From: Gallionellaceae bacterium
GTDB taxonomy: Bacteria > Pseudomonadota > Gammaproteobacteria > Burkholderiales > Gallionellaceae
Assembly (NCBI GenBank): GCA_037140475.1
Contig: JBAXEJ010000004.1
Location: 1,599 to 65,598 of the forward strand
Direction: 5' to 3'
Length of the DNA stretch: 64,000 nucleotides
Made by a program: the position numbers and the translations under genes. The notes beneath the pieces are model-generated. The model searched no databases and had not been told where the DNA came from. It worked only from the letters and a program-made list of their open reading frames with translations. This document shows positions 1-64,000 of the stretch, one piece after another. The stretch's first letter is position 1; each line of letters begins with the position of its first letter.

Positions 1-114
1 CGTGCCGGTTACATCGGACGTGTGCGCACCCTCTCCCGTGCGGTGGCTCAAGCTTATTTTGATTCGCGTGAAAAACTAGGCTTCCCGATGTTGAAGAACG
101 GAGCGCCCAAATGA
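1..114 (+). CDS. glyQ: glycine--tRNA ligase alpha subunit, C-terminal fragment (5' end outside window)
   Basis: Frame 1 is open from the window edge to TGA at 112-114 (…[31 protein letters not shown]). ATGA overlap with the glyS start; conserved glyQ-glyS order. Confidence 0.6.
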
Positions 115-2258
115 AACAAACGCTATTGATCGAACTGCTCACCGAAGAGCTGCCACCGAAAGCGCTGGAAAAACTATCCGCCACTTTTGCTAACGAAATT
201 TTTAGCGCACTAAAAGAGCAAGCCTTAGCAAGCGAAGAGAGCGAATGCACACCTTATGCCACTCCCCGTCGCCTAGCGCTGGCTATTACCCATGTCGCAG
301 ATTTACAAGCTGATCGCATTATTGACCGCAAGGGCCCTGCCGTGGCTTCTGGCTTAGATGCCGAAGGTAAACCAAGCAAAGCGCTAGAAGGCTTCATGCG
401 CTCTGCCAACGTAACTTTTGTGCAGCTGCAACGTGTGAGTGATGGCAAGGCGGAATATTTTGTTGCCCAGATTGAACAGAAAGGTAAATCGCTAGACGAT
501 TCTTTAACGGACATCGTTGCGCAATCACTCAAAAAACTGCCCATCCCAAAATTGATGCGCTGGGGTGATTCCGACCACCAGTTTGTGCGTCCTGTTCATG
601 CGCTTACCGTGTTGCATGGTAGTCGCACCATCCTTGTCGAAGTGCTTGGCTTGCAAAGCGGCAATGTCACCAGTGGTCACCGCTTCTTGGCGCAAGATGC
701 GCTCACCATCGCCCGCGCTGACGATTACGAAAGCGTGCTCGAAAATGAAGGGCATGTCATTCCGAGTATTGCAAAGCGTCGTGAAATCATCGCGGTTAAA
801 TTAGACAAACACGCCGAGTCGCTGAATGCGATTTGGGTCGGCCATGCCAATTTCGACATACAGAAACTTCTCAGCCTTTCCAATGAAGACCGCAGTGTAT
901 TGAGTACGTTGCTGGATGAGGTAACTGCACTGGTGGAGTGGCCCGAAGTGTATGTCGGCGAATTCGAGCAGGAATACTTAGAAGTGCCGCAAGAGTGCTT
1001 GATTCTCACCATGCAGCAAAATCAAAAATACTTTCCTCTACTTGATGGCAACGGCAAACTACTGAATAAGTTTTTGATCGTCTCCAATATGCAGATAGCA
1101 GACCCGCATCACATCATCGAAGGCAACCAACGCGTCGTGCGCCCTCGCCTTGCCGATGCACGCTTTTTCTACAACCAAGATCGCAAGCAAAAATTAGAGG
1201 CTCGTGTTGAAAAACTAAGCCATGTTGTTTACCACAATAAACTAGGTTCGCAACTTCAACGCGTTGAACGCATCACCACACTGGCCGGGGGCATCGCTCA
1301 TTTGCTCGGCGCAAACAAGGCAGATGCAGAGCTCGCAGCGCGCTTGTGCAAGGCTGATCTCATCACCGACATGGTGGGCGAGTTTCCTGAACTACAAGGT
1401 GTGATGGGCCACTACTACGCTCTGCACGATGGCGAGAAAGCAGAAGTGGCTGAAGCCATTGAAGCGCACTACCACCCGCGCTTTGCCGGCGACAGTTTGC
1501 CGCAGAGTAAGATTGCCTGCGCAGTTGCGTTAGCTGATAAGTTAGAAACCATCTTGGGCATTTATGGCATAGGGCAAATTCCAACGGGCGACAAAGACCC
1601 ATTCGGCTTACGTCGTCAGGCGCTAGGTGTGTTGCGTATTTTGATTGAAACGCCGCTCGATATGCCGTTACCCCTGTTGTTGAAAATTGCAGCTGAAAAT
1701 TTCCCTGCTGGCATGCTGAACGCAGCCGTTGCTCAAGATGTGGAAGGATTTATGCTGGAACGTTTGCGCGGCTACTTGCGCGACCGCCATTTTGAGGCCT
1801 CTCACATTGAAGCGGTCCTCAGCACAATTGGCGGCCGTCTACATGAAGCCATGCCGCGTCTGCATGGCGTGCGTACTTTTGCCGCGTTGGCTGTTGCCAA
1901 AGATCTCGCCGCTGCGAACAAGCGCGTGCAAAACATTATCCGTAAAAATCAAGATGAGCTAGGCGCTGCGATGAGCAACGTAAAAGTCGACACTGCACTC
2001 ATGACCGACGAAGCTGAGCGCAATCTATTTGCCGCGATTAAGGACATCACACCTTTCGCGCAAGGCTATTTTGATCGCGGCGATTATGGCCAAAATTTAA
2101 AGGCACTGGTTACACTCAAACCCTTCATCGACGACTTCTTCGATCAAGTGATGGTTATGTCAGAAGATAAAACTTTGCGTATGAATCGAGCAGCGCTATT
2201 GCAGCAACTCGGTTCGCTGATGAATCAAGTCGCAGACATTTCAAAGTTGGCAGCATGA
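111..2258 (+). CDS. glyS: glycine--tRNA ligase beta subunit
   Basis: 715-aa ORF with N-terminus [17 protein letters not shown] typical of GlyS. Translationally coupled to the upstream glyQ frame. Confidence 0.95.
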
Positions 2259-2788
2259 AACTCATTATCTTAGATCGCGATGGCGTCATTAATTTCGACT
2301 CCGACCAGTTCATCAAAAACCCAGAGGAATGGAAACCCATTCCGGGCAGCTTGGAGGCTATCGCCCGCTTATGTCAGGCCGACTACCGCGTCGTCGTCGC
2401 CACCAATCAATCCGGTGTTGGACGTGGCTTATTTGACATGTCGATACTCAATTCCATTCATGACAAGATGCACAAGGCCTGTGCACTCATGGGTGGGCGC
2501 ATCGACGCTGTATTTTTTTGCCCACACACCGCCGAAGCGAATTGCGCGTGCCGAAAACCCAAGAGTGGGATGATTGAAGAGATTGCCGAACGCTACAACA
2601 TGGAACTCAAAGGCGTGCCAGCGGTTGGAGACTCTCTGCGTGACCTTGAGGCAACTGCTCGACTTGGTGCCCAGCCTTATCTCGTTCTCACAGGCAAAGG
2701 TACAAAGACACAAGCTAAAGGCGGCTTACCCGAAGGTACGCTGACATTTCCAGATCTCGCTGCAGTTGTGACTCATATCCTCGCCTGA
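2255..2788 (+). CDS. gmhB: D-glycero-beta-D-manno-heptose 1,7-bisphosphate 7-phosphatase (HAD family)
   Basis: DRDGVIN HAD motif I and CPH..C.CRKP zinc-loop motif. ATGA overlap with the glyS stop. Confidence 0.9.
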   Translation: MKLIILDRDGVINFDSDQFIKNPEEWKPIPGSLEAIARLCQADYRVVVATNQSGVGRGLFDMSILNSIHDKMHKACALMGGRIDAVFFCPHTAEANCACRKPKSGMIEEIAERYNMELKGVPAVGDSLRDLEATARLGAQPYLVLTGKGTKTQAKGGLPEGTLTFPDLAAVVTHILA

Positions 2789-2789
2789 C

Positions 2790-3494
2790 ATGATCTTCAT
2801 CCGTTCGCTAATATTTCAATTAGTACAATTCATCTGGATTCCCATTTACGCCACGATAGTGCTGTTCACCTTCCCACTGAATGCACACACTCGCTATCGC
2901 ATCATCTCCGGCTTAGCTCACAGCGTAATGTGGTTACTACGTGTAATTTGCGACATTCGTATCGAAGTTAAAGGCATCGAAAATATCCCTAAACAACCTT
3001 GCATCGTGTTGTGCAAACACCAATCTGCTTGGGAGACCTTTGCCTTGCAAACCGTCTTCCCTCCCCAAGTATGGGTGTTAAAGCGCGAGTTGCTTTGGCT
3101 ACCTTTTTTTGGCTGGGGCTTGGCACTCACCAGTCCGATTGCAATCAATCGCAGCAAAGGCAAACAAGCGATGAAGCAACTGCTCGCTCAAGGCAAGCAA
3201 CGCCTAGATAATGGATTTTGCGTGGTGATTTTTCCTGAAGGGACTCGCATGCCTTACGGCGTGCGTGGCAAATATAAAATGGGCGGCGCATTACTGGGTG
3301 AATCCACTGGCGCCCCCGTGGTACCTGTGGCACACAACGCAGGTAAATTTTGGGCACGCAATGCCTTACTAAAAACCCCCGGCACCATCACTATGAGCAT
3401 CGGCAAACCGATCGACCCTGCCGGCCATAAAGCTGACGAGATCAATCGCCAAGCGGAAGAGTGGATCGAAACAGAGATGGAACGGATGCAGTAA
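2790..3494 (+). CDS. plsC: 1-acyl-sn-glycerol-3-phosphate acyltransferase
   Basis: N-terminal TM helix. Acyltransferase blocks KHQSAWE and FPEGTR. Confidence 0.88.
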   Translation: MIFIRSLIFQLVQFIWIPIYATIVLFTFPLNAHTRYRIISGLAHSVMWLLRVICDIRIEVKGIENIPKQPCIVLCKHQSAWETFALQTVFPPQVWVLKRELLWLPFFGWGLALTSPIAINRSKGKQAMKQLLAQGKQRLDNGFCVVIFPEGTRMPYGVRGKYKMGGALLGESTGAPVVPVAHNAGKFWARNALLKTPGTITMSIGKPIDPAGHKADEINRQAEEWIETEMERMQ

Positions 3495-4234
3495 TGCTGG
3501 GCAAGTTACGCCGAGCCATCGCACCACCCGCCACCGAGCAGCGCAGCATTCAACTTGCCGGAACGCCCATCACCTACACCCTCAAGCGCAGCAACAAAAG
3601 ACGAAGCATCGGCTTACGCATTGATGACAATGGTCTCACCGTCAACATGCCGTTGCGTGCGCCTGAGAAATGGCTACACACTGTACTCAGTGAAAAGGCC
3701 GATTGGATCGTTGAAAAGCTGAATAATTGGCAATCGAAAAAGCCAGCGCCAACGCAATGGATCGATGGCCAAAAAATAGAATTTCGCGGCGAGGTATTTA
3801 CCTTGCGCGCAATTCCCAGTTTGTTCGCCTCTCCTCCTCAGTTGCGAGGAGAGCAACTCGTGGTGCACCTCATCAATATCACGGATGAACAAAAAATTGA
3901 GAAAGTGGTTACACAGTGGTATCGGCGCGAAGCAGAACGTGTGTTTTCTGAATGTGTCGCCCACTACTCACCATTGATGAATGTCTCACCGCAGCAAATC
4001 AAACTTTCATCCGCAAAAACTCAATGGGGAAGCTGCACGTCGCGTGGCGTAGTAAGACTGAACTGGCAATTGGTCAAAATGCCGCTGCACTTAATCGATT
4101 ATGTGGTGATTCATGAGTTGGCTCACCTCGTGGAAATGAACCACTCTGAAGCGTTTTGGCGCGTGGTTGAAACGGCTTGCCCTGACTACAAAAACTGCCG
4201 CGCCGAATTACGCCGTTATGGGATTAGCGAGTAA
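3494..4234 (+). CDS. YgjP-like (DUF45/M48-like) zinc metallohydrolase
   Basis: HELAHLVEMNH (HExxH) motif. I moved the start to ATG 3494 (MLGKLRR), which overlaps the plsC TAA; the track start at 3461 would overlap plsC by 34 nt. Confidence 0.8.
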   Translation: MLGKLRRAIAPPATEQRSIQLAGTPITYTLKRSNKRRSIGLRIDDNGLTVNMPLRAPEKWLHTVLSEKADWIVEKLNNWQSKKPAPTQWIDGQKIEFRGEVFTLRAIPSLFASPPQLRGEQLVVHLINITDEQKIEKVVTQWYRREAERVFSECVAHYSPLMNVSPQQIKLSSAKTQWGSCTSRGVVRLNWQLVKMPLHLIDYVVIHELAHLVEMNHSEAFWRVVETACPDYKNCRAELRRYGISE

Positions 4235-5426
4235 TTAAAGTCGACAGTGTTTGACTCTTGGTTTTTTCCAGATCATGTAACACTGTTGCGAACCAAGCAT
4301 GAATTTCTGCATCGCCCTGTTGTGTTGGCAGATTGCTGATATCCAGAAAAAACAAATTAGAGAGTTCGTAAATTGAAATATGCGGCGGGGTACGAATCAT
4401 CTTCCATCCTCGTCCTGCAAGCTTGCGCACCATGTCCGCATTTTGCAATTTTCCCAGCAACTCCTCTGTTGCCTCAAACGCCAAATTCAAACGCGTAGAG
4501 AGTGAAGAAACCGTTTGCAACTGCCCCTCTATTAATCCCTCATGCATCAAATCCAAAATTCGCACGGAAAAATAAAACTGCTCTGCTGCATTGAGCTGCT
4601 GTGTGCCGCGATGTTGCCAGCGCGATAAGGAAGCAGCGATAAGCGCCCCCATCAAAATTGTTATCCACGAAAAATATACCCAAAGTAGGAAGATTGGTAC
4701 GCTGGCAAATGCACCATAGACTAATTTGTAAGTGGAAAAATGCGAGATAAAAAAACCGAAGCCGCTGCTCATCGCTTCAAACGCAATCGCCGCCACTACA
4801 CCACCAACCATTGCATCACGTATCGACACATAGCGATTAGGCACCCATCTAAACAACAAGCTAAAAGCGAGCGTCGTCAAAATGACGGGCATGATTTTTA
4901 AAGTCAGCATGCCAAACATTGGCGTTTGCTTGGCGTAGCCCATCGACAAGCCCACCACCCACGAGGTCAGCGATAAGCTCGCACCAATTAATAGCGGCGC
5001 CAAAATAATCACCGCCCAATAAATGACCATACGCTTTAACCATGGACGCGGCTTGGAGATACGCCAGATCGTATTGAAAGCGTTATCCATCGTTATCATG
5101 ATCAACACCGCTGTAATCGCCAAAAACGCGAAGCCAAATGCAGTAAGTCGAGTTGCACTCTCTGCGAACTGCTCGATATAGCGTGTTATCATTTTGCCGC
5201 CGGTTTCAGGCAGCATATTGCTGAGTAAAAAGCGTTTTATCTGAAGTGAAAAATCGTCAAAAACAGGGAATGTTGAGAACAAAGTCAGTGCGATGGTAAT
5301 CAACGGCACTAGCGACAACAAGGTATCAAAGGTCAGGCTCGCTGCCATCTGTGTGCACTTATCCTGCCGAAACTTAACAATCACATAACGGGCAAAGGCG
5401 ACTAATTTTTGTGCTGTTTTATTCAT
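4224..5426 (-). CDS. YihY/BrkB family inner-membrane protein
   Basis: Multi-TM protein with a YihY-like N-terminus (FRQDKCTQMAASLTFDTLLSLVPL). Start set at the internal ATG (MNKTAQK, 5426) because the track extension runs through the leuA terminator hairpin. Confidence 0.8.
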   Translation of the reverse strand: MNKTAQKLVAFARYVIVKFRQDKCTQMAASLTFDTLLSLVPLITIALTLFSTFPVFDDFSLQIKRFLLSNMLPETGGKMITRYIEQFAESATRLTAFGFAFLAITAVLIMITMDNAFNTIWRISKPRPWLKRMVIYWAVIILAPLLIGASLSLTSWVVGLSMGYAKQTPMFGMLTLKIMPVILTTLAFSLLFRWVPNRYVSIRDAMVGGVVAAIAFEAMSSGFGFFISHFSTYKLVYGAFASVPIFLLWVYFSWITILMGALIAASLSRWQHRGTQQLNAAEQFYFSVRILDLMHEGLIEGQLQTVSSLSTRLNLAFEATEELLGKLQNADMVRKLAGRGWKMIRTPPHISIYELSNLFFLDISNLPTQQGDAEIHAWFATVLHDLEKTKSQTLSTLITR

Positions 5427-5465
5427 CCACTTCCTGCTAAAAAAATCCCTTAACTTACAATTAAA

Positions 5466-5495
5466 AGAGCATTGCACCCTAGGGCGCAATGCTCT
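5466..5495 (-). terminator. Rho-independent terminator of leuA
   Basis: Perfect 10-bp stem agagcattgc / gcaatgctct around a partly self-complementary loop (ccctaggg). On the minus strand it is followed by TTTAATT, 17 nt after the leuA stop. Confidence 0.6.
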
Positions 5496-5511
5496 GTGCT
5501 TAATTTAAAAA

Positions 5512-7047
5512 TTACACCTGCGGATGAGCGCGATCAATGCCCGCATCAAGTTTGTTTAACGCATTCAAATAAGCCTTGGCCGAAGCGACTACGATGTCGG
5601 TATCTGCCCCTTGCCCATTCACCACTCGCCCACCTTTAGATAGCCGCACTGTCACTTCACCCTGAGCATCGGTACCGCTGGTGATGTTGTTCACCGAATA
5701 CAGCAACAACTCTGTGCCACTTTGCACAATCTGCTCGATCGCTTTAAATGTTGCATCTACAGGACCACCGCCCTGTGAGTCGGCTTGCTGCTCCTTGCCA
5801 CCTACGCTTAGGATCACACGTGCCACAGGTAGCTTACCCGTTTCAGAGTGTGCGCCGATGGCCACCAAGCGGAAATGATCGCTCACTTGTGCTACACCAT
5901 CGTCGCTCACTAAGGCCTGAATATCTTCATCAAAGATTTCACTCTTGCGATCGGCTAAATCTTTAAAGCGCACAAACGCTGCATTCAAAGCGTCTTCGTT
6001 TTTGAGCACAATGCCCAACTCTTGTAAACGAGAACGGAAAGCGTTACGCCCTGATAATTTGCCCAAGGTGAGTTTATTCGCCCCCCAGCCCACATCTTCG
6101 GCGCGCATGATCTCGTAAGTTTCACGATGTTTGAGTACGCCGTCTTGATGAATGCCTGATTCATGCGCAAACGCATTGGCGCCGACAATCGCTTTGTTCG
6201 GTTGCACCGGATAACCCGTGATGCTGGAAACCAACTTCGAAGTCGCCACAATCTGTGTTGTGTCGATACGCGTGTCACATGTAAATACATCACGGCGTGT
6301 TTTTACAGCCATCACAATTTCTTCTAACGACGCATTACCCGCGCGTTCGCCTAAACCGTTGATCGTACATTCCACCTGCCTCGCACCGTTCATCACCGCA
6401 GCCAATGAATTAGCCGACGCCATGCCTAAGTCGTTATGACAGTGGGTAGACCAAATGACCTTATTGCTGTTTGGCACACGCTCAATCAACTGCTTCATGC
6501 GTTCACCCCACAATAAGGGAATGCTGTAACCAACGGTATCGGGCACGTTCAAAGTTTTAGCGCCAGCTTGAATCACTGCATCAAAAACGCGTACCAAGAA
6601 ATCCATTTCGGAGCGCACCGCGTCTTCAGCAGAAAACTCGACATCGTCGGTATATTCCAGCGCCAATTTCACCGCAGCGACAGCACGTTCCACCACTTCA
6701 TCGGGTGACATACGCAATTTCTTTTCCATGTGAATGGGAGAGGTCGCAATAAAAGTGTGAATACGTCCATGCTTGGCGGGTTTGATCGCCTCACCGGCTG
6801 CGCGCACGTCCTTTTCGCTGGCACGTGCTAAAGAGCATACCGTTGAGCGCTCAATCACTTGGGCAATAGAGTGAATCGCATCTGCATCACCAGGGCTTGC
6901 CGCAGCGAACCCCGCTTCAATTACATCAACACCAAGTTTTTCTAACTGGCGTGCAATACGTAATTTTTCTTCTTTGGTCATCGACGCGCCGGGGCTTTGC
7001 TCCCCATCGCGCAAGGTAGTATCGAATATTATTAATTTGTCAGTCAT
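5512..7047 (-). CDS. leuA: 2-isopropylmalate synthase
   Basis: [21 protein letters not shown]-terminus, HxH (HCHND) metal motif and C-terminal regulatory domain. Start set at the second ATG (7047), which has GGAG 7 nt upstream. Confidence 0.95.
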
Positions 7048-7351
7048 GGTGTACTCCATTGCAATCGTTCAAGACTCGACACCAAAAAAAACAGATGTCG
7101 GCAGCATTTATATTTTGAGAGAAATTATTGAGCGCGCGACCGCAGCAACAGCGCAGCCAGGAGGCTGAACGTTGAGTGCAAAAGCGATATGTGGCGGGAG
7201 AAGTGCATGGCTCAGAATATAACGGCTTTCTTGTTGCCCCGCAACACCAAGCCCACGACGAAACCGACTTTCCCTTTGTCATCCCCTTGCAAATATGGAA
7301 CAATCGGGCCCCTAGCTAGACCATCCTCACACAACGAATCGTGGCGGTTAC

Positions 7352-9262
7352 ATGAATCAGTCGATCACTGAAAAATTTGAAGAGTTTAAAGCTCATGGCA
7401 AATTGCCCTCGCCGCGTGGTGTCGCGCTTCAAATTATCAAGCTAGCCAACAACGAAAATACCACAACACAGCAAATCTCTCTGCTCATCAGCAAAGATCC
7501 CGCCTTGGCAGGGCGCATTGTTAAATCTGCCAATCTGCTTGTACAAAATTCAGGACGGCCAATTGCTTCGATCACCGATGCGGTCACTGTTTTGGGCATC
7601 AAATCTGTGCGGCAACTCGCGCTCAGCTTGTCGTTGGTTGCAGATTTTAGATCTGGCATGTGCAAAGGGTTTGATTACCAAAAATTTTGGTCTCACTCTG
7701 CTTGCAGTGCGATAACTGCACAAAAAATTGTCACAAAAATGCGTGCCGGCGTCGCCGATGAAGCATTTCTGCTTGGCCTCTTAGCCCAAATTGGCCGCCT
7801 AGCGATGGCGACGATCTGCCCACAAAACTATTCGCAAGTGCTAGAAAAGTCAGTCGCCACTCAAAACTTAGGCGACCTCGAAAGTGTAGCTTTTGGCATC
7901 AGCCACAATCAACTCACTGCATTGATGCTGGCTGACTGGGGTATGCCAGAACTCTTCCAACAAATAGCCACACACCTGGAGCGCCCTGAAAAAAGCACCT
8001 TCGCTGAAGGTGAGCGAGATTGGTTTTTACTTCAGCTATTTCACTTCGCTGACTGCATGGCTGATGTATGCACTGCGACACCCTATGAACGCTATCGTCT
8101 GATTCCAAAACTATTGCGCTTAGCTACACGGGTAGGCATTGAAACTAATATATTGACCGAAGTAGGCGACCATGTAGTACAAGGCTTGCGCGACTGGGGA
8201 ACTTTGCTCAACATCACCATGCCAAGCCTGCCTAGCTTCAGCGAAATACTTAATTCCAGCGCACTCAATCCTGAACACGTTGGCGTAAATAATTTGCCCA
8301 ATACACAACTTCCAACACAGAAATTACGCATCTTATTGGTTGGAGATGATTCCGCTATACAGCAGTCTTACAAAAAAATGTTGGAAACAGCTGGTCACAC
8401 AATGACAATTGCTAGTAGCGCAGCATCGGCTTTAGCGCAGATCAAAATAAGACCTCCGCAGCTCATCATCAGCAATTTAGACATGCAAGGCATGGATGGT
8501 ATTGAGTGTTGCAAAGCGCTACGTAAGCACCCGGAGTGGCACAAAATTTTTGTTTTCATCGTCACGGATCAAAACAATACGGATAGATTAGTAGAGGTTT
8601 TTGATGCTGGTGCAAATGATTACTTAACGACACCGATTAACGAAAAAATATTAATGGCTCGGATTAATGCCGCTCAACGCATTATTCACATGCAAGAAAC
8701 GCAGGAAGAAGATCGCTTACAGCTACGTCAATTCGCCGACGAGCTCGCCATCTCAAACCAACGATTGCAAGTATTAGCACTGACTGACGAGCTCACCGAC
8801 TTACCCAACCGACGCTATGGCATTGAGCGCCTAGACCAAGAATGGGCTGTAGCAATACGCGGCTCTCGCCCAGTGACTTGCATGATGATCGACATTGATC
8901 ATTTCAAATCAATCAATGACATTTACGGGCATCCCGTAGGTGATGAAGCCCTTAAACTCATTGCTCAAAGCTTGCGTCAGGCAGCACGCAAACAGGATAT
9001 TGTATGCAGACTTGGTGGCGAAGAGTTTCTGGTGATTTGCCCAGACACAGATAGCAGTGCCGGTTTTCAGTATGCCGAACGCTTACGTCAATTTGTTTCT
9101 GCGCAAACACTCTCTGCTCAGGGAGGCAAGATCCATTTCACAGTGAGCATTGGCTTAACTGACAACACCAATCTCACCTCCTCTGAAGCGATGTTACATC
9201 AAGCGGATGAACGACTGTATGCCGCAAAATCAGCTGGACGTAACCGCACTGTTGGCCAATAA
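7352..9262 (+). CDS. HDOD domain / response-regulator receiver / GGDEF diguanylate cyclase
   Basis: N-terminal HDOD-like region (LPSPRGVALQIIKL…), REC domain (RILLVGDD…ISNLDMQGMDG) and GGDEF domain with an intact RLGGEEF site. Confidence 0.9.
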   Translation: MNQSITEKFEEFKAHGKLPSPRGVALQIIKLANNENTTTQQISLLISKDPALAGRIVKSANLLVQNSGRPIASITDAVTVLGIKSVRQLALSLSLVADFRSGMCKGFDYQKFWSHSACSAITAQKIVTKMRAGVADEAFLLGLLAQIGRLAMATICPQNYSQVLEKSVATQNLGDLESVAFGISHNQLTALMLADWGMPELFQQIATHLERPEKSTFAEGERDWFLLQLFHFADCMADVCTATPYERYRLIPKLLRLATRVGIETNILTEVGDHVVQGLRDWGTLLNITMPSLPSFSEILNSSALNPEHVGVNNLPNTQLPTQKLRILLVGDDSAIQQSYKKMLETAGHTMTIASSAASALAQIKIRPPQLIISNLDMQGMDGIECCKALRKHPEWHKIFVFIVTDQNNTDRLVEVFDAGANDYLTTPINEKILMARINAAQRIIHMQETQEEDRLQLRQFADELAISNQRLQVLALTDELTDLPNRRYGIERLDQEWAVAIRGSRPVTCMMIDIDHFKSINDIYGHPVGDEALKLIAQSLRQAARKQDIVCRLGGEEFLVICPDTDSSAGFQYAERLRQFVSAQTLSAQGGKIHFTVSIGLTDNTNLTSSEAMLHQADERLYAAKSAGRNRTVGQ

Positions 9263-9342
9263 AAGAATGTAGCCAAAACACTTAAGGGCGTGAACATAAT
9301 CACTGCCCCCTTCTTTGCGATACGCAAGCTGCTTGCCAATAA

Positions 9343-9798
9343 TTAGGGACGAATATACGCGTAACCCTCTTTTTGTTTATTCATGATCTCAACCACGCCG
9401 GCCGGCACATAACCAATTGTTGTCATCATGTCTGCTTTGCTTAGCTTTTGCGCCTTCATGGTATTTTCACAAGCCACCACTTTTACTCCAGCGGTTAGCG
9501 CTTCATCAATACGGCTCGCGACCGCCGATTCAAATTTGAGCATGCCAATTCCTGGGCCATAGACCACAATTTCAACATCGACGTTTTTCACACCCAATTC
9601 TTGCTGTACATTTTTTGCATTATTAAGTGCCAAATTCCATTTTTTAGCATCATCATCGCTCACCTGAAATACCACCTGTGCACGAGCATTAGTGGATTTT
9701 TCTGCGGGCTTATCTGCGGCTTGAACGCCGAATGAAGTCAAAGCACATATTAGAATCGCTACCTTGTAGATTGCTTTGACGAAATTAGATGTTGTCAT
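9343..9798 (-). CDS. DsrE/DsrF-like family protein with signal peptide
   Basis: 151 aa with a Sec-type signal (AILICALTSFGVQA-AD). The fold-level call rests on the VVFQVSDDD…VVACENTM pattern of DsrE-like proteins. Confidence 0.65.
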   Translation of the reverse strand: MTTSNFVKAIYKVAILICALTSFGVQAADKPAEKSTNARAQVVFQVSDDDAKKWNLALNNAKNVQQELGVKNVDVEIVVYGPGIGMLKFESAVASRIDEALTAGVKVVACENTMKAQKLSKADMMTTIGYVPAGVVEIMNKQKEGYAYIRP

Positions 9799-10045
9799 TA
9801 TTTTTTCCTAAAATTAGTTAAAGTGGGCACTGCAAAACTGTTCTGTTTGCTGCATTTGTTGAATCAATCACAATTCACCTGCTCGATTGAAACGGTAGGA
9901 AAGATAACTGCAAGTAAGTCCTATGAACAATTAGGCTAAACCCTAAGGTTGTCGAGCCTTCACAACCCTCCCGGCAAGAGGGTTGCTTCCAAAACAGAAC
10001 CACATGTGATTTGCCCCATTGCCGTGCATATTGGCAGCACATCCA

Positions 10046-11011
10046 TTACAACCAGCCAGAACGCCTAAATCGATAGTAAAGATAAGCGCAAGTAGCCCCA
10101 ATTAGAAACAAGGCCAACGGATAGCCGAAGCTCCATTTCAATTCGGGCATATTTTCAAAGTTCATTCCCCACACACCAACAAACGCAGTTGCAACAGCAA
10201 AAATCCCTGCCCATGCCGCAAGACGTTTATTTACTTCGTTTTGCTCGATAGACACGGTCGACTGGCAAACCAAAATTGCGGTCGTAATGGTCTCACGGAT
10301 ATTTTCGATAGAGGCGTTAATGCGAGTCAGATGGTCATGCACATCCCGAAAATATTCTTGCGTATTAGCACATACAGGCGGCACGCGCCCGCCGTGGAGC
10401 TTTCCTGTGGTTTCCATTAATGGGACAACCGCGTGCTTGAGTAAAACAACTTTCCGTTTAAGTTCATACAGCATTGAAATATTGGCAAGCGCCGTGCCTT
10501 TATCAAAGAGATTCTCTTCAATTTTTTCTAATTGCGACTCAAGGTCTTCCACCACCGGAAAATAGCGATCGACCACCTCATCCATTAGCGCATAAAACAC
10601 AAAGCCCGCCCCAAGTTGCAATAATTCCGGCTGGCGCTCGCAACGTTCGCGTACGCCAAGAAATTGCAAGTTACTGCGATTGCGAATCGACAAAACGAAA
10701 TTACGCCCGACAAAAATACTCACCTCGCCCACGACAATTTCTGTCCCGACCACCTCGACTAAGTGCATCGCGACAAAAAGCGTATCGTCATATTCTTCGA
10801 GTTTTGGACGCTGATGACCATGACGTGCATCTTCAATCGCTAAATCATGCAGCCCAAATTCTTCCTGCATTTTGTTTAATTCGATATCAGTTGTGTCGCG
10901 TAGCGCTACCCAAACAAAGCAATCTGGTTGCTGTAGATAGTCACTAATTTGTTCAACAGGAAGATCGGCGAGTTTGATGCCGTTTTTATAGGCTACGCAG
11001 TTAATCAACAT
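10046..11011 (-). CDS. corA: CorA magnesium/cobalt transporter
   Basis: 321 aa with two C-terminal TM helices and the signature GMN motif (VWGMNFENMPE). Confidence 0.93.
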   Translation of the reverse strand: MLINCVAYKNGIKLADLPVEQISDYLQQPDCFVWVALRDTTDIELNKMQEEFGLHDLAIEDARHGHQRPKLEEYDDTLFVAMHLVEVVGTEIVVGEVSIFVGRNFVLSIRNRSNLQFLGVRERCERQPELLQLGAGFVFYALMDEVVDRYFPVVEDLESQLEKIEENLFDKGTALANISMLYELKRKVVLLKHAVVPLMETTGKLHGGRVPPVCANTQEYFRDVHDHLTRINASIENIRETITTAILVCQSTVSIEQNEVNKRLAAWAGIFAVATAFVGVWGMNFENMPELKWSFGYPLALFLIGATCAYLYYRFRRSGWL

Positions 11012-11053
11012 AGGGGGTTCAATTAACTCAATTTAATCATGCTATTAAAAAAT

Positions 11054-12724
11054 CTATGGCTGATAGCCTGGAATTTTGCTGATGTCTACTTCGTCAATCT
11101 GCGAAGGATCTAGGAATTTTTTCGCGTAGTTTAAATACACTTTTTCTCGAATAAACAAATCAAATAACTCAGGATCAACGTGCCCATTTTCTTTGAAGTT
11201 ACCCAAAATTCTTAGCGACTCGGTCAGTGTTTTTCCATCTTTGTACGGCCGATCTTTGGCAGTGAGCGCTTCAAAAATATCGGCGATACCCATCATGCGC
11301 GCCTGCACCGACATCTGATCGCGAGTTAATCCACGTGGATAGCCTTTGCCATCCATGCGTTCGTGATGCCCTCCAGCAAACTCGGGAACATTTTTCAAAT
11401 GGCGTGGCCACGGCAAAGATTCCAACATTTTAATCGTGACATCAATGTGATGATTAATGATGCCGCGTTCTGCTGCCGTGAGTGTGCCCGCACGAATCGT
11501 CAAGTTACTCACTTCATCTTCACTCAGAAAATTAGCTTGCTGGCCGACTTCATTGATCCATTGATGTTGCGCAATGGCTCGCACTCGATCCTGGTCCGCA
11601 TCACTCATTTTTTCTGAGCCTAAATTGCTCTCGCGCAAAAAAACTCGTTCATCTTCAAGTTGAACTAGAAGCGCAGCGCATTCTTTGCGTTTTATTTCTA
11701 TTGTCGCGACATCCCCTTTCGCTGCGATTTCTGCCTGAAGAAAATTAATTTCCGCATCCCGTTTAAGCACCTCAAAGCGCGTATCGAGCAAATGGATGCG
11801 ATCAAAGATGGTTTGCAGCTTGGTAGATTTATCAACCACATGAACAGGTGTCGTGATTTTGCCGCAGTCATGCAACAGGGCTGCAATTTTGAGTTCGTAT
11901 TTTTCTTTTTCGGTCATGACAAAGTTTTGCAATGACGCACCCGGCTTTGCCTGAGTAATCGCCTCTGCCAACATCATGGTAAGTGCTGGCACACGTGCGC
12001 AATGGCCCCCGGTGTAAGGAGATTTATCGTCAATCGCGGTATTGATGAGACTAATAAACGACTCAAATAACTCTTCCAACTGTTGAATCAAGCGGCGATT
12101 ACTCAGCGCAATGGCGGCCTGAGAAGCGAGCGACTCGAGCAATTGCTGATCGTCTTGGCTAAACTGCCTAACTTCCTTTGTTACCGGATCAAGCGAGTTA
12201 ATTAATTGCAAAACCCCAATAATTTCTTGCTCATGATCGCGCATCGGCACGGTTAGAAACGAGCGCGAGCGATACCCCGTTTTTGCATCGAATTTTTTCG
12301 TGCCAGAGAAGTCGAAGCCCTCAGCCAAATAGGCGTCTTCGATATTAATAGTTTCACCACGCAGTGCTGAATAAGACACCACCATCGCTAAGTTTGGCTG
12401 GCCATTGACATAAAGCTGGATCGGATAAAAAGAGATTTTCTCTCCTGTAGTCCCCCCCATTTGAATCTTTAAAGAGTCATTGCGCAGAATTTCGAAGGTC
12501 AAAACTTTCTTTTCCGGATCGACCAGATAGAGCGTTCCAGCATCCGCATTGGTGATCTTTTTGGCTGCCAATAAAATATCTTCAAGTAGCTTGTCGATAT
12601 TTTTTTCGTTTGAAAGTGCCGCACCAATCTCATTTAAATCGCGCAAACGGGCCAACAAGCCCTCTAGCGTTGATAGCGGCGCTTGCGGTTGATCAACTCC
12701 GGTCTTTAGATTGGTAGCTTCCAT
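11054..12724 (-). CDS. GAF domain / HD-GYP phosphodiesterase
   Basis: N-terminal GAF (…IIGVLQLINS…). HD-GYP catalytic motifs LHDCGK and HHERMDGKGYPRG. Confidence 0.88.
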   Translation of the reverse strand: MEATNLKTGVDQPQAPLSTLEGLLARLRDLNEIGAALSNEKNIDKLLEDILLAAKKITNADAGTLYLVDPEKKVLTFEILRNDSLKIQMGGTTGEKISFYPIQLYVNGQPNLAMVVSYSALRGETINIEDAYLAEGFDFSGTKKFDAKTGYRSRSFLTVPMRDHEQEIIGVLQLINSLDPVTKEVRQFSQDDQQLLESLASQAAIALSNRRLIQQLEELFESFISLINTAIDDKSPYTGGHCARVPALTMMLAEAITQAKPGASLQNFVMTEKEKYELKIAALLHDCGKITTPVHVVDKSTKLQTIFDRIHLLDTRFEVLKRDAEINFLQAEIAAKGDVATIEIKRKECAALLVQLEDERVFLRESNLGSEKMSDADQDRVRAIAQHQWINEVGQQANFLSEDEVSNLTIRAGTLTAAERGIINHHIDVTIKMLESLPWPRHLKNVPEFAGGHHERMDGKGYPRGLTRDQMSVQARMMGIADIFEALTAKDRPYKDGKTLTESLRILGNFKENGHVDPELFDLFIREKVYLNYAKKFLDPSQIDEVDISKIPGYQP

Positions 12725-12734
12725 CGCAGGAGGA

Positions 12735-15122
12735 TTACTTAATGCAGACAGAGCGAACTTGATGAATATCAGTAATGCCCAACAAAACCTTTTCGATACC
12801 GTCTTGCTTCAGGGTGCGCATCCCCTCTTCTAACGCGATCGCAAATAATTCGGCAACCCGCGCGTGTTCTTGAATGCCTTTTTTAATCGGGTCAGTTCCA
12901 ATCAGCAATTCGTGCAAACCGACACGCCCACGATAGCCCGTACCAGAACATTTGTCGCAACCCACATGGTCGTACAAGGTAATCTGCCCCTTGTCGTCCC
13001 CAAACAATTTAACCCATTCTGCGTACTGCGCTTTGTAGGCGGCATTAGGGTCTTTCTTCCAACCTTCAGTGGTCAATAACTCGGCGCCATATTCAACCAG
13101 TAGTGCCTTAATTTCTTCTTGCGAAGCAATGTGTGGTTTTTTGCAGTCTTTGCATAAGCGCTTAGCAAGACGCTGCGCCAAAATACCCAATAACGCATCG
13201 GCAAAGTTAAACGGATCCATACCCATATCGAGCAAACGACTAATCGACTCTGGCGCACTATTGGTGTGCAAGGTGGCAAATACTAAGTGGCCCGTAAGCG
13301 AGGCCTCAATGCCGGTAGATACGGTTTCTTTGTCACGCATCTCACCGACCATAATCACATCTGGGTCGGCACGCAAAAATGCGCGCATGACCGTGGCAAA
13401 ATCAAGCCCTGCCTTTTTGTTAATCTGTACTTGGCGCAGCCCCTTTTGCGTAATCTCAACAGGATCTTCTGCTGTCCAGATTTTCGTCTCCGGGTTATTA
13501 ATGTGCTTCAAGATGGAGTGCAGAGTAGTGGTTTTACCCGAGCCGGTTGGACCACACACAAAGAACAAGCCATAAGGTTTGCTGACCGTTGTTTTGACTA
13601 ATTCCAAATTGCGTACCGAGAAGCCCATGTTGTCGAGCGGGATCGGCTCACCTGACGCCAGAATACGCATCACCACATCTTCAACGCCACCCTGCGATGG
13701 AATAGTTGCCACACGCAACTCGATATCTAACGGACCAAATTTTTTAAATTTAATTTTGCCGTCTTGCGGTTTCCGTTTTTCAGAAATATCTAAATCACAC
13801 ATGATCTTGAGTCGCGTAACCAAGGCATTGCGATAGGTCGAAGGAACCTCAATGTAGTTGAGCAAGGAGCCGTCTTTACGTAACCGAACCCCGGTTTTAC
13901 CCTTGCCCGGCATCGGCTCGATATGAATATCGGATGCGCCCATCTTGTAGGCATCCACGATAATCTTATTCACCAACTTGACCAACTCGTTATCCGCAGC
14001 CGCACTAACGTCTTCTTGACTAAGCGCACTGGATTCTTCCTCATCCGATCCAAGTGAAGTGAGTAGGTCATCCATGGAGCCCATGTCTTCCATGCTGCCA
14101 GTAGTCTCTGAACTACTGCTGCCACCGTAAAACAGATCAAGCGTGGCCTTAAATTCACGTTGCGGGCAGACACGATAAATCAGCCGATGCTTAGGAAAGA
14201 TGTTGTTTACAACGCGCGAGGCTTGAATTCGTTCAGGGTCGGTGGTGAGAATAATGAGCCCATCTGAAGAGTCATCAATCGGCACCCAGTGGCTACTCTC
14301 CACGTATTCGCGGCGTAGATTTTTAAGTAACTCACCCGGTTTAATACGGTCAGATTTGTACGGCTCATAGGGCACACCAAAAAAGCTGGATAGCGCCTTA
14401 CCTAATGCCTCTGTTTTTACTTGAAACTCATCAATCAGCACATCTTCAACATCAACGCCCTTGCGCCGTGCGGTACGGGTGGCCAATTCAAACTCTGCCG
14501 CCGACATCACTGCATCGGCCACCAAATAATCATATTTAGTTTTGACTATTCCCGCTTGCTGCTGACGCTGACGTAAGGCTACTGCAAGCGTCTGTGACAG
14601 CTCACGCACGCCTTCCTCCACCAACTCAGGAAAGGGAATGCCAGCCTTGTTGTTAATAACCTGAATAACGCCGATTAACTCGCCGGAAGTTGTTTCTAGG
14701 ATGGGCGCAACCAACATTTGCTTGGTGCGATAACCGGTGCGTTTATCCACGTCTTGCAAAAAGCGCAAAGTTGCGCTGAATGAAGTCAGCTCATGTTCGT
14801 CGTACACATCTTTAATATTGAGCAGCTTTTTATTGAACGCTGCAAAACCGGCGATACTTTGTTCTGCAATCGGAAGCTTGAGATCTTTAAAAGAATTTAG
14901 TCCCGTTTTAACTTTAGAAATTAACGAAGCTTTATCTTCTGCAACCACATAAACAGTTAAACGATCAGCATTAAAAAGATTGCAAATGTCCTTGCTGACA
15001 TCCAACATAATTTCGTCGATATTATTCGTCGCGTGAATCTTGTTGGTAACTTGGTTCAGATTTTTTGTGAACTCCAGCTGTGCACCAATTTCATTCACAT
15101 TGCCTTGCACCACATTATTCAT
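12735..15122 (-). CDS. GspE/PilB/MshE-family secretion-type ATPase with N-terminal GAF domain
   Basis: Contains a GAF domain (…ELIGVIQVINNK…) and a T2SSE_N/MshEN-like segment (LVADAVMSAAEFELATRTARRKGVDVEDVLIDE). An acidic Ser/Thr-rich linker follows. ATPase motifs are Walker A GPTGSGKTTT, Walker B DPDVIMVGEMRD and His box GHLVFATLHTN. Tetracysteine motif CKDC…CDKCSGTGYRGR. Confidence 0.9.
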   Translation of the reverse strand: MNNVVQGNVNEIGAQLEFTKNLNQVTNKIHATNNIDEIMLDVSKDICNLFNADRLTVYVVAEDKASLISKVKTGLNSFKDLKLPIAEQSIAGFAAFNKKLLNIKDVYDEHELTSFSATLRFLQDVDKRTGYRTKQMLVAPILETTSGELIGVIQVINNKAGIPFPELVEEGVRELSQTLAVALRQRQQQAGIVKTKYDYLVADAVMSAAEFELATRTARRKGVDVEDVLIDEFQVKTEALGKALSSFFGVPYEPYKSDRIKPGELLKNLRREYVESSHWVPIDDSSDGLIILTTDPERIQASRVVNNIFPKHRLIYRVCPQREFKATLDLFYGGSSSSETTGSMEDMGSMDDLLTSLGSDEEESSALSQEDVSAAADNELVKLVNKIIVDAYKMGASDIHIEPMPGKGKTGVRLRKDGSLLNYIEVPSTYRNALVTRLKIMCDLDISEKRKPQDGKIKFKKFGPLDIELRVATIPSQGGVEDVVMRILASGEPIPLDNMGFSVRNLELVKTTVSKPYGLFFVCGPTGSGKTTTLHSILKHINNPETKIWTAEDPVEITQKGLRQVQINKKAGLDFATVMRAFLRADPDVIMVGEMRDKETVSTGIEASLTGHLVFATLHTNSAPESISRLLDMGMDPFNFADALLGILAQRLAKRLCKDCKKPHIASQEEIKALLVEYGAELLTTEGWKKDPNAAYKAQYAEWVKLFGDDKGQITLYDHVGCDKCSGTGYRGRVGLHELLIGTDPIKKGIQEHARVAELFAIALEEGMRTLKQDGIEKVLLGITDIHQVRSVCIK

Positions 15123-15141
15123 AACTATTCCGACTTTCCTT

Positions 15142-16227
15142 TTATTGCTGCTCTGACTTTGGAATAGACCAAAGTCCGTTTTCTAACACGTTCACTTTGT
15201 AACCCGCTTGCGCCAAAATAAAAGCGGCGGCGGCACTACGGCGACCACTCTGGCAATAGGCAATATAAGGTACATCTTTACTTAACGCGCCAACCGCATT
15301 GCGGATATCGTTTAGCGGCACATTAATCGCCCCGGGTAGTTTGTCAAAACGGTACTCTGGAGGATGTCGCACGTCTAACCAAACAGCCCCCGTCGCCACT
15401 TCTTTTTTGGCCTCGGCATAGCTAATTTTATGCAACAGAGGTTCTTGCATCAGCTCAAGAAAGTCTTGCTTCTTGAGTCTAAGCAGGACTCCATTACTTC
15501 TCATGGTCACGGTCGCATTGCGTTTTGAATTTGAGATGAGCGCCTCTTCGCCGAATACATCGCCGGCTTTAAGTTCGGCCAACACCATCTGAGTTCCACC
15601 GACCATTCGCGTCACTTGAGCACGTCCGCTCTCAATCAAATAGTAGTAATCACCCTCACCCCCTTCATGGATGATGACTTCTTTATCCCACACCGCCACC
15701 ACTTCGATGCGTTCTAGCAGCATGCCAATGTTGGCTGAGGGCAAATGGGCAAATGGGCTGTTATGCAGATTTTCAGCACTAAACATGCCCGAATTTAATA
15801 ATCGCTTAACCACCGTATCCGCGTTTTTTTTCGCCTGAGGTGCTTTGCTTTCATCGTGATAGGAAAACTGATCCCAGGTAATCATCTGATCGAGCAGCTC
15901 ATCATCCACTCGTAATAGCTGAATGCGAGTGAGCGCCTTGGCTGAATTAATATTGGGCTGGCGCTTGCCAATAGGATGGCGAGCCCACTCAGAGTCTGCA
16001 CACATAACCACATTATTGCCATCAGCATAATTAATTTCGAGCTCGCCTCTCACCAGATAGACTGACTGTCCTTGCAACGAACGGCCCGCGAATGGGTCTT
16101 GCCCCTGTGCAATAGTTTCCAAATGACAATACTCAAGCAACTCTCTTAGCCGCGAAGGACCAAATGACGAGATGGGCTCTAAGGCTGCAAGCACTCGAAT
16201 ATCTAAAATATCATGCATACGACTCAA
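15142..16227 (-). CDS. tandem cyclic-nucleotide-binding domains fused to a rhodanese domain
   Basis: CAP_ED-like segment (GDYYYLIESGRAQV…FGEEALISNSKRNATV) and C-terminal rhodanese with active-site loop CQSGRRS. Confidence 0.8.
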   Translation of the reverse strand: MSRMHDILDIRVLAALEPISSFGPSRLRELLEYCHLETIAQGQDPFAGRSLQGQSVYLVRGELEINYADGNNVVMCADSEWARHPIGKRQPNINSAKALTRIQLLRVDDELLDQMITWDQFSYHDESKAPQAKKNADTVVKRLLNSGMFSAENLHNSPFAHLPSANIGMLLERIEVVAVWDKEVIIHEGGEGDYYYLIESGRAQVTRMVGGTQMVLAELKAGDVFGEEALISNSKRNATVTMRSNGVLLRLKKQDFLELMQEPLLHKISYAEAKKEVATGAVWLDVRHPPEYRFDKLPGAINVPLNDIRNAVGALSKDVPYIAYCQSGRRSAAAAFILAQAGYKVNVLENGLWSIPKSEQQ

Positions 16228-16239
16228 TTTATCCTTGTG

Positions 16240-17004
16240 TTAAAACTCGAACTCTTGTCCGTTTTGGAGCATTTTAGGAATAAAGCCAACGACGCATTCA
16301 CTAATTTCCTGCATCGTCAACTCCACCTCACCTGGTTTTAAATGCGTGATATAAATTTGCGGATTACGTTTGAGCTTAACGATGTCTTTAGCCAACAGGC
16401 TTGGACAAAAATGTTTAGACATCAGTGCTAAATCCAACTCAGCATTTGAGAATGCGGTTTCCACGATTAGGTATTGCAAATTTTCAATACTATTCAAGGT
16501 GTCCCACAGTGCAGAACACACCGAGGTGTCGCCGCTAAACGCTAAACTCGCCACTCCGCTATCCAATAAAAATCCAACTGCAGGCACAACGTGGTTAGCA
16601 GGTATTGCGGTAACCTTACGTCCCTGCAAATCAACAGTTTTGCCTAGCTCTATCGCCTCATAACGCAAACAAGGCTGTTGCGCATTAGGGATCACGCTGA
16701 AGTCAGGCCAGATCGACCAATTAAAAATATGCTGCTTAAGAGTGGCGATGGTTTCTGCAGTTGCGTGAACAGTTAGCGGTTTATCTCTCATAGCCCCAAC
16801 GCTATCAACCAGCAAAGGGATACACGCCACATGGTCCAAGTGGGAATGGGTGACAAAAACATGGTCGATCAAAATCATCTCAGCCAAACTTAAATCACCC
16901 ACCCCGGTTCCTGCATCAATCAATATATCGTGATCGAGCAACATCGAAGTCGTGCGCAAGTTTCCACCTATTCCGCCACTGCAACCTAGAATTCTTAACT
17001 TCAT
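16240..17004 (-). CDS. class-II 3',5'-cyclic-nucleotide phosphodiesterase (metallo-beta-lactamase fold)
   Basis: 254 aa. MKLRILGCSGG N-terminus and THSHLDH metal motif, typical of class-II cAMP phosphodiesterases. Confidence 0.75.
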   Translation of the reverse strand: MKLRILGCSGGIGGNLRTTSMLLDHDILIDAGTGVGDLSLAEMILIDHVFVTHSHLDHVACIPLLVDSVGAMRDKPLTVHATAETIATLKQHIFNWSIWPDFSVIPNAQQPCLRYEAIELGKTVDLQGRKVTAIPANHVVPAVGFLLDSGVASLAFSGDTSVCSALWDTLNSIENLQYLIVETAFSNAELDLALMSKHFCPSLLAKDIVKLKRNPQIYITHLKPGEVELTMQEISECVVGFIPKMLQNGQEFEF

Positions 17005-17057
17005 CGTTGAACCATCCCTGGCCGATTAAATTGCTAACTTAATATGTAGTTAGTAAT

Positions 17058-19277
17058 TTATTTTGTTTTAAATACAAATACGCCATCCCACTCACTACCT
17101 GGCGGATTCTGACGGAAGTAAACAACACGTTCCGCATAGACTTGATACAGCTTTTCTTGCGGAGACATTTTTTGCAAATTGAATAACTGCAACTCAGCCT
17201 GATCCCATTCTTGTTTGCGATAGGATCGTAGTGCTTGATGAAACAACTTCATTTCTTCCAAGGTATCTTTTTCGAGTTGTCCTGTCAGACCCATCGGCTG
17301 AAAAATCGCAACGGGCTTATCCTTACCTTTGACCCGCACCAAATCGAGCTCGCGATACACAAAGTCAGGTGCAACCTCCTTGGTCTTTTCACCGACAACT
17401 ATGCCAACACCATATTCTTTGGTAATGCCTTCCAATCGCGAAGCCAAGTTCACTGCATCGCCCATTACGGTATAGGCGACACGCACCTCGGAGCCCATGT
17501 TGCCTACACTCACCATTCCAGTATTGATACCCACACCAATATGTATGGGAGGCCAACCACGTTCTTTAAAGTGTGGTTGCAACGCCTCTAATGTTTGCAA
17601 CATTTCCAAGCCCGCCACAATCGAATGATGCGCATGATTTGCATCCGGCAGCGGAGCCCCCCAAAACGCCATGATGCAGTCGCCCATATATTTGTCGATG
17701 GTGCCACGATGCTTATAAACAACGCGTGACAGCGGTGTCAAAAACTCATTCATCAACAATGAAAGCTCTTTAGGATCTAGCCCTTCTGAAATAGTGGTAA
17801 AGCCTCGCACGTCAGAAAATAGAGTGGTCATCTCACGCCCCTCTCCTTCCATTGAAACGCTTTCTGGACGCTCACTCATTTCGCTGACCACTTCTTTCGG
17901 CACGTACTGTCCAAACAGATTAGTAATTTGCCGCTTAGTGCGCGATTCCACGAAATAACCATAGGACATATTAAGTGCAAAAAGTGCAACGATCATCATT
18001 AGGCCGCCGCCCAGGGGTAACGCAATATTGCCGTATTGCCACACGCCGCCGTTAATGACCACTGTCGCAATCAATATAACAACTGTCACCAAAGTATTCT
18101 GCAAGGGGTTGAGCAAAGGCAGTATAAAAGCCATGGCAATCCCCACCAGGAGTATGAGCAAAACCTCCACGCCAAGGACATATGGCGGGTTAGATTTAAT
18201 CGATTGATTGAGAATGCCACTAATCATGTTCGCGTGAATCTCAACTCCCGGGAATACTTCATCCACAGGTGTTGCTCGCAAATCCAATAAACCTGGCGCG
18301 GTGGTTCCGATCAAAATTATTTTATTTTTTAAATCATCTAGCGCCACGCGCTCTTTCAAGACGTCTACTACCGAAATATATTTAAAGGTATTACGTCCAC
18401 CACTATAGGGCACTAGCGCATCTACCTTTGCATCCACAGGAATACTCAACTTACCCTGCGAGGTAGCTAGCTCTAACCACTCCAAGCCAGCATAATCTTT
18501 TGCATTTGCGCCCTCGCCATAGCCAGGAATTAGTTGCGGTGAACCCAAGGCCGTACGCACAACCGCCAGCGACAATGACTCATAGTAAGCGCCTGCATAT
18601 TCCACCACCATGGGAATGCGCCTAACAATGCCGTCGAAATCCACCTGCGGATTAAAGTGCCCTGCTGATGCGGCATTCGCTTGAAACTCGGAAAGATTCG
18701 CACCATAGCCCTCCCATTTCGAAAAATTAATGGGGCGACCTTTAAATGAACCCGCTTCAAAAACTGGCGCTGGCAAAGCTCCCGAAACATCTTTTGCAGA
18801 ATTGAAGTAATACCCCAAAACAATATTTCTCTGCTTCATCTTATTGACGAACAGATTGTCATATTCAAGTTGAGGTTTGATCTGAGATAAAACTGACTGA
18901 AACTGAGCGACATCTTTGAGTTGATTTTTACCCAATTCCTGCAAAACTTTAAGACCGGAACTACTATCTCTTTCGGCAAATACGACGTCGAAGCCTACGA
19001 CTGCAACATTATATTTGTCGAATAGCTTGTCCATCAGTGAAGCAAGCTTGTCACGACCCCAAGGCCAACGCCCTTCTTCTTTTAGACTTTTCTCATCAAT
19101 ATCTAAAATAACGATACGATCATCGCTCACGTGTGGCAAAGTCAGACGCAAGCGCGTGTCATACAATTTTGCTTCTACAAAACTAACGAAACCAAGCTGA
19201 TAAAACCTTGCTGCGTTGCCGAGGAAGAGAAAGACGATAGCGAGGCCGAGTGCAATTAACAGTGCATGCTTTTTCAC
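17058..19277 (-). CDS. CHASE2 sensor / class-III adenylate-guanylate cyclase
   Basis: N-terminal TM and CHASE2 signature (EEGRWPWGRD), followed by a TM cluster. C-terminal cyclase domain (TTLFSDVRGFTTISE…GDCIMAFWGAP…MGDAVNLASRLE). Confidence 0.88.
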   Translation of the reverse strand: MKKHALLIALGLAIVFLFLGNAARFYQLGFVSFVEAKLYDTRLRLTLPHVSDDRIVILDIDEKSLKEEGRWPWGRDKLASLMDKLFDKYNVAVVGFDVVFAERDSSSGLKVLQELGKNQLKDVAQFQSVLSQIKPQLEYDNLFVNKMKQRNIVLGYYFNSAKDVSGALPAPVFEAGSFKGRPINFSKWEGYGANLSEFQANAASAGHFNPQVDFDGIVRRIPMVVEYAGAYYESLSLAVVRTALGSPQLIPGYGEGANAKDYAGLEWLELATSQGKLSIPVDAKVDALVPYSGGRNTFKYISVVDVLKERVALDDLKNKIILIGTTAPGLLDLRATPVDEVFPGVEIHANMISGILNQSIKSNPPYVLGVEVLLILLVGIAMAFILPLLNPLQNTLVTVVILIATVVINGGVWQYGNIALPLGGGLMMIVALFALNMSYGYFVESRTKRQITNLFGQYVPKEVVSEMSERPESVSMEGEGREMTTLFSDVRGFTTISEGLDPKELSLLMNEFLTPLSRVVYKHRGTIDKYMGDCIMAFWGAPLPDANHAHHSIVAGLEMLQTLEALQPHFKERGWPPIHIGVGINTGMVSVGNMGSEVRVAYTVMGDAVNLASRLEGITKEYGVGIVVGEKTKEVAPDFVYRELDLVRVKGKDKPVAIFQPMGLTGQLEKDTLEEMKLFHQALRSYRKQEWDQAELQLFNLQKMSPQEKLYQVYAERVVYFRQNPPGSEWDGVFVFKTK

Positions 19278-19328
19278 TCAAACCTCGTCATATGAATTAA
19301 AAAATGTTTGATCGCTCAATGTACTAAA

Positions 19329-20075
19329 TCAAGCTTTAAAATAAAACTCCATTTTCACGCCGGCCAACTCAATGATGTCATGATCATTAAGTTGGTGCGG
19401 TTGCTCTCCGGTCGAGGCTCCATTCACCATCGGGAATTTTGCACCTTCAACATGAGTAATAAAGAAACCATGCGGACGCTTAGCCAGTACAGCAACTTGA
19501 ACGCCGGGCTTACCTAAAGTAGTCAAACTTTTGACCAACTCAAGCTCTTTACCTGCATTGGGTCCATTCAAAATTTGCACTGCGGCAACCTGACTTACGG
19601 CCGCTGGCGCTGCTGCCGCAACCTCTCCATCAGTGCCGGCAACAAATTTCCCCGTCACATCCCCTACCCCAACATTAGTTTGAGTGCGAGTAAAATCGCT
19701 CGTCTCGGCCCCTGCTTGGGAAGTCTTAACCGGCCTGCTCAACACCATCGTTTTTTCAAAATCAGCTGACGGAGCTTGCGCTGGCTGATCATTCAAATAT
19801 TTCAGCTTATATTTTCCAATTTCAATGAGGTCATTATTTTGCAGGAAGTGCTTTTTAGTCGCTGTTCCATTTACTGCAAGACCATTTGTACTTTCCAAAT
19901 CCTCTAGAAAGGAGTCATTCAGAATCGTAATGATCGCCGCGTGCTCGCTACTAATCGCTAAGTTGTCGATCACAATGTCGTTATGCGGTTTACGACCGAT
20001 TGTCGTGCGCTCTTTATTTAGCACATACTCTTTCAGCACCACGCCATCCATGCTGAGTATCAATTTAGCCGGCAT
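19329..20075 (-). CDS. FHA domain protein (canonical N-terminal FHA plus C-terminal FHA-like domain)
   Basis: TIGRKPHNDIVIDNLAISSEHAAI…STNGLAVNG is a canonical FHA. The C-terminal half (TTLGKPGVQV…MVNG…DIIELAG) looks like a degenerate second FHA. Confidence 0.85.
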   Translation of the reverse strand: MPAKLILSMDGVVLKEYVLNKERTTIGRKPHNDIVIDNLAISSEHAAIITILNDSFLEDLESTNGLAVNGTATKKHFLQNNDLIEIGKYKLKYLNDQPAQAPSADFEKTMVLSRPVKTSQAGAETSDFTRTQTNVGVGDVTGKFVAGTDGEVAAAAPAAVSQVAAVQILNGPNAGKELELVKSLTTLGKPGVQVAVLAKRPHGFFITHVEGAKFPMVNGASTGEQPHQLNDHDIIELAGVKMEFYFKA

Positions 20076-20092
20076 ATCATCAATCCCCGTAG

Positions 20093-20965
20093 TTAATTCT
20101 TAAACCAAGACAATAATTTTTGCACCCATCCACTCGGGGTTGCAAATTTACCATTTACTTTCACTAAGATAACGGAGACATTATCGCGTCCGCCGTTGTC
20201 GTTTGCCATTTGTATCAGCTGAGTTGCGGCTAAGGGCAAGTTAGCCCGCAACATTTGCAATGTCGAACCAATATCTTCGTCTTCGACCATATCATTCAAT
20301 CCATCAGAGCAGAGTAAATAAACATCGCCCACCTGCAAATCATGAATATGGATTTCAACATCTACGTCATCATCAATACCCACGGCACGTGTGACTAAGT
20401 TTTTATTCTTAGAAGTACGCGCATCTTGTTTACTGATCATGCCGCTATCAATTTGCTCTTGCAGCAAAGAGTGATCGCGCGTGATGGTTTCAAATGTTTC
20501 ACCTCGCAGGCGGTACATTCGAGAATCACCCACATGCGCAACTGCCACCCGATCATCATAAAACAACGCCGCCACTATCGTTGTTCCCATGCCGGAATAT
20601 TGCGGCTGGCTTTCTGCGGCATGAAAAATAGAGGAGTTCGCTTTTTGCACATTATCGCGCAACAAAACTACCGCTTCATCCTCGCCGCTAAAAGCATCTT
20701 GCTCTTCAGGCTTTACGCTTTCCAAACGATGCTTAATCTCAGTTGCCACAACTGAAACCGCAATGCCGCTGGCCACCTCGCCAGCATTGTAGCCCCCCAT
20801 ACCGTCTGCCAAAACCACCAGGCCTGACGGCAAATCAAACGCCACACTATCTTCGTTGTGAGACCTGACCATTCCTGGATGGGTCTGACTTACCATCTCT
20901 AGCGCGTCTTGTATTTTCACACTCCACCCCTGCAATTCAATATTTAGTGCAAAGTCGCCGCACAC
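20093..20965 (-). CDS. PP2C-family Ser/Thr protein phosphatase
   Basis: Motifs RSHNEDS, LADGMGG, CSDGL and GGRDNVS. The start is uncertain: the track ATG overlaps the kinase stop by 22 nt, and a GTG at 20920 is an alternative. Confidence 0.88.
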   Translation of the reverse strand: MCGDFALNIELQGWSVKIQDALEMVSQTHPGMVRSHNEDSVAFDLPSGLVVLADGMGGYNAGEVASGIAVSVVATEIKHRLESVKPEEQDAFSGEDEAVVLLRDNVQKANSSIFHAAESQPQYSGMGTTIVAALFYDDRVAVAHVGDSRMYRLRGETFETITRDHSLLQEQIDSGMISKQDARTSKNKNLVTRAVGIDDDVDVEIHIHDLQVGDVYLLCSDGLNDMVEDEDIGSTLQMLRANLPLAATQLIQMANDNGGRDNVSVILVKVNGKFATPSGWVQKLLSWFKN

Positions 20966-23475
20966 TGGCGTATCGCCTCTGCCATTTCCTGTCCGGTTTG
21001 AAAACGATCTTCTACTTTTTTTGCCAGCGCCTTATTGATTACGTCAACGACACAGGCTGGCACATCTGGGCTAATCGTACGAATATCTGCATGCGGCTCA
21101 TTCGCAATTCGGAACATCAGTTGCGCCATTGAGTCTCCCTCAAAGGGTAGCTTACCACACACCATTTGATACAAACTCGCTCCCAAGGAGAACAAGTCTG
21201 ACTGCCCCTCAATTTTGGTACCCGCCAATTGCTCTGGTGACATATAGGAGGGCGTCCCCAATACCATGCCCGTTTTGGTTTTGGACGAATCAGTGATTCG
21301 TGCAATACCAAAATCGGTCACCTTAGCCGTGTCACTTTCCATGTCATACATGATATTTGCCGGTTTAATGTCGCGGTGCACCACATGGAGCGTGTGCGCA
21401 TAGCCAAGCGCATCAGCTACGCGTGCAATGATACTCAACACTTTAGGCAAAGGCAGCAAATTATCCCGCTTGGTGTAGGGGACGAGATCCTTCCCTTTTA
21501 AGAACTCCATCGCTATGTAAGCTAGATCGTGCTCTTCGCCCGCATCGTACATCGTCACGATATTCGGATGATTTAAACGGCCCGCAGTTTCTGCCTCGCG
21601 GAAGAAGCGCGCCTTAACATCTTCCAGCTCATCCGCATCGAACTCTTGCGACAAATTCATGGTTTTGATGGCCACCACGCGGCTAATTTTGGGATCTTTG
21701 CCGAGATAGACCACGCCCATCGCGCCCTTGCCCAGCTCTTTTTCGATTTCGTAACGACCCAACATTGGTTTACTGACGCCGGCCTTGTCCAACATCATCG
21801 TGCTCGCATTACTCTTGCCCGATGCCCCTCCCAAAATGACCGTTTCAGACATTGTCTTAGCTTGACTCATGCGCTGCTCTAAATCACGGAATTTTGGGTT
21901 GTAGTCAGTCATGTATTTAAACACTGACTCCGCCTTATTAAACTGGCGCTTGCGCTCAAAGTCTAAACCCAAGTTATACAACACATCCATCAAGCTATCG
22001 TCAATAGGCACTTTGCGCAGCTTATCAAATGCAATATCCAGTTGACCTTGCCCTTGAAAAGCCAACCCCAACATGCGGTTACTTTCAGCGGAGTCGGCAT
22101 CCGATTTAATCTTGCCTTGCTCAGTCACTAAGAAGCGTTTGGTCGTCAACAATAAATGGCCCACCAACAACAAAGCCGCCGGCAACATCAACTGTATCCA
22201 AAGTGCTTGCGTGGTCATCAACACAAAGTGACTAGTCAAAAGAGAAACAAACAAAACGACCGTCACAATTGCTCCAATACCAGCACTCAGCCGGGGCAAT
22301 AGTAAAATGAGATACAACGCGATCAGCAAAAAGATACCTGTTTGCGCCCAAAACGCCCAGCTCGGCACCACAAAGAAATCCTGTTTGAGAATGCTCGAAA
22401 TAGAATGCGCCAAAGTAACCACAGGCGACATCCCGGCAGAAACTGGCGTCACCTGTAGTGCGCCGACACCCGCAGCTGTTGCACCGATGAGCACAATTTT
22501 GTCGCGATATTTATCGGCAGGAATTTTTCCCGACAGCACATCGTAGAACGAATCCACTTGAAACGCGGGCTTCCCGTCACGGTCGCTATAAAAATAAGTG
22601 TGCATGCGCGACAAGGGGTCCGTCACGATATTTAAGCTACCAATCTTCACACTCTGCCCAAGATTAACTTGAATATCTTTTGGCTCAAGATTCAAACTTT
22701 TGGCCGCCAACATCAATGACAACGAAGGGTAAAACTGATCGAAATAATTCAACACGAGCGGCTCAGTGCGAATACCCCCATCGATATCCGGTGTGACATT
22801 GAGGTGGCCGATAGCAACTGCCAATGAGCCCAAAATCGGAATAGGCACCTGTGCGCCGTTGCTCTGGATGGGGAACATCCCCGGAGTGCCTTCTTTGATA
22901 TTCGCCAAACCGTTTTTCAACACATACTCTGGCAGAGGGTTACTTGGCCTGCCTTGCGGCTCGCCTAATTCGAAATACATGCCTAACAACACCGAATTCG
23001 CCTTGGCCATACTTTCAGCCAATTTCATGTCGTTATCGAGGTGTGACATCGCTTCCAGCAAGATCAGATTCAACTGTTCCCACTCGACCGGATTAGATTC
23101 TTTAATCGTTGAAGTTGCGAGAACAGTCGCCAGTTTATTGACATATTCCAAGCCTGCATCAACTTGCGGCTCAGAGAAAAACACGGTATTACCGATGACT
23201 TTGGCATGACCACTCGCCAAAATATCTAACAACTTACCTTGGGTCTCACGTGGCCAAGGCCAGCGTCCAAGGTTGGCAATGCTGTCATCGTCAATCGCGA
23301 TGATGGCGATTTTGTCACTCGCCACACGAGAAGAAGCGCGCACGCCAATGTCATAAGCCTTGCGCTCAAGGCTTTGCATCAAATCAGAGTTCGCCGTCGC
23401 CAAAAACACCAATGCAACTAGTACGCCAACAAACCAATCGGCTTTGAAGAACGTCACTTTTTTGATGTTAGCCAT
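20944..23475 (-). CDS. CHASE2 sensor / TPR-like linker / Hanks-type Ser/Thr protein kinase
   Basis: CHASE2 signature (NLGRWPWPRE) and a TM cluster. Kinase motifs GKGAMGVVY, VAIK, HRDIKPANI, DFGIA and GTPSYMSPE. Confidence 0.9.
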   Translation of the reverse strand: MANIKKVTFFKADWFVGVLVALVFLATANSDLMQSLERKAYDIGVRASSRVASDKIAIIAIDDDSIANLGRWPWPRETQGKLLDILASGHAKVIGNTVFFSEPQVDAGLEYVNKLATVLATSTIKESNPVEWEQLNLILLEAMSHLDNDMKLAESMAKANSVLLGMYFELGEPQGRPSNPLPEYVLKNGLANIKEGTPGMFPIQSNGAQVPIPILGSLAVAIGHLNVTPDIDGGIRTEPLVLNYFDQFYPSLSLMLAAKSLNLEPKDIQVNLGQSVKIGSLNIVTDPLSRMHTYFYSDRDGKPAFQVDSFYDVLSGKIPADKYRDKIVLIGATAAGVGALQVTPVSAGMSPVVTLAHSISSILKQDFFVVPSWAFWAQTGIFLLIALYLILLLPRLSAGIGAIVTVVLFVSLLTSHFVLMTTQALWIQLMLPAALLLVGHLLLTTKRFLVTEQGKIKSDADSAESNRMLGLAFQGQGQLDIAFDKLRKVPIDDSLMDVLYNLGLDFERKRQFNKAESVFKYMTDYNPKFRDLEQRMSQAKTMSETVILGGASGKSNASTMMLDKAGVSKPMLGRYEIEKELGKGAMGVVYLGKDPKISRVVAIKTMNLSQEFDADELEDVKARFFREAETAGRLNHPNIVTMYDAGEEHDLAYIAMEFLKGKDLVPYTKRDNLLPLPKVLSIIARVADALGYAHTLHVVHRDIKPANIMYDMESDTAKVTDFGIARITDSSKTKTGMVLGTPSYMSPEQLAGTKIEGQSDLFSLGASLYQMVCGKLPFEGDSMAQLMFRIANEPHADIRTISPDVPACVVDVINKALAKKVEDRFQTGQEMAEAIRQCAATLH

Positions 23476-23575
23476 GCCCCACCTTTGTCATTCTGTTTTC
23501 CTCTTCGCCAGATACTAAAACATTTTTCAATGGCAAACTATAGCGATCTGATTTAATTGAATTATCTAGATATTT

Positions 23576-24001
23576 TTATTTGACGAGCAAAACAGGGACT
23601 TTTGCCAAATGAACAACTTTACTTGCTACAGAACCTAACAACAGTGTGGATAAAGACGTTTCACCATGTGCGCTCATCACAATTTGCTCAACCTGATGCT
23701 CTTGAGCGTATTGCACCACGCCCTCAGCAGGCGAGCCCACACTTACATGATAGGTGTAAGCCAAGCCAACCTTGTCTAGCTTAGCTCGCGCCTGAGTGAG
23801 TGCCACAGCCCCCTGCTCACGATAATAATCATTGATCGTGTCTTGCCTGATGAATAACTTAACGTTACCCGACGCCAGTTTCCACTGCACATTGAGCAAG
23901 CAAATTTGCGGTGGCTCTTTGAATTGAGCTGCATTAGCAATCACATAATCTACCGCACGCTCAGCATTGATGGAGCCATCTACTGGAATCAATATTTTCA
24001 T
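23576..24001 (-). CDS. universal stress protein (UspA family)
   Basis: 141 aa. MKILIPVDGS N-terminus and C-terminal G..SLSTLLLGSVASKVVH.A..PVLLV motif. Confidence 0.85.
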   Translation of the reverse strand: MKILIPVDGSINAERAVDYVIANAAQFKEPPQICLLNVQWKLASGNVKLFIRQDTINDYYREQGAVALTQARAKLDKVGLAYTYHVSVGSPAEGVVQYAQEHQVEQIVMSAHGETSLSTLLLGSVASKVVHLAKVPVLLVK

Positions 24002-24015
24002 TTCACTTTCCTCAC

Positions 24016-24759
24016 TTAGGCTTGATCGCCCTGTTTAGCAGGCACTTGCTCATCCACCAGATCGATCACCTCAGCTGTCGCAACTTTGCGCATAGCCAAC
24101 CATTTGCCGACCCCCAATACCAACAGCGCACAGAATCCTGGAACGATCCAATGCAAAGCATGTTGCGCTTCGACCCAAGGCTTAAATAATGCTTCGCCCA
24201 GCAACATCTCACCGGCAACGTATCCTAACAACGCTCCTCCAGCGAAAACAATAAATGGGAAACGGTCGATGAGTTTCAATACCAACTGACTACTCCACGC
24301 GATCATCGGTATGCTAATCAGCAAACCGAACACCAACAGCATCACATTGCCATGCGCCGCTCCCGCCACACCCAGCACGTTATCGAGGCTCATCACAAAG
24401 TCTGCAATGATGATGGTTTTTATCGCGCCCCACAGATGCGTATCTGCCTTGATATTACCTTCGCTGTGCTCATCGTCTGGCAGTAGCAATTTGATACCAA
24501 TCCAGAGTAGTAGCAACGCACCCACCAACTTCAAATAAGGCAACGCTAGCAAGCTCACAGCAAAGAAAGTCAATACGATACGCAAACCAATCGCACCACC
24601 CACGCCGTACAGAATGCCCTTCTTACGTTGCGCTGCAGGCAAGTTGCGACAAGCCAACGCAATCACCACTGCGTTATCCCCAGATAACAGCAAGTCGATC
24701 ATGATGATCTTAAATACATCTACCCAAAATTGGGCAGAGCTCAGCATTTCCAACATCAC
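24016..24759 (-). CDS. TerC/YjbE-family integral membrane protein
   Basis: Seven-TM-type protein with duplicated DNAVVIA / DNVLGVA motifs. Confidence 0.85.
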   Translation of the reverse strand: MMLEMLSSAQFWVDVFKIIMIDLLLSGDNAVVIALACRNLPAAQRKKGILYGVGGAIGLRIVLTFFAVSLLALPYLKLVGALLLLWIGIKLLLPDDEHSEGNIKADTHLWGAIKTIIIADFVMSLDNVLGVAGAAHGNVMLLVFGLLISIPMIAWSSQLVLKLIDRFPFIVFAGGALLGYVAGEMLLGEALFKPWVEAQHALHWIVPGFCALLVLGVGKWLAMRKVATAEVIDLVDEQVPAKQGDQA

Positions 24760-24760
24760 A

Positions 24761-25642
24761 TTATCCCTTCAAGATTTTCTGCATGACACGCCCCATCTCT
24801 GCTGGGTTACGTGTGATGTGAATACCGCACTCTTCCATCACCGCCAATTTCTCATTAGCACCACCCTGCCCACCCGAGATGATCGCACCGGCATGACCCA
24901 TGCGCTTGCCCTCGGGCGCCGTCACACCGGCGATAAAGCCCACCACGGGTTTTTTCATATGGTCTTTGATCCAACGCGCGCATTCCTCTTCATCGCTACC
25001 GCCGATTTCACCCACCATGATCACCGCATCTGTGTCTGGATCGTCGTTGAATAAACGCATCACGTCGATGTGTTTCATGCCGTTGATTGGATCACCGCCA
25101 ATGCCCACACATGAGGACTGTCCATAACCGAGTGCAGTGAGTTGCCCCACCGCTTCATAAGTGAGCGTACCCGAGCGCGACACCACGCCGATACGCCCTT
25201 TTTTATGGATATGCCCCGGCATGATGCCGATCTTAATTTCATCTGGCGTAATCAGTCCCGGACAGTTTGGACCAATGAGCACTGTTTTTTTACCGATCAT
25301 CTTGTAGCGCGTCTTCAGCATGTCATGCACAGGAATGCCTTCCGTGATGCAGATCACCAAATCCAAATCTGCTTCGACTGCCTCATCAATCGCTGCCGCC
25401 GCACCGGAAGGAGGCACATAGATAACAGAGACGGTTGCGCCCGTTGCCGCTTTGGCATCACGCACGGAGGCATACACCGGGATGCCCTCAAAATCTTCAC
25501 CCGCTTTTTTTGGATTCACGCCTGCCACAAAACAGTTCGCACCATTGGCGTATTGCTTGCAATGAAAAGTATGGAACTGGCCGACCTTGCCGGTCATGCC
25601 TTGAGTAATCACCTTGGTATTTTTGTTAATCAGGATGCTCAT
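24761..25642 (-). CDS. sucD: succinate--CoA ligase alpha subunit
   Basis: [20 protein letters not shown]-terminus and the active-site His region MGHAGAI. Confidence 0.96.
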
Positions 25643-26811
25643 TATTTTGCTCCCTTCGCAGCAGCAACTACTTTCTGGGCTGCATCCGCCATATCGCTGC
25701 CTGAAATAATCGGCAAGCCTGATTCAGCCAATATTTTTTTGCCCAGCTCGACGTTGGTGCCTTCCAAGCGCACCACTAATGGCACGTTCAAACTCACCTC
25801 GCGCGCGGCGGCCACTACACCTTCGGCAATCACATCGCACTTCATAATACCGCCGAAGATATTCACTAAGATTGCTTTGAGGTGCGGGTTCTTCAACATC
25901 AACTTAAAGGCCTCAGTGACTTTTTCTTTATTTGCACCACCCCCCACATCAAGGAAGTTTGCCGGACTACCGCCGTAAAGTTTAATGATGTCCATCGTCG
26001 CCATCGCCAAACCCGCCCCATTCACCAGACAGCCAATGTCACCATCTAACTGGATATAGCTGAGCTCAAATTTTGAAGCTTCAATTTCCGCTGGATCTTC
26101 TTCATCTAGATCGCGATAGGCCATAATTTCAGGGCGACGGTATAGCGCATTGGAATCAAAATTAAATTTTGCATCCAGTGCAATCACTTTGTTTTCTGCA
26201 GTCAGCACCAGCGGATTAATCTCAGCGAGCATCGCATCTTTTTCTACAAACGCCTGATACAGGCCCTGCAGCACTTTCACCGCCTCGGCATTTGCCGCAT
26301 CAGGAATGCCAATCGATCGCGCGGCCTGAGCCGCTTCATCATTGGTCAGCCCAGTAGCGGGATCAATGCGTACCGTTTTGATTTTTTCGGGGGAATGCTT
26401 GGCGACTTCTTCGATCTCAATACCGCCTTCGCTTGATGCCAACAGCGCCACGCGCTGCGAAGCGCGATCTACCACCATGCCCACATAAAACTCTTTAACA
26501 ATTTGCGCGCCTTCTTCAATCAATAAACGACGCACTTTCTGTCCAGCAGCGCCTGTCTGATGCGTGATCAACTGCATACCCAAAATCTGGCTGGCAAATT
26601 GACGCACCTCATCCAGAGACTTGGCTACCTTCACACCGCCGCCCTTGCCGCGGCCGCCTGCATGAATTTGCGCTTTCACCACCCAAACATTGCCCCCTAA
26701 TTTTTGCGCTGCAGCAACGGCCTCAACAACTGAGAAACACGCTTCACCGCGCGGCGTTGGTACACCAAATTCGCGCAGAATCTCTTTGCCCTGATATTCA
26801 TGGATTTTCAT
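25642..26811 (-). CDS. sucC: succinate--CoA ligase beta subunit
   Basis: [19 protein letters not shown]-terminus. Start set at ATG 26811 (GAGG upstream); the track's 22-codon extension overlaps the rfbD end. Confidence 0.96.
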
Positions 26812-26818
26812 ATCGCCC

Positions 26819-27703
26819 TCATTTCGACTGAAGTTCTTGCATACACAATTGCAAATTGTCTTGCCAGCTTCCCACACTTAAACCAAAATCTCTCATCAAT
26901 TTATCGTTTGACATCACCGAATTCATCGGTCGCGCGGCGGGCGTTGGATAGTCTCGCGAAGGAATAGGAATCAAATTCGGATGCAACTCTGCTAAGCGCA
27001 AAATCTCCGCCGTAAAACCATGCCACGAAACACTACCCTGCGAAGTCAGATGATACGTACCTGACGCTTGACCTAGCATTCCATTTTTCACATTGAGTGC
27101 ATAGTACTGAGCCAGAATCTGTCCTGTTACCTCTGCCAAGGAGCGACACCACGTTGGCGCCCCTATTTGATCATCCACGACTCTCAGCTCACTACGCTCA
27201 CGCGCCAGCCGCAACATGGTCAATAAAAAATTCTTACCGCGTGCGCCATATACCCAGCTGGTACGAAAAATAAAATGATCACACCCGGTCGCTCGAATCG
27301 CCTGCTCACCCGCCAGTTTGGTTTTACCGTAAACACCTAGCGGATTGGTTACATCGTCTTCCACATATGCACCCACCTTGCTGCCATCAAAAACATAGTC
27401 AGTGGAATAGTGCACCAACAGTGCATTGAGCTTTTTAGCTTCCTCCGCCAATACACCTGGTGCGATCCCGTTAACTGCCATCGCTAGATCAGGCTCAGAT
27501 TCCGCTTTATCCACTGCCGTGTAAGCGGCCGGATTCACGATGATGACGGGCTTGATCTCTTGTACTTTGCGACGAATCCCCTCTGCATCCGCCAGATTCA
27601 ATTCGCTGGAATCAAGTGCAATCACCTGCCCTAAGGAGGCAAGCGTGCGCTGTAGCTCCCAGCCGACTTGGCCATTTTTTCCCGTGAGTAATATCTTTCT
27701 CAC
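26819..27703 (-). CDS. rfbD: dTDP-4-dehydrorhamnose reductase
   Basis: [13 protein letters not shown] Rossmann N-terminus and STDYVFDG motif. GTG start at about 27703 forms a GTGA overlap with the rfbC stop (the track uses an upstream TTG). Confidence 0.9.
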
Positions 27704-28248
27704 GCAAAAACCTCGGCACGGCAAAACGGTGTGCCTGCTTTGTCTTTACCGGAGAGCAAAGGCTCTGCACCATTGAGCTGCCAATCAACCGCCAACTCGG
27801 CATCGTTCCACAAAATTGAGCGCTCAAATTCAGGTGCGTAATAATCCGTTGTCTTGTAGAGAAACTCGGCTGTCTCGCTCAACACCACAAAGCCATGCGC
27901 GAAGCCCGGTGGAATCCACAACATGCGTTTATTTTCAGCAGACAACGAGAGGCCAACAGACTTACCAAAGGTCGGTGAGCTTTTGCGAATATCCACTGCC
28001 ACATCCCACACCTCACCCGCCACCGCACGCACTAGCTTTCCTTGTGCTTGTTGGATTTGGTAGTGAAGTCCACGCAGTACATGACGCGCCGACTTAGAGT
28101 GATTGTCCTGTACGAATTCGGCTTGGATGCCTGTGCTCTGAGCAAACTGGCGTTTGTTAAAACTCTCGTAAAAAAAGCCTCGATCATCACCGAACACTTT
28201 TGGCTCAATGATCAGCACATCAGGAATTGAAGTAGGAATGACTTTCAT
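27700..28248 (-). CDS. rfbC: dTDP-4-dehydrorhamnose 3,5-epimerase
   Basis: FGDDRGFFYESF and RGLHYQ motifs of RmlC. Confidence 0.93.
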   Translation of the reverse strand: MKVIPTSIPDVLIIEPKVFGDDRGFFYESFNKRQFAQSTGIQAEFVQDNHSKSARHVLRGLHYQIQQAQGKLVRAVAGEVWDVAVDIRKSSPTFGKSVGLSLSAENKRMLWIPPGFAHGFVVLSETAEFLYKTTDYYAPEFERSILWNDAELAVDWQLNGAEPLLSGKDKAGTPFCRAEVFA

Positions 28249-29123
28249 CAGAATGCCTTGTCAGAAAGAAGGCTTAACAAATAACGGCCATAAGCATTTT
28301 TCGCCAGTGGCTGCGCAAGCTTTTCTACTTGCTCCGCTGTGATGTAACCCTTACGAAAGGCGATCTCTTCAGGACAGGCAATCTTGAGCCCTTGGCGTTT
28401 TTCTAAGGTCTGCACAAAAGAACCGGCTTCTAGCAAAGATTCATGCGTGCCGGTATCTAACCATGCGTAGCCGCGGCCCATCACCTGCACATCCAAATCG
28501 CCACGTTCCAAATAAATTTGGTTCACCGTCGTGATCTCCAATTCACCGCGTGCCGAAGGTTTGATGGTTTTAGCGATTTGCACTACATCGTTATCGTAGA
28601 AATACAGACCGGTCACGGCATAGTTCGATTTTGGCTTGAGTGGTTTTTCTTCAATACTCAGCGCGCGCCCATTGGCATCAAAGTCCACTACGCCGTAACG
28701 CTCAGGATCTTGCACGTGATAGGCAAACACTGTGCCGCCTTTTTGTTTAGTCGATGCCGCATTCAATAAACGGTCAAAACCATGCCCGTAAAAAATGTTG
28801 TCCCCCAGCACTAAGGAGCAGCCATCATTGCCAATGAACGACTCACCGATGATGAAGGCTTGTGCCAAGCCATCAGGTGAAGATTGTACTGCATAGGAGA
28901 AATTCATGCCCCATTGACTACCATCACCCAGCAATTGCTTAAACAATGGCGTGTCTTGCGGCGTGGAGATAATCAGCACATCGCGAATACCGCTCAACAT
29001 CAGCGTTGTCAGCGGGTGATACACCATCGGCTTGTCATACACCGGCAAGAGTTGCTTGGAGATGGCTTGAGTAACAGGATATAAACGTGTGCCGGAACCG
29101 CCAGCGAGGATGATGCCTTTCAT
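28248..29123 (-). CDS. rfbA: glucose-1-phosphate thymidylyltransferase
   Basis: [17 protein letters not shown]-terminus, RmlA family. Confidence 0.95.
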
Positions 29124-29289
29124 GATGCCACCTCTTTATCTTTCTCATTAAACCTACCTGCCCGGTGTCGGTGGCTGGCCGCACTCGCGGACGCGCACAT
29201 CCCCGCTTTGCGGGGCCCCTGCTTGCTGCTGGCTTCGGCATAACCTAAAGGTAAGCCTACGCCGCAACAAGACGCTACGCGTCGTGTTG
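29124..29289. other. GC-rich, hairpin-dense 166-bp spacer inside the rfbB-rfbA junction (REP-like?)
   Basis: Hairpins ccccgc-ttt-gcgggg (29201-29215) and caacaagacg/cgtcgtgttg (29265-29289, 9 of 10 bp) directly after the rfbB stop. Composition is visibly GC-richer than the flanks. Confidence 0.4.
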
Positions 29290-30357
29290 TCATGTTGCCC
29301 CTCTTTTCGCGTAGTTTTGGCTTACCCACTTTTGATATTCACCACTGGTCACCCCGCGCACCCAGTCAGAGTTGGACAGATACCACTCCACGGTTTTGCG
29401 CAGACCAGTTTCAAATGTTTCTTGCGGCTTCCAGCCTAAGTCATTAGCAATTTTCGTGGCATCAATCGCATAACGACGGTCATGTCCGGGACGATCTTGT
29501 ACGTAGGTGATTAGCTTGGCGTGTGGTGCGTTATGCGGCAGCTTTTCATCGAGAATCGTGCAGATAGCTTGCACCACTTCGAGGTTGGTCTTTTCGTTCC
29601 AACCACCGATGTTGTAGGTCTCACCTAATTTACCTTTTTCCAGCACGAGGCGCAGGGCACGTGCATGATCATCTACATATAGCCAATCGCGAATATTGTC
29701 GCCCTTGCCGTAGATCGGTAGCGGCTTGCCATTCACTGCGTTCAAGATCACCAGCGGGATCAGCTTTTCAGGGAAGTGATAGGGGCCGTAATTATTCGAG
29801 CAGTTGGTGGTCACCACCGGAAAACCGTAAGTGTGATGCCATGCACGCACCAAGTGATCACTGGACGCCTTGCTCGCAGAGTAAGGTGAGTTTGGCTCAT
29901 AAGCGGTGTCTTCGGTAAAGAAGCCAGAATCATCCAAACTGCCGTACACCTCATCCGTAGAAATGTGATGAAATCGAAAAGTTGCCTTACGTGTCGAATC
30001 CAATTCGCTCCAATAGCTACGCGCGGCTTCAAGTAAGGTGTAGGTGCCGACAATATTGGTTTGGATGAATGCCGCAGGGCCCGTGATCGAACGATCAACA
30101 TGCGACTCAGCAGCCAAATGCATTACCGCATCCGGTTGATGTTCGCGAAATACACGCGCTACTTCTGCGGCATCGCAAATATCAACCTGTTCAAACTTGT
30201 AGCGCGGGTTATCAGAAATCGAGGCTAGCGATTGCAGGTTGCCAGCATAGGTCAGCTTATCGACATTGACGACTTTATCTTGTGTCTCGTCGATGAACTG
30301 TCGTGCCACAGCCGAACCAATAAATCCTGCTGCACCGGTGATGAGTATGGTTTTCAT
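29290..30357 (-). CDS. rfbB: dTDP-glucose 4,6-dehydratase
   Basis: [12 protein letters not shown] Rossmann motif and [10 protein letters not shown] catalytic YxxxK. Confidence 0.95.
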
Positions 30358-30362
30358 AAGCC

Positions 30363-31388
30363 CTACTTTTCTAAGTTACTAAACTTCACTAACTGCGCCA
30401 ATTTTTCTTTGGCTGCACCACTGCCAATCACTTCACTTGCTTTGCTCACACCGTGACCTAAAGATTCAACCAAACCCGCAGTGTAGATTGCCGCACCTGC
30501 ATTGAGCAATACAATGTCACGCGCCACACCTGATTGATTATCCAACACACTCAGCAGCATCGCTTTTGCCTCTGCCGCATCGCTCACTTTGATGGCATCC
30601 AGTGGTGCAGACTTCAAACCAAACAGTTCCGGCGTGATGGTGTATTCGTTCACTTGACCGTCTTTCAATTCCGCAACGTTGGTCGATCCACTGATCGTAA
30701 TTTCGTCCAAGCCATCACTGCCGTTAACTACTAGCACATGGCGACTTCCCAAGCGCTGCAACACGCGCGCTTGAATACCCACCAAATCAGGATGGAACAC
30801 GCCCATCACTTGATTATCCGCACCAGCCGGATTGGTCAGAGGCCCCAGCACGTTGAACATGGTGCGCACTCCCAATTCCTTGCGTACCGGCGCAGCATAT
30901 TTCATCGCACCATGAAAGTTTGGCGCAAACATAAAACCAATACCGATCTGATCAATGCTCTGCCCCACCTGCTCCGGCGTCAAATTAAGATTCACGCCCA
31001 AGGCCTCCAGCACATCGGCTGAACCGCAAGTAGAAGAGACAGATCGGCCACCATGCTTGGCAACGTGTGCGCCCGCAGCCGCAGCCACAAATGCACTGGT
31101 CGTCGAGATATTGAAAGTGTGCGCCGCATCGCCCCCTGTACCGCAGGTATCCACCAGATACTCACGCTGGGTGACCGGCACTTTGGTAGCGAATTCGCGC
31201 ATCACAAACGCCGCCGCAGAAATCTCGCCAATGGTTTCTTTCTTCACACGCAAGCCAACCAGAATGGCGGCAATCATCGTCGGCGAAACCTCACCGCTCA
31301 TGATTTGCCGCATCAACGACAACATCTCATCGTAAAAAATCTCGCGCTGCTCGATCAGGCGAACCAGGGCTTGTTGTGGCGTAATCAT
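30363..31388 (-). CDS. trpD: anthranilate phosphoribosyltransferase
   Basis: DTCGTGGD and KHGGRS motifs. Confidence 0.95.
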
Positions 31389-31954
31389 GGTTTACCCTCC
31401 AAGAAATTCTTCAGCATGTCGTGGCCGTGTTCCGTCAAAATCGACTCTGGATGAAATTGCACACCATGCACCGCCAGCGTCTTATGCCGCACCCCCATGA
31501 TCTCACCATCATCCGTCCACGCCGTCACTTCTAGGCAATCCGGCATGGAAGTGCGTTCGATTACCAGCGAGTGGTAACGCGTTGCCGTAAAGCGATTAGG
31601 CAGTCCTGTGAACACGCTGTTGCTGTTGTGATTGATCAGCGAAGTTTTGCCGTGCATCACTGTCTTGGCATGAATAATTTTGCCGCCGAATGCTTGGCCG
31701 ATACTTTGGTGCCCGAGGCACACGCCAAGCAAGGGAATTTTTCCTGCGAAATGATTGATCGCTGCTACCGAAATACCTGCCTCATTCGGCGTACACGGGC
31801 CAGGCGAAATCACAATGTGTTGCGGCTTTAATTTTTCAATTTGTTCTACGCTAATTTCATCATTTCGGTGCACAATCACCTCGGCACCCAGCTCAGCGAA
31901 ATACTGCACTAGGTTATAGGTGAAGGAGTCGTAGTTATCGATCATTAGTAACAT
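31385..31954 (-). CDS. trpG: anthranilate synthase component II (glutamine amidotransferase)
   Basis: Class-I GATase motifs GVCLGHQ and HPES. ATGA overlap with trpD. Confidence 0.93.
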
Positions 31955-31966
31955 ATTCGCATCTCC

Positions 31967-33454
31967 TTAGCGATGCACTTTGGCGTCAAGTCCATCCAAC
32001 ACCATCTCTGCCGCGCGTAACACCGCACGCGCTTTGTTTTGCGTTTCCATCCATTCACTTTCAGGCACCGAGTCTGCCACGATGCCAGCACCCGCTTGCA
32101 CATAAAGCGTTTGGTTTTTTACGACGGCCGTACGTAGCGCAATCGCCACATCCATATCGCCATTAAAACCAAGATAGCCTACCGCGCCCGCATAGATGCC
32201 ACGTTTGCTTGGCTCCAGTTCGTCGATGATTTCCATCGCGCGCACTTTCGCTGCACCGCTCACCGTACCCGCTGGAAATGTTGCCTTCAGCACATCCATC
32301 GCCCCCAAACCTTGCTTCAGCCTTGCTTCCACATTAGAAACAATATGCATCACATGCGAATAGCGCTCAATCACCATTTTGTCTGTAAGTTTCACTGTGC
32401 CATTTTGTGCGACACGGCCAATGTCATTACGGCCTAAATCTATCAGCATCAAATGCTCAGCCAATTCTTTCGGGTCAGCCAATAGCTCTTCTGCCAGAGC
32501 CACATCTTCTTGCTGCGTTTTTCCGCGCGGACGCGTACCTGCAATTGGTCGCACCGTCACCGTTTCGTTTTCCAAGCGCGCCAAGATTTCTGGCGAAGAA
32601 CCCACTACATGATGATCGCCCATGTCGTAGTAGAACATGTAAGGCGATGGATTGATGCTACGCAAGGCTCGGTAAAGTGATAGCGGTGAAGCCGCGAACG
32701 GTTGCACCATGCGCTGCGCCAACACCACTTGCATGATGTCGCCATCAAAAATGTAACGCTTGGCTTTTTCGACGGCCTGCTTAAATGCTACTTCGCCAAA
32801 TTCCGATTTCGCTTCAACACGTACAGAGGAGGGGACTTCTGGAATTTTAACGGGCTGACGCAAGCTACGCTGCAACTGATCCAAACGCTGAAGCGCTTTT
32901 TGATACGCATCACTCAGCGCTGGATCGGCATACACAATGAAAGTCAGCTTGCCGGAGAGGTTGTCGATCACTGCAAGTTGCTCAGTTAGCATCAGCAAAA
33001 TATCGGGTGTGCCAATGACATCTTTTTTAACTGTCTTTGCCAGACGCGGCTCGATGTAGCGCACCGTGTCGTAACCGAAATATCCTGCTAAACCACCAGT
33101 AAAACGTGGCAAGCCAGACAGCGGCGCCACTTTGAATTGAGATTGATACTTCTCAATATAGTCAAGTGGTTGCAAAACATCTTCAACCACCTCTTTGTCG
33201 TCAGTCGTCAAGGTTACTTGATTGCCGCGCACGCTAATCCGCGTAGTGGCGGGTAAACCGATAAACGAGTAGCGACCGAAACGCTCGCCTCCCTGTACCG
33301 ACTCCAGCAAATAGGAAAACGGTTGATTGGCTAATTTGAGGTAAAGAGATAGAGGCGTATCGAGATCGGCAAAAGTTTCGACAACCAGCGGAATTCGGTT
33401 ATAGCCCTGCTGAGCCAAGGCTTGAAATTCTTGTTCGGTGATGGGGTGCAACAT
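31967..33454 (-). CDS. trpE: anthranilate synthase component I
   Basis: LLESV Trp-feedback region and C-terminal chorismate-binding motifs ([22 protein letters not shown]). AGGAGG lies 6 nt upstream of the ATG. Confidence 0.95.
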
Positions 33455-33474
33455 AAAAACCTCCTAGGTGTTGT

Positions 33475-33528
33475 GTAGGTCGGGTTTTAACCCGACGAAT
33501 GTTTATGTCGGGTTAAAACCCGACCTAC
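33475..33528. repeat. perfect 22-bp inverted repeat with 10-nt spacer (REP-like or attenuator-like palindrome)
   Basis: gtaggtcgggttttaacccgac (33475-33496) is the exact reverse complement of gtcgggttaaaacccgacctac (33507-33528). Each arm also contains its own gtcggg/cccgac hairpin. Confidence 0.8.
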
Positions 33529-33531
33529 GTT

Positions 33532-33570
33532 TCAGCACCATCGCCAACAAAGAAGGTTTTCAGAATTCAT
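33532..33570 (-). promoter_or_regulatory. candidate trp leader peptide ORF (MNSENLLCWRWC)
   Basis: 12-codon ORF with two Trp codons separated by one Arg codon. It starts 2 nt after the gph stop and ends 3 nt before the palindrome, 77 nt upstream of trpE. No own Shine-Dalgarno sequence. Confidence 0.45.
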
Positions 33571-33572
33571 TT

Positions 33573-34262
33573 TTACGCGCGCTTGATTAGTGGCAACACG
33601 CCAGTCAAATCAGCAATCACCGCATCCACATTGAGCGTCTCAACAGGCTCGCCGTGGTTGTATCCATAAGGTACGCAAAATATCGGGCAACACGCAGCTC
33701 GTGCAGCCTGCATATCGCTGAGCGAATCGCCAACTAATAATAACTGCTCAATCGGCACACCAAAAAATTTAGCCGCATGTATCAACGGCATCGGATGCGG
33801 CTTCTTCTCAGGTAGCGTATCGCCCGCCAATATGATGTCGAAATAATGTGCCATGCCAATGCCCTTGAGCAAGGGAGCGGTGTAACGCTCCACCTTGTTC
33901 GTAATGCAACCTAAACGAAAACCAGCCGCTTTCATCGCATCCAAACTAACCATCACATTAGGAAAAGGCTTGCTCTCTAACAACAGCTCCGTGTAATGCT
34001 TTTCAAAAATCGGCAATGCCTTATCGAACACAGCACTATCCGGCTCGGCGTGCATATCACCCGTCAACGCACGTTTTACCAACCAATGAATGCCATTGCC
34101 GATATAGCTCATGAGCAAATCTTGCGACACGGGAGGACGTCCCATATCGCGCAACATACGATTGGCTGACTCTGCCAATTCAGGCGCGGTGTGTAACAAC
34201 GTACCATCGAGATCGATAACAATCGCGGCGATATTCAAGGGAGGAGTAAATGTTGTAGTCAT
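33573..34262 (-). CDS. gph: phosphoglycolate phosphatase (HAD)
   Basis: IVIDLDGTLLHT HAD motif I. Conserved rpe-gph-trpE context. Confidence 0.9.
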   Translation of the reverse strand: MTTTFTPPLNIAAIVIDLDGTLLHTAPELAESANRMLRDMGRPPVSQDLLMSYIGNGIHWLVKRALTGDMHAEPDSAVFDKALPIFEKHYTELLLESKPFPNVMVSLDAMKAAGFRLGCITNKVERYTAPLLKGIGMAHYFDIILAGDTLPEKKPHPMPLIHAAKFFGVPIEQLLLVGDSLSDMQAARAACCPIFCVPYGYNHGEPVETLNVDAVIADLTGVLPLIKRA

Positions 34263-34265
34263 AAA

Positions 34266-34652
34266 TTAATGTGTTGTGGCAGGTTTAGATTTCGCAGCCC
34301 CTTTAGCAGCTTTAGGCGTCGCAGCATCAGCCTCAGAAGCGGCGGAGGTCGCAACTGGGGCAACAGGAACAACGACCGGCTTAGACGGTATCGAAGGGTT
34401 GTTTCTCTTCATCATCGGATCAAGCAGATTGGTATTAATTTCCTTATCCGCCGCCTTCCAACCCGTAAGAATTGAAGTCGGACTTAAAGTTGCATTATCT
34501 TTCATGCAGTCTTCGGGCGCTTTAAACGAAACACGGCAAGCAAAACCAATCGAAGCCGCGTCTGCCTCTTTTTTCTCTCCCGCCCCCGTGATCTTGTCAC
34601 ATGCAGAAAGAGCCAGCACCGCAATCAGCAAGAGTGAAGGAGAGGTTCGCAT
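34266..34652 (-). CDS. small lipoprotein with low-complexity Ala/Pro/Lys tail
   Basis: Lipobox LLLIAVLALSA-C. Gaps to the flanking rpe and gph genes are 2-3 nt. No recognised family. Confidence 0.65.
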   Translation of the reverse strand: MRTSPSLLLIAVLALSACDKITGAGEKKEADAASIGFACRVSFKAPEDCMKDNATLSPTSILTGWKAADKEINTNLLDPMMKRNNPSIPSKPVVVPVAPVATSAASEADAATPKAAKGAAKSKPATTH

Positions 34653-34654
34653 GA

Positions 34655-35338
34655 TTACACCTTAGCCAATTCAGCACGCAGTTCAGCGATGATGGTGTTG
34701 TAATGATTTTTATCTTTGTCATTACGCTTACCAAACACCGCAGAGCCTGCCACAAACGTATCAACACCCGCCGCGGCCACTTCACGAATGTTTGCTGGGC
34801 CTACACCACCGTCGATTTCCAAACGAATATTTAAACCCAATGCGTCAATCATCTTGCGCACAGCGCGTGCTTTGTCCAACACATGAGGAATAAATTTCTG
34901 ACCGCCAAAACCGGGGTTCACGGACATCAACAACACCATGTCTAATTTTGGCAGTGTGTATTCCAAAATATCCAGTGGAGTTGCAGGGTTGAAAACCAAA
35001 CCCGCTTTGCAACCGCTCTCTTTAATCAAACCAATGGTGCGGTCGATATGCTCAGACGCTTCAGGGTGGAAGGTAATATAAGTCGCACCTGCTTTAGCGA
35101 AGTCAGGAATGATGCGGTCAACCGGCTTCACCATCAGATGCACGTCGATGGGGGCAGTTACGCCATGCTTACGTAAAGCTTCACACACCAAAGGCCCAAT
35201 AGTCAGATTAGGCACGTAATGATTGTCCATTACGTCAAAGTGCACGATGTCCGCGCCGGAAGCCAACACGTTATCAACTTCTTGACCTAACTTAGCAAAG
35301 TCAGCGGAGAGAATCGAAGGGGCGATCTGGTAATCCAT
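34655..35338 (-). CDS. rpe: ribulose-phosphate 3-epimerase
   Basis: [22 protein letters not shown] and [10 protein letters not shown] motifs. Start set at ATG 35338 (MDYQIAPS). Confidence 0.95.
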
Positions 35339-35443
35339 GATTTGATCCTTATAGTTTGAAATTTGGACGCACATTCTAACCGAAACATTTACAAACGGGA
35401 CACTGCCCTTGTCAGGCAAAGCAAAATGCGGTGAAATGCACTC

Positions 35444-35827
35444 ATGGAAAATTCACAACACTATCGCATCCAAGTTACCGTCAAGGTTAAATATCTGGAA
35501 GAACAATCGGACGAGGCGGAGGGCCGCTTCGTTTTTGCCTACACCATTACCGTAAGCAATGAGGGTAATGAAACCGTCAAATTGCTTAGACGTCACTGGA
35601 TCATTACTGACGCCAATAACCATGTGCAAGAAGTGAAAGGTAAAGGCGTGGTGGGTGAGCAGCCGGTGATTCATCCGGGGCAAAGTTTTGAATACACCAG
35701 TGGCACAGTATTGGCTACGCAGGTGGGCACCATGTCAGGTAGCTATCAAATGGCGGTAGATGATGGCACCGAGTTTCCGGTCAACATTCCCCAGTTTGTG
35801 TTGAGCGTGCCACGCGTTCTGCATTAA
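35444..35827 (+). CDS. apaG: ApaG (DUF525) protein
   Basis: 127 aa. [10 protein letters not shown]…[16 protein letters not shown] pattern of ApaG. Confidence 0.9.
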
Positions 35828-35831
35828 CACC

Positions 35832-36425
35832 ATGTCGCTCAAAACCAGTTACCGTTTTATCGCTCCGTTCTACGATTTTTTTCTGCAACCCGCGACAGTA
35901 GAAGCTCGCAAACGTAGCCTAGCGAGGCTCCCTCAGCATGGTTGCTTAAAAGTTTTAATCAACGGCGCTGGCACAGGCTTAGATTTTCCATTACTACCGC
36001 AACATCACCAATACACTGCATTAGACCTAACACGCGAGATGCTACTGCGCTCCTTACATCAAGGGCCCAATTTACAAATGGCGCGCACGCAGGGCGATGG
36101 CATGAGCCTGCCCTTCGCTAACGAAAGTTTTGATGTCGTCGTGTTACACCTCATCTTGGCGGTAGTGCCGCAACCTGAGCGTTGCTTGGCGGAAGTAAGC
36201 AGAGTGCTAAAACCCGGTGGACGTATTCTGGTATTTGATAAATTTTTGCGGCGCAATCAGCACGCTTGGGTAAGGCGCACTTTAAATATTTTCATTTCAC
36301 ACATCGCCACTCGACTTGACGTGGTGTTTGAAGACGTTTTGGCAACAACGCCGGAATTATGTTTGATCAGCGATGAGCCTGCCTTAGCGAATGGCTGGTT
36401 TCGCCTCATTGAATTACAAAAATAA
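35832..36425 (+). CDS. class I SAM-dependent methyltransferase
   Basis: Motif I VLINGAGTGLDF and post-I/II segments (LKPGGRILVFD). Confidence 0.75.
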   Translation: MSLKTSYRFIAPFYDFFLQPATVEARKRSLARLPQHGCLKVLINGAGTGLDFPLLPQHHQYTALDLTREMLLRSLHQGPNLQMARTQGDGMSLPFANESFDVVVLHLILAVVPQPERCLAEVSRVLKPGGRILVFDKFLRRNQHAWVRRTLNIFISHIATRLDVVFEDVLATTPELCLISDEPALANGWFRLIELQK

Positions 36426-37574
36426 ATGAAACTCAATACAATCAAATCGTTATCGTTATTTTTTTGTGCGTTATTGGCCGCCTGCCAAACGCCGCCCGCT
36501 GCGCAAAAACCGCCTGTCGTCCACCCAGCTTTTCTGCCTAGCCAATGGGCTCAACTCCCAGACTGGTCCACGCAAAATCTCGCTCCCTCGTGGCCCGCGT
36601 TACAACAAAGCTGCCGTGCGTTAAAACTCAAGCCGCATTGGCAGCCAATTTGCGCAGCTAGCGAACAAGTAAGCGCGACTGACTCCAGCGCTCAGCACGC
36701 TTTTTACGAAACTTGGTTTGCTCCTTACCAAGTAATTAATCCCGATGGTAGCTCGCAAGGCATGATTACCGGCTACTACGAGCCCTTACTCAAAGGCAGT
36801 CGCACAAAGAGCGAGCGCTTTCGCTACCCACTTTATGGCGTGCCGGAGGATTTACTTGAGGTAGATCTCAGCGAAATTTATCCGCAATTTAAAGGCATGC
36901 GTTTGCGTGGCAAGTTGAAGGGTAAAAAAATTGTGCCCTACTACAGTCGCGCAGAGATTGATGCAAACGCCTCTCCGCTTAAAGGACGCGAATTATTTTG
37001 GGTAGAAAATGCAGTGGAGCTCTTTTTCTTGCAGGTGCAAGGCTCTGGGCGCATTGAACTGGAAGATGGCAGCCAGGTGAAAATTGGTTACGCCGAGCAA
37101 AATGGCCACCCCTACGTTTCCATCGGCAAAAAATTAGTTGAAATGGGCGAGCTAAAACTGGAAGAGGTTTCCATGCAAGGAATCACAACTTGGGCGGAAA
37201 AAAATCCTGATCGCTTAAGCACCTTGCTAGGACAGAACCCCAGCTATGTATTTTTCCGTGAACTGGCCAACTCACTCTCTGCTCCACTCGGCGCGCTGGG
37301 CGTGCCACTCACCAATGAATACAGCATTGCCATTGACCCTCGCACCATTCCACTAGGCGTACCAGTATTGCTTTCAACTACCTACCCTAATAGTGAAGAG
37401 ACACTTAACCGTTTGATGTTTGCGCAAGATACCGGTGGCGCAATTCGCGGTGCGGTACGCGCTGATTTCTTTTGGGGCTTTGGCGAAGCTGCCGGCATAA
37501 AGGCAGGGAATATGAAACAGCAAGGACGTCTATGGGTGTTCTTCCCCAAAGGCACGGAGCCCTTGGCCAATTAG
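36426..37574 (+). CDS. mltA: membrane-bound lytic murein transglycosylase A
   Basis: Lipobox LLAAC. MltA-type blocks (GYYEP, FWVEN…FLQVQGSG, DTGGAIRG). Confidence 0.9.
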   Translation: MKLNTIKSLSLFFCALLAACQTPPAAQKPPVVHPAFLPSQWAQLPDWSTQNLAPSWPALQQSCRALKLKPHWQPICAASEQVSATDSSAQHAFYETWFAPYQVINPDGSSQGMITGYYEPLLKGSRTKSERFRYPLYGVPEDLLEVDLSEIYPQFKGMRLRGKLKGKKIVPYYSRAEIDANASPLKGRELFWVENAVELFFLQVQGSGRIELEDGSQVKIGYAEQNGHPYVSIGKKLVEMGELKLEEVSMQGITTWAEKNPDRLSTLLGQNPSYVFFRELANSLSAPLGALGVPLTNEYSIAIDPRTIPLGVPVLLSTTYPNSEETLNRLMFAQDTGGAIRGAVRADFFWGFGEAAGIKAGNMKQQGRLWVFFPKGTEPLAN

Positions 37575-37591
37575 AGATCGAGAAAGTTTCG

Positions 37592-38002
37592 ATGACAAAA
37601 AATTCAACTCATCCTCCGGACAACAACAAACTCCGTGTCGACAAATGGCTATGGGCTGCGCGTTTTTTCAAAACACGCGCCATCGCCGTTGAGGCGATTG
37701 AGTGCGGCAAGGTGCTGGTCAATGAGATACGCGTAAAACCCGCCAAAACCATTGATGTAGGCGACATGCTCACCATTCGCCTTGGGCCTTATTTATTTGA
37801 AATCGAAGTGCTGGGTTTATCCGATAAACGAGGCCCCGCACCGCAAGCGCAAAAGCTGTATCAAGAAACTGCAGAAGGCAGAAAAAAACGTGAGGCCTTA
37901 GCCGAAGAAATTAAAGCGCAACCGAAACCTTCTGAGCTAAAAGGTCGCCCCACCAAACGCGACCGACGTGAGATCGAGCGTTTTAAAGTGGGCGCGTGGT
38001 AG
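37592..38002 (+). CDS. hslR: S4-domain RNA-binding heat-shock protein 15
   Basis: LRVDKWLWAARFFKTRA S4 motif. Start set at ATG 37592, downstream of the mltA stop. Confidence 0.85.
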   Translation: MTKNSTHPPDNNKLRVDKWLWAARFFKTRAIAVEAIECGKVLVNEIRVKPAKTIDVGDMLTIRLGPYLFEIEVLGLSDKRGPAPQAQKLYQETAEGRKKREALAEEIKAQPKPSELKGRPTKRDRREIERFKVGAW

Positions 38003-38010
38003 TTATTCTT

Positions 38011-38637
38011 TCACCACTTCGGCATCCAGATCAGAAGTAAAGAAATCAACGCCAGCACAATCAAATACTGTCCAATTTGGCCGCTCATCACGCCCGCTAC
38101 GCGATCATTAACGTTGTTTTGCTCTTCTTGCATCGCCACTGCCGATTTTTCTAACTGCTCAACCAACGGCCGATCAATTCCAAAAACAATTGCATCCGCC
38201 TGAAGACGCGCTTGCATGCCATTCGCCACCAATAGCTCTTTGGCGGCCTTATATTTCTCAAAGTTTTTGTCGTGCATAGAGATGAAAATCCAGAGCGGAT
38301 CGGTAATTCTTTGCACTTCATTGACTTCAATGATGTCTTTTACTAAATCTCGAATAGCCTGATGTTTTAATTCAAATTCCTGCCAATTTTTGTTAAGCGA
38401 CGCTTGGTTTTCACTTCGCAATAAGAGGTTTTTCCACTCTTGCACCCCATTCTTGTGTTCAACTTCCAAATGATGAATCGCGAGTGAGTTGTCCGAGGCC
38501 AACTTCAGTTGGTGCGTTAAATGCGAAGTAGCCGACCAGATGATGTAGATAAAGAAAAGGAAAAAAACAGACACGCCAAGCTTGACCAGAACGATCTTAG
38601 ACGATGCGCCTTTAACTTCATTATGCTGTATTTCCAT
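38011..38637 (-). CDS. stand-alone two-TM protein with helical periplasmic (4HB/CHASE3-like) sensor-type domain and no output domain
   Basis: TM1 VSVFFLFFIYIIWSA, about 150 helical residues, and TM2 at the extreme C-terminus. Start set at ATG 38637 (AAGGAG 8 nt upstream). The family call is tentative. Confidence 0.55.
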   Translation of the reverse strand: MEIQHNEVKGASSKIVLVKLGVSVFFLFFIYIIWSATSHLTHQLKLASDNSLAIHHLEVEHKNGVQEWKNLLLRSENQASLNKNWQEFELKHQAIRDLVKDIIEVNEVQRITDPLWIFISMHDKNFEKYKAAKELLVANGMQARLQADAIVFGIDRPLVEQLEKSAVAMQEEQNNVNDRVAGVMSGQIGQYLIVLALISLLLIWMPKW

Positions 38638-38720
38638 GTATCGATCTCCTTGCTTCTTCAGCCACTTAAAGAACATGGCAAAATATTTATTAGTTGTTGC
38701 ATGCCAGCCGCCTTCGGTTG

Positions 38721-40331
38721 CTAGGGCTTCAGACTCTCCGCACTAGCCTGCTTTGAAATGCGCGCCGTAAACCAAAAAACGCACCCTTTGCCAGCTTCGC
38801 TTTCAACACCAATCTCACCACCCATCAAACGTGCAAGGCGCCGACTAATAGCAAGCCCAAGCCCCGTACCACCATATTCCCGCGTGCTAGAGTCATCCAC
38901 TTGCTCAAAAATATTAAACAATCTTTTTTGATCTTCTCGTGCGATACCAATGCCTGTATCACGAACTTCAAAACGCAGTAACGTGCCAGAGGCACTTTCT
39001 TCCGTCTGACTAATCGTTATTGCGACAGAACCTTGCGCGGTAAATTTAATCGCATTATTGACGAGGTTTAACAACACTTGCCCTAACCGCCCCTGATCTC
39101 CCTGCAATGGAAGGGTAGTTAGCTCAGCGGGGATATTGATAATTAGCTGCAAACCTTTAGCCTTGGCTTTATTGCCAACCAAAGCCAATATTTCCTCCAG
39201 CACGCTGTGCAACTTGAATGGCACCTGTTCAAACACCACCTGCTCTGCCTCAATTTTAGAAACCTCTAAAATATTATTAATCAATCTGAGCAAGTGGCTT
39301 GATGACTGCGATACTTTATTGAGTTGATCTATCTGTTTAGGGTCTGTCGCGCGATGCAATGCCAACTCGGTCATCCCCATAATGCCATTCATTGGTGTGC
39401 GCAACTCATGGCTCATGTTGGCAAGGAATGCACTCTTCGCACGGTTAGCTGCTTCGGCCCCCGCTTTAGCAATAGAAAGTTCAGCCGTGCGCTGCTGGAC
39501 CAAATGCTCAAGATTGTCTTGATAGTGTTTTAGCTCTGCTGCTGCTGCCTTACGATCAGAAATATCCGTGTGAGTGCCAACGAGTCGCAGCGGCTTACCT
39601 TCAGCCTCGCGCGCCACCACCATGCCGCGATCTAAAATCCATTTGTATTCGCCGTTTTTGCAAAGCACGCGGTGCTCATTGGCATAAACCGAAGCCCGCC
39701 CTTCAAGATAAGCCTGCACCGCAGCAAGTGTGGCAACCTTATCGTCGGGATGAATGCGTTTTTCCCATTCATCCAAACCTTGTCCAATCTCATCTTCCGA
39801 GTGGCCTAGCATTTCTTTCCAGCGTTTTGAAAAAAATACCGTGCTATTCGCAACATCCCAATCCCACAGTCCATCACCCGCACCTTCCACTGCAAATTTC
39901 CAGCGAAATTCACTTTCTTTCAGTTTCGCCTCAAGCTTAGCTCTAATTAAAGCGTGCCGCACCGCCTTACCAAGCGCATCATTCTCATAGCTGCCTTTAA
40001 CTAGATAATCCTGCGCACCTTCCTCCAGCGAAGCGATAGCCACATTCTTATCGGCATTGCTAGACAACACGATGATTGGCACGTCAGGCAACAGTTGGCG
40101 TATTTTACGCACCGTCTCCATACCAAAAGAATCGGGCAAATTGAGATCAAGTAACACAATGTTTGGCTTTTGCTTTAACACTTCTTTTTTAGCTTCGGCC
40201 AGCGTTTGCACCCAGCTCACAGCATCGTGCTCAATATCCGAACCAAAGCCCGCAAGTCGCAGATACACCTTGATTAAGGCAAAGTCGCCCTGTTCATCTT
40301 CAACCGCTAAAATTTTTATTTCATCGCTCAT
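38721..40331 (-). CDS. soluble receiver-PAS-histidine kinase
   Basis: N-terminal REC (ILAVEDE…VLLDLNLPD), PAS ([17 protein letters not shown]), HisKA H-box SHELRTP and HATPase G-boxes ([15 protein letters not shown]). No TM segment. Confidence 0.88.
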
Positions 40332-40338
40332 TTTTTTC

Positions 40339-40770
40339 TCATCTAGCCGCATTAATCCATCGCTTACCCAACTCACCTACTGTTTCAACCAGCTGATTAA
40401 GATCCATCGGCTTGGTGTAGTAGTCTGAGGCGCCCAAATCACGTGTTTCTAAAATGTCACTTTCTGCATTTGATGTGGTCAGGACGACAACAGGAATATT
40501 ATTAAACGAGGCATCCCGTTTAATGAGGGAGAGGAATTCTCTCCCTGTCATGCGCGGCATATTCAGATCAAGCAAAATTAAATCAGGTCGCGGTACGGCT
40601 CCATATTTCTGCCCCTCTCTTCGCAAAAACTTTAAAGCCTCGTGCCCGTCCGCCACATGATGCAACGTTGCCAGAAACTTATTTTTCCCGATTGCCCATT
40701 GCACCAAACCAGCATCACCGCTCTCGTCTTCAATAAGCAAAATCACACGGGCGGACATGATATCAATCAT
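40339..40770 (-). CDS. single-domain (CheY-like) response regulator
   Basis: 143 aa. ILLIEDE…ILLDLNMPRMTG…T.S pattern. Overlaps the upstream kinase stop by 4 nt. Confidence 0.9.
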   Translation of the reverse strand: MIDIMSARVILLIEDESGDAGLVQWAIGKNKFLATLHHVADGHEALKFLRREGQKYGAVPRPDLILLDLNMPRMTGREFLSLIKRDASFNNIPVVVLTTSNAESDILETRDLGASDYYTKPMDLNQLVETVGELGKRWINAAR

Positions 40771-43049
40771 CCACGAATAGGCTCAGCTAGCGGCTCGGCC
40801 ACTTGCCTCAACGGCAAGGTGACATAGAATTGACTGCCCAGCTCTTCACCCGCCGATTCGACCCAGATACGGCCTTTGTAATGCTCAACAATCTTGCGAC
40901 ATAGTGCCAAACCAACCCCGGTTCCCTCGTAAGCTTCCCGAGTCTGTAGTCGTTGAAACACTTTGAATAGGCGGCCTATTTGATCTGGGATAATGCCAAC
41001 GCCATTGTCGGCAACGCACAGCTGCCACTCACTTTGAGTCACCTTACTTGTCACGGTTACCTCAGGTGCTCGTCCTTCGATGCGGTATTTAATCGCGTTG
41101 CCCAATAAGTTTTGCAATAGCCGAAGCAAATCATCTTGGTTGGCAATAATGCTCGGCCATTCACCCGTCGTGTTTATCAAAACTTTGGTGGTAACTATTT
41201 CCGGCTGAAGAAATAACAACGCATCTTCAAACGCAGCGCGACTATCTACCGAAGTGAGAAGTTCGCCTCGCCGCCCAACTCGCGAATATTCGAGCAACGC
41301 GACCAGCATGTGATCAATACGTTTCGCGCCATCCACCGCATAATCAAAATAACGACGCTTTTCAGCATCTAATTTATCAGCAAGCTCCAGTTCAAGTAAC
41401 TGCAAATAGCTAGAGATCATACGTAGCGGCTGACGCATATCGTGCGAAACAGCATAGCTAAACTGCTCTAGCTCAGTGTTGGAGCGCCTCATTTCGATTT
41501 CGTTCTGTTTACGCGCAGAAATATCTCGCGCCGAATTCCACAAGACCGACTGACCGCCGTAGGTGATCGCTTTGGCGCTAATTTCGACATCAATAATTGC
41601 CCCATCTTTGCGACGATGTTGCGTCTCAAAAACATTCGCCTCACGGAAGTTCTCAGCTAACTTTTCTTTCATTGCCTCTGGGTTAAATTTAGCATCCCAT
41701 TGCGCCACGTTCATTTTGAGCAACTCATCACGCCGGTATCCAAGCATGTTGCAGAACATGTCATTGACCTCAACTACCTTACCGGCCATATCAAACACAT
41801 GAATACCATCACCCGATGTCTGCATCAATAACTCATACTTCTCCTTGTCTTTAACCACTGTCAAAGCTTCTTGCAAACGATGCTCATCAGTGACATCTTG
41901 CAAAGTTCCCACGAGGTGAATCAAATTTCCCTCCTCGTCTCGAACTACTCTGCCACGCATTTGTGCGAACCGTACACCACCAAAAACAGTGCAATTTAAT
42001 TTGACCTCAAACGGCTCGCCCTTTTCACGCAACCGTTGTATTGCATCCTGCAACACTCGCTGATCTGCCGCTTGCAACGTGTCTAAAATAGAGTGCAGGG
42101 AAGGCTGAGCTTTTTTCGGCAAGCCGAAAAAATTGAATATTTCGTCAGAAAACACCCATTCATTTTTATCCGGAAAATACTCCCATCGCCCAAGACGGGC
42201 GAGCTGTTGCGCCTCCAACAATCTTTCTTCGCTGGCTTTTAAATTACCAAAGAGCAGATTTATTGGATCGGCAAGCCCAGTGACCACTATCGCTTTGTAT
42301 AAAAAATAAAACGAGATGATTTTGAATAGATGACCCAGCTCGTTAAAAGCGTCACTCATACTGTCGGACACATACTTGGTAAAAGAGAGTTCTGTGGCAA
42401 TCATCAGCACGATAGACCAGCCGATCAGTCGAAAAATTTTGGCATCAAAGTAATTGCGTTTGCGATAGAGCATGCCAAGACTAATAAGCAATGTCGCGAT
42501 GATCGCGTACTCCATATTTATTTTGAAAGGCGTCAATCCCTGCCCCGCTACGAAGCAGGCTGGAAATGTTTTGAAATATAAGATCGAAGCAATTAATGCG
42601 CTCGTAATGAGCCCAAAAATCACCGTTAAAGCAAATTTGCTCAGCGTTCTCTGCGTTCCCAGAAAACCAAATGCAACCAACATGCTCGCCGACTCAAGTG
42701 ATCTAGCCGCGATCCAAAATTGCGGAGCGTAATAATCGTAATCTTTAAAAACCGGCATGCCCTTGTACGACAGGGTATGCAGAATATCGATCAAGCCAAC
42801 AAACAAATAGGCAATGCCAATAAACAGCAAGTATCGATTCTGAATTGAGTGCCAACAGTTGATGGCGATGATGAAAATCGTAAAGGCAATGATGACACTG
42901 AATAACTCAACAAAGCTATGGAACAGCAGGTAGTTGTAGTACGTCGTTAAGTGAATGCCAATCAAAAGGAGCACGCCACCGATCAACTCGCTGAGAGAGA
43001 AATCGCCCCTACCAAACAAGAATGAAAGTATTTTATTATTTTGAGGCAT
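40767..43049 (-). CDS. polytopic membrane sensor (MASE3-like) / 2x PAS / histidine kinase
   Basis: About 270-aa multi-TM N-terminus, two PAS regions, H-box SHDMRQPLR and HATPase (DNGVGI, GTGVGLALC). Confidence 0.88.
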   Translation of the reverse strand: MPQNNKILSFLFGRGDFSLSELIGGVLLLIGIHLTTYYNYLLFHSFVELFSVIIAFTIFIIAINCWHSIQNRYLLFIGIAYLFVGLIDILHTLSYKGMPVFKDYDYYAPQFWIAARSLESASMLVAFGFLGTQRTLSKFALTVIFGLITSALIASILYFKTFPACFVAGQGLTPFKINMEYAIIATLLISLGMLYRKRNYFDAKIFRLIGWSIVLMIATELSFTKYVSDSMSDAFNELGHLFKIISFYFLYKAIVVTGLADPINLLFGNLKASEERLLEAQQLARLGRWEYFPDKNEWVFSDEIFNFFGLPKKAQPSLHSILDTLQAADQRVLQDAIQRLREKGEPFEVKLNCTVFGGVRFAQMRGRVVRDEEGNLIHLVGTLQDVTDEHRLQEALTVVKDKEKYELLMQTSGDGIHVFDMAGKVVEVNDMFCNMLGYRRDELLKMNVAQWDAKFNPEAMKEKLAENFREANVFETQHRRKDGAIIDVEISAKAITYGGQSVLWNSARDISARKQNEIEMRRSNTELEQFSYAVSHDMRQPLRMISSYLQLLELELADKLDAEKRRYFDYAVDGAKRIDHMLVALLEYSRVGRRGELLTSVDSRAAFEDALLFLQPEIVTTKVLINTTGEWPSIIANQDDLLRLLQNLLGNAIKYRIEGRAPEVTVTSKVTQSEWQLCVADNGVGIIPDQIGRLFKVFQRLQTREAYEGTGVGLALCRKIVEHYKGRIWVESAGEELGSQFYVTLPLRQVAEPLAEPIRG

Positions 43050-43118
43050 ATAAATTTCCCAAGTCTGCGGAGACTACAGCAAAGCGCTTTGGGTAAACCA
43101 CCCCGCCAAATCTTCAGG

Positions 43119-44300
43119 CTACGGAACGATATTCCTCAATTCGGCTGGCTTGCCGAAAAGCCAGCCCTGACCAAAGTTACATTTAAGCTCGAGCAATCTT
43201 GCTCTCACTTCTTCAGTCTCAATACCTTCTGCCACCACGTCCATGCCCAATGAGTGAGCGAGCTCAATTGAAGAGGTGACAATTTTTTCGCTTTGTGGCG
43301 ACGTTAGCATCTTACTGGTAAAGGCGATATCGACTTTCATTGTGCCAATAGGATAGCGATTAAGCGTGTCTAAGGAAGAGTGTCCCGTGCCGAAATCATC
43401 AATCGCCAGCGAGCAACCCATTTCCCTTAATTCCGTCAGCAACTTTAAAGCGACTTCAGGCTTGTTGATAATGACTGTTTCGGTAAGCTCTAGCTTCAGC
43501 TCTATGACAGGCATTTTATAGCGCATCAACACCGACTTAACTTCGTCCAAAAATCGCTCACCGGTGAGCTGTGAGGGGGACATATTCACGCTAACAAAAG
43601 GAGATTTCACTTTGGTCGATTTGCGCAACGTAGGCCAATCACGCGCAGCACGCTCTAGCGTCCACAAACCAATTTCACGAATCTGCCCTGTCTGCTCAGC
43701 TAACCACAAGAAATCGAGCGGCGAAACCAACCCTTGCGTTGGATGGCGCCAACGAATTAAGGCTTCATATCCAGCTATTTGTCCTGATTCAATTTCACAG
43801 ATAGGTTGGTAATACAACTCAAACTCATCTTGAGCAAGCGCCCGACCAATGTCGTTCGACATGGTTAGTTTTTGGGTGGCTTCACCTCGCACCGCAATAT
43901 GTTTCGCAGTAAGTTCGGCACGCTTTTGCTCTTGCTCGATTGATTGCGGCTGCGTAGCGCCACGTTTATTGCGATAGCGTTCCAAAATGACTAGCAGCAA
44001 ATGGCGTACGATGGGGTCGGTTTTTTCTAACAACTCGGTCACAGTTTTGCGCTGGATAGTAATCAGCACGACTTTATTGACAGCTCTTGCGGTAGCTGTT
44101 CTAGGCTGATGATCAATCAGCGCAACTTCACCAAACAGCTCACTTTTGCCGATTTGATTAACACGTTGTTCTTGACCGTTAATCGTAACGAAAATCTCGA
44201 CCACACCATCTTCAATTAGATAAGCACAATCGCCCTCATCGCCTTCTTTGAAGATCGTTTCGCCTATTCCAAAAACTTGACGATTTAGATTATTCAGCAT
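43119..44300 (-). CDS. cyclic-nucleotide-binding domain / EAL phosphodiesterase
   Basis: CAP_ED (FKEGDEGDCAYLIEDGVVEI…FGEVALID…RTATARA) and EAL domain (YEALIRW, ELTE, DDFGTGHSS, EGIE). Confidence 0.88.
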   Translation of the reverse strand: MLNNLNRQVFGIGETIFKEGDEGDCAYLIEDGVVEIFVTINGQEQRVNQIGKSELFGEVALIDHQPRTATARAVNKVVLITIQRKTVTELLEKTDPIVRHLLLVILERYRNKRGATQPQSIEQEQKRAELTAKHIAVRGEATQKLTMSNDIGRALAQDEFELYYQPICEIESGQIAGYEALIRWRHPTQGLVSPLDFLWLAEQTGQIREIGLWTLERAARDWPTLRKSTKVKSPFVSVNMSPSQLTGERFLDEVKSVLMRYKMPVIELKLELTETVIINKPEVALKLLTELREMGCSLAIDDFGTGHSSLDTLNRYPIGTMKVDIAFTSKMLTSPQSEKIVTSSIELAHSLGMDVVAEGIETEEVRARLLELKCNFGQGWLFGKPAELRNIVP

Positions 44301-44763
44301 GATGCCCTCGCTTTAAACCAAAAATCAGCGCCAACCCCAATATGCTTTGCGCCAGATATAAGATACTCGCTACGCCGTGCCACAATTTAAATTGCGCGGC
44401 AAATGTACTCTGCACCACCTCTAACGGCAAGGCCCGTAATTTCAAATCAGCCATCATCGGCTGCAACAAAAACTGACCTAGCAACAACAAAAACAACATG
44501 CCCAAAACAATTCGAAAAGTGACTTGCTGCCACGCTAATTTACCGTATTGCTGTAGTTGATGCCCCAATAAATACAGGGCACAACCTAAGCCCACAAACG
44601 CCATAAGCGAGAACATCTTCCCAGCCAACATGCCGGCCAACTGGCGATCAGACAAAGCTTGAAATAGCACGGGCACCGCAAGATAACCTATCGCCCACAT
44701 CCCCCCTACCCACAACACTGTAGCAAAAACGGTTAACGCGTGAGGTAGTTCTCGAAATTTCAT
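44290..44763 (-). CDS. DUF4149-like four-TM membrane protein
   Basis: 157 aa, four predicted TM helices. 4-nt and 11-nt overlaps with neighbouring genes. Confidence 0.6.
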   Translation of the reverse strand: MKFRELPHALTVFATVLWVGGMWAIGYLAVPVLFQALSDRQLAGMLAGKMFSLMAFVGLGCALYLLGHQLQQYGKLAWQQVTFRIVLGMLFLLLLGQFLLQPMMADLKLRALPLEVVQSTFAAQFKLWHGVASILYLAQSILGLALIFGLKRGHHAE

Positions 44764-45461
44764 TTATTAGTGTCCAGCGCCTTTTCTAAATCTGCTGCTG
44801 GCATATAACCAGGATTGATTACCCCATTCGCAAAAATCAACGCGGGCGTACCGTTCACTTTCATTTTCTTAGCCAGCTCCATCACTTTTGCAGTCGGCGC
44901 ATTGCAATTACCGGCAGGCAAGGTGTCACCATCAATCATCAAATCATCCCATGCCTTAGCGCGATCTTTGCTGCACCAAACTGCGCGGGCCTTTTCTTCA
45001 GAGTCTCGTCCACCAATATGCGTGGAAATGAATATATACAAAGTGACATTATTAATACTTTGCATCTCGTGCTCTAATTTTTTACACCAGCCACAATTAG
45101 GATCGCTGAAAAACGCCAACTTGCGACTACCGTTGCCTTTTACTTTTTTCACTGCCAACTCCATTGGCAATTTACTAAAGTCGACCGCGAACAGCTGGCG
45201 CGCGCGCGCATCTGTTAAATTGCGACGCGCTTTGAGATCAAAAAGATTTCCGTCAATTAAATACTCGCCATTTTCATCGGCATAATAAATGTGATCACTC
45301 GTCACTACTTCATACAGTCCAGCGATGGGTGATTTGTTAATCTGTGAGATGTCTCTGACACCATTTTTATTCAAACTACTTTGTAGCTTTGCATTAGTTT
45401 CCGCTACTGCCGCCTGCGCCATAAAAATAGCTGCAAAAGTAAAAAGCAATGTTTTAAACAT
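44760..45461 (-). CDS. dsbC: thiol:disulfide interchange protein DsbC
   Basis: Signal peptide, N-terminal dimerisation domain, and thioredoxin fold with DPNCGWCKK. Confidence 0.88.
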   Translation of the reverse strand: MFKTLLFTFAAIFMAQAAVAETNAKLQSSLNKNGVRDISQINKSPIAGLYEVVTSDHIYYADENGEYLIDGNLFDLKARRNLTDARARQLFAVDFSKLPMELAVKKVKGNGSRKLAFFSDPNCGWCKKLEHEMQSINNVTLYIFISTHIGGRDSEEKARAVWCSKDRAKAWDDLMIDGDTLPAGNCNAPTAKVMELAKKMKVNGTPALIFANGVINPGYMPAADLEKALDTNK

Positions 45462-45496
45462 TTTTAATTCCTTGATTTTATTTAATTAAATAGATT

Positions 45497-46669
45497 CTAA
45501 TTCAGTGCGTGACGCGCCAGCATTTTCTTCAGCGGGGTGATTTTGTTGGTGGCAAAAAGCCCAAGATTGCGCAAGGTGCGTAACACGGGGTTTTTATTCA
45601 CAAATAAATTTTTCAATGCATCCGTTGTTAGCTGCATGGAAAGAATATCTTCTTGGCGGGCTTTTTCATAGCGACGCAGCACATGCAAATCTCCACAATC
45701 GCTTTGCCCAGATTGCAGCAAAGTTTCTGCCAACTGCCGAACATCACGGAAACCTAAATTAACCCCTTGCCCAGACAGTGGGTGCACGTTATGGGCTGCA
45801 TCGCCAACCAAAGCCAAACGAGGTTTAGTGATATGGGCAAGATTAAGCACGCGCAAGGCAAACGCTGCGGGGTGTGTAATTAAACTTAAATCACCCAGTG
45901 TGTATTGCGAAGCAAGTGAAACCTCCGCACAAAATTGTTCCGTCGGCATCGCCAGCAATTCAGCCGATTTTTCTGGGCTGACTGACCACACAATAGACAC
46001 ACGCTTTTCAGGCAGGGGCAGCAACGCCAAAATACCATCGGGCTGAAACCACTGATAAGCCGTGCCGTGATGTGACTTTGTGGTACTGAAATTCGCTACT
46101 ACACCATGCTGATAATAAGGCGTTGGCGTTTCTGCCATGCCCGCTTGATGGCGCACCCATGAGTCGCGACCGTCCGCACCAACGACTAATTTGGCTTTAA
46201 TTTCACGGCCATCTTGTAGCTTAAGATATGCGGCTTCTGGTTGCCAAGACAATTCAGCGCAACGTGCCGGATTAAGCAAGGTCAAATTTTCTTGTTGCTG
46301 AAGCTCATCCCACAAGGCTTTTTGTAGCAAACGGCTCTCTAAAATAAAGGTCAGCTCGGCCGCGCCAATTTCGTAGGCGCTAAAATCTAGTTCTGAGCCT
46401 GTATCCCCAAACACGCGCATTTCTTCTACTTGCTGCACGCGGCTCATATCCATCTTTTGCCAAACGCCGCATTCCCGCAAAAACGCCGCATTTCCCGGAG
46501 TTATGGCGTAAATGCGCGCATCCCAATCATCTGATTTAGTTGAGAAATCAAAATTCTCCTGCCCTTCAACCAAGGCTAAAGTCAGCCCGCTGTTTTTAAG
46601 TGCCGCAGCTAAGCTCGCGCCTACTAAACCACCACCAATAATAACGACATCGAATTCCATCGCACTCAT
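45497..46669 (-). CDS. UbiH/UbiF/VisC/COQ6-family FAD-dependent ubiquinone-biosynthesis hydroxylase
   Basis: FDVVIIGGGLVG dinucleotide motif, GADG and GDAAH…P..GQG motifs. Confidence 0.88.
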   Translation of the reverse strand: MSAMEFDVVIIGGGLVGASLAAALKNSGLTLALVEGQENFDFSTKSDDWDARIYAITPGNAAFLRECGVWQKMDMSRVQQVEEMRVFGDTGSELDFSAYEIGAAELTFILESRLLQKALWDELQQQENLTLLNPARCAELSWQPEAAYLKLQDGREIKAKLVVGADGRDSWVRHQAGMAETPTPYYQHGVVANFSTTKSHHGTAYQWFQPDGILALLPLPEKRVSIVWSVSPEKSAELLAMPTEQFCAEVSLASQYTLGDLSLITHPAAFALRVLNLAHITKPRLALVGDAAHNVHPLSGQGVNLGFRDVRQLAETLLQSGQSDCGDLHVLRRYEKARQEDILSMQLTTDALKNLFVNKNPVLRTLRNLGLFATNKITPLKKMLARHALN

Positions 46670-46746
46670 CCCGATAAAAATTTGGCGGCATCATAGCATG
46701 GGCAAGTTGCTTCATTTATAATCGCTCCCCCTCTCGGAAGCCACCC

Positions 46747-47754
46747 ATGCAAATCGGTCGTTACATACTAAAAAATAACCTCATCGTTGCGCCCATGGCG
46801 GGCGTCACCGATAGGCCGTTTCGCATGTTATGTAAACGCCTAGGAGCGGGAATGGCGGTGAGTGAGATGGTGGCGTCCAATTCCCTACTCTATGGCTCGG
46901 AGAAAACTAAGCGCCGTGCCAACCACGAAGGGGAAGTTGACCCTATTTCGGTACAAATCGTCGGCGCCGACCCAAAGATGCTGGCGCAAGCCGCTCGCTA
47001 TAACGTGGATAGTGGCGCACAGATTATCGACATCAATATGGGGTGCCCGGCCAAAAAGATTTGCAATGTGATGGCGGGCTCTGCCCTCATGCAAAACGAA
47101 ACGCTGGTTAAAGAAATTTTAGAGGCGGTCGTCACTGCCGTGGACGTGCCGGTTACCCTAAAAATCCGTACCGGCTGGGATAAGTCTAATCGCAATGCAG
47201 TCAATATTGCCAAAATTGCTGAAGCCAGCGGCATTCAGGCGCTGGCTATTCATGGCCGCACCCGCGCCTGCGCTTACACCGGTGATGCCGAGTACGACAC
47301 CATCGCTCACGTTAAATCTGAAATAACAATCCCAGTTATCGCCAACGGCGACATCACCACGCCTGAAAAAGCAAAGTACGTGTTGCAACATACCGGCGCT
47401 GACGCCGTGATGATCGGCCGTGCTGCTCAAGGTCGGCCGTGGATGTTTCGTGAGATCGCACACTTTCTCGCCACAGGCGAACATCTCGCTGCACCTTCGG
47501 TAGCAGAAATTCAACAGGTTTTGATTGGCCATGTGCATGAGTTGTATGCATTTTATGGTGAGCATTCCGGCTTGCGTGTCGCACGCAAACATATTTCTTG
47601 GTACACCAAAGGATTAACCGGCTCTGCCAGCTTTCGTCACCACATGAACCAGTTAGAAAGCATTGAAGAGCAGCTACAAGCGGTAAATGATTTTTTTGAA
47701 GGGCAATTGCGAGCTGGGGAGCAACTGCAATATGTCGAGGCAGCACTGGCATGA
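46747..47754 (+). CDS. dusB: tRNA-dihydrouridine synthase B
   Basis: APMAGVTD, INMGCP and GRAA.G.PW motifs. Followed by fis as in the conserved dusB-fis operon. Confidence 0.93.
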   Translation: MQIGRYILKNNLIVAPMAGVTDRPFRMLCKRLGAGMAVSEMVASNSLLYGSEKTKRRANHEGEVDPISVQIVGADPKMLAQAARYNVDSGAQIIDINMGCPAKKICNVMAGSALMQNETLVKEILEAVVTAVDVPVTLKIRTGWDKSNRNAVNIAKIAEASGIQALAIHGRTRACAYTGDAEYDTIAHVKSEITIPVIANGDITTPEKAKYVLQHTGADAVMIGRAAQGRPWMFREIAHFLATGEHLAAPSVAEIQQVLIGHVHELYAFYGEHSGLRVARKHISWYTKGLTGSASFRHHMNQLESIEEQLQAVNDFFEGQLRAGEQLQYVEAALA

Positions 47755-48014
47755 AAAAAGGGGAGTTTAGCGTGTTAGATGAAAATGAAGTGGCGCAATA
47801 TGTGCGCCAAGCAGTTGACGATTACTTTACCGATTTAAACGGTGAAGACCCAATACGCCCCGTCTATGACATGGTGATTGGCTGTGTGGAAAAACCACTG
47901 ATTGAAACTGTTCTCTTCCACGCGGGCGGCAACCAAACCCGCGCAGCAGAATTACTCGGCATGAACCGCAACACCCTGCGCAAAAAAATTCAGACGCACA
48001 AAATTAAATCTTAA
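47751..48014 (+). CDS. fis: Fis-family DNA-binding protein
   Basis: 87 aa with C-terminal HTH GNQTRAAELLGMNRNTLRKK. ATGA overlap with dusB. Confidence 0.9.
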   Translation: MKKGEFSVLDENEVAQYVRQAVDDYFTDLNGEDPIRPVYDMVIGCVEKPLIETVLFHAGGNQTRAAELLGMNRNTLRKKIQTHKIKS

Positions 48015-48030
48015 TAATTAGGAACTCAAC

Positions 48031-49596
48031 ATGGCAACGATTACTCAAGCACTCATCAGCGTATCCGACAAATCCGGCATTCTGGAATTCGCACAAGGTT
48101 TGCATCAACTTGGCGTAAAGATTTTATCTACGGGCGGCACTGCAAAATTGCTCGCCGACAACCAGATTCCTTGCACCGAAGTTGCAGATTACACCGGCTT
48201 CCCAGAAATGCTGGATGGCCGTGTAAAAACGCTGCAGCCTAAAGTTCATGCTGGCATCTTGGCTCGCCGGGATTTACCCGAGCACGTTGCCACCTTGAAG
48301 AAGCACGATATTCCAACGATTGATTTAGTCGTGGTTAATTTATATCCCTTCGCTGCGACCATCGCTAAAGCAGGCTGCACATTAGAAGATGCGATAGAGA
48401 ATATCGACATCGGCGGCCCAACCATGGTGCGCTCTGCGGCTAAGAATCACGCGCATGTGGCTATCGTCACCGACCCAAGCGATTACGCTGACATTCTGGC
48501 TGAGATGCAAACGAATAAAGGCGCAGTCAGTGACGCCACCCGTTTTGACTTGGCAAAAAAAGCTTTCTCGCACACCGCCGCTTACGACAGCATGATTAGC
48601 AATTACCTCACTGCGATTAACAGCGATGGCACAAAGAGCACATTCCCTGCACAGATCAATTTCAATTTCGCTAAGGTGCAAGACATGCGCTACGGCGAAA
48701 ATCCACACCAGAATGCGGCGTTTTACCGTGACCTCAATCCAGTAGCAGGCGGCATCTCTGACTACACCCAGTTGCAAGGCAAAGAGCTTTCCTACAACAA
48801 CATCGGCGATGCAGATGCAGCATGGGAACTCGTGAAAACTTTCGATGCACCTGCTTGTGTGATCGTCAAACACGCCAACCCCTGTGGCGTAGCGATTGCC
48901 GACACCCCATTGAATGCTTACAAATTAGCCTACGCCACCGACACCACTTCTGCGTTCGGCGGCATCATCGCCTTCAATCGCGAATTGGACGAAGCAAGTG
49001 CGGCACAAATTACGGCAAACCAATTTGTTGAACTCATCATTGCTCCGTCAGCAACTGAAGCCGCATTGAAAGTGACTGCCGCTAAACTAAACGTGCGCGT
49101 ACTCACTGTGCCACTGTCTAATGCGCACAACCAATATGACGTGAAACGCGTGAGCGGTGGCTTGCTGGTGCAATCACCAGATGCACTTAATGTGCAACTC
49201 GCGCAACTCAAAGTCGTGAGCAAAGTACAACCAAGTAAAGAACAACTCACTGACCTGCTGTTCGCGTGGCGTGTCGCAAAATATGTAAAATCGAACGCCA
49301 TCGTGTTCTGCAAAAATGGTCAAACGCTCGGCGTGGGCGCAGGCCAGATGAGCCGAGTGGATAGCACTAAAATTGCCAGCATCAAAGCGCAGCACGCAGG
49401 CTTGAGCTTGGTCGATTCGGTTGTATCTTCGGATGCGTTCTTCCCCTTCCGCGACGGTATCGACGTACTGGCACAAGCCGGTGCTAAGGCCGTGATTCAG
49501 CCAGGAGGTTCGATGCGCGACGAAGAAGTTATTACAGCAGCGGATGAGCATGGTTTGGCGATGGTGTTCACTGGCTTCCGCCATTTCCGTCATTAA
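48031..49596 (+). CDS. purH: bifunctional AICAR transformylase / IMP cyclohydrolase
   Basis: [10 protein letters not shown]…STGGTA N-terminus and C-terminal FTGFRHFRH. Confidence 0.97.
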
Positions 49597-49629
49597 AACC
49601 TGCTGCGCTTGGCATTGAGGAGTTTTTAA

Positions 49630-50904
49630 ATGAAAATTTTGGTGATAGGTAACGGCGGCCGCGAACACGCACTGGCATGGCGCTTAGCGCAAGGCGCAAA
49701 AGTACAAAAAGTTTTCGTTGCCCCTGGCAATGCAGGCACTGAGTTAGAAGATGGCGTAGAAAACGTCGCCATCACAGCCATCCCTGAGCTGATTGAATTC
49801 GTTAAACACGAAGATATCTACATGACTGTCGTTGGCCCCGAAGCGCCTCTAGCTGCGGGTATCGTGGATGCCTTCCGTACTGAAGGACTCAAAATATTTG
49901 GCCCAAGCAAAGCGGCGGCACAACTCGAATCCTCCAAAGATTTCGCCAAGCGCTTCATGACGCGCCATAACATCCCGACGGCGTTTTTCGAGACCTTTAG
50001 CGACATCGCACCTGCCAAAGCCTATGTGGAAAAACACGGTGCGCCTATCGTCATCAAGGCAGATGGACTTGCCGCAGGTAAAGGCGTGGTCGTTGCGATG
50101 AGCAAGCAAGAAGCCTTCGATGCTATCGACATGATGCTCTCGGACAACAAACTCGGTGATGCCGGTGCACGCGTAGTTATCGAAGAATTCCTCGCGGGCG
50201 AAGAAGCCAGCTTCATCGTGATGGTGGATGGCAAAAACGTGTTGGCGATGGCTACCAGCCAAGACCATAAACGCTTACTGGATGGCGACAACGGCCCTAA
50301 CACCGGCGGCATGGGCGCTTATTCTCCTGCTCCAGTTGTCACCCCCACGATCCACGCCAAAGTATTGCGCGAAGTGATCCAACCCGTGGTGCGCGGCATG
50401 GAAAGCGAAGGTATTACTTACACTGGCTTTTTATATGCCGGCTTGATGATTTCTCCCGACGGCGGCATCAAGGTACTCGAATTTAATTGCCGCATGGGCG
50501 ACCCAGAAACACAGCCGATCATGTTGCGTTTAAAGAGCGATTTTGCTGCCATCGTTGAGCACGCGATTGATGGAACCTTAGATAAAGTCGAAGCCGAATG
50601 GGATAGACGGACTGCATTGGGCGTGGTCTTGGCGGCTGCCCATTATCCCGACACACCGCGCAAAGGCGATGTCATCACGGGTCTACCAAAGAAATTACAA
50701 GACGCTCATGTCTTCCACGCAGGTACAACCACACAGGACGACAAAGTGGTCACCAACGGCGGGCGAGTGCTGTGCGTTGTCGCTTTGGGTGACATGGTGC
50801 GACATGCACAAAAAAATGCCTATGACATCGCCGACACGATTCGCTTTGATGGCATGCAGATGCGCCGAGACATCGGCTGGCGTGCGATCCAGCATAAAAA
50901 GTAA
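49630..50904 (+). CDS. purD: phosphoribosylamine--glycine ligase
   Basis: MKILVIGNGGREHALAW N-terminus and ATP-grasp motifs. Confidence 0.97.
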   Translation: MKILVIGNGGREHALAWRLAQGAKVQKVFVAPGNAGTELEDGVENVAITAIPELIEFVKHEDIYMTVVGPEAPLAAGIVDAFRTEGLKIFGPSKAAAQLESSKDFAKRFMTRHNIPTAFFETFSDIAPAKAYVEKHGAPIVIKADGLAAGKGVVVAMSKQEAFDAIDMMLSDNKLGDAGARVVIEEFLAGEEASFIVMVDGKNVLAMATSQDHKRLLDGDNGPNTGGMGAYSPAPVVTPTIHAKVLREVIQPVVRGMESEGITYTGFLYAGLMISPDGGIKVLEFNCRMGDPETQPIMLRLKSDFAAIVEHAIDGTLDKVEAEWDRRTALGVVLAAAHYPDTPRKGDVITGLPKKLQDAHVFHAGTTTQDDKVVTNGGRVLCVVALGDMVRHAQKNAYDIADTIRFDGMQMRRDIGWRAIQHKK

Positions 50905-50907
50905 TTC

Positions 50908-51465
50908 GTGCAGCGCCCTGCGTTTTCTTTTCGCGCACTCGCCACCCACCTCAAGCGCGGCGGCTTAATCGCTTATCCCACAGAGTCTTGCTATGGCTTG
51001 GGCTGCGATCCAAATAGTCGCCAAGCGGTGCAGCGCATTCTTCAACTCAAACGACGCCCGCAGCAGAAGGGATTGATACTGATTGCTTCGGAATATTCTC
51101 AGATAAGTCAATATATTCAATATATTACAAAAAATGAGCAAGCCAGACTCAAGAACGACGGCGCGCAAGCCATTACCTATTTAATGCCCGCACGGCCTTC
51201 TGCGCCACGCTGGTTACGCGGCAAACATGACTCGCTGGCCATTCGGTTTACCGCGCACCCTGTCGCAAAAAATTTATGCCGCGCTAGCCATAGCGCATTA
51301 GTTTCTACCAGCGCGAATCGAAGCGGTATGCGTCCTGCTAAAACTTACGCCGAGTGCCAGCGCTTGTTTGGCAAAAATGTTTGGGTGCTACGCGGCCGCA
51401 TCGGAAAACGTAAGCAGCCTTCAACAATACGCGCGTGGTCGGATGATAGAATCGTGCGCAAATAA
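50908..51465 (+). CDS. tsaC: L-threonylcarbamoyladenylate synthase (TsaC/YrdC type)
   Basis: [18 protein letters not shown] and STSANRSG motifs. GTG start. Confidence 0.85.
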
Positions 51466-51487
51466 CAACGAACACACCGGAGAAAAA

Positions 51488-52402
51488 ATGGATAGCAATG
51501 CCGTAAAAAAATACCTGCTTGGACTGCAAGAACAGATTGTTCAAGGACTCGAAAAAATTGATGGCAAACCTTTTTTGCGCGACCCATGGACGCGTGCCAC
51601 CGGTAGCGGCGGCATCGGTAAAGGTGAAGGTATTAGCTGCATCATCGAGGAAGGTAATGTGTTGGAACGCGGCGGTGTCGCTTTCTCCCATGTGCAAGGC
51701 GACAAAATGCCTGCCTCGGCTACCGCGCATCGCCCAGAATTAGCCGGATGTAGCTGGGAAGCGATGGGGGTGTCATTGGTGATGCACCCGCGCAACCCCT
51801 ACGCGCCAACATCGCACGCCAACGTGCGCATGTTCATGGCACACAAACCGAGTGGCGAAAAAGTGTTTTGGTTTGGCGGTGGCATGGACCTCACGCCTTA
51901 TTACGGTTTTGAAGAAGACGCAAAACACTTCCACAAAGCTTGCAAAAATTCACTTGCGCCGTTTGATCCGTCCTTACATCCGAAATACAAAAAATGGTGC
52001 GATGAGTATTTCTTCTTGAAGCATCGCAACGAGCCGCGCGGTGTGGGCGGTATTTTCTTTGACGACTTGAGTGAGCCGAATTTCGAGACCGCATTCGCGA
52101 TTCAACAAAGTGTCGGTGACCATTACCTAAGCGCCTATGCACCGCTGTTGGAAAAACGCAAAGACACGCCTTACGGTGAGCGCGAGCGCGATTTCCAACT
52201 GTATCGTCGCGGACGTTATGTGGAATTCAATCTGGTGATCGACCGTGGCACCATCTTTGGCTTGCAATCGAATGGCCGCACCGAGTCTATTTTGCTTTCC
52301 ATGCCACCTCTGGTGAAATGGCGCTACGACTGGCATCCTGAAGCCGGCTCGCCAGAAGCCGATTTATACGATAAATTTTTAGTACCGCAAGATTGGGTTT
52401 AA
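51488..52402 (+). CDS. hemF: oxygen-dependent coproporphyrinogen III oxidase
   Basis: [12 protein letters not shown] and [10 protein letters not shown] motifs. Start set at ATG 51488 ([10 protein letters not shown]), downstream of the tsaC stop. Confidence 0.95.
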
Positions 52403-52417
52403 CTTGGAAAGGTAGTC

Positions 52418-53038
52418 ATGTCTGGAAAAAACCATTGGGAAAACGTCTACACCAGCAAAGCATCCGATGCTGTGAGTTGGTTTCAGCCACATGCCGATTT
52501 ATCGCTCGATATCATTAAGGGCACAGGCGTTGAAAAAACGGCGAGCATCATTGATGTCGGCGGAGGTGCTTCTACTTTAGTCGATGATCTTCTCAATAAT
52601 GGATATCAAGACATCACCGTGCTCGATTTATCTGCCGCGGCATTAACAACCGCGCATCGTCGTTTAGGCAAGCAAGGTGACAATGTACAGTGGCTAGAAG
52701 CGGACATCACCAACATCGAGTTACCGGCTCAGCGTTACGACATCTGGCACGACCGCGCCGTATTTCACTTTTTGACCGACCCCGCGCAACGCGCGCGCTA
52801 CGTACAAAAAGTTTTGAACTCCGTCAAACTCGGCGGTCATGTCATTGTCGCCACCTTCGCTGAGGACGGTCCCTTGCAGTGCAGTGGATTGCCCGTCATG
52901 CGCTACAGCCCAGGTGAGCTGCATGATCAGTTTGGTGCGGCCTTTGTATTACTCAAGCATCAAAAAGAAGCACATCACACACCCTCCGGCGCGGTGCAGC
53001 AATTCACTTACTGTTACTGTCGACGCACACCTTCTTAA
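52418..53038 (+). CDS. class I SAM-dependent methyltransferase
   Basis: Motif I IIDVGGGASTLVDDLL. 206 aa. Confidence 0.75.
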   Translation: MSGKNHWENVYTSKASDAVSWFQPHADLSLDIIKGTGVEKTASIIDVGGGASTLVDDLLNNGYQDITVLDLSAAALTTAHRRLGKQGDNVQWLEADITNIELPAQRYDIWHDRAVFHFLTDPAQRARYVQKVLNSVKLGGHVIVATFAEDGPLQCSGLPVMRYSPGELHDQFGAAFVLLKHQKEAHHTPSGAVQQFTYCYCRRTPS

Positions 53039-53937
53039 AGCTTGTTGATGCCAACTAGTTTGGCATGCATCACTGCTTCGATGAGCGCCTCAATAGCCTG
53101 AGTGCGGGCAAAACTTTTGCGCCAAGCCAACGCAATTCGTCTTGAAGGAATCGGTTTCGCAAACGGAATGATTTTTATCAACTTACTCCGATAACGCGGA
53201 CTATTCGCCGAAGCCGGTAGCACGGTAATGCCTAAGCCCGAAGCGACCATGTTGCGGATCGTCTCCAATGAAGTGCCCTTCTGAATATCGGCTCCTTTGC
53301 GATTAAGATCAGGGCAAGCCTCTGCCACCTGATTACTGAAGCAATGACCCGAATCCAACAGCAGCACTTTCTCCTCGGATAACTCTTGAGCTTTAATACT
53401 GCGGCGATCCGCCCAGCCATGCTCTGCACTCACTACTACTTCAAAATCCTCGTCGTACAGTGCCTGTGTAAGAATGCTGGCATCGCCATACGGCAGCGCA
53501 ATCACGATCACGTCCAGCTTACCGTTACGCAACAGAATATCTAAATTCGCGGTGATATTTTCTTCCACCTCTAATGGCATCTCAGGCGCAACTTTTTTTA
53601 ATGCGGGAATAAGGTCTGGTAGCAAATAAGGACCAACGCTATGAATCACCCCAATACGCAATGGCGTGGTGAGTTGATTGCTACCTTGTTTAGCAATTTC
53701 GCGAATCCGTTCGGCTTCTTCTAAAACTCGCTGCGCCTGCTCAACAATCGCGCTGCCAACTGGTGTCACTGTAATTTCACTTTTGCCACGCTCAAAGATT
53801 TTTACGCCCAAATCTACTTCTAACTTCTGTATCGCCAATGAGAGTGCGGGTTGGCTAATAAAAGAGCGTTCTGCCGCACGGCGAAAATTACGCTCTTGCG
53901 CCACCGCCACAATAAAACGTAGTTCGTTGAGTGTCAT
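53035..53937 (-). CDS. oxyR: LysR-family peroxide-sensing regulator OxyR
   Basis: N-terminal HTH (LRFIVAVAQERNFRRAAE…SQPALS). Redox Cys context LLDSGHCFSNQ resembles the OxyR C199 region. Divergent from a peroxide-defence operon. Confidence 0.85.
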   Translation of the reverse strand: MTLNELRFIVAVAQERNFRRAAERSFISQPALSLAIQKLEVDLGVKIFERGKSEITVTPVGSAIVEQAQRVLEEAERIREIAKQGSNQLTTPLRIGVIHSVGPYLLPDLIPALKKVAPEMPLEVEENITANLDILLRNGKLDVIVIALPYGDASILTQALYDEDFEVVVSAEHGWADRRSIKAQELSEEKVLLLDSGHCFSNQVAEACPDLNRKGADIQKGTSLETIRNMVASGLGITVLPASANSPRYRSKLIKIIPFAKPIPSRRIALAWRKSFARTQAIEALIEAVMHAKLVGINKL

Positions 53938-53950
53938 TTCAATCTCCTTA

Positions 53951-53971
53951 GTGATTTGGATACTAAATCAC
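53951..53971. promoter_or_regulatory. 7-bp inverted repeat in the oxyR/erythrin divergent promoter (candidate LysR operator)
   Basis: gtgattt-N7-aaatcac lies 14 nt from the oxyR start, within the 132-bp divergent intergenic region. Confidence 0.3.
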
Positions 53972-54069
53972 CTTAGTTAAAACAATCAATTAGATTTATG
54001 GATGCTACCTGTCTAAAGTGCAGGCCATGGACAGACACCACCGTTTGTTTAACTCAAAGGAGACTCAAC

Positions 54070-54537
54070 ATGAACCGACCCGAAATTAAAACGATGGCTA
54101 ACTTAGAGGCAGCTTTTGCTGGCGAATCAATGGCGCATACCAAATATCGTTACTTTGCCAAAATCGCTCGCGCCGAAGGCCACGAAGAAGTTGCGCGCGT
54201 GTTTGAAGAAACTGCAGCACAAGAAGTGCAACACGCATTAGGGCATCTTGACTTGCTTTACCCCAGAGCTGAAATGAATACTGCACGCTGCCTACAAATG
54301 GCAATTGAAGGTGAGACATACGAATACACTGAGATGTATCCTAGCTTCCTAAAAACAGCTAAGCAGGAAGGTGATACGGCAGCTGCCACAGAAATTTCAG
54401 CACAGATTGCAGAATCAAAAGAGCATGCTGAAATGTTTAAAGCAACTTTGGAAAAAGCCGCAAAACGTTTCGCAGCGCTCGCTAAAGTTGAAGAGCGTCA
54501 CGCGAATCAATACCGCGCAGTTTTAGCAAAAATTTAA
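54070..54537 (+). CDS. rubrerythrin-family diiron protein lacking the rubredoxin-like domain (erythrin-type)
   Basis: Ferritin-like four-helix pattern with E…ExxH twice (AGESMA, EVQHA, EGETYE, SKEHAE). No CxxC pair. Start set at ATG 54070 (AAGGAG upstream). Confidence 0.85.
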
Positions 54538-54560
54538 TTTTCAATTTTAAGGAGAACATC

Positions 54561-54725
54561 ATGAAAGTTTGGCAATGTGTAGTATGTGGTTTCATTTATG
54601 ACGAAGCAGTGGGCTTACCGGCTGAAGGTCTCAAAGCAGGTACCGCTTGGAAAGACATCCCTGAAGATTGGGCATGCCCTGATTGCGGCGTATCAAAAGC
54701 CGATTTTGAGATGGTTGAAATTTAA
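54561..54725 (+). CDS. rubredoxin (54 aa; not in the supplied ORF track)
   Basis: Hand translation gives [54 protein letters not shown], with two CxxCG knuckles. AAGGAG lies 7 nt upstream. Confidence 0.85.
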
Positions 54726-54747
54726 ACCTCTTGTAAAGGAGAGCATC

Positions 54748-55245
54748 ATGAGCAAAGCGAAAAACAATAAGTCCGCTTCGATCAATATCGGGATCTCTGA
54801 AAAAGATCGTAGCAAGATTGCGGATGGGCTGTCGCGCATGTTGGCGGATAGCTATACCTTGTATCTTAAAACGCATAATTTTCACTGGAACGTGACTGGG
54901 CCAATGTTTCAAACTTTGCACCTGATGTTTATGACGCAGTACAACGAAACTTGGTTAGCGGTCGATTCACTGGCTGAACGTATCCGCGCATTGGGTCATC
55001 CTGCACCCGGCAGTTATGAACAATTCGCCGCACTCACTTCAATTAAAGATAGTGATGGGGTACCCAATGCGAAGGAAATGATTCGGCAGTTAGTGGAAGC
55101 ACAGGAAACCGTCGTGCGCACTGCCCGCGAGGTTTTTGTTATTGCAGAAAAAGCGGGCGATCAACCGACCGCTGATCTGCTCACACAACGCATGACCGTG
55201 CATGAGCAAAATGCGTGGATGTTACGCAGCTTGCTAGAAGACTAA
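54748..55245 (+). CDS. dps: Dps (DNA-binding ferritin-like protein)
   Basis: LYLKTHNFHWNVTGP.F..LH..F motif. Start set at ATG 54748 (AAGGAGAG upstream); the track ORF start lies inside the rubredoxin gene. Confidence 0.92.
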   Translation: MSKAKNNKSASINIGISEKDRSKIADGLSRMLADSYTLYLKTHNFHWNVTGPMFQTLHLMFMTQYNETWLAVDSLAERIRALGHPAPGSYEQFAALTSIKDSDGVPNAKEMIRQLVEAQETVVRTAREVFVIAEKAGDQPTADLLTQRMTVHEQNAWMLRSLLED

Positions 55246-55256
55246 GGAGAGTAATC

Positions 55257-56393
55257 GTGAAACCCATCGTGATTGTCGGCAGCGGCATAGCGGCTTACAC
55301 CGTCATCCGTGAACTACGAAAAATTAATCGTGACTTACCTATCACCTTGGTTTCTCGTGACAGCGGCGATAGCTACTCAAAGCCCATGCTATCGAATGCC
55401 TTTGCACAGAAGAAAGATATAAGCAATTTGGTGCAAACATCGGCGACGGGAATGGCAAAGCAGCTGGACTTTAATCTGCTTGCGAATACTGAGGTGCGCG
55501 CCATTGATCGTGAGCGCAAGCAATTAGATACCGCCTCGGGCGTTGTTGAATACGAAAAATTAGTCTTGGCAGTCGGTGCTGATCCCATTCGCATTCCATT
55601 ACAAGGCGGTGCTGCGGATGCTGTTTTATCAGTGAATAATTTGACCGATTACGCAGTGTTTCGCGAACAACTTACAAACGCAAAGTCAGTTGCCATCATG
55701 GGTGGAGGGCTCATCGGATGCGAGTTTGCCAATGACCTCGCCACAGCAGGCTACGCCGTAACTGTGATTGACCCAAGCGCCTACCCGCTGGCCAGCCTAA
55801 TGCCTGAACAAGCAGGAAAGCAGCTGCTCGCACCACTCGAAAAAATCGGCGTCACTTGGCATTTTGGCACCTCGGTCCAAAGCATGAACAAAGCGGGATC
55901 TGGCTTCACGCTGACACTCGCCAATAGCACTAGCTTGCAAGCCGATCTCGTGCTCTCTGCAGTCGGTCTGCGCCCACGCATTCAATTAGCAAGCAATGCA
56001 GGTTTGGCCGTTAATCGCGGCATCGTTGTGGATGCCTCGCTGCGCACAAATGATGCTTCGATTTTTGCACTGGGTGATTGTGCCGAGATTGAAGGCAAGG
56101 TTTTGCCTTATATTTTGCCGATCATGAATGCGGCGAGAGCACTGGCTAAAGTCCTCAATGGAGAAGATGCAAAGGTTATTTTTCCCGCCATGCCAGTGGT
56201 GGTTAAAACACCTGCACATCCCGTTGCCTTGTCACCTGTGGCGCGTGATGCCGTCGGTATATGGCAACTCTTGGCATCCGGCGATGGAGTGAAAATGGGG
56301 TTTTTTGATCAAGCGCAAAACATGCTTGGCTTTGCACTCACTGGCGAATTTGCTAGCGAGCGTTCAGAGATGGCGCAAAAACTGGTTATTTGA
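55257..56393 (+). CDS. FAD-dependent rubredoxin-NAD(+) reductase-type oxidoreductase
   Basis: [12 protein letters not shown] (FAD) and [17 protein letters not shown] (NADH) dinucleotide motifs, and GDCAE. GTG start at 55257 with AAGGAGA upstream. Confidence 0.8.
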
Positions 56394-57249
56394 TGAGGTA
56401 GTCAAGGGCGATGCCCGCAAACACCGCAGCACCTATCCAGTTGTTATGCAAAAAAGCCGCGAAGCATTTTTCGCGGCTTCTTTCTTTAATCAAGCCATAG
56501 TGATAAAACGCGATGCCCTCGGCAACGATCAACCCCGCAAAGAATGCCACTCCTAGTCCGGTCATGAGTCCTGCCACTGCAAGCAAAGTCAGTGTAATGC
56601 CGTAACAAACCATCACCGCAATCACGTCGTATTTTCCAAAAAACAATGCCGAGGAATGAATGCCGAGATGAATATCATCATCACGATCGACCATCGCATA
56701 TTCAGTGTCGTAAGCAATCGCCCAAAATACGTTTGCCAGCAACAACACCCAAGCCACTGTCGGCACATCCCCTAGCGTTGCGGCAAACGCCATCGGAATG
56801 CCAAAGCCAAAGGCAATCCCCAAATAAGCCTGAGGAATGGCAAAAAAACGCTTGGTAAACGGATAGCTTGCTGCAAGAAATACCGCAGGAATTGACAGCA
56901 ACAGGGTCAAACGATTCAAAGGAAGTATTAATAGAAAGGCAATGAGCGACAAACCCGCAGCCAACAATAACGCTTCGCGCGTACTCACCTTGCCGCTGGT
57001 GAGCGGCCTGTCTTTAGTACGTTTCACATGCTTATCAATATCGCGGTCTGCATAGTCGTTAATCACGCACCCAGCAGAGCGCATCAGCACCGTCCCCAAA
57101 GTAAAGATAAGCAAGATTAACCAATTGGGATGTCCTGCGCTCGCAATCCATAGCCCCCACAGCGTGGGCCAGAGCAACAGCAAAATACCAATAGGACGAT
57201 GCAGGCGGGCGAGTTGAAAGTAGAGATGTAAACGTTCAGTGAGATTCAT
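56386..57249 (-). CDS. ubiA: 4-hydroxybenzoate polyprenyltransferase
   Basis: UbiA prenyltransferase motifs NDYADRDID and [13 protein letters not shown]. Polytopic. Confidence 0.93.
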
Positions 57250-57306
57250 GAGCTGATTTTAACTCAGCTCGAGCTGTAAACTGCACATACAAACTAAGGC
57301 AAAAGC

Positions 57307-57669
57307 TTAAACATAAAACTTGGAATCCTTACGTTTTCCCGGCTTGGCTTTTTGTATCACCACCCCTTTGACTACCTCAACACCTGGCACGTCTTCACTC
57401 GGAAAATTTTCATTCAGTGCCACCAGCGAGTGGCGTCCATCCTGAATGCGCATTTGCCGCATGGTGTATTCCCCGTTATGAAAAGCCACCACAAAAGAAC
57501 CGTCTTTCACCAAGCCATCCGGCTCAACAATAATGACGTCGCCCTCGACAAATTCCGGCATCATCGACTCGCCATGCACCATCAGAGCATAAGCCTCGCC
57601 ACTACTGCATGAATCGCCCTCGCTGATCTCTTCAGCCGGCATGATGGGTATGATTTTATGTGTGCTCAT
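57307..57669 (-). CDS. S24 (LexA/UmuD-like) peptidase-domain-only protein
   Basis: VHGESMMPEF.EGDVIIVEP block equals the S24 Ser motif. No HTH domain. The position equivalent to the catalytic Lys appears to be Arg (see findings). Confidence 0.7.
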   Translation of the reverse strand: MSTHKIIPIMPAEEISEGDSCSSGEAYALMVHGESMMPEFVEGDVIIVEPDGLVKDGSFVVAFHNGEYTMRQMRIQDGRHSLVALNENFPSEDVPGVEVVKGVVIQKAKPGKRKDSKFYV

Positions 57670-57699
57670 TTAATCGCTTTCGTTTTTGATATTTTTAAC

Positions 57700-58095
57700 T
57701 TAGCCAGCTACTTGAATAATCTGATTCAATCGCTCACAAACCTCGGCAAATTTAGCATCACTCAGTGCTTTAAGTGGATGCATTTTTGCCTTGCGCAAGC
57801 GCCAGTCAAAAGACTTAGGCTGATGGCACAACACAAAACTAATTTGCCCTGCTTTACGACCCGATGCTTTTCCTACGGCCACTGCAAAAGGGTTATCTGA
57901 GTTGTATTCCGCAGTCGTCATAGGCAGACCAATCACCAGAGAGGTCTTCTCATTAAATACACGCGGTGACAACACCAAAAAAGGATGCACATCGCGCATC
58001 TCTCGCCCTACCTGTGGATTGCAATCAATCCAGATAATCTCTTGCCGGTCTGGCACCCAGCGTTTTGTCGGCGCAGTTTTGGATGCGACTACCAA
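57700..58095 (-). CDS. mazF: MazF/PemK-family type II toxin (mRNA interferase)
   Basis: WVPDRQEIIWIDCNPQVGREM…RPFLVLSP…VIGLPMTT pattern. 7-nt overlap with the upstream antitoxin gene. Confidence 0.85.
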   Translation of the reverse strand: MVVASKTAPTKRWVPDRQEIIWIDCNPQVGREMRDVHPFLVLSPRVFNEKTSLVIGLPMTTAEYNSDNPFAVAVGKASGRKAGQISFVLCHQPKSFDWRLRKAKMHPLKALSDAKFAEVCERLNQIIQVAG

Positions 58096-58343
58096 CGCTC
58101 TGCTCCCAAATTTTGCGTGGTCGTCATTTGCTCACCGCCATGCCGTTTTACATCGTAAGCAGCCACTCGCTGCTCTAGTGTTAAACGAGAAACGTCTAGC
58201 GGCTTAATGACAACTTGCTCGCCCTCCACCGAAATGCGCACCCGTTGATCTGCATGGAGATGAGCCGCCCGCGCAACCGCTGCGGGCAAACGCACCCCTA
58301 AACTGTTCCCCCACTGCTTAATATCAAGCTCAGCTTCTGACAT
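58089..58343 (-). CDS. mazE: MazE/AbrB/SpoVT-family antitoxin
   Basis: IKQWGNSLGVRLPAAV swapped-hairpin motif. Start set at ATG 58343 (GGAGAAG upstream). Confidence 0.8.
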   Translation of the reverse strand: MSEAELDIKQWGNSLGVRLPAAVARAAHLHADQRVRISVEGEQVVIKPLDVSRLTLEQRVAAYDVKRHGGEQMTTTQNLGAERW

Positions 58344-58358
58344 AACTTCTCCAAAAAA

Positions 58359-58382
58359 ATGTATAGACGTGAGTCTATACAT
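58359..58382. promoter_or_regulatory. perfect 10-bp inverted repeat upstream of mazE (operator and/or terminator of the upstream gene)
   Basis: atgtatagac-gtga-gtctatacat. On the minus strand it is followed by TTTTTTT, then the mazE SD and ATG. Confidence 0.5.
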
Positions 58383-58406
58383 TAAAAGAGATCGGGGCAA
58401 ATAAGA

Positions 58407-59993
58407 TTAAAATGCAGTTGTAAGTCGAATCCCCGTCAACGTTGAAGCCTGTTCTGCACCACTTACCTGACGCGCATTAAATGAAACACTCTGCCCCTTG
58501 CCTATTGCGCTAACTAAATCTAAGTTTACGGTTTGTTTTATCTCGAACGCAGAGGAGGTCGATTGCGTAATCTGTATTGTATAAGCTGTTTTATCAGTCA
58601 ATTGCTTGTATAAATTTAACCTCATTTCGATTTGTGCAAGTGAGGAGCTACCTGAGTCTTGGCTTGAAAAAACAACGGCCCCCAAAGGTAGTGCCGAAAT
58701 AACATGGCTACCGATGAAATAACTAACGCCTCGACCAAACGTTAATTTATTTTCAGCATAGTTTTTATTTAAATGCATGCGGTAATTCGTATAGGACATA
58801 TCGAACGCCTGCGTGAAACCTTCTCTCAAATACTCACTGGGTTGATTCGATTCAATGTTTATTAATTGAAACTGATTTAAGCTAACGCGCCCTGCACCTT
58901 CAATCATTAAAACTGTTTTTAACACCTGCACCGTGGCATTTTTTTGATCGAAAAACGCTTCGTTATCAAGATTAATAAAGCCAGGGCTAATTGATACGAG
59001 AGCCGCATTTTTTTGTGGCAGCCATTGCGCCGACAATAACCCTGCACTGGGTGAACGCGCAGGATCTTTTGCTTTCATCTCGGTGTGAGCCGCGCTAATT
59101 GGAAATTCTCGTTTTAATGCAAATAAAAAATTACGCCTGTTCGCATCCCCCTCACTTGGAATTAAATGCTCTGCTATGACAGAAATCGCATTTTTATTCG
59201 CCCCATCAGATAAATTTTGTGTAGGTGAATATTTAAAATAATTTTCGATGATTTGTTGCTGAGAAGGGGAAAGCGCATCATATTCTAACGTGGCACGAAG
59301 CTGAGTTGATGGCAAATAGGTCGCCGATACAATCATATTTGCTGCCTGTGTCCAGCGTAGCGTGTTCACCGGAGAAACGAAAATTTCTCTGCCAAACCTT
59401 AGCTCTTTACCTGATTTCTCTAGCGCCTTAGCAATATAAAAAGCACAGTTTTTCTGACTAAAATCGTAGAGGTATTTTTCACGCTCAGATTGAAGCAAAA
59501 ACTGTTTTAGTTGATGCAACCTTTCTTCGTTAAAACTTAATCGATACAACCAGAGGCTACGATTTTCGCCATCGTACTCACGTCTTTTTTCTGCTAAATA
59601 ATTAAGCGAATACTTTCCCGGCACTGACAAAAACAAGGCTGACAATGATGACGATAAGTCGGGGGCCTCACCTGTAAATTCAACCAACAGTGAATTCGCT
59701 TCGGGAGCTTCCTCATTGTGAAAGACGAGAAAGGTATGTCCAAAAATTGAAATGGCACTTCGTAAATTTTGCGAGGCAAAGCCTAAGCTCACTTTTGAAT
59801 AATTATTTAATTCAGAAAATATCGGATTTCTGCCCCACTCGGCATACCCCGCCACTGAGTACATCAATAGCAATACAGTTGCGCATCGGCATAAAACTCG
59901 ACTCACTGATTTTCTAAACTGAGGCTGACTTTGCAAGCAAAATTTTCTAAAGTAGGGCTTCGGATTGCGAGTGCAGGAATGCCCGCTAGCCAC
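58407..59993 (-). CDS. DUF4105 (Lnb N-terminal-like) protein, probable outer-membrane/periplasmic protein
   Basis: FGHTFLVF…Y.F..KNCAFYIAK pattern of DUF4105. C-terminus ends …RLTTAF (OMP-like terminal Phe). The true start is probably downstream, e.g. GTG about 59906, which gives signal peptide SRVLCRCATVLLLMYSVAGYA. Confidence 0.7.
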   Translation of the reverse strand: MASGHSCTRNPKPYFRKFCLQSQPQFRKSVSRVLCRCATVLLLMYSVAGYAEWGRNPIFSELNNYSKVSLGFASQNLRSAISIFGHTFLVFHNEEAPEANSLLVEFTGEAPDLSSSLSALFLSVPGKYSLNYLAEKRREYDGENRSLWLYRLSFNEERLHQLKQFLLQSEREKYLYDFSQKNCAFYIAKALEKSGKELRFGREIFVSPVNTLRWTQAANMIVSATYLPSTQLRATLEYDALSPSQQQIIENYFKYSPTQNLSDGANKNAISVIAEHLIPSEGDANRRNFLFALKREFPISAAHTEMKAKDPARSPSAGLLSAQWLPQKNAALVSISPGFINLDNEAFFDQKNATVQVLKTVLMIEGAGRVSLNQFQLINIESNQPSEYLREGFTQAFDMSYTNYRMHLNKNYAENKLTFGRGVSYFIGSHVISALPLGAVVFSSQDSGSSSLAQIEMRLNLYKQLTDKTAYTIQITQSTSSAFEIKQTVNLDLVSAIGKGQSVSFNARQVSGAEQASTLTGIRLTTAF

Positions 59994-60048
59994 TGCGTGT
60001 AACTTAAATTTATTTTCGAAAAATTTTTATAGAGGCTTCGGGTGACCC

Positions 60049-60122
60049 ACCCTCCGCCTTCTGACGCCTCGCGTAATATTGCCGAGGCATGCAGAAGGGC
60101 TAATGAATTAGCATTCGGAGGG
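60049..60122. other. about 73-nt all-Watson-Crick three-way-junction element (candidate structured RNA or REP)
   Basis: Nested stems ccctccg/cggaggg, ccttctg/cagaagg and gcctcg/cgaggc, plus side hairpin gctaa-tgaa-ttagc. Located between the PEGA gene stop and the DUF4105 gene. Strand undetermined. Confidence 0.4.
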
Positions 60123-60138
60123 CAGTACTCCTCTAGTT

Positions 60139-60510
60139 TTACTTTTTTGTCATATCAACTTGAATAGTTGAAGGGGCATATTTATACATTGCTCCACTCA
60201 CCCCATCTGTTGTCGATCCGATACCTCCGCCACAAAGAATGTTGCCCCAAAAAATCGGCTCAAATGAGGTATCCATCGTAATGATTTTAGTTTCAAAACC
60301 TTCCTTGCTAACCTGAACAAGCGCTTTGCTAGCGCGTTCAATTTCACCCGTGAACGGAGTTTTACCTACTGGTTTTCCGTTTACGGTGACGTCTGCTTCA
60401 GTAACATTTGAGTTAATCGTAACAACTTGTTTTTTACCATTCACAATGGTCGAACATCCTGTAGCAGACAAAAGTACAAGTGTAGAAACTGCAATAAGCA
60501 AGGCTTTCAT
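60139..60510 (-). CDS. PEGA-domain lipoprotein
   Basis: Lipobox LLSATG-C. PEGA-like VTEADVTVNGKPVGKTPF. Confidence 0.7.
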   Translation of the reverse strand: MKALLIAVSTLVLLSATGCSTIVNGKKQVVTINSNVTEADVTVNGKPVGKTPFTGEIERASKALVQVSKEGFETKIITMDTSFEPIFWGNILCGGGIGSTTDGVSGAMYKYAPSTIQVDMTKK

Positions 60511-60694
60511 TAATTTTCCTTTAAAAATATTAAATAAAACAGATAGTTGCTTATTTCATTAAGCTCAATCTGTTGATTTCTGATCGTATTTAAACCCCTC
60601 CTACTTACTAATACTGCGATGCCCTTTTTCGTTTCTTGAGCAATATTATTGTTCGCAGCAGGCCGCATAATGCCTATCGTGTATCGAATAAGCA

Positions 60695-60735
60695 ATAGCC
60701 TTTGGCACACAATGGCTATATAGCCATCGGCTATA
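60695..60735. promoter_or_regulatory. array of GGCTAT/ATAGCC half-sites including a perfect 14-bp palindrome (candidate XRE operator)
   Basis: tggctatatagcca at 60713-60726, flanked by atagcc (60695-60700) and ggctat (60729-60734). Ends 15 nt before the XRE ATG. Confidence 0.4.
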
Positions 60736-60749
60736 CAATCCGCGCCACT

Positions 60750-61091
60750 ATGGACAATCGCATCAAAAAAGCGCGGAGTGAAAAAGGATGGAGTCAAGCT
60801 GACTTGTCGCGGCGAATGTTCGTTTCTCAACCTTCCGTTGCTGCTTGGGAGTCAGGGCGCAAAGCCCCTCACACCAAAAACTTAGCGCGTTTGGCCATGT
60901 TGCTAGAGGTAAGCGTGGAATGGTTGACTACAGGGCGCGGGGATAAAAACACTGTTAGCACTTTAGCAACTCAAGAAACCAGTGCTGATTGGATGTTGCC
61001 GGAAGAGCGTCGTTTGCTGGATTACTTTGGCAATCTCAAACCTCATCAACGGACAACGTTGTTAGGTTTTTTAGAATCGCTAAATTCTTAA
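60750..61091 (+). CDS. XRE-family helix-turn-helix transcriptional regulator
   Basis: IKKARSEKGWSQADLSRRMFVSQPSVAAWESG HTH. Start set at ATG 60750. Confidence 0.85.
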   Translation: MDNRIKKARSEKGWSQADLSRRMFVSQPSVAAWESGRKAPHTKNLARLAMLLEVSVEWLTTGRGDKNTVSTLATQETSADWMLPEERRLLDYFGNLKPHQRTTLLGFLESLNS

Positions 61092-61140
61092 GCACCTGTT
61101 ATTTCAGAGCCTGCGCACACTAAAAAGTTGTACTTAAAGT

Positions 61141-61674
61141 TTATTTAGTAAGCTGCAAAATCTCTGGCAGAAAAACTTCTGTCACCAATAGCGGCGCCCC
61201 TTTCAAATAAAACAAGGAACGACGCGCCCACAAAAACGGTGGTGCCATAGCCAAATCTACGCAAGCACTTCGATACAAAGGATGCTGCTGTTGGAGTTTT
61301 TTGTAATGCAAGGGCTGGCGCTTCACCAAGGGATGCCTAAACAGCAACGTGCCGAGTGAACGATTACCCAAACCGCGTATCGCGTACCAAGCACCCCGCG
61401 AATCACGCTCAGCGCAAGCGCTATGTGCGAACACCACGGGCTTGCCATCTGCAAACAAAAAAACTTCGCGCGAAAAAGCCAAGCGATCATTTGCGAACCC
61501 CAGCGTCGCGGCTTCATCAAAAGCCACTCGTGCCAGACCACTGCGTACAGGCTGCACAGAAAATTGCTGGCAGCGTTGTTGTATGCGGCGCGTCAAAGAG
61601 CCGTGGTCACGCAACCACGGAGCGTAACTCGCGGCCGAGCCAAGCAATAAATTTTGCCAATACATATCACGCAT
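61141..61674 (-). CDS. ubiC: chorismate pyruvate-lyase
   Basis: WLRDHGSLTRR, REV.L…GKPVVFAHS and LVTEVFLP blocks typical of UbiC. Start (61674 or 61665) overlaps or abuts the recG stop. Confidence 0.85.
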   Translation of the reverse strand: MRDMYWQNLLLGSAASYAPWLRDHGSLTRRIQQRCQQFSVQPVRSGLARVAFDEAATLGFANDRLAFSREVFLFADGKPVVFAHSACAERDSRGAWYAIRGLGNRSLGTLLFRHPLVKRQPLHYKKLQQQHPLYRSACVDLAMAPPFLWARRSLFYLKGAPLLVTEVFLPEILQLTK

Positions 61675-63694
61675 GAAGAAAGTCCGGTTTGTTCGCCATC
61701 CAGCGCTGCAAATGCGCCTGCGCAACATCGGGCATGTCACATAACAGTTCATCGGCAAGCGTTCGCGCTGACTCTAACAATTTTTCATCTTCGTTAATGT
61801 CGGCAAAGCGTAGCATTGCTTCACCGCTTTGTCGGGCGCCTAACAATTCTCCTGGGCCACGCAGCTTTAAATCTTGCTGGGCGATTTCAAAGCCATCGGT
61901 ATTTTCAAAAATGATTTTCAAGCGCGCGCGTGCTAATTCGGACAACGGCGTTTTAAACAACAAGACACACATACTTTCAGCCGCGCCACGCCCTACTCGC
62001 CCACGCAATTGGTGCAACTGCGCCAACCCCATACGTTCGGCGTGTTCAATCACCATCAAGCTCGCGTTCGGCACATCGACGCCCACTTCAATCACCGTGG
62101 TTGCTACCAACAAATGAATTTCGCCTGCTTTAAACGCAGCCATGATGGCGGCTTTTTCAGTAGGCGGCAATCGACCATGCGCCAGCCCAACATTCAGATC
62201 CGGGAATGCTTCACTCAATTGTTGATGGGTTTCGATGGCGTTCTGTAGCTCAACTTCCATCAGCTCAGATTCTTCAATCAGCGGGCACACCCAATAGGCT
62301 TGGCGCTGTTGCAAACACGCGGCACGCACTCGCTCAAAAACTTCTTCTCGGCGATTATCGTTAATGAGTTTAGTCACGATGGGTGTACGCCCGGGGGGTA
62401 ATTCGTCGATCACGGATACATCAAGGTCGGCGTAGTAACTCATCGCAAGTGTTCTCGGAATAGGGGTCGCACTCATCATGAGTTGGTGAGGCTCTTTGCC
62501 TTTACCTCTCAAAGCTAAACGCTGCTGCACGCCAAATTTGTGCTGTTCATCAACAATCACTAAGCCTAAATTTTGAAACGCTACTGAGTTTTGAAACAGC
62601 GCATGTGTGCCCACGGCAATTTGTGTTTCGCCCTGTGCAATTTTTTCAGCCGCCGCTGTTTTTTCTTTTTTCTTTAAGCTACCCGAGAGCCACACCGGAG
62701 CAATGCCCAGCGGAGTCAGCCAATCTAGCAATTTCAAATAATGCTGCTCGGCTAAAATTTCCGTTGGCGCCATAAAAGCAACTTGATAGCCATTCTCAAT
62801 CGCTTGCAATGCTGCTAAGGCAGCAACCACCGTTTTACCGCTACCCACGTCGCCTTGTAGCAAGCGCTGCATAGGATGAGGCTTTGCTAAATCCAATTTA
62901 ATTTCTTGTAGCACTTTTTGTTGCGCGCGAGTCAATGCAAAAGGCAAGGCTTGCAATAGTGCGGGGGTAAGGGTTTCACGCGGCAACAATTGCGGGGCGA
63001 TACGCTCGTGCCGCTTTTGATAATGCACGCGCATGGAAAGTTGCTGCGCCAGTAGCTCATCGAACTTAATCCGCCGCCAAGCAGGATGAGCTCGTTCCAG
63101 CATCTCTGCCTCATCAATCTGCGGCGGCGGGTTGTGCAGCATTTTTACACTCTCATCGAAAGCCGGAAGTTTTAGTTTTTTCAGCAAACTTACGGGGAGC
63201 GTGTCAGACAATTCCTCCGAGTTCAGCGCCGCGAGAATGTATTTGCGCAATGTCGGCTGGGGCAATCCAGCGGTTGTCGGATAGACCGGCGTGAGCGCTT
63301 GCTTGAGTGCTTTGTTTTCGCCGCCGGCATGACACTTTGGATGCACCATCTCTAAACCGAAATAACCTTCGCGCGCTTCGCCTAAGGCACGAATTTTTTT
63401 GCCCACCGCCAATTGCTTTTGCTGACTCGGATAAAAATTTAAATAGCGCAAAAATAAAATACCACTCTCATCCTGCAACTGACATATCAAACTGCGGCGA
63501 GGGCGATACATCACTTCGCTATGAATAATCTCACCCTCGACCTGTGCCGTTTCACCCTGCACCAGATCATCCACGCGCGTAATGCTCGTTTCGTCTTCGT
63601 AACGCAAAGGTAAATGCAACACCAGATCGAACGGTGTGTGAATACCAAGCTTGGCGAGCTTGGCTTGCGTCACGGGAGGGATTTTCAACATCAA
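61667..63694 (-). CDS. recG: ATP-dependent DNA helicase RecG
   Basis: Wedge domain followed by SF2 motifs GDVGSGKT, DEQH, SATPIPRT and QLHQLRGRVGRG. Confidence 0.96.
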   Translation of the reverse strand: MMLKIPPVTQAKLAKLGIHTPFDLVLHLPLRYEDETSITRVDDLVQGETAQVEGEIIHSEVMYRPRRSLICQLQDESGILFLRYLNFYPSQQKQLAVGKKIRALGEAREGYFGLEMVHPKCHAGGENKALKQALTPVYPTTAGLPQPTLRKYILAALNSEELSDTLPVSLLKKLKLPAFDESVKMLHNPPPQIDEAEMLERAHPAWRRIKFDELLAQQLSMRVHYQKRHERIAPQLLPRETLTPALLQALPFALTRAQQKVLQEIKLDLAKPHPMQRLLQGDVGSGKTVVAALAALQAIENGYQVAFMAPTEILAEQHYLKLLDWLTPLGIAPVWLSGSLKKKEKTAAAEKIAQGETQIAVGTHALFQNSVAFQNLGLVIVDEQHKFGVQQRLALRGKGKEPHQLMMSATPIPRTLAMSYYADLDVSVIDELPPGRTPIVTKLINDNRREEVFERVRAACLQQRQAYWVCPLIEESELMEVELQNAIETHQQLSEAFPDLNVGLAHGRLPPTEKAAIMAAFKAGEIHLLVATTVIEVGVDVPNASLMVIEHAERMGLAQLHQLRGRVGRGAAESMCVLLFKTPLSELARARLKIIFENTDGFEIAQQDLKLRGPGELLGARQSGEAMLRFADINEDEKLLESARTLADELLCDMPDVAQAHLQRWMANKPDFLHA

Positions 63695-63728
63695 AGGTCC
63701 GCTTTAGATTGATCAGCGGTGCTATTTT

Positions 63729-64000
63729 TTACAGAAACATCACACCATCCGCCTCAACCAAAGCATTACGCGGTAGCGAGGCAACACCTACGGCGGCACG
63801 AGCGGGATAAGGCTGCTGAAAATAGGTAGCCATGATTTCGTTCACGCGCGAGAAATTGGCGAGATCGGTCAGAAAAATATTAATTTTGACGATGTCATTT
63901 AAGCTACCGCCGGCGGCAATTGTCACTGCTTGAAGGTTTTTAAATACTTGGTGAATCTGCGCATCAATGCCTTCCACCATTTGCATGGTGGCCGGATCAA
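63729..64000 (-). CDS. ridA: RidA/YjgF-family reactive-intermediate deaminase (5' end outside window)
   Basis: …[49 protein letters not shown]. The frame stays open to the window edge. Confidence 0.85.

Follow-up and report, generated by a model that had tools for sequence, protein, structure and literature searches.

A PilB-type motor can have a role beyond filament extension: PilB of M. xanthus relays signals to exopolysaccharide production, and PMC5544727 reports PilB as a signalling protein. A precedent of another kind is Tlr0485, a cAMP-activated GAF-HD-GYP enzyme that is cited in bioRxiv 10.1101/2021.11.05.467447. The locus considered here combines a PilB-like ATPase and a GAF-HD-GYP protein with enzymes for a cyclic mononucleotide and for phospho-Ser/Thr, the latter recalling, by analogy only, how type VI secretion is regulated by PpkA/PppA/Fha1. 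No description of such a module was found in the literature that we searched. We give roughly even credence to a reading in which cAMP gates, and Thr phosphorylation modulates, a switch whose targets are a PilB-like motor and a c-di-GMP phosphodiesterase.

The genes lie in a 64-kb stretch of a Gallionellaceae metagenome-assembled genome (MAG), referred to as the window (Table 1). An initial annotation of this DNA listed nine minus-strand genes. All nine ORFs were found at the coordinates given for them, the junctions of -22, 17, 51, 53, 12, 19, 10, and 42 nt were reproduced from the ORF table, and nearly all of the domain calls hold in Pfam, the exceptions being a second FHA and a second cNMP-binding (CNB) domain. 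The 22-nt overlap of kinase and phosphatase genes applies to the longest-ORF start of the latter. The phosphatase gene may in fact start at the GTG at 20911, which has AGGGG ahead of it and would leave a gap of +32 nt; the orthologue in Sideroxydans lithotrophicus ES-1 is annotated as 274 aa with a gap of 47 nt.

Table 1. Genes of the cluster and its upstream neighbours in the window
Feature	Position	Strand	Role
CHASE2 + TM segments + Hanks-type Ser/Thr kinase (STK), 843 aa	20944..23475	-	phospho-Thr writer
PP2C (Stp1-type) Ser/Thr phosphatase	20093..20965	-	phospho-Thr eraser
FHA protein	19329..20075	-	phospho-Thr reader or adaptor
CHASE2 + TM segments + class III (IIIb-type) nucleotide cyclase	17058..19277	-	cNMP writer, predicted adenylate cyclase
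Class II cyclic-nucleotide phosphodiesterase (PDE), metallo-beta-lactamase fold	16240..17004	-	cNMP eraser
CNB-rhodanese protein	15142..16227	-	optional cNMP reader
GAF-MshEN-PilB/GspE-type hexameric ATPase	12735..15122	-	anchor gene of module
GAF-HD-GYP protein	11054..12724	-	c-di-GMP eraser, predicted cNMP-gated
CorA Mg2+/Co2+ channel	10046..11011	-	neighbour in this genome only, outside conserved module
Usp	23576-24001	-	upstream neighbour (Pfam Usp)
TerC	24016-24759	-	upstream neighbour (Pfam TerC)

A neighbourhood survey of 80 betaproteobacterial genomes, seeded with the ATPase (65–93% identical, tracking taxonomy), shows that these clusters do not break up freely, as the proposed linkage predicted. 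The order STK–PP2C–FHA–CHASE2-cyclase–PDE–(CNB-rhodanese)–GAF-ATPase–GAF-HD-GYP is kept down to 65% ATPase identity in Gallionellaceae, Nitrosomonadaceae, Rhodocyclaceae, Burkholderiales MAGs, Chitinimonas, and Sulfuricella, with short gaps and changing flanks; because the order recurs in this way, the packing of the genes is more than chance. Among loci with room for the gene in question, the ATPase is accompanied by the PDE in 68/76, the HD-GYP protein in 64/72, the phosphatase in 52/62, the FHA protein in 50/66, the cyclase in 50/69, and the kinase in 37/55; 30 of 51 loci have the full seven-gene set. The CNB-rhodanese gene, found in only 30 of 74 loci, is an optional member. The minimal core is the PDE and the GAF-ATPase, the only two genes of the cluster kept in Nitrosomonas.

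The nine-gene unit of the initial annotation must be reduced to eight genes at most. CorA is an authentic family member (NCBIfam corA 204.8 against a cut-off of 200.75, Pfam CorA, GMN motif present), but it occurs at 0 of the 80 related loci and thus falls outside the module; its gene occupies the position of the relatives' pilin gene. The TerC-Usp pair precedes the cluster in Gallionellaceae and the PDE-ATPase pair in Nitrosomonas and is not found in the Burkholderiales or Rhodocyclaceae loci; it probably represents synteny rather than module membership. The module is a vertically inherited, betaproteobacterial set of seven to eight genes.

Writer, eraser, and reader of a cyclic mononucleotide had been proposed for this cluster, and the catalytic motifs are indeed intact and kept across the family. 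The cyclase protein (Pfam CHASE2 1.3e-59, Guanylate_cyc 3.4e-21) has adenylate cyclases as its best PDB matches, namely 6fht, P. aeruginosa CyaB (3r5g, 4e-36), and CyaC (1wc0). Its Lys (GTIDKYMGD) and Thr (AYTVMGD) align with the specificity positions of CyaB. This pair is shared with class IIIb adenylate cyclases, with Lys rather than Glu at the position that specifies the purine, and orthologues retain the Lys in 52/58 and the Thr in at least 41/58. Together with the closest structures, the pair suggests that the messenger is probably cAMP. The PDE matches Lactamase_B_2 (1e-15) and PDEase_II (1.3e-11) above cut-off in Pfam, has HxHxDH in 66/66 orthologues, and is most similar in the PDB to yeast PDE1 (4ojv), a dual-specific enzyme. 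In the CNB-rhodanese protein (Pfam cNMP_binding 2.3e-21, Rhodanese 3.7e-14), the rhodanese domain has an active-site Cys (CQSGRRS), and one canonical cNMP-binding domain lies at residues 155–268, with PKA/PKG CNB matches in the PDB. The second such domain that had been called is a divergent, CNB-like N-half detected by profile search only (PDB 9ya0, E 1e-6; 3mdp, E 2e-3).

The anchor of the module is an ATPase (Pfam T2SSE 1.9e-110, MshEN 1.5e-10, GAF 3.7e-8) in which a GAF domain (35–183), an MshEN-like N1 domain (195–336), and an acidic linker precede the hexameric core. Walker A, the Asp and His boxes, and the tetracysteine motif are all intact. PilB and PilF are its closest PDB relatives (M. 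xanthus PilB, 1.7e-105), yet it scores below the NCBIfam cut-offs for both PilB (480.5, cut-off 675.65) and GspE (444.6, cut-off 630.25). Its GAF region, with a mean identity of 71% across 80 orthologues, matches the GAF entry of Anabaena CyaB2 (1ykd, 1e-23), a cAMP binder, and also PDE2A/PDE10A GAF-B. Family-wide, the residues of the c-di-GMP-binding MshEN motif (as defined in PMC10519070 and PMC7288161) are replaced, so c-di-GMP is probably no direct input on the motor; nucleotide sensing appears to have passed from MshEN to the GAF domain. The ATPase linker showed no co-variation with kinase presence.

The HD-GYP protein (Pfam HD_5 2.7e-40, GAF 5.6e-15, HD 6.5e-10) has a PmGH-type architecture (PDB 4mcw, 6.7e-35) with an insert of ~100 residues inside the HD-GYP domain. 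Its assignment as a c-di-GMP eraser is borne out by catalytic motifs that are intact here and conserved in orthologues, the HD and HHExxDGxGYP motifs being present in 65/66. Its GAF domain matches those of PDE5, CyaB2, PDE2A, and PDE10A in the PDB and is related to that of the ATPase (29% identical, E 1e-12). By family resemblance, both GAF domains would be cNMP binders of the CyaB2/PDE2 type.

Not all of these similarities point to cAMP. The same architecture could run on cGMP or another cyclic mononucleotide, a variant we regard as quite unlikely: the best-scoring match of the HD-GYP protein's GAF domain is the cGMP-binding GAF-A of PDE5; the closest cyclase structure family includes the guanylate cyclase Cya2 (6fht is its Glu-to-Lys variant, an adenylate cyclase); the closest PDB relative of the PDE is dual-specific; and the PDE has an Anti-Pycsar_Apyc1 Pfam match, weak in the copy from the window's genome and unmarked in the ES-1 orthologue. 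Against these stand the Lys/Thr pair of CyaB and class IIIb adenylate cyclases in most cyclase orthologues and the ATPase GAF domain, by far best matched by CyaB2.

The phospho-Ser/Thr set was also correctly recognized, with catalytic motifs that are intact and kept across the family. The kinase protein (Pfam CHASE2 7e-52, Pkinase 6.9e-54) has HRDIKPxN and DFG in the window's copy, and HRD and DFG in 42/42 orthologues. The phosphatase exceeds the NCBIfam Stp1_PP2C_phos cut-off (247.8 bits against 230) and matches PP2C_2/PP2C in Pfam. Only half of the double-FHA call survives. The FHA protein consists of a canonical N-terminal FHA domain (residues 24–87; Pfam, 1.2e-17), a Ser/Thr/Ala-rich linker, and a C-terminal domain that is strongly conserved (mean column identity 77%) but FHA-like by profile-profile comparison alone (hhalign of the two halves, 82% probability, E 1e-5). 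This C-terminal domain is without the pThr-binding loop, and its profile gave no FHA match, or any other match, in the PDB.

The ATPase had been described as a motor without visible substrate machinery. This description is accurate within the 64-kb window, where no pilin, PilC/D, PilMNOPQ, or Gsp gene was found, but relatives have a type IVa major pilin gene after the HD-GYP gene; the motor therefore has a likely substrate context that has been lost from this window. A gene with PF00114 Pilin and N_methyl lies within 600 nt of the HD-GYP gene in 30 of 57 loci and within 10 kb in 41, across several families and, with only a few exceptions, on the same strand. A 7-residue type IVa leader is present in 48/61 pilins, and a sigma-54-like motif (TGGCAY-N4-5-YTGCW) lies within 250 nt 5' of the pilin start in 32/61, typically about 60–100 nt away. 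Nearby are TPR membrane-protein genes and often pilin-glycosylation-type genes, including a Wzy_C (TfpO/PglL-like) gene. In cultured ES-1, the cluster is followed by pilin, TPR protein, flhDC, motAB, and MCP genes. None of the loci examined places the ATPase next to a complete locus for a pilus or for type II secretion (T2SS); ES-1 and ES-2 encode PilMNOPQ, minor pilins, PilT/U, and an MSH cluster at other genomic sites (PMC3770913).

In the mechanism that we favor, a CHASE2-gated class IIIb adenylate cyclase, an enzyme by its motifs, would produce cAMP on an extracytoplasmic cue, CHASE2 presumably sensing an envelope signal, and the class II PDE, likewise an enzyme by its motifs, would remove it. 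The cAMP would be read by the two related GAF domains of the ATPase and the HD-GYP phosphodiesterase and, where present, perhaps by the CNB-rhodanese protein as a third reader. The second CHASE2 sensor, on the Hanks kinase, would add a phospho-threonine layer through PP2C and the FHA adaptor. Because the major pilin gene comes directly after the module in most relatives, the output would most likely be type IVa pilus assembly or dynamics and a local fall in c-di-GMP. From this position, the module is probably a regulator of pilus-based surface behaviour, working in a manner so far undescribed.

The pilin adjacency also admits another reading. Many of the pilins have their own sigma-54-like promoter motif, and the ES-1 pilin gene also has a terminator of its own, so the two could be neighbours through inherited synteny and need not be functionally coupled. 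It is possible, although we consider it unlikely, that the GAF-ATPase has no type IVa pilus role and either serves another type IV filament machine whose genes lie elsewhere (MSH pilus or T2SS) or functions chiefly as a nucleotide-gated signalling ATPase, the variant without its own filament resembling M. xanthus PilB. Consistent with this, the nearest non-GAF relatives of the ATPase are, like the ATPase itself, PilB/GspE-like but unclassified; in Gammaproteobacteria, distant homologues of the GAF-ATPase are orphans amid housekeeping genes, with no pilus genes nearby; Nitrosomonas keeps PDE and ATPase without a pilin; and in ES-1, MSH and T2SS each have a separate cluster (PMC3770913). However, pilin adjacency is frequent in several families, and the motor motifs and N1/N2 architecture of extension ATPases are all retained, which argues for a working motor docking on a platform protein. 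A T2SS role is weakened by ES-2 (Gallionella), reported to be without T2SS, the cluster itself being known from Gallionella MAGs.

That these are independent signalling genes, neighbours by chance, seems very improbable to us. Promoter and terminator signals in the cluster region are not above background, signalling genes are unusually abundant in Gallionellaceae genomes (PMC3770913), and single genes have been lost in some lineages, but order, orientation, and short gaps persist across families while flanking genes change, and the functions fit together (cyclase, PDE, and GAF/CNB readers; kinase, phosphatase, and FHA protein). We give almost no credence to a Pycsar-type anti-phage system of cyclase and cNMP-binding effectors. 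PADLOC does place PycC on the cyclase domain (2.5e-29), PycTIR/effector on the CNB domain, and PD-T4-6 on the kinase domain; these matches are restricted to generic catalytic or binding domains. Effector domains, TIR and TM among them, are absent, PADLOC gives no match for the ATPase, HD-GYP protein, PDE, or FHA protein, and the cluster is inherited vertically among housekeeping genes (sucCD, rml, trp), not in a variable island.

Apart from the betaproteobacterial loci, a Kangiellaceae locus has a distant GAF-ATPase near a CHASE2-cyclase, a REC-GGDEF protein, and a CNB protein, an independent echo of this gene combination.

The eight genes from the CHASE2 kinase to the GAF-HD-GYP protein form a module that is shared across genera. 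The ATPase sequence is present on Gallionellaceae metagenome contigs, and scanning a single genome from each species gave 80 related loci, all betaproteobacterial in the traditional sense, from Gallionella, Sideroxydans, Nitrotoga, Nitrosomonas, Sulfuricella, Rhodocyclaceae, Burkholderiales MAGs, Chitinimonas, and Parachitinimonas. Identity of the ATPase across these loci falls from 93% to 65%, tracking taxonomy. In tblastn searches with the window proteins, the order and orientation kinase–PP2C–FHA–cyclase–PDE–(CNB-rhodanese)–ATPase–HD-GYP are kept over that whole range, which bears out the linkage proposed in the initial annotation. Presence of each gene is given in the table, where a locus is counted in the denominator if its sequence extends far enough on the side in question. 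In Nitrosomonas the loci are reduced to TerC-Usp-PDE-ATPase, which leaves the phosphodiesterase and the GAF-ATPase as the irreducible core. Usp and TerC, which lie upstream of the module, are conserved only within Gallionellaceae and Nitrosomonas. The gene taken as the ninth member encodes a genuine CorA (204.8 bits against an NCBIfam cut-off of 200.75), but it must be dropped from the cluster, being a neighbor in the window's genome only. On the opposite strand, 1.8 kb past the cluster, the window carries an HDOD-REC-GGDEF gene for a candidate c-di-GMP writer; it is not kept beside the cluster in other genomes, its only match being weak and partial, at locus L002.

Coordinates of the features discussed and presence of the module genes in related loci with room
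Feature	Sequence	Position	Strand	Present
CHASE2 kinase (STK)	window	20944..23475	-	37/55
PP2C	window	20093..20965	-	52/62
FHA	window	19329..20075	-	50/66
CHASE2-cyclase	window	17058..19277	-	50/69
PDE	window	16240..17004	-	68/76
CNB-rhodanese	window	15142..16227	-	30/74
GAF-ATPase	window	12735..15122	-	
GAF-HD-GYP	window	11054..12724	-	64/72
CorA	window	10046..11011	-	0/80
Seven-gene set				30/51
Eight-gene set				15/51
HDOD-REC-GGDEF	window	7352-9262	+	
CNB-EAL	window	43119-44300	-	
Neighbors of CNB-EAL gene	window	38721-43049		
MazF/PemK toxin and S24-peptidase genes	window	57307-58095	-	
Sigma-54 -24/-12 motif upstream of ES-1 pilin	L082 (Sideroxydans lithotrophicus ES-1)	14190-14215		
flhDC, motAB, two MCP genes	L082	16827-22394		
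58-62-residue prepilin	L049	14348-14530		
58-62-residue prepilin	L072	14167-14349		
PilT-sized ATPase	L085	16380-17531		
PilT-sized ATPase	L089	15433-16566		
REC-GGDEF, CHASE2-cyclase, CNB, and GAF-ATPase genes	L086 (Kangiellaceae MAG)	2138-14861		

The assignments of the individual genes stand as well, with adjustments to two of them. The ORF table confirms all nine minus-strand ORFs and reproduces the junctions of -22, 17, 51, 53, 12, 19, 10, and 42 nt; the 22-nt overlap between the kinase and phosphatase genes hinges on the choice of the longest-ORF start, and a GTG at 20911 with AGGGG upstream would leave a 32-nt gap. Pfam finds the expected domains in the nine proteins: CHASE2 and Pkinase; PP2C; FHA; CHASE2 and Guanylate_cyc; Lactamase_B_2/PDEase_II; cNMP_binding and Rhodanese; GAF, MshEN, and T2SSE; GAF and HD/HD_5; and CorA. 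The phosphatase and CorA proteins also exceed the Stp1-PP2C and corA cut-offs of NCBIfam. The FHA protein had been described as a double FHA, of which Pfam recognizes the N-terminal domain; the second copy comes only from an internal profile-profile match of the C-terminal half to this domain (hhalign, 82% probability, E 1e-5), and the segment with the phospho-threonine-binding loop is absent from the C-terminal half in that alignment. Searched against the PDB, the profile of this half gave nothing below E 0.1 and matched no solved FHA. Of the two cNMP-binding domains assigned to the CNB-rhodanese protein, one is recognized by Pfam, whereas the N-terminal half is a divergent CNB-like region recognized only by profile search, with matches to CNB domains in the PDB at E 1e-6 and 2e-3; aligned to each other with hhalign, the two halves show no significant similarity (5% probability). 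Single-sequence AlphaFold2 models of the FHA and CNB-rhodanese proteins were unusable (mean pLDDT 34 and 43, respectively). A promoter and terminator scan of 9000-25000 gave counts at or below shuffle expectation and is thus uninformative on operon structure, and Rfam and tRNA scans found no RNA features in the window or the ES-1 locus.

The ATPase matches T2SSE (PF00437) at 369.4 bits against a Pfam cut-off of 24.9, over profile positions 4-368 of 370, and has all of the extension-ATPase motifs: GPTGSGKT, DPDVIMVGEMRD, TGHLVFATLHTN, and CKDC...CDKC, comprising Walker A, Asp box, Walker B, His box, and the tetracysteine Zn motif. These motor and tetracysteine motifs align to PilB and PilF, and among solved structures in the PDB, PilB of Myxococcus and Geobacter and PilF of Thermus come closest, with GspE/EpsE ranking behind them. 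Neither NCBIfam equivalog assignment can be made: the PilB model (TIGR02538) scores 480.5 bits, in two stretches, below its cut-off of 675.65, and the GspE model (TIGR02533) scores 444.6 bits, below 630.25, with no gsp genes nearby. The nearest non-GAF relatives likewise fall below both cut-offs. By sequence, the GAF-ATPases are a separate PilB/GspE-like lineage. The split score against the PilB models is due in part to a variable insert of ~45 residues (666-712) between the two CxxC pairs of the Zn-binding motif, where mean identity is 53% compared with 86% in the adjoining CTD. We also looked for co-variation between the Ser/Thr-rich acidic linker of the ATPase (336-378) and the presence of the kinase and found no signal; a GSMDDLLTSL-like linker motif is kept in all lineages, the kinase-less Nitrosomonas included.

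The region in front of the motor has been remodeled. The c-di-GMP-binding motif of MshEN consists of two 24-residue stretches, RLGxxL(V/I)xxG(I/F)(L/V)xxxxLxxxLxxQ, with 5 residues between them (PMC10519070, PMC7288161). The Pfam match of the ATPase to the MshEN fold is above cut-off, and this four-helix region retains the 24+5+24 layout and the hydrophobic core positions. The Arg, the Gly residues at positions 3 and 10, and the Gln are replaced by T, Y, A, and A in motif 1 and by D, E, F, and F in motif 2, so that the ligand-contact positions of the window protein read T-K-Y...A...A and D-V-E...F...F. The family-wide replacements, T/S-K-Y...A and D-[IVL]-E...F...F, are near-invariant in the 80 orthologues, which suggests that the domain is conserved for another purpose. 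Binding of c-di-GMP by this domain is unlikely.

The architecture is not confined to the betaproteobacterial module. In an exhaustive search of 1.84 billion cluster representatives, dozens of 50%-identity clusters contain full-length GAF-MshEN-T2SSE proteins, with identities as low as about 36%. The distant proteins are gammaproteobacterial (Methylococcales, Pseudohongiellaceae, and Kangiellaceae) and are orphans amid housekeeping genes. The exception is a Kangiellaceae MAG in which a REC-GGDEF gene, a CHASE2-cyclase gene, and a gene for a stand-alone CNB protein lie near the GAF-ATPase gene. This GAF-ATPase comes from the distant gammaproteobacterial branch, which was searched with a seed 36% identical to the ATPase of the window, and the locus is an independent, partial echo of the same wiring outside the Betaproteobacteria. 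On two contigs of Pseudohongiellaceae type, L085 and L089, the orphan GAF-ATPase has a T2SSE-family ATPase of PilT size (377-383 aa) encoded 3-4 kb away, and prfC and an OTCase gene belong to the same conserved synteny.

Which messenger the module uses can be approached from its enzymes and its GAF domains. The cyclase scores 76.1 bits for Guanylate_cyc (Pfam cut-off 21.9) and contains FSDVRGF and MGD; its best solved relatives are the Cya2-derived adenylate cyclase 6fht, Pseudomonas aeruginosa CyaB (3r5g, 4e-36), and CyaC. The purine-specifying position is Lys (GTIDKYMGD) instead of the Glu of the guanylate cyclase Cya2, and the second specificity position is Thr (AYTVMGD), as in P. aeruginosa CyaB. 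This Lys/Thr pair, with Thr in place of Asp, is the mark of class IIIb adenylate cyclases and is conserved in most orthologues. The cyclase is accordingly classed as IIIb, and its predicted product is cAMP. The phosphodiesterase passes PDEase_II at 44.7 bits against 23.7, a match that covers only profile positions 84-146 of 340; it contains THSHLDH, with HxHxDH present in 66/66 orthologues, and its best PDB match is yeast PDE1. The GAF region of the ATPase is closest to the cAMP binder CyaB2 of Anabaena (1ykd, E 1e-23), followed by the GAF-B domains of PDE2A and PDE10A. Its mean identity across the family is 71%, and N157, K159, and F164 are invariant or nearly so, followed by xxxxEE rather than the xxxDE of the NKFDE-type motif, which gives an NK...F...EE variant. 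The GAF of the HD-GYP protein resembles those of PDE5, CyaB2, PDE2A, and PDE10A, and the two module GAFs are 29% identical (E 1e-12). Taken together, the Lys/Thr pair, the GAF matches, and the class II phosphodiesterase make cAMP the most likely messenger, although cGMP or another cyclic mononucleotide could still take its place.

The HD-GYP protein has the GAF-HD-GYP architecture of PmGH, which is also its nearest structure by sequence (4mcw, 6.7e-35). LHDCGK and HHERMDGKGYP are present in the window protein, and HD and HHExxDGxGYP are intact in 65/66 orthologues. The second structural match is V-cGAP3 (5z7c), and the predicted substrate is c-di-GMP or 3'3'-cGAMP. An insert of ~100 residues (~305-403) splits the HD-GYP domain (Pfam HD 239-305, HD_5 403-520); it is similar to the GAF-associated insert recently described for Leptospira LIC_11189 and other response-regulator (REC-GAF-HD-GYP) proteins (PMC12943098). 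Galperin and Chou (bioRxiv 10.1101/2021.11.05.467447) cite Tlr0485 of Thermosynechococcus as a cAMP-activated GAF-HD-GYP protein, a direct precedent for cAMP turning on c-di-GMP hydrolysis through a GAF domain. The insert sets the module protein apart from Tlr0485 and PmGH, as does the position of its gene beside those for a GAF-ATPase, a cyclase, and a phosphodiesterase.

The initial annotation had noted an ATPase with no visible substrate machinery, and this holds for the window, where all 64 kb contain no pilin motif and no pilus or T2SS gene. Clustering of all ORFs from the 80 loci revealed that the missing pilin context is a derived state. In about 40 loci, one ORF family lies directly 3' of the HD-GYP gene on the same strand; its Pfam matches (Pilin 3e-20, N_methyl 1e-8) identify it as a type IV pilin. 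Among the 57 HD-GYP-containing loci with at least 700 nt downstream, a pilin signature occurs within 600 nt of the HD-GYP gene in 30 and within 10 kb in 41. A 7-residue type IVa leader starting MKxx is found in 48 of 61 pilins, and a sigma-54-type -24/-12 motif, TGGCAY-N4-5-YTGCW, precedes the start codon in 32 of the 61, within 250 nt and typically at about 60-100 nt. The ES-1 pilin gene has a sigma-54-like motif of this kind, and a terminator made up of a hairpin and a T-run comes after it. Separate transcription of the pilin is probable. Genes 3' of the pilin include those for a Wzy_C O-antigen-ligase-like protein and TPR membrane proteins, which we take to resemble the TfpO/TfpW-type accessory genes after pilA in Pseudomonas. 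Prepilins of only 58-62 residues, truncated pilins of Geobacter PilA-N length, lie downstream of the cluster at L049, L072, L065, L076, and L077; the carriers are Parachitinimonas, Chitinimonas, and Sterolibacteriaceae and Azonexaceae MAGs.

The order in S. lithotrophicus ES-1, a cultured type strain, is SucD-TerC-Usp-STK-PP2C-FHA-cyclase-PDE-CNB/Rhd-ATPase-HD-GYP-pilin-TPR-FlhDC-MotAB-MCP-MCP. With flhDC, motAB, and two MCP genes directly after the pilin, pilus-related and flagellar control genes are contiguous in this strain. The genome paper on ES-1 and ES-2 places PilMNOPQ, minor pilin clusters, PilT/PilU, an MSH cluster, and a separate T2SS cluster (Slit_0489-0506 in ES-1) elsewhere and does not mention the signaling cluster (PMC3770913).

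We propose a mechanism that starts from what can be read directly, namely the gene set, its order and conservation, the intact catalytic motifs, the lost MshEN ligand residues, and the pilin adjacency in relatives. The CHASE2-gated adenylate cyclase and the class II phosphodiesterase would set the level of cAMP, which the GAF domains of the motor ATPase and the HD-GYP enzyme would bind, as would the CNB protein in loci that encode one. A phospho-threonine switch in the manner of PpkA/PppA/Fha1 would be added by the CHASE2 kinase, the PP2C, and the FHA protein, and the output would be type IVa pilus assembly or dynamics, coupled to a fall in c-di-GMP. We give this mechanism as a whole about an even chance of being correct. 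In the main alternative, which we consider rather unlikely, the module is real but serves another type IV filament machine, or the ATPase is a signaling protein. PilC/pilD or other pilus machinery was found neither in the window nor within ±10 kb of the 80 loci, where relatives have only the adjacent major pilin gene. The initial annotation had also allowed for orthologues that always sit beside a complete pilus or T2SS locus, and this is not what the surroundings of the 80 loci show. An adjacency that is simply incidental seems very improbable for a gene order retained from Gallionella to Chitinimonas. A Pycsar-like role in anti-phage defense is more improbable still: PADLOC does return matches, but these are to generic domains only, and on that ground we reject the defense reading. 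The CNB protein carries a rhodanese and has no TIR or TM region, and the chromosomal context of the cluster is conserved, unlike that of a variable defense island.

The proposed cAMP-gated pilus motor shares features with several known systems. Like MshE of Vibrio cholerae, PilB of Myxococcus xanthus, and PilF of Thermus, the module ATPase has an N-terminal nucleotide-sensor region before an N2-CTD hexameric motor; unlike these c-di-GMP-gated proteins, it has replaced MshEN Arg/Gly/Gln contacts and an extra cNMP-type GAF in front, and unlike mshE and pilB, its gene lies outside any pilBCD or msh operon. In this last respect it is similar to TfpB of Acinetobacter baylyi, a second motor beside PilB, and it is likewise a candidate to serve the same machine as PilB. 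The TfpB model is the third-best NCBIfam match of the ATPase, although at 374 bits it is far below its cut-off of 850, and TfpB is not known to have a GAF domain or attached cNMP enzymes. A membrane-anchored class IIIb cyclase, a phosphodiesterase dedicated to cAMP, and a connection with type IV pili are shared with the Pil-Chp/CyaB/CpdA/Vfr system of P. aeruginosa, whose CyaB is the second-best PDB match of the module cyclase and has the same Lys/Thr pair. CyaB of P. aeruginosa has a MASE2 input. The module sensor is CHASE2 rather than MASE2/Chp, and its phosphodiesterase is of class II (MBL fold) rather than CpdA. In Pseudomonas cAMP works transcriptionally through Vfr (PMC11656802), whereas the predicted receptors of the module are GAF domains fused to the motor ATPase and the HD-GYP enzyme.

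The kinase, phosphatase, and FHA genes are reminiscent of PpkA/PppA/Fha1 of the P. aeruginosa H1 T6SS, in which genes for a membrane Hanks kinase that senses outside the cytoplasm, a PP2C, and an FHA protein also lie beside one for a component of a secretion-type machine; a TagH-type FHA is among the NCBIfam matches. Here the kinase senses through CHASE2, the FHA protein contains a degenerate FHA-like domain in addition to its FHA, and the neighboring machine part is a PilB-like ATPase. The likeness is meant as a functional analogy only. A T6SS threonine phosphorylation pathway was rejected as an assignment: the triad is present, but no T6SS genes accompany it in the window or at the related loci. 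Gating of c-di-GMP breakdown by a cyclic mononucleotide is also seen in Bd1971, where the sensor is CNB and the catalytic domain EAL rather than GAF and HD-GYP. The window itself encodes, outside the conserved cluster, a cNMP_binding and EAL protein of Bd1971 architecture, a second cNMP-to-c-di-GMP cross-talk enzyme, with genes for a MASE3-PAS histidine kinase, a REC protein, and a REC-PAS histidine kinase as neighbors.

To our knowledge, control of extension motors is known through c-di-GMP (MshEN, PilZ/FimX), and through cAMP only indirectly, by way of transcription. GAF, FHA, and HD-GYP occur nowhere in a 2024 review of PilB regulation. In the open-access full-text literature, we found no description of a GAF domain on a PilB/GspE-type ATPase, of the loss of the MshEN ligand site in the GAF-ATPase lineage, or of a conserved multi-currency cluster next to pilA. 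Known relatives exist for all of the parts, and it is well established that second messengers can control extension ATPases. If a motor carries a cNMP sensor of its own and is encoded alongside the enzymes for synthesis and breakdown of the messenger, cAMP would act on it directly, at the post-translational level. Such a motor would also hard-wire cross-talk from cAMP to c-di-GMP and would add an FHA/kinase layer of a kind so far tied to type VI secretion. More broadly, GAF-PilB-like ATPases could be a widespread and unrecognized motor class of Beta- and Gammaproteobacteria, in which a cNMP-binding GAF has replaced the c-di-GMP function of MshEN and cAMP gates the extension of pili or other type IV filaments directly and post-translationally, with the betaproteobacterial locus joining cAMP, phospho-threonine, and c-di-GMP from two CHASE2 envelope sensors. 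We put this generalization forward tentatively, as possible rather than probable. The carriers of the cluster are environmentally important iron oxidizers, ammonia oxidizers, and wastewater Rhodocyclaceae, bacteria for which it is important to attach, to twitch, and to escape encrustation by minerals. The idea lends itself to testing, since the module is carried by cultured strains (S. lithotrophicus ES-1, Sideroxyarcus emersonii, Chitinimonas viridis, Parachitinimonas caeni, and Nitrosomonas sp. Nm51).

Elsewhere in the window, a MazF/PemK toxin gene lies beside a gene for a short S24 peptidase (LexA-like), an unusual toxin-partner pair.

What the first reader, a model, noticed from the sequence alone, without database searches (positions are those of the whole stretch)
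12735..15122. Orphan GspE/PilB-type ATPase with an N-terminal GAF domain and no platform, pilin or secretin gene nearby
The 795-aa protein carries the full secretion-ATPase motif set (Walker A/B, Asp and His boxes, tetracysteine Zn site) and an MshEN/T2SSE_N-like segment. These are preceded by a GAF domain. In established systems such ATPases act with a GspF/PilC platform protein. None is encoded anywhere in this 64-kb window, and both neighbours are nucleotide-signalling proteins. MshE-type N-domains are known c-di-GMP receptors. A GAF domain in front suggests an additional cyclic-nucleotide input, presumably from the cyclase four genes upstream.
Basis: partly seen in the sequence, partly recalled or inferred. 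Interest (0 to 1): 0.75.

Follow-up and report, generated by a model that had tools for sequence, protein, structure and literature searches.

The report
cAMP-sensing orphan PilB-like ATPase
This gene encodes a pilus/secretion-type motor ATPase whose usual c-di-GMP sensor site has been rebuilt and which instead carries a cAMP-type GAF sensor; it sits in a conserved cAMP-signalling operon of iron-oxidising bacteria, suggesting a direct, still untested way for cAMP to control such a motor.

Summary
Window 12735-15122 (-) encodes a 795-aa GAF-MshEN-T2SSE protein with a complete catalytic motif set. No platform, pilin or secretin gene occurs in the 64 kb. The GAF is of the cyclic-mononucleotide class: its best solved relative is the CyaB2 cAMP GAF, and the pocket residues R54, T56, D126 and T129 are invariant in 76 orthologues. 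The gene lies in an 8-gene operon conserved across Gallionellaceae: CHASE2-Ser/Thr kinase, PP2C, FHA, CHASE2 adenylyl-type cyclase, Apyc1-like phosphodiesterase, cNMP-rhodanese, this ATPase, GAF-HD-GYP. However, the GAF is not an additional input. All six signature residues of the MshEN c-di-GMP site are replaced family-wide, so it more likely replaces that input. "No pilin nearby" is a local peculiarity: 50 of 59 related loci carry a prepilin gene directly downstream. Distant family members (Comamonadaceae, Nitrospirota, Desulfobacterota) are also orphans. The architecture was catalogued in 2016 (Geobacter lovleyi Glov_1971) but I found no characterisation. Most likely this is a cAMP-gated PilB-class ATPase acting on a type IV filament machine encoded elsewhere. 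Whether a separate canonical PilB exists in this genome could not be tested. Verdict: new variant of a known kind, moderate interest.

The parts
12735..15122 (-). GAF-MshEN-T2SSE ATPase gene, 795 aa; the finding itself
   Evidence: ORF; Pfam; 100% identical to P0001 from a Gallionellaceae MAG
14628..15077 (-). GAF domain (residues ~16-165), cNMP-binding class; pocket residues R54, T56, V71, D126, T129, T133
   Evidence: PDB phmmer best hit 1YKD CyaB2 at E 8e-26; CyaB2 contact residues from PMC4411481; Foldseek; pocket invariant in 76 orthologues
14541..14627 (-). Connector helix (residues ~166-194) joining the GAF to MshEN_N
   Evidence: Model shows helix 166-192
14373..14540 (-). MshEN_N four-helix bundle (residues 195-250) with a remodelled c-di-GMP site: T195-K196-Y197 and D224-V225-E226 replace the two RLG motifs; A218 and F247 replace the two Gln
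   Evidence: Motif search negative; alignment to VcMshE/PilB; fold retained
14118..14372 (-). MshEN_C / N1D alpha-beta subdomain (residues 251-335)
   Evidence: Pfam MshEN 248-336; model; 5HTL match with TM 0.70 normalised to the target
14007..14117 (-). Acidic, Ser/Thr-rich low-complexity linker (residues 336-372), the least conserved segment apart from the first 15 residues
   Evidence: 56% column identity against 83-93% for the domains; alignment
12738..14006 (-). PilB/GspE-class ATPase core (N2D + CTD, residues 373-795) with intact catalytic motifs, a tetracysteine site and an insert between the CxxC pairs
   Evidence: Pfam T2SSE; NCBIfam PilB 480 bits and GspE 445 bits, both below equivalog cut-offs; PDB PilF/PilB ~1e-100; motifs
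11054..12724 (-). GAF-HD-GYP (c-di-GMP phosphodiesterase type), 10 nt downstream; last gene of the conserved module
   Evidence: Pfam; HD and HHExxDGxGYP motifs visible in the translation; its GAF is 28% identical to the ATPase GAF, E 9e-14; synteny
15142..16227 (-). cNMP_binding + rhodanese protein, 19 nt upstream
   Evidence: Pfam; detected in 41 of 77 Gallionellaceae loci
16240..17004 (-). MBL-fold cyclic-nucleotide phosphodiesterase (Apyc1-like / PDEase_II-like)
   Evidence: Pfam; NCBIfam weak hit to cyclic nucleotide-degrading phosphodiesterase; also paired with the ATPase in Giesbergeria
17058..19277 (-). CHASE2 class III nucleotide cyclase with an adenylyl-type Lys/Thr specificity pair
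   Evidence: Pfam; alignment to P. aeruginosa CyaB 3R5G and Cya2 2W01/6FHT
19329..20075 (-). FHA-domain protein
   Evidence: Pfam; synteny
20093..20965 (-). PP2C Ser/Thr phosphatase
   Evidence: Pfam; overlaps the kinase gene by 22 nt
20944..23475 (-). CHASE2 Ser/Thr protein kinase; first gene of the conserved module
   Evidence: Pfam; synteny

Best explanation
The protein is a catalytically competent PilB/GspE-class hexameric ATPase whose regulatory input has been switched from c-di-GMP to a cyclic mononucleotide, most likely cAMP. Proposed chain: a periplasmic cue acts on the CHASE2 cyclase, which makes cAMP. The Apyc1-like MBL phosphodiesterase resets cAMP. cAMP binds three co-encoded receptors: the CAP-type domain of the cNMP-rhodanese protein, the GAF of the HD-GYP enzyme (lowering c-di-GMP, as in Tlr0485), and the GAF of this ATPase. 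Ligand binding is passed through the ~27-residue connector helix to the remodelled MshEN/N1D module. This changes ATPase activity or its docking to a membrane platform. The platform and filament are encoded elsewhere. The most likely target is a type IV pilus, because a prepilin gene lies directly downstream in most relatives. The ATPase would then act as a cAMP-gated extension motor alongside the dedicated ATPases. The CHASE2-kinase/PP2C/FHA genes add a phospho-Thr branch to the same operon. Shown: the domain folds, motif states, operon conservation, orphan status, and the cyclase and GAF residue patterns. Inferred: the ligand identity, the allosteric coupling, the target machine and the role of the kinase branch.
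For: GAF class. The best PDB sequence hits are all cNMP GAFs plus PmGH: 1YKD 8e-26, 4MCW 2e-10, and PDE2A/10A/6/5 at 1e-8 to 1e-6. Foldseek gives the same set plus Lcd1 GAF with cAMP. The CyaB2 cAMP contacts R291, T293, I308, D356 and N359 (PMC4411481) map to R54, T56, V71, D126 and T129. These are invariant or near-invariant in 76 Gallionellaceae orthologues and largely kept in 22 distant representatives. PDE10A shares the ADR triplet, while PDE2A GAF-B has Ile at the Arg position.

Cyclase. GTIDKYMGD (Lys) and YTVMGD (Thr) match P. aeruginosa CyaB. Cya2 (2W01) has Glu at the Lys position.

Operon. Gaps are -22 to 53 nt. The same order is found in ES-1 and in about 70 Gallionellaceae loci. 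The Apyc1-like PDE is 4 nt upstream of the ATPase in Giesbergeria.

c-di-GMP site. It is lost but the fold is kept.

Catalytic motifs. They are intact. The ATPase is the most conserved protein of the module: 82% median identity against 66-76%.

Pilus link. A prepilin gene lies downstream in 50 of 59 loci, with none in the ~1.2 Mb of control loci or in the window.

Precedents. GAF-HD-GYP Tlr0485 is cAMP-activated. A. baylyi uses two extension ATPases on one pilus. PilB-like ATPases fused to a C-terminal cNMP_binding domain exist and sit next to family members.
Against: No ligand binding, ATPase activity or partner has been measured. The NKFDE motif typical of cNMP GAFs is only partly kept here: N157, F164 and E169 are present, but the Lys and Asp positions are changed (my reading). 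Arg54 is present in only 16 of 22 distant representatives. Outside the beta-proteobacterial branch, no cyclase or PDE lies next to the gene. Pilin adjacency is confined to Gallionellaceae and may reflect generally conserved gene order, since TerC, Usp and flhDC are equally syntenic. Synteny breaks exactly between HD-GYP and the pilin region. No platform gene is linked in any of about 170 loci examined. Tandem triplets of paralogues without pilus genes hint that the family can work without a filament machine.
Confidence: 0.45

Rival explanations
1. It is simply the family's one and only T4a pilus extension ATPase (PilB) that has acquired a GAF. The downstream pilA would be a remnant of a pilA-pilB locus, with pilC and pilD elsewhere. 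The sensing mechanism could be the same, but the protein would not be an orphan or an extra motor.
For: A prepilin with Pfam Pilin + N_methyl lies directly downstream in 50 of 59 relatives. The best NCBIfam and PDB matches are PilB/PilF. Conservation is very high, like a core machine part. Emerson 2013 lists PilMNOPQ, minor pilins and PilT/U for ES-1 and ES-2 but does not name a pilB.
Against: The score against the PilB equivalog model is 480 bits, against a cut-off of 676. Orthologous family members in Comamonadaceae, Nitrospirota and Desulfobacterota stand alone, away from pil genes. No pilC or pilD lies within 10 kb in any locus. The window's own lineage and its closest relatives have lost the adjacent pilin but keep the ATPase at 86-93% identity.
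Confidence: 0.15
2. It is a free-standing signalling ATPase that powers no filament. In this reading it is a cAMP-controlled hexameric switch or scaffold whose output goes through protein partners such as the FHA protein, the kinase or the HD-GYP. M. xanthus PilB, which doubles as a signalling protein for exopolysaccharide, is a partial analogy.
For: No platform, pilin or secretin is linked in distant lineages. A Desulfobacterota sub-branch has lost catalytic motifs. In L171 and L172 three paralogues sit in tandem, two active and one degenerate, with no pilus genes nearby. The remodelled MshEN surface is itself strongly conserved, as expected for a new protein-protein interface. The title and abstract of PMC5544727 describe PilB as a signalling protein.
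Against: The window protein keeps every catalytic and Zn-site motif, and its N2D and CTD are the most constrained parts at 92-93%, as in working motors. The MshEN_C/N1D subdomain, which the PilB review hypothesises engages additional inner-membrane platform components, is retained. Pilin adjacency in Gallionellaceae also argues against this.
Confidence: 0.2
3. The GAF does not sense cAMP or cGMP. It would bind another small molecule or serve only as a dimerisation module. Any nucleotide control would come indirectly, for example from c-di-GMP through an unrecognised site or from phosphorylation by the kinase.
For: GAF ligands are diverse, and the ligand of the closely matching PmGH GAF is unknown. 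The NKFDE motif is incomplete. Isolated cNMP GAFs can have relaxed specificity. Most distant members have no cyclase nearby.
Against: Every significant solved relative other than PmGH is a cNMP-binding GAF. The purine- and ribose-contacting residues are conserved and invariant. The gene is embedded between a cyclase, a cNMP PDE and a CAP-domain protein.
Confidence: 0.12
4. The cluster is a Pycsar-like anti-phage defence system: a cyclase plus cNMP-binding effectors plus an Apyc1-like enzyme, with the ATPase as an effector.
For: PADLOC gives PycC hits for the cyclase (100 bits) and PycTIR-type hits for the cNMP-binding domain. The MBL protein hits the Anti-Pycsar Apyc1 Pfam family.
Against: The hits cover only generic domains. 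No TIR or transmembrane effector is present, and the ATPase, HD-GYP and MBL have no meaningful PADLOC hit. The module is inherited vertically at a fixed core-genome position between sucCD/terC/usp and the pilin/flhDC region across the whole family. The cyclase carries a CHASE2 membrane sensor and adenylyl-type residues.
Confidence: 0.03

Closest known systems
GAF-MshEN-T2SSE architecture listed by Wang et al. 2016 (Nat Commun 7:12481, Supplementary Table 4; example Geobacter lovleyi Glov_1971)
   Same: Identical domain order. Uncharacterised in both cases.
   Different: It was listed for gamma- and delta-proteobacteria and implicitly as a c-di-GMP receptor. Here the protein is in Betaproteobacteria (plus Nitrospirota and Desulfobacterota relatives) and the c-di-GMP motifs are replaced. 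I could not retrieve Glov_1971 to test whether it is orthologous.
Vibrio cholerae MshE and c-di-GMP-binding PilB proteins (MshEN receptors)
   Same: Same MshEN_N + MshEN_C fold (5HTL, TM 0.70 normalised to the target) followed by the same ATPase core. The nucleotide second messenger is sensed at the N-terminus.
   Different: R9, G11, Q32, R38, G40 and Q61 are all replaced. An extra N-terminal GAF is present. The gene is not in a pilus operon.
Xanthomonas XpsE (GspE with a degenerate MshEN)
   Same: The MshEN fold is retained while c-di-GMP-binding residues are lost.
   Different: XpsE sits in a T2SS operon and has no replacement sensor. Here the changes are a distinct, conserved set, and a GAF has been added.
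Anabaena CyaB2 and PDE2/5/6/10 regulatory GAF domains; Leptospira Lcd1 GAF
   Same: Closest solved GAFs by both sequence and structure. The cAMP-contacting residues are shared.
   Different: Those GAFs regulate cyclase, phosphodiesterase or GGDEF outputs. I found no described case with a PilB/GspE-type ATPase as output. This is a single GAF, whereas CyaB2 and the PDEs have a tandem pair.
Acinetobacter baylyi TfpB (second T4P extension ATPase)
   Same: A PilB-class paralogue, encoded apart from pilB, that acts on the same pilus machine. This is a possible functional model.
   Different: TfpB has no GAF, and the NCBIfam TfpB model scores only 374 bits against a cut-off of 850.
GAF-HD-GYP enzymes Tlr0485 (cAMP-activated) and PmGH
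   Same: The downstream neighbour has this architecture. Its GAF is homologous to the ATPase GAF (28% identity), and the PmGH GAF is the top structural match.
   Different: These are a separate protein with a phosphodiesterase output. They are relevant as the probable sister receptor in the same operon.
MshEN-T2SSE-cNMPbind ATPases (Desulfotalea DP2226 type)
   Same: A PilB-like ATPase fused to a cyclic-mononucleotide sensor. Found directly downstream of family members in 4-5 metagenomic loci.
   Different: The sensor is a C-terminal CAP-type domain, and the MshEN RLG motifs are intact.

Membership tests
PilB/GspE-class secretion ATPase (Pfam T2SSE PF00437) | Walker A, Asp box, Walker B with catalytic Glu, and His box | tested here: met
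   GPTGSGKT, PQDGK, DPDVIMVGEMRD, TGHLVFATLHTN; Pfam 369 bits
PilB/GspE-class secretion ATPase (Pfam T2SSE PF00437) | Tetracysteine Zn-binding motif typical of extension-type ATPases | tested here: met
   CKDC 657-660 and CDKC 722-725; conserved in the family with a longer-than-usual insert. Zn binding itself was not testable.
Type IVa pilus assembly ATPase PilB (NCBIfam TIGR02538 equivalog) | Score at or above the curated equivalog cut-off | tested here: not met
   480.5 bits against a cut-off of 675.65
Type IVa pilus assembly ATPase PilB (NCBIfam TIGR02538 equivalog) | Genomic association with pilC/pilD or other pilus biogenesis genes | tested here: inconclusive
   No pilC or pilD in the window, and none seen among the Pfam-annotated genes within 8-10 kb of ten family members. 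In the remaining loci no platform-sized recurrent neighbour cluster turned up, but there was no direct PilC/PilD screen. A prepilin gene lies directly downstream in 50 of 59 Gallionellaceae loci.
Type II secretion ATPase GspE (NCBIfam TIGR02533 equivalog) | Score at or above the cut-off, and location in a gsp operon with gspF/gspL | tested here: not met
   444.6 bits against a cut-off of 630.25. No gsp genes in the window. Gallionella ES-2 lacks a T2SS, yet Gallionella genomes keep the gene.
MshE-type c-di-GMP receptor (MshEN domain) | MshEN_N four-helix bundle plus MshEN_C fold | tested here: met
   Pfam MshEN 41 bits; model; Foldseek 5HTL_B at E 4e-7, TM 0.70 normalised to the target
MshE-type c-di-GMP receptor (MshEN domain) | [quoted passage not shown] | tested here: not met
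   No match to the strict or relaxed motif. R9T, G11Y, Q32A, R38D, G40E, Q61F by explicit alignment.
MshE-type c-di-GMP receptor (MshEN domain) | Binds c-di-GMP | not testable with these tools
   Needs ITC or DRaCALA. Loss of binding is predicted by analogy with XpsE.
Cyclic-mononucleotide-binding GAF domains (CyaB1/2, PDE2/5/6/10/11 type) | GAF fold with closest relatives among cNMP-binding GAFs | tested here: met
Cyclic-mononucleotide-binding GAF domains (CyaB1/2, PDE2/5/6/10/11 type) | Conservation of ligand-contacting pocket residues (CyaB2 R291, T293, I308, D356, N359) | tested here: met
   R54, T56, V71, D126, T129; invariant in 76 orthologues
Cyclic-mononucleotide-binding GAF domains (CyaB1/2, PDE2/5/6/10/11 type) | NKFDE motif | tested here: inconclusive
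   The family consensus reads N..K....F...DE. The window protein has N157, F164 and E169 but N158/K159 spacing differs and V168 stands in place of Asp (my reading of the alignment).
Cyclic-mononucleotide-binding GAF domains (CyaB1/2, PDE2/5/6/10/11 type) | Binds cAMP or cGMP | not testable with these tools
   Needs a binding assay
GAF-MshEN-T2SSE architecture (Wang 2016, Supplementary Table 4) | Domain order GAF, MshEN, T2SSE in one polypeptide | tested here: met
   22 full-architecture 50%-identity clusters among the top 150 representatives
Pycsar anti-phage system | Cyclase paired with a cNMP-activated TIR or transmembrane effector, in a mobile defence-island context | tested here: not met
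   Only generic domain hits and no effector; fixed core-genome synteny

The most novel reading that the evidence does not exclude
GAF-MshEN-T2SSE proteins form a widespread, uncharacterised family of PilB-type ATPases. In this family the ancestral c-di-GMP pocket was deliberately filled in, with conserved aromatic and acidic replacements, and control was handed to a cyclic-mononucleotide GAF. In the most novel version the family works as a free-standing cAMP-driven hexameric machine or switch, independent of any pilus or secretion apparatus. It would form hetero-oligomers with catalytically dead paralogues in Desulfobacterota, and in Gallionellaceae it would be the energy-consuming output of a dual CHASE2 (kinase + cyclase) sensory operon.
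Probability: 0.2. Interest if true: 0.8.

Novelty: new variant of a known kind. Interest (0 to 1): 0.55.

Why it matters
Known second-messenger control of pilus and secretion motors works in two ways. c-di-GMP binds MshEN or PilZ/FimX adaptors, and cAMP acts only at the transcriptional level through Vfr/Crp (2024 review). A PilB-class ATPase with a cAMP-type GAF and a remodelled c-di-GMP site would add direct, post-translational cAMP gating of such a motor. It would also give a concrete example of one nucleotide input being swapped for another on the same scaffold.

The operon places this ATPase beside a cAMP-type GAF-HD-GYP. One signal could therefore both lower c-di-GMP and switch the motor. 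This is a compact, testable cAMP/c-di-GMP crosstalk node in iron-oxidising bacteria, where attachment and escape from mineral crusts matter ecologically.

The family is large: at least 253 clusters at 50% identity and at least 596 species genomes. It is the best-conserved protein of its operon, yet no functional characterisation turned up in the literature I could search.

Tried and rejected
- **Genome scan with A1.** The 16-sequence alignment was too diverse. I repeated the scan with 4 sequences (A2), and its best 80 loci were all Gallionellaceae.
- **Promoter and terminator scan of 9000-24800.** Counts were at or below the shuffled expectation (18 vs 24; 17 vs 16.7), so it says nothing about operon structure. 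The operon inference rests on spacing and synteny.
- **Rfam on the whole window.** No hit, so there is no riboswitch explanation.
- **Looking for a canonical pilB or expression data in Gallionellaceae.** The ES-1 transcriptome supplement, the Ferrigenium preprint, the pangenome paper and the Denise 2019 census supplements gave nothing usable.
- **MshEN register.** I first read the register as K196-Y197-D198 = RLG (notes). This was off by one. The explicit alignment with the VcMshE sequence gives T195-K196-Y197.
- **Translation call.** One search failed on frame and was redone.
- **PADLOC.** Only generic domain hits, so the defence reading was rejected.
- **CHASE2 domains of kinase and cyclase.** They are only 28% identical, so I do not claim they sense the same cue.
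- **Not attempted.** I did not build a formal phylogeny of the ATPase core, because reference sequences could not be imported. Classification rests on NCBIfam and PDB score ranking. I did not model the full-length protein, because inter-domain geometry from a monomer model would not be reliable.


Full report
**1. Observation**

The window carries a 795-aa ORF at 12735-15122 on the minus strand. Pfam places GAF at residues 35-183, MshEN at 248-336 and T2SSE at 376-789, all above gathering thresholds. The catalytic set is complete. Walker A is GPTGSGKT, the Asp box is PQDGK, Walker B with the catalytic Glu is DPDVIMVGEMRD, the His box is TGHLVFATLHTN, and there are two CxxC pairs.

An AlphaFold model of residues 1-345 is confident (mean pLDDT 82.6). 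It shows a six-stranded GAF, a ~27-residue connector helix, a four-helix MshEN_N bundle and an alpha/beta MshEN_C. Foldseek matches the first half to cNMP-type GAFs and the second half to VcMshE (5HTL, TM 0.70 normalised to the target).

I ran Pfam on every ORF of at least 120 aa in the 64 kb and a prepilin-motif scan in all six frames. There is no T2SSF/PilC, secretin, PilMNOP or pilin. The only slip is that the cyclase is the third gene upstream, not the fourth.

**2. Source and conservation**

The protein is 100% identical to one from a Gallionellaceae MAG and about 87% identical to the orthologues of Sideroxydans lithotrophicus ES-1 and Sideroxyarcus emersonii. At least 596 species-representative genomes encode a relative of the sensor half, and the best 80 are all Gallionellaceae. 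A search of 1.84 billion cluster representatives with residues 1-369 gives 253 clusters at E<=1e-30. Twenty-two of the top 150 have the full architecture, including tandem- and triple-GAF forms. Named distant members come from Giesbergeria (Comamonadaceae), Candidatus Nitrobium/Thermodesulfovibrionales (Nitrospirota) and Desulfobacterota.

**3. The gene is part of a conserved signalling operon**

On the same strand the order is: CHASE2-Ser/Thr kinase, PP2C, FHA protein, CHASE2 class III cyclase, MBL phosphodiesterase (Apyc1-like/PDEase_II-like), cNMP_binding-rhodanese, the ATPase, then GAF-HD-GYP. Gaps between these genes run from -22 to 53 nt.

The same order is found in ES-1 and throughout the Gallionellaceae loci. 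Out of 77 loci with the ATPase, detection counts were MBL 74, cyclase 69, PP2C 69, FHA 68, HD-GYP 68, kinase 59 and cNMP-rhodanese 41. Many of the absences are contig ends. Nucleotide synteny with every relative stops exactly at the 3' end of the HD-GYP gene, which marks the edge of the module.

The ATPase is the best-conserved member: median 82% identity, against 66-76% for the others and 89% for housekeeping SucD. All of its domains are constrained: GAF 83%, MshEN_N 86%, N2D 92%, CTD 93%.

**4. What the GAF senses**

By sequence, the closest solved proteins are the cAMP-binding tandem GAF of Anabaena CyaB2 (E 8e-26), the GAF of the HD-GYP enzyme PmGH, and the GAFs of PDE2A, PDE10A, PDE6 and PDE5. 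The structural search gives the same list plus Lcd1 GAF with cAMP.

The published cAMP contacts of CyaB2 GAF-B are R291, T293, I308, D356 and N359 (PMC4411481). Through the alignment these map to R54, T56, V71, D126 and T129. All are invariant or near-invariant in 76 Gallionellaceae orthologues and mostly kept in 22 distant representatives: D126 in 22/22, T56 in 19/22, R54 in 16/22. PDE10A shares the ADR triplet, while PDE2A GAF-B has Ile at the Arg position.

The co-operonic cyclase has Lys in GTIDKYMGD and Thr in YTVMGD, like P. aeruginosa CyaB, whereas Cya2 (2W01) has Glu at the Lys position. From my own knowledge, K/T is the class IIIb adenylyl pattern. cAMP is therefore the most likely ligand. 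cGMP or another cNMP is not excluded, and the NKFDE motif is only partly kept.

**5. The MshEN c-di-GMP site is gone**

Neither the strict motif nor the relaxed motif of Wang et al. 2016 occurs in the protein. I recovered the VcMshE sequence from PDB alignments and made an explicit alignment. It gives R9T195, L10K196, G11Y197, L29T215, Q32A218, R38D224, G40E226, G47F233 and Q61F247. The helix-packing positions are kept: L14/V15, L43/I44, L54 and L58.

R9 and Q32 are experimentally important in MshE, and XpsE lost binding through comparable changes. The replacements are themselves conserved. In 22 family representatives there is an aromatic at G11 in 21, Glu at G40 in 20, Ala at Q32 in 19, and Phe/Tyr at Q61 in 21. 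In Gallionellaceae they are nearly invariant. This looks like a fixed remodelling of the groove, not drift. I infer that the GAF replaced the c-di-GMP input rather than adding to it. The c-di-GMP connection now runs through the neighbouring GAF-HD-GYP. An enzyme of that architecture (Tlr0485) is cAMP-activated.

**6. Which ATPase it is**

NCBIfam ranks PilB (480 bits) above GspE (445), TfpB (374), ComGA (241) and PilT (167). The protein is well below the equivalog cut-offs of PilB (676) and GspE (630). PDB ranking agrees: PilF/PilB ~1e-100, GspE ~1e-92, PilT ~1e-33. It is an extension-type PilB/GspE-class ATPase that is neither a canonical PilB nor a canonical GspE. An insert between the two CxxC pairs is a family feature and is longer in the six closest sequences.

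**7. Orphan or not**

In the window it is an orphan. However, in 50 of 59 Gallionellaceae loci with enough downstream sequence, a same-strand prepilin ORF (145-190 aa; Pfam Pilin + N_methyl in ES-1) starts about 170-600 nt after the HD-GYP gene. It is usually followed by a TPR protein and often by flhDC-motAB. The same motif scan finds none in the window or in 87 distant loci, so the signal is specific. The window and its closest relatives (L004, L006-L008) have lost this pilin.

ES-1 and ES-2 encode PilMNOPQ, minor pilins, MSH clusters and PilT/U. ES-1 also has a T2SS with gspE, and ES-2 has none. The GAF-ATPase is therefore not the only GspE/PilB-class paralogue in ES-1, and it is not tied to the T2SS.

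Outside Gallionellaceae, the ten Pfam-annotated contexts showed no pilus or secretion genes. The 65 metagenomic loci clustered by neighbour showed no prepilin ORF and no recurrent platform-sized neighbour, although PilC and secretin were not screened for directly there. In Giesbergeria the Apyc1-like phosphodiesterase sits 4 nt upstream. In a Desulfobacterota-like clade the recurrent signalling neighbours are REC-REC-HD-GYP and a second ATPase of the MshEN-T2SSE-cNMP_binding type.

**8. Mechanism proposed**

A cue at the CHASE2 cyclase raises cAMP, and the MBL phosphodiesterase resets it. cAMP binds the GAF of the ATPase, and the signal passes through the connector helix to the remodelled MshEN/N1D. 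This changes ATPase activity or its engagement with a membrane platform encoded elsewhere, most plausibly a type IV pilus. In parallel, the GAF-HD-GYP lowers c-di-GMP. The kinase/PP2C/FHA genes provide a phospho-Thr branch; the Ser/Thr-rich acidic linker (336-372) is a speculative target.

Folds, motif states, synteny and residue patterns are shown. Ligand, allostery, target and kinase role are inferred. I give this 0.45.

Rivals:
- Sole PilB of the family: 0.15.
- Free-standing signalling ATPase: 0.20. This is supported by the orphan distribution, a pseudo-ATPase branch and tandem paralogue triplets.
- Non-cNMP GAF: 0.12.
- Defence system: 0.03.

**9. Comparison with what is known, and novelty**

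The domain architecture is not new. Wang et al. 2016 list "GAF - MshEN - T2SSE" (Geobacter lovleyi Glov_1971, gamma- and delta-proteobacteria) without any reference. I found no characterisation in the searchable literature. The 2024 review of PilB regulation never mentions GAF, and its cAMP section describes only transcriptional control through Vfr.

What is new here is the reading: a cAMP-class GAF with a conserved pocket, a family-wide remodelled c-di-GMP site, a conserved cAMP operon in Gallionellaceae, and orphan status across phyla. I therefore rate it as a new variant of a known kind, with interest 0.55. The main gap is that a whole-genome check for a separate canonical PilB and for unpaired platform genes could not be run with the scans available.

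Noticed in passing
window 11054-11064 (boundary); loci L001, L009-L083 downstream of the GAF-HD-GYP gene: In 50 of 59 related Gallionellaceae loci a type IV prepilin gene follows the module, usually with a TPR protein and often flhDC-motAB-MCP. In this window the spot instead holds CorA (10046-11011) and DsrE (9343-9798). Nucleotide synteny with all relatives ends exactly at the HD-GYP stop, so this is a variable junction.
   Followed up: yes
window 43119-44300 (-): A cNMP_binding-EAL protein: a second predicted cyclic-mononucleotide to c-di-GMP crosstalk enzyme in the same window, with the same architecture as the cAMP-sensing Bdellovibrio Bd1971 (PMC6717892, seen). It lies next to a MASE3-PAS histidine kinase, a REC protein and a REC-PAS histidine kinase (38721-43049).
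   Followed up: no
L171 2771-11892 and L172 3113-12378: Three consecutive GAF(-GAF)-MshEN-T2SSE paralogues on one strand in two unrelated metagenomic contigs, with no pilus or secretion genes within 9 kb. In each triplet two copies keep all catalytic motifs and the third has lost the Asp box, Walker B Glu and His box. This suggests a hetero-oligomeric, self-contained system.
   Followed up: partly
P0218, P0250, P0263, P0266 (single-GAF) and P0186, P0192, P0143 (multi-GAF): A sub-branch of the family has degenerate Walker A/B, Asp and His boxes (likely pseudo-ATPases). The three named members (the P0250 cluster, P0263, P0266) are from Desulfobacterales, Thermodesulfobacteriota and Desulfobacteraceae.
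   Followed up: partly
L119 and four other metagenomic loci (gene directly downstream of the GAF-ATPase): A 748-aa MshEN-T2SSE-cNMP_binding ATPase with intact RLG motifs sits next to the GAF-ATPase. This is a second, independent way of fusing a cyclic-mononucleotide sensor to a PilB-like ATPase (architecture listed for Desulfotalea DP2226 in Wang 2016).
   Followed up: partly
L138 and eight other metagenomic loci (mostly the gene directly upstream, same strand): A REC-REC-HD-GYP protein recurs next to distant GAF-ATPases, echoing the GAF-HD-GYP neighbour in Gallionellaceae. The ATPase/HD-GYP pairing may be older than the rest of the operon.
   Followed up: partly
L084 9217-9996 (Giesbergeria): An Apyc1-like MBL phosphodiesterase ends 4 nt before the GAF-ATPase start in a Comamonadaceae genome that lacks the rest of the Gallionellaceae operon.
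   Followed up: partly
window 23576-24001 (-): A universal stress protein gene lies 100 nt upstream of the kinase and is syntenic in all Gallionellaceae loci. Some USPs bind cAMP (Rv1636, PMC11107214, seen), so it may belong to the module.
   Followed up: no
window 15142-16227 (-): The cNMP_binding-rhodanese protein has what looks like a CX4R-type rhodanese active-site loop (CQSGRRS). It was detected in only 41 of 77 Gallionellaceae loci and appears absent from many Gallionella loci (by record title).
   Followed up: partly
window 12945-13154 (-), residues 657-725 of the ATPase: The segment between the two CxxC pairs is about 60 residues, with an extra ~30-residue insert shared by the six closest sequences (WIN, P0054, P0133, P0147, P0159, P0165). 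It is less conserved (71%) than the flanking core.
   Followed up: partly
window 7352-9262 (+): An HDOD-REC-GGDEF protein (probable diguanylate cyclase response regulator) is encoded just beyond the module on the opposite strand.
   Followed up: no
window 57307-58095 (-): A MazF/PemK-type toxin gene lies next to a short S24-peptidase-like gene, and an HTH_3 regulator is at 60702-61091. This is a small mobile or toxin-antitoxin-like patch unrelated to the finding.
   Followed up: no

Follow-up and report, generated by a model that had tools for sequence, protein, structure and literature searches.

How did six genes come to lie between ubiC and ubiA in this Gallionellaceae genome, and did they arrive as one element? 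Within the window (the whole 64,000-nucleotide stretch analysed here), ubiC (chorismate lyase; 61141..61674, minus strand; PF04345 and synteny) and ubiA (4-hydroxybenzoate polyprenyltransferase; 56386..57249, minus strand; PF01040 and TIGR01474, 350 bits above the cut-off) are the native flanks of an interval whose six annotated genes, in content and order, are as the first-pass annotation described them, a MazEF pair included. That annotation took the interval to be an old or integrase-less acquisition that had split a biosynthetic operon. The ubiC-ubiA interval contains no integrase or transposase, as it had said, and no tRNA either, and a search for direct repeats flanking the islet found none. 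In at least 11 relatives recG, ubiC and ubiA are contiguous, with a gap of 0-145 nt (the genomes with contiguous ubiC and ubiA are L003-L007, L010-L012, L014, L016, L021 and L024), and ubiC lies next to ubiA across several genera and even beyond the family, in L024-L026 and L028-L030 of the same order. The interval is thus an insertion, without an integrase, into a recG-ubiC-ubiA array in which the three genes were ancestrally contiguous. It is extremely improbable that the six-gene arrangement is instead ancestral and that the contiguous genes of the relatives reflect repeated deletion. The junction is indeed unstable, since other DNA of 0.9-3 kb fills it in G009, G001 and G024, and ubiC and ubiA are unlinked in G010, G011 and G018; however, the cargo at those other occupied sites is unrelated, the adjacency is too widespread, and two of the genes discussed below (PEGA and Lnb_N) have foreign GC3 and occupy different loci in G007, G019 and L061.

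The "old" part of the earlier description does not hold, as the islet's ends are common only to the nearest relative, G005 (ubiC 98% at the amino acid level). The G005 assembly is without the PEGA-Lnb_N segment, its contigs ending at 58412 and 60603, so that what is seen to be shared is the two ends of the islet. The supposed splitting of the operon was probably harmless, given that the junction is broken or carries other cargo in several relatives and that ubiA keeps a TAAAAT box. Comparison of the ubiC-ubiA intergenic regions of 12 relatives places this box 6-7 nt before the ubiA ATG, also in relatives whose site is empty; in the window it is the GTTAAAAT box (57256..57263, minus strand), 6 nt upstream of the ATG, which marks the ubiA-side insertion border and could possibly be the -10 element of ubiA's own, maybe leaderless, transcript.

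Taken whole, the interval has a GC content of 43.6% where the genome averages 48.3%; among genome windows of equal size this falls at the 2nd percentile (z = -2.2). The hand counts reported earlier (20/60, 20/60 and 29/60) are exact. The AT-richness is, however, limited to positions 58407-60749 (41.1% GC, in the lowest 0.5% of genome windows), and GC3 (0.32-0.37, percentiles 0.4-2.4%) is deviant only for the PEGA and Lnb_N genes; the S24, mazF, mazE and XRE genes, at 47-51% GC, lie in the native range. The earlier description "AT-richer" fits 58407-60749 and not the other four genes. Because both composition and distribution differ between its parts, the islet is not a single element; three mutually independent modules have accumulated there, the junction being a permissive one. 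Module 1 (58358-61091), which contains the sole AT-rich part, is a rare, horizontally moving cassette in which an XRE gene is divergent from a PEGA/Lnb_N operon; module 2 is a mazEF pair that the family has as an endemic, and module 3 a solitary, catalytically dead S24-fold gene. Like other small integrase-less genomic islets and toxin-antitoxin-decorated variable loci, the insertion is short, restricted to one lineage and placed in an intergenic site that varies recurrently, and it carries a type II toxin-antitoxin pair, but unlike them it is not a unit.

The distribution of the genes bears this out. The PEGA gene is followed by the Lnb_N gene in every context of every homolog detected, and the pair is AT-rich compared with its hosts, which range from 43 to 60% GC. 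The L061 cassette carries an XRE gene and its operator beside PEGA-Lnb_N, and neither S24 nor mazEF. Of the co-occurrence that the first-pass annotation proposed to check, the PEGA-DUF4105 association recurs, once together with XRE, in L061, where S24 and MazEF are absent. The toxin-antitoxin genes 3' of Lnb_N differ among three cassette copies, being MazEF, DUF433/PIN and HigBA. In the window these are mazF (PemK-like toxin; 57700..58095, minus strand; PF02452) and mazE (84 aa; 58089..58343, minus strand; PF04014), whose true start, read from the sequence, is the ATG at 58343 with a GGAG Shine-Dalgarno (SD) sequence; mazF copies that are 82-84% identical are found at other loci in G008, G015, G016 and G017. 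Between mazE and Lnb_N, an 11-bp-stem hairpin with a T-run (58358..58383, minus strand) is the intrinsic terminator of the PEGA/Lnb_N operon, and is possibly also the MazEF operator.

Could the six genes nevertheless be a single old island that arrived in one piece without an integrase and was kept stable by MazEF, its XRE and S24 genes being the two halves of a cleavable CI/LexA-like repressor? We consider this very unlikely. In its favour, the genes sit side by side, most relatives lack them, and both ends are present in G005; moreover, the XRE protein matches the HTH part, and the S24 protein the S24 part, of phage repressor family phrog_4. Against these points, merely 2.3 kb is compositionally foreign, and mazF has its close copies elsewhere in the relatives' genomes. 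The XRE/DicA/RstR-like repressor (113 aa, true start ATG 60750; 60750..61091, plus strand; PF01381, NF007257, NF041951) is a complete protein with its own DicA/RstR-like C-terminal region, and it is 83% identical to the XRE protein that accompanies PEGA-Lnb_N in L061, where S24 is lacking. The S24-fold protein (120 aa; 57307..57669, minus strand; PF00717, E = 3e-17), an independent module of native GC, is no better suited to the role. It has the S24 fold signature of the LexA, lambda CI and UmuD autoproteases and aligns with the C-terminal domains of CI and LexA, but unlike them it has no DNA-binding domain, and alignment to the lambda CI and LexA structures puts R71 at the position of the general-base Lys. 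Across a 29-member alignment of its family this Arg is invariant and the nucleophile position is variably S, A, E or D, so that canonical self-cleavage is impossible and the protein, judged by its sequence, is catalytically dead. The protein also has a Cys near its N-terminus that is invariant, and its C-terminal tail is basic; in other genomes the genes of the family are solitary, in unrelated housekeeping contexts, with no conserved gene neighbour.

XRE would itself regulate the cassette. The divergent XRE/PEGA control region holds a perfect 16-bp palindrome, ATGGCTATATAGCCAT (60711..60726), with flanking half-sites, and its core is conserved in L061. This palindrome is the probable XRE operator, on which XRE would repress both its own gene and the PEGA/Lnb_N operon. 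The regulatory palindromes noted earlier thus find their places in this operator and the terminator hairpin; the structured RNA-like element noted with them is also real, but it lies inside a coding frame that had not been recognised, and hence is not intergenic.

That frame begins at the end of the PEGA-domain lipoprotein gene (60139..60510, minus strand; PF08308), whose zero-frame product is 123 aa long with a ...SATG/C lipobox and Ser at +2. The heptamer A_AAA_AAG (60142..60148, minus strand), in the X_XXY_YYZ phase of slippery sites, directly precedes the zero-frame TAA stop (60139-60141). All 13 independent copies have an in-phase A_AAA_AAG at the end of PEGA with the zero-frame stop 0-6 nt later, and 12 of the 13 have a -1-frame stop 4 codons before the end of the heptamer. 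Three synonymous positions of the heptamer never vary, whereas of 18 neighbouring columns in which the amino acid is invariant only 1 also has an invariant codon. Six nt 3' of it lies a putative frameshift-stimulatory RNA structure of nested helices or a three-way junction (60030..60135, minus strand; MFE -49.9 kcal/mol, z = -5.6). In 12 copies 85.6% of the cells are paired, versus 44-52% in slid controls; compensatory changes occur at 12 pairs, and the covariation score observed among these 12 distinct, mutually related copies was reached by 0 of 500 shuffles. RNAalifold finds the same helices, and the region has no Rfam match.

From the heptamer, a -1-frame ORF (59903..60142, minus strand) encodes a 79-aa extension (VKLEEYCPP...FACKVSLSLENQ) and ends in TGA. 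It is possible to imagine that the conserved segment is a regulatory RNA alone (attenuator, terminator or sRNA) and that the open frame is incidental or the decaying remnant of a fused gene, in keeping with the very stable fold and with the lack of any protein family match to the extension. This is highly improbable, as the -1 frame is coding. Over its 78-79 codons it has 0 stops in 12 divergent copies, whereas the other frames have 2-10 per copy, and this despite saturated synonymous sites (median dS 1.57, 21 pairs fully saturated). Differences by codon position (1399/1060/2696) peak at the third, median dN/dS is 0.16, and conservation runs 130 nt past the structure, up to the ORF's stop codon. 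AF2 models the extension confidently from just 11 sequences (pLDDT 88.6, pTM 0.78) as an all-helical domain with two Cys.

How would this frame be reached? In the window copy it has no NTG codon at all (no ATG, GTG or TTG), so that it is reachable only by a -1 shift from PEGA, and in none of the 13 copies does a start codon precede the conserved EEYCPP motif. The extension is absent from annotated proteins of 111-353 aa, and no single-frame fusion of PEGA to it was found among homologs. Expression without ribosomal frameshifting, whether through RNA polymerase slippage (+1 A), non-canonical independent initiation or phase variation of the A-run, seems to us unlikely. RNA polymerase does slip on A-runs in certain dnaX genes and IS elements, but the runs implicated in such realignment have more than seven A's (PMC3711429). 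Several copies here have A7; the conserved unit, however, is A6+G in a fixed phase, four copies (the window, L062, L094 and L095) have only six A's, and a stable conserved structure at 6-nt spacing is a hallmark of a ribosomal rather than a transcriptional mechanism. Independent initiation draws some support from three distant small ORFs (P0127, P0129 and P0130), annotated as stand-alone, 74-76 aa long and starting near the conserved motif, which may represent the extension domain with an initiation site of its own; in all copies, though, any start-like codon comes after the conserved N-terminal residues. Phase variation would not leave all 13 independent assemblies "out-of-frame". Ribosomal frameshifting is the better account: most ribosomes translating PEGA would stop at the TAA and yield the 123-aa prolipoprotein, while a fraction, stimulated by the structure, would slip -1 on A_AAA_AAG and add 79 aa, giving a 202-aa isoform. 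The frameshifting and its level are inferred, whereas the conserved heptamer, structure and downstream overlap (below) are computed results.

Known cases offer close parallels. In IS3-family OrfAB (IS911, IS150), the same slippery heptamer and a 3' structure give two products with a common N-terminus; there, as in the PEGA operon, the shift yields the longer product. In Escherichia coli, copA (CopA(Z)), and in alpha-carboxysome operons csoS2 (CsoS2A/B), use -1 frameshifting to make two isoforms at a set ratio from chromosomal, non-mobile genes, but their slippery sites and protein families differ from those found here and frameshifting there truncates the protein; to our knowledge coupling to a downstream gene has not been described for either. 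The E. coli dnaX gene, which makes gamma and tau, has the identical A_AAA_AAG in matching phase, followed after a short spacer by a stable 3' structure, and its products share an N-terminus (PMC3711429, PMC5389563), but its shifted ribosomes end almost immediately and so make the shorter product. The PEGA site also differs from both dnaX and IS3 in that no dnaX-like SD stimulator is visible before the heptamer, that its stimulator is long, branched and within the new coding frame, that the gene specifies a secreted outer-membrane lipoprotein and neither a replication nor a transposition protein, and that the stop of the frameshift ORF overlaps the start of the gene behind it (NTGA).

That next gene encodes a 499-aa protein (58407..59906, minus strand; PF13387, E = 8.5e-21) made up of an Lnb_N domain (DUF4105, permuted NlpC/P60-type), a helical linker and a C-terminal outer-membrane beta-barrel, with a signal peptide, a C-terminal ...TTAF and no transmembrane helices. 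Its residues H57, H63, N153 and C154 are invariant in the alignment, and its AF2 model (pLDDT 76.7) matches the FapF, NanC and EstA barrels in Foldseek. A start at 59993 was rejected; the true start is the GTG at 59906, where the signal peptide exactly begins. The host also has a longer Lnb_N/DUF4105 paralog of 644 aa. The stop of the -1 ORF overlaps the Lnb_N start (NTGA) in 11 of 12 distinct copies, as GTGA in the window; the starts are weak (7 TTG, 2 CTG, 1 GTG, 1 ATG), and no SD-like sequence lies upstream of them. Shifted ribosomes would end at the UGA overlapping the SD-less GUG and then reinitiate on Lnb_N, and synthesis of the enzyme would therefore be tied to the frameshift.

Within the permuted NlpC/P60 superfamily, DUF4105 is the acyltransferase domain of Lnb (PMC11573676, PMC12994826). 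The cassette protein shares PF13387 and the invariant His and Cys, which a permuted NlpC/P60 catalytic core should have, with Lnb, the Bacteroides lipoprotein N-acyltransferase (PMC11573676), and its gene adjoins a lipoprotein gene; its permuted NlpC/P60 core also relates it to the lipid-targeting toxins TseH and Tox-Act1 (PMC12994826). Lnb itself, in contrast, is a 398-aa inner-membrane protein with five transmembrane helices, unlike the cassette protein with its cleavable signal peptide and C-terminal barrel. The cassette enzyme may transfer acyl groups on, or hydrolyse, envelope lipids or lipoproteins. Overall we think it quite probable that the ubiC-ubiA interval is a lineage-specific, integrase-less insertion of three modules, one of them an AT-rich cassette in which a -1 frameshifted PEGA lipoprotein is coupled to an Lnb_N enzyme. 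The best reading of the PEGA signal is dnaX/IS3-type programmed -1 frameshifting, here in a new gene family, where it would gate expression of the downstream enzyme gene.

Open reading frame listing and profile searches confirm the gene content and order claimed by the first-pass annotation for the interval between ubiC (61141–61674, minus strand; PF04345) and ubiA (56386–57249, minus strand; TIGR01474, 350 bits), and recG also takes its place in that order. From the ubiC side, the islet holds an XRE/DicA/RstR-like regulator gene (60750–61091, plus strand, opposite to the other islet genes), a PEGA lipoprotein gene (60139–60510, minus strand; PF08308), a Lnb_N/DUF4105 gene (58407–59906, minus strand; PF13387 and a weak DUF7840 match), mazE (PF04014), mazF (PF02452) and a gene for an S24-only protein (57307–57669; PF00717). 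We corrected three start codons: XRE to the ATG at 60750 (M17 of the long ORF, guided by a homolog with 83% identity on metagenome contig L061), mazE to the ATG at 58343, which is preceded by GGAG, and Lnb_N to the GTG at 59906. The interval is 43.6% G+C and the genome 48.3% on average, which puts the interval at the 2nd percentile (the host genome is 2.79 Mb in 189 contigs, with the window on contig 4), and the G+C counts made earlier by hand were exact on recount. The islet had been described as AT-richer as a whole; this holds for 58407–60749 (41.1% G+C), which accounts for the entire deviation, but not for the S24-only gene, mazF, mazE and XRE, whose composition is native. Third-position G+C (GC3) is 0.32 in PEGA (percentile 0.4%) and 0.37 in Lnb_N (percentile 2.4%), and because GC3 is the most deviant position, amino-acid composition was rejected as the cause of the AT-richness.

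At least 11 genomes from the genus, family and order keep recG, ubiC and ubiA side by side, with ubiC–ubiA gaps of 0–145 nt, so the islet is an insertion between neighbors, as had been supposed. In three other genomes (G010, G011 and G018) ubiC is not linked to ubiA, and housekeeping genes flank them both. Only G005, the nearest relative (98% and 94% amino acid identity in UbiC and UbiA, respectively), has the islet ends in common with the window: XRE abuts ubiC on one of its contigs, S24-mazF-mazE abut ubiA on another, and the contig ends map to window positions 58412 and 60603, the exact edges of the AT-rich segment; the comparison covers the islet ends, and the G005 contigs stop short of the PEGA–Lnb_N segment. 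Another small indel separates these two closest genomes, in that about 1.4 kb lies between the rubredoxin-reductase gene and ubiA in G005 (L055:1243-2637), whereas the window has the two as convergent genes that overlap at 56386–56393. Other genomes carry other sequences at the ubiC–ubiA junction: G001 has about 3 kb with an AraC/GlxA-like regulator and a 365-aa ORF (L045:715-3675), G024 has 1.56 kb encoding a 462-aa lipoprotein (L051:12673-14232), G009 has 868 bp without a convincing gene (L043:2234-3100), and G004 (L005:2020-2163) and G006 (L010:1359-1500) have palindromic MITE/REP-like elements of about 100 nt with arms ACGTCATTCCCGC...GCGGGAATGACG. A GTTAAAAT/GGTAAAAT box is conserved 6–7 nt upstream of the ubiA start codon in empty sites and kept in the window (57256–57263); the TAAAAT of this box stands at that distance in all relatives, and no Shine-Dalgarno sequence precedes ubiA (57250–57276). 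From these features we infer a separate promoter for ubiA, possibly a leaderless one; tolerance of the junction to insertions would follow from this. A hairpin, GAGCTGA-N7-TCAGCTC (57250–57276), overlaps the TAAAAT box in the window. In two genomes the recG tblastn matches are gapped by about 235–295 nt (G012, L007:2839-3135; G011, L013:2833-3068), for which masked sequence, an insertion or an assembly problem could each account.

As the first-pass annotation noted, there is no integrase ORF in the islet; the ORF listing and profile searches found no integrase or recombinase gene and no tRNA/att target within it, and direct or inverted repeats flanking its borders amount to short, chance-level matches. 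It does not have the features of an integrase-mediated genomic island or a prophage remnant. Nor does it qualify as an anti-phage defence island, as PADLOC returned only generic HTH hits to XRE and nothing for the other six islet products. The earlier description of an "old or integrase-less" acquisition is thus right in its second adjective and not in its first, since with ends common to G005 only the event is read as recent, and the single island pictured at that time gives way to a patchwork of modules differing in composition and genomic distribution. In sum, this is a composite insertion of recent date that lacks an integrase and occupies a permissive junction.

The modules at the ubiA end have histories of their own. 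mazF copies, 82–84% identical, occur at unrelated loci in four other family genomes; in the window mazE and mazF overlap at 58089–58095, and this PemK/MazF toxin gene preceded by a MazE/AbrB-type antitoxin gene has the makings of a type II toxin–antitoxin system. The S24-only protein, 120 aa long and consisting of the S24 domain alone, is a member of a ~120-aa protein family with at least 100 clusters (P0017–P0123), mostly from Gallionellaceae/Sulfuricella-like sources. LexA, CI and UmuD have a Ser-Lys catalytic dyad and an N-terminal DNA-binding domain or a partner that supplies one, whereas the S24-only protein lacks all of these. Its R71 aligns with the catalytic Lys of the lambda CI and LexA structures, and in 29 of 29 family members this position is an invariant Arg (Arg-Gln), while the nucleophile column is S, A, E or D; Cys21 is invariant and a basic tail (KPGKRKxSKxYV) is conserved. 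Because the Arg is invariant and the nucleophile position variable, the protein is a pseudo-peptidase rather than half of a cleavable repressor, and its family is a widespread uncharacterised one of this kind. The proposal that XRE and the S24-only protein are two halves of a CI/LexA-like repressor therefore fails, given the missing dyad, the solitary state of S24-only genes elsewhere (beside AhpC/DnaJ, SpoIIE-type regulator, rhodanese/GGDEF or MutL/RNR genes, with no conserved partner or HTH gene in these four other contexts) and the DicA/RstR-like C-terminal part that XRE carries itself.

The AT-rich core of the islet behaves differently from these modules: it is a mobile cassette of envelope genes, and a rare one. 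The order PEGA then Lnb_N is kept without exception in every context of every homolog retrieved (genomes G007 and G019 and metagenome contigs L061–L065 and L093–L099), and the pair is 39–44% G+C everywhere, in flanks of 43–60%. Transposases of the ISL3 and IS3 types sometimes adjoin it (L062, L064). The pair is represented by about 15 clusters among 5.8 billion proteins and by three GTDB species, a count that includes the window's own genome, G007 and G019; when 401 genomes of the order were searched in six frames with a profile of the extension described below, it turned up in one, the window's own, and pattern scans added two loci from the genome collection, two from the metagenome and none from the viral collection. 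The cassette was not found in phage, plasmid or viral collections, PEGA gave no tblastn match at E ≤ 1e-3 among 50,697 phage records, and Lnb_N gave none among plasmid records; the PEGA lipoprotein (60139–60510) nonetheless has a full-length match (E = 2e-13) to phrog_6823, a phage family of unknown function. On L061, from a family-level relative, the pair is preceded by an XRE gene 83% identical to that of the window, and the two loci share the GGCTATATAGC operator core and a TACAAT box. The XRE gene of G007 was rejected as an ortholog of the window XRE, with which it does not align, so XRE does not belong to every copy of the cassette. The operon ends just before mazE in a strong hairpin plus T-run (58358–58383). 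Three type II toxin–antitoxin families are found directly downstream of Lnb_N, namely MazEF in the window (57700–58343), DUF433/PIN at L061 (7841–8502) and HigBA at L098 (2463–2963); toxin–antitoxin modules seem to gather at the cassette's 3' end. In G019 the pair (43–46% G+C) lies directly downstream, on the same strand, of pgaB-, pgaC- and pgaD-like genes (L053:9909-13936), which were identified from ORF translations and not by profile (ORFs 51–58% G+C, locus 58%); the adjacency may reflect a functional link to exopolysaccharide export or mere insertion.

The spacer between PEGA and Lnb_N contains the structured, RNA-like element that the first-pass annotation had listed for the islet. The structure is there, but the region is not intergenic: comparison of PEGA–Lnb_N spacers revealed codon-like conservation, and the element is best described as a frameshift signal followed by a coding extension. 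We analyzed 13 independent copies, 12 of them distinct and all related to one another. In all 13 the heptamer A_AAA_AAG stands at the end of PEGA in X_XXY_YYZ zero-frame phase (60142–60148 in the window), with the zero-frame stop 0, 3 or 6 nt past it, and in 12 of 13 a -1-frame stop lies four codons upstream of its end. The preceding codon is T, E, A or V and always ends in A. Lys-Lys at the heptamer is always AAA-AAG even though AAG is the minor Lys codon (23%), and only 1 of 18 neighboring columns with an invariant amino acid has an invariant codon; the heptamer is fixed as a nucleotide sequence, synonymous sites included. An RNA structure begins six nt past the heptamer (-49.9 kcal/mol, z = -5.6), and none of 200 shuffles folds as stably. 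Across the 12 distinct copies 85.6% of its pair cells hold standard pairs, compared with 44–52% when the partners are slid, and 12 pairs have changed on both sides; the covariation score is 0.194 compared with 0.04–0.09 in slid controls, a value reached by none of 500 shuffles, and RNAalifold independently finds the same three nested helices. An Rfam scan of 56300–61800 (E ≤ 1) returned nothing.

A slippery heptamer, 5–9 nt spacing and a covarying structure characterize -1 frameshift sites of the dnaX/IS3 type, and the PEGA site has each of them. It differs from dnaX in the upstream Shine-Dalgarno-like stimulator, which is present in dnaX but is not obligatory; alignment A5 of the frameshift region contains no GGAG-like sequence 8–14 nt upstream. 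Judged by sequence, the PEGA site has all of the canonical signals, and on comparative evidence the cassette appears to carry a bona fide programmed -1 ribosomal frameshift of this type in a new gene family.

The -1 ORF after the heptamer (59903–60142, minus strand, 79 codons in the window) is conserved at 78–79 codons, and the first six extension copies aligned have 29 invariant residues, two Cys among them. Its frame is free of stops in 12 copies, while the other two frames have 2–10 per copy; differences fall 1399/1060/2696 by codon position, synonymous sites are close to saturation, and dN/dS has a median of 0.16. The window -1 frame contains no ATG, GTG or TTG at all, and in the other copies the first start-like codon is downstream of a conserved EEYCPP motif. 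These properties mark the -1 ORF as coding and under purifying selection, with no means of initiating its own translation. An AlphaFold2 model of the extension, built from only 11 sequences, is a compact six-helix domain (pLDDT 88.6, pTM 0.78) with no Foldseek match in the PDB better than E = 2.7. Searches of Pfam and NCBIfam with the extension and the PEGA–extension fusion gave no family besides PEGA, and the 247-position LEPBI_I2678 profile does not reach into the extension. Among 5.8 billion clusters there are no in-frame PEGA–extension fusions, and the extension was not found there in annotated proteins of 111–353 aa. An exhaustive HMMER search of 1.8 billion representatives found only four small extension ORFs of 67–76 aa, one being called from an internal start within a copy of the cassette and three being distant (P0127, P0129 and P0130); two long repetitive proteins that also scored were judged spurious.

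The far end of the -1 ORF has an unusual stop–start link to the enzyme gene downstream. In 11 of 12 distinct copies its TGA overlaps an NTG in the Lnb_N frame (NTGA), the start codons being TTG in seven, CTG in two, GTG in one and ATG in one, and the Lnb_N signal peptide starts exactly at the overlap. No Shine-Dalgarno-like sequence is present in the 15 nt upstream of the Lnb_N start, which lies about 240 nt downstream of the zero-frame PEGA stop. A fraction of ribosomes would shift frame at the end of PEGA, adding the extension to the lipoprotein; these would terminate at NTGA and reinitiate on Lnb_N, which may be translated mainly by such ribosomes. We give somewhat less than an even chance to the full reading, an unrecognised recoding system in which -1 frameshifting yields a second lipoprotein isoform and also provides the main route to the Lnb_N start via NTGA.

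The products themselves are probably directed to the envelope. The PEGA lipobox is SATG|C, and because of the Ser at +2 PEGA is probably an outer-membrane lipoprotein. In the Lnb_N protein H57, H63, N153 and C154 are invariant (14 homologs in alignment A6 for H57 and C154). In its AlphaFold2 model (pLDDT 76.7) a signal peptide and an N-terminal alpha/beta domain are followed by a helical region, and the C-terminal third (pLDDT ~90), which ends ...TTAF, is all beta. Type Va autotransporters consist of an N-terminal passenger, an alpha-helical linker and a C-terminal 12-stranded barrel. Foldseek matched the all-beta third to the 12-stranded outer-membrane barrels of FapF and NanC and to the autotransporter beta-domains of EstA, AIDA-I and BrkA, the latter matches being equalled by those to FapF and NanC. 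In Lnb, the lipoprotein N-acyltransferase of Bacteroides, DUF4105 forms the periplasmic catalytic domain; it belongs to a permuted NlpC/P60 superfamily with the T6SS effector TseH and lipid-targeting Tox-Act1 (PMC11573676, PMC12994826). Lnb has an inner-membrane topology with five transmembrane helices (PMC11573676), whereas the cassette protein has none and carries a signal peptide and predicted beta-barrel instead; H57 and C154 may correspond to H49 and C148 of Lnb. Because it lacks transmembrane helices and the host genome has a separate 644-aa Lnb_N paralog, the cassette protein is not an Lnb ortholog. Most genomes of the genus carry this longer paralog (G000:C21:35075-35641; homologs L034–L042), in most as open frames of 600–700 aa with P0016-like domains (PF25225, PF13387 and PF25222), and it is only 25–31% identical to the cassette protein. 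The latter is a predicted outer-membrane-anchored or autotransporter-like acyl-transferase or hydrolase, the function of the cassette being read from domain families alone.

As a permissive junction that gathers small modules, the islet is an ordinary case of genome plasticity, and its interest lies in the content of the AT-rich core. Leaving aside IS elements and phages, cellular genes of bacteria have to our knowledge few conserved programmed -1 frameshifts (dnaX, copA, csoS2 and a handful more). This one sits in a secreted lipoprotein, to which it would add a domain without known relatives or fold match, and it seems to act as a gate on the translation of an outer-membrane enzyme encoded downstream, from the Lnb/TseH (NlpC/P60) superfamily, members of which acylate lipoproteins or attack lipids (PMC11573676, PMC12994826). 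If so, the frequency of frameshifting would determine the ratio of isoforms as well as the level of the enzyme, a "frameshift-gated translational coupling". Finally, gene callers miss the extension in every copy, so other regions described as "structured intergenic" may conceal trans-frame domains of this kind.
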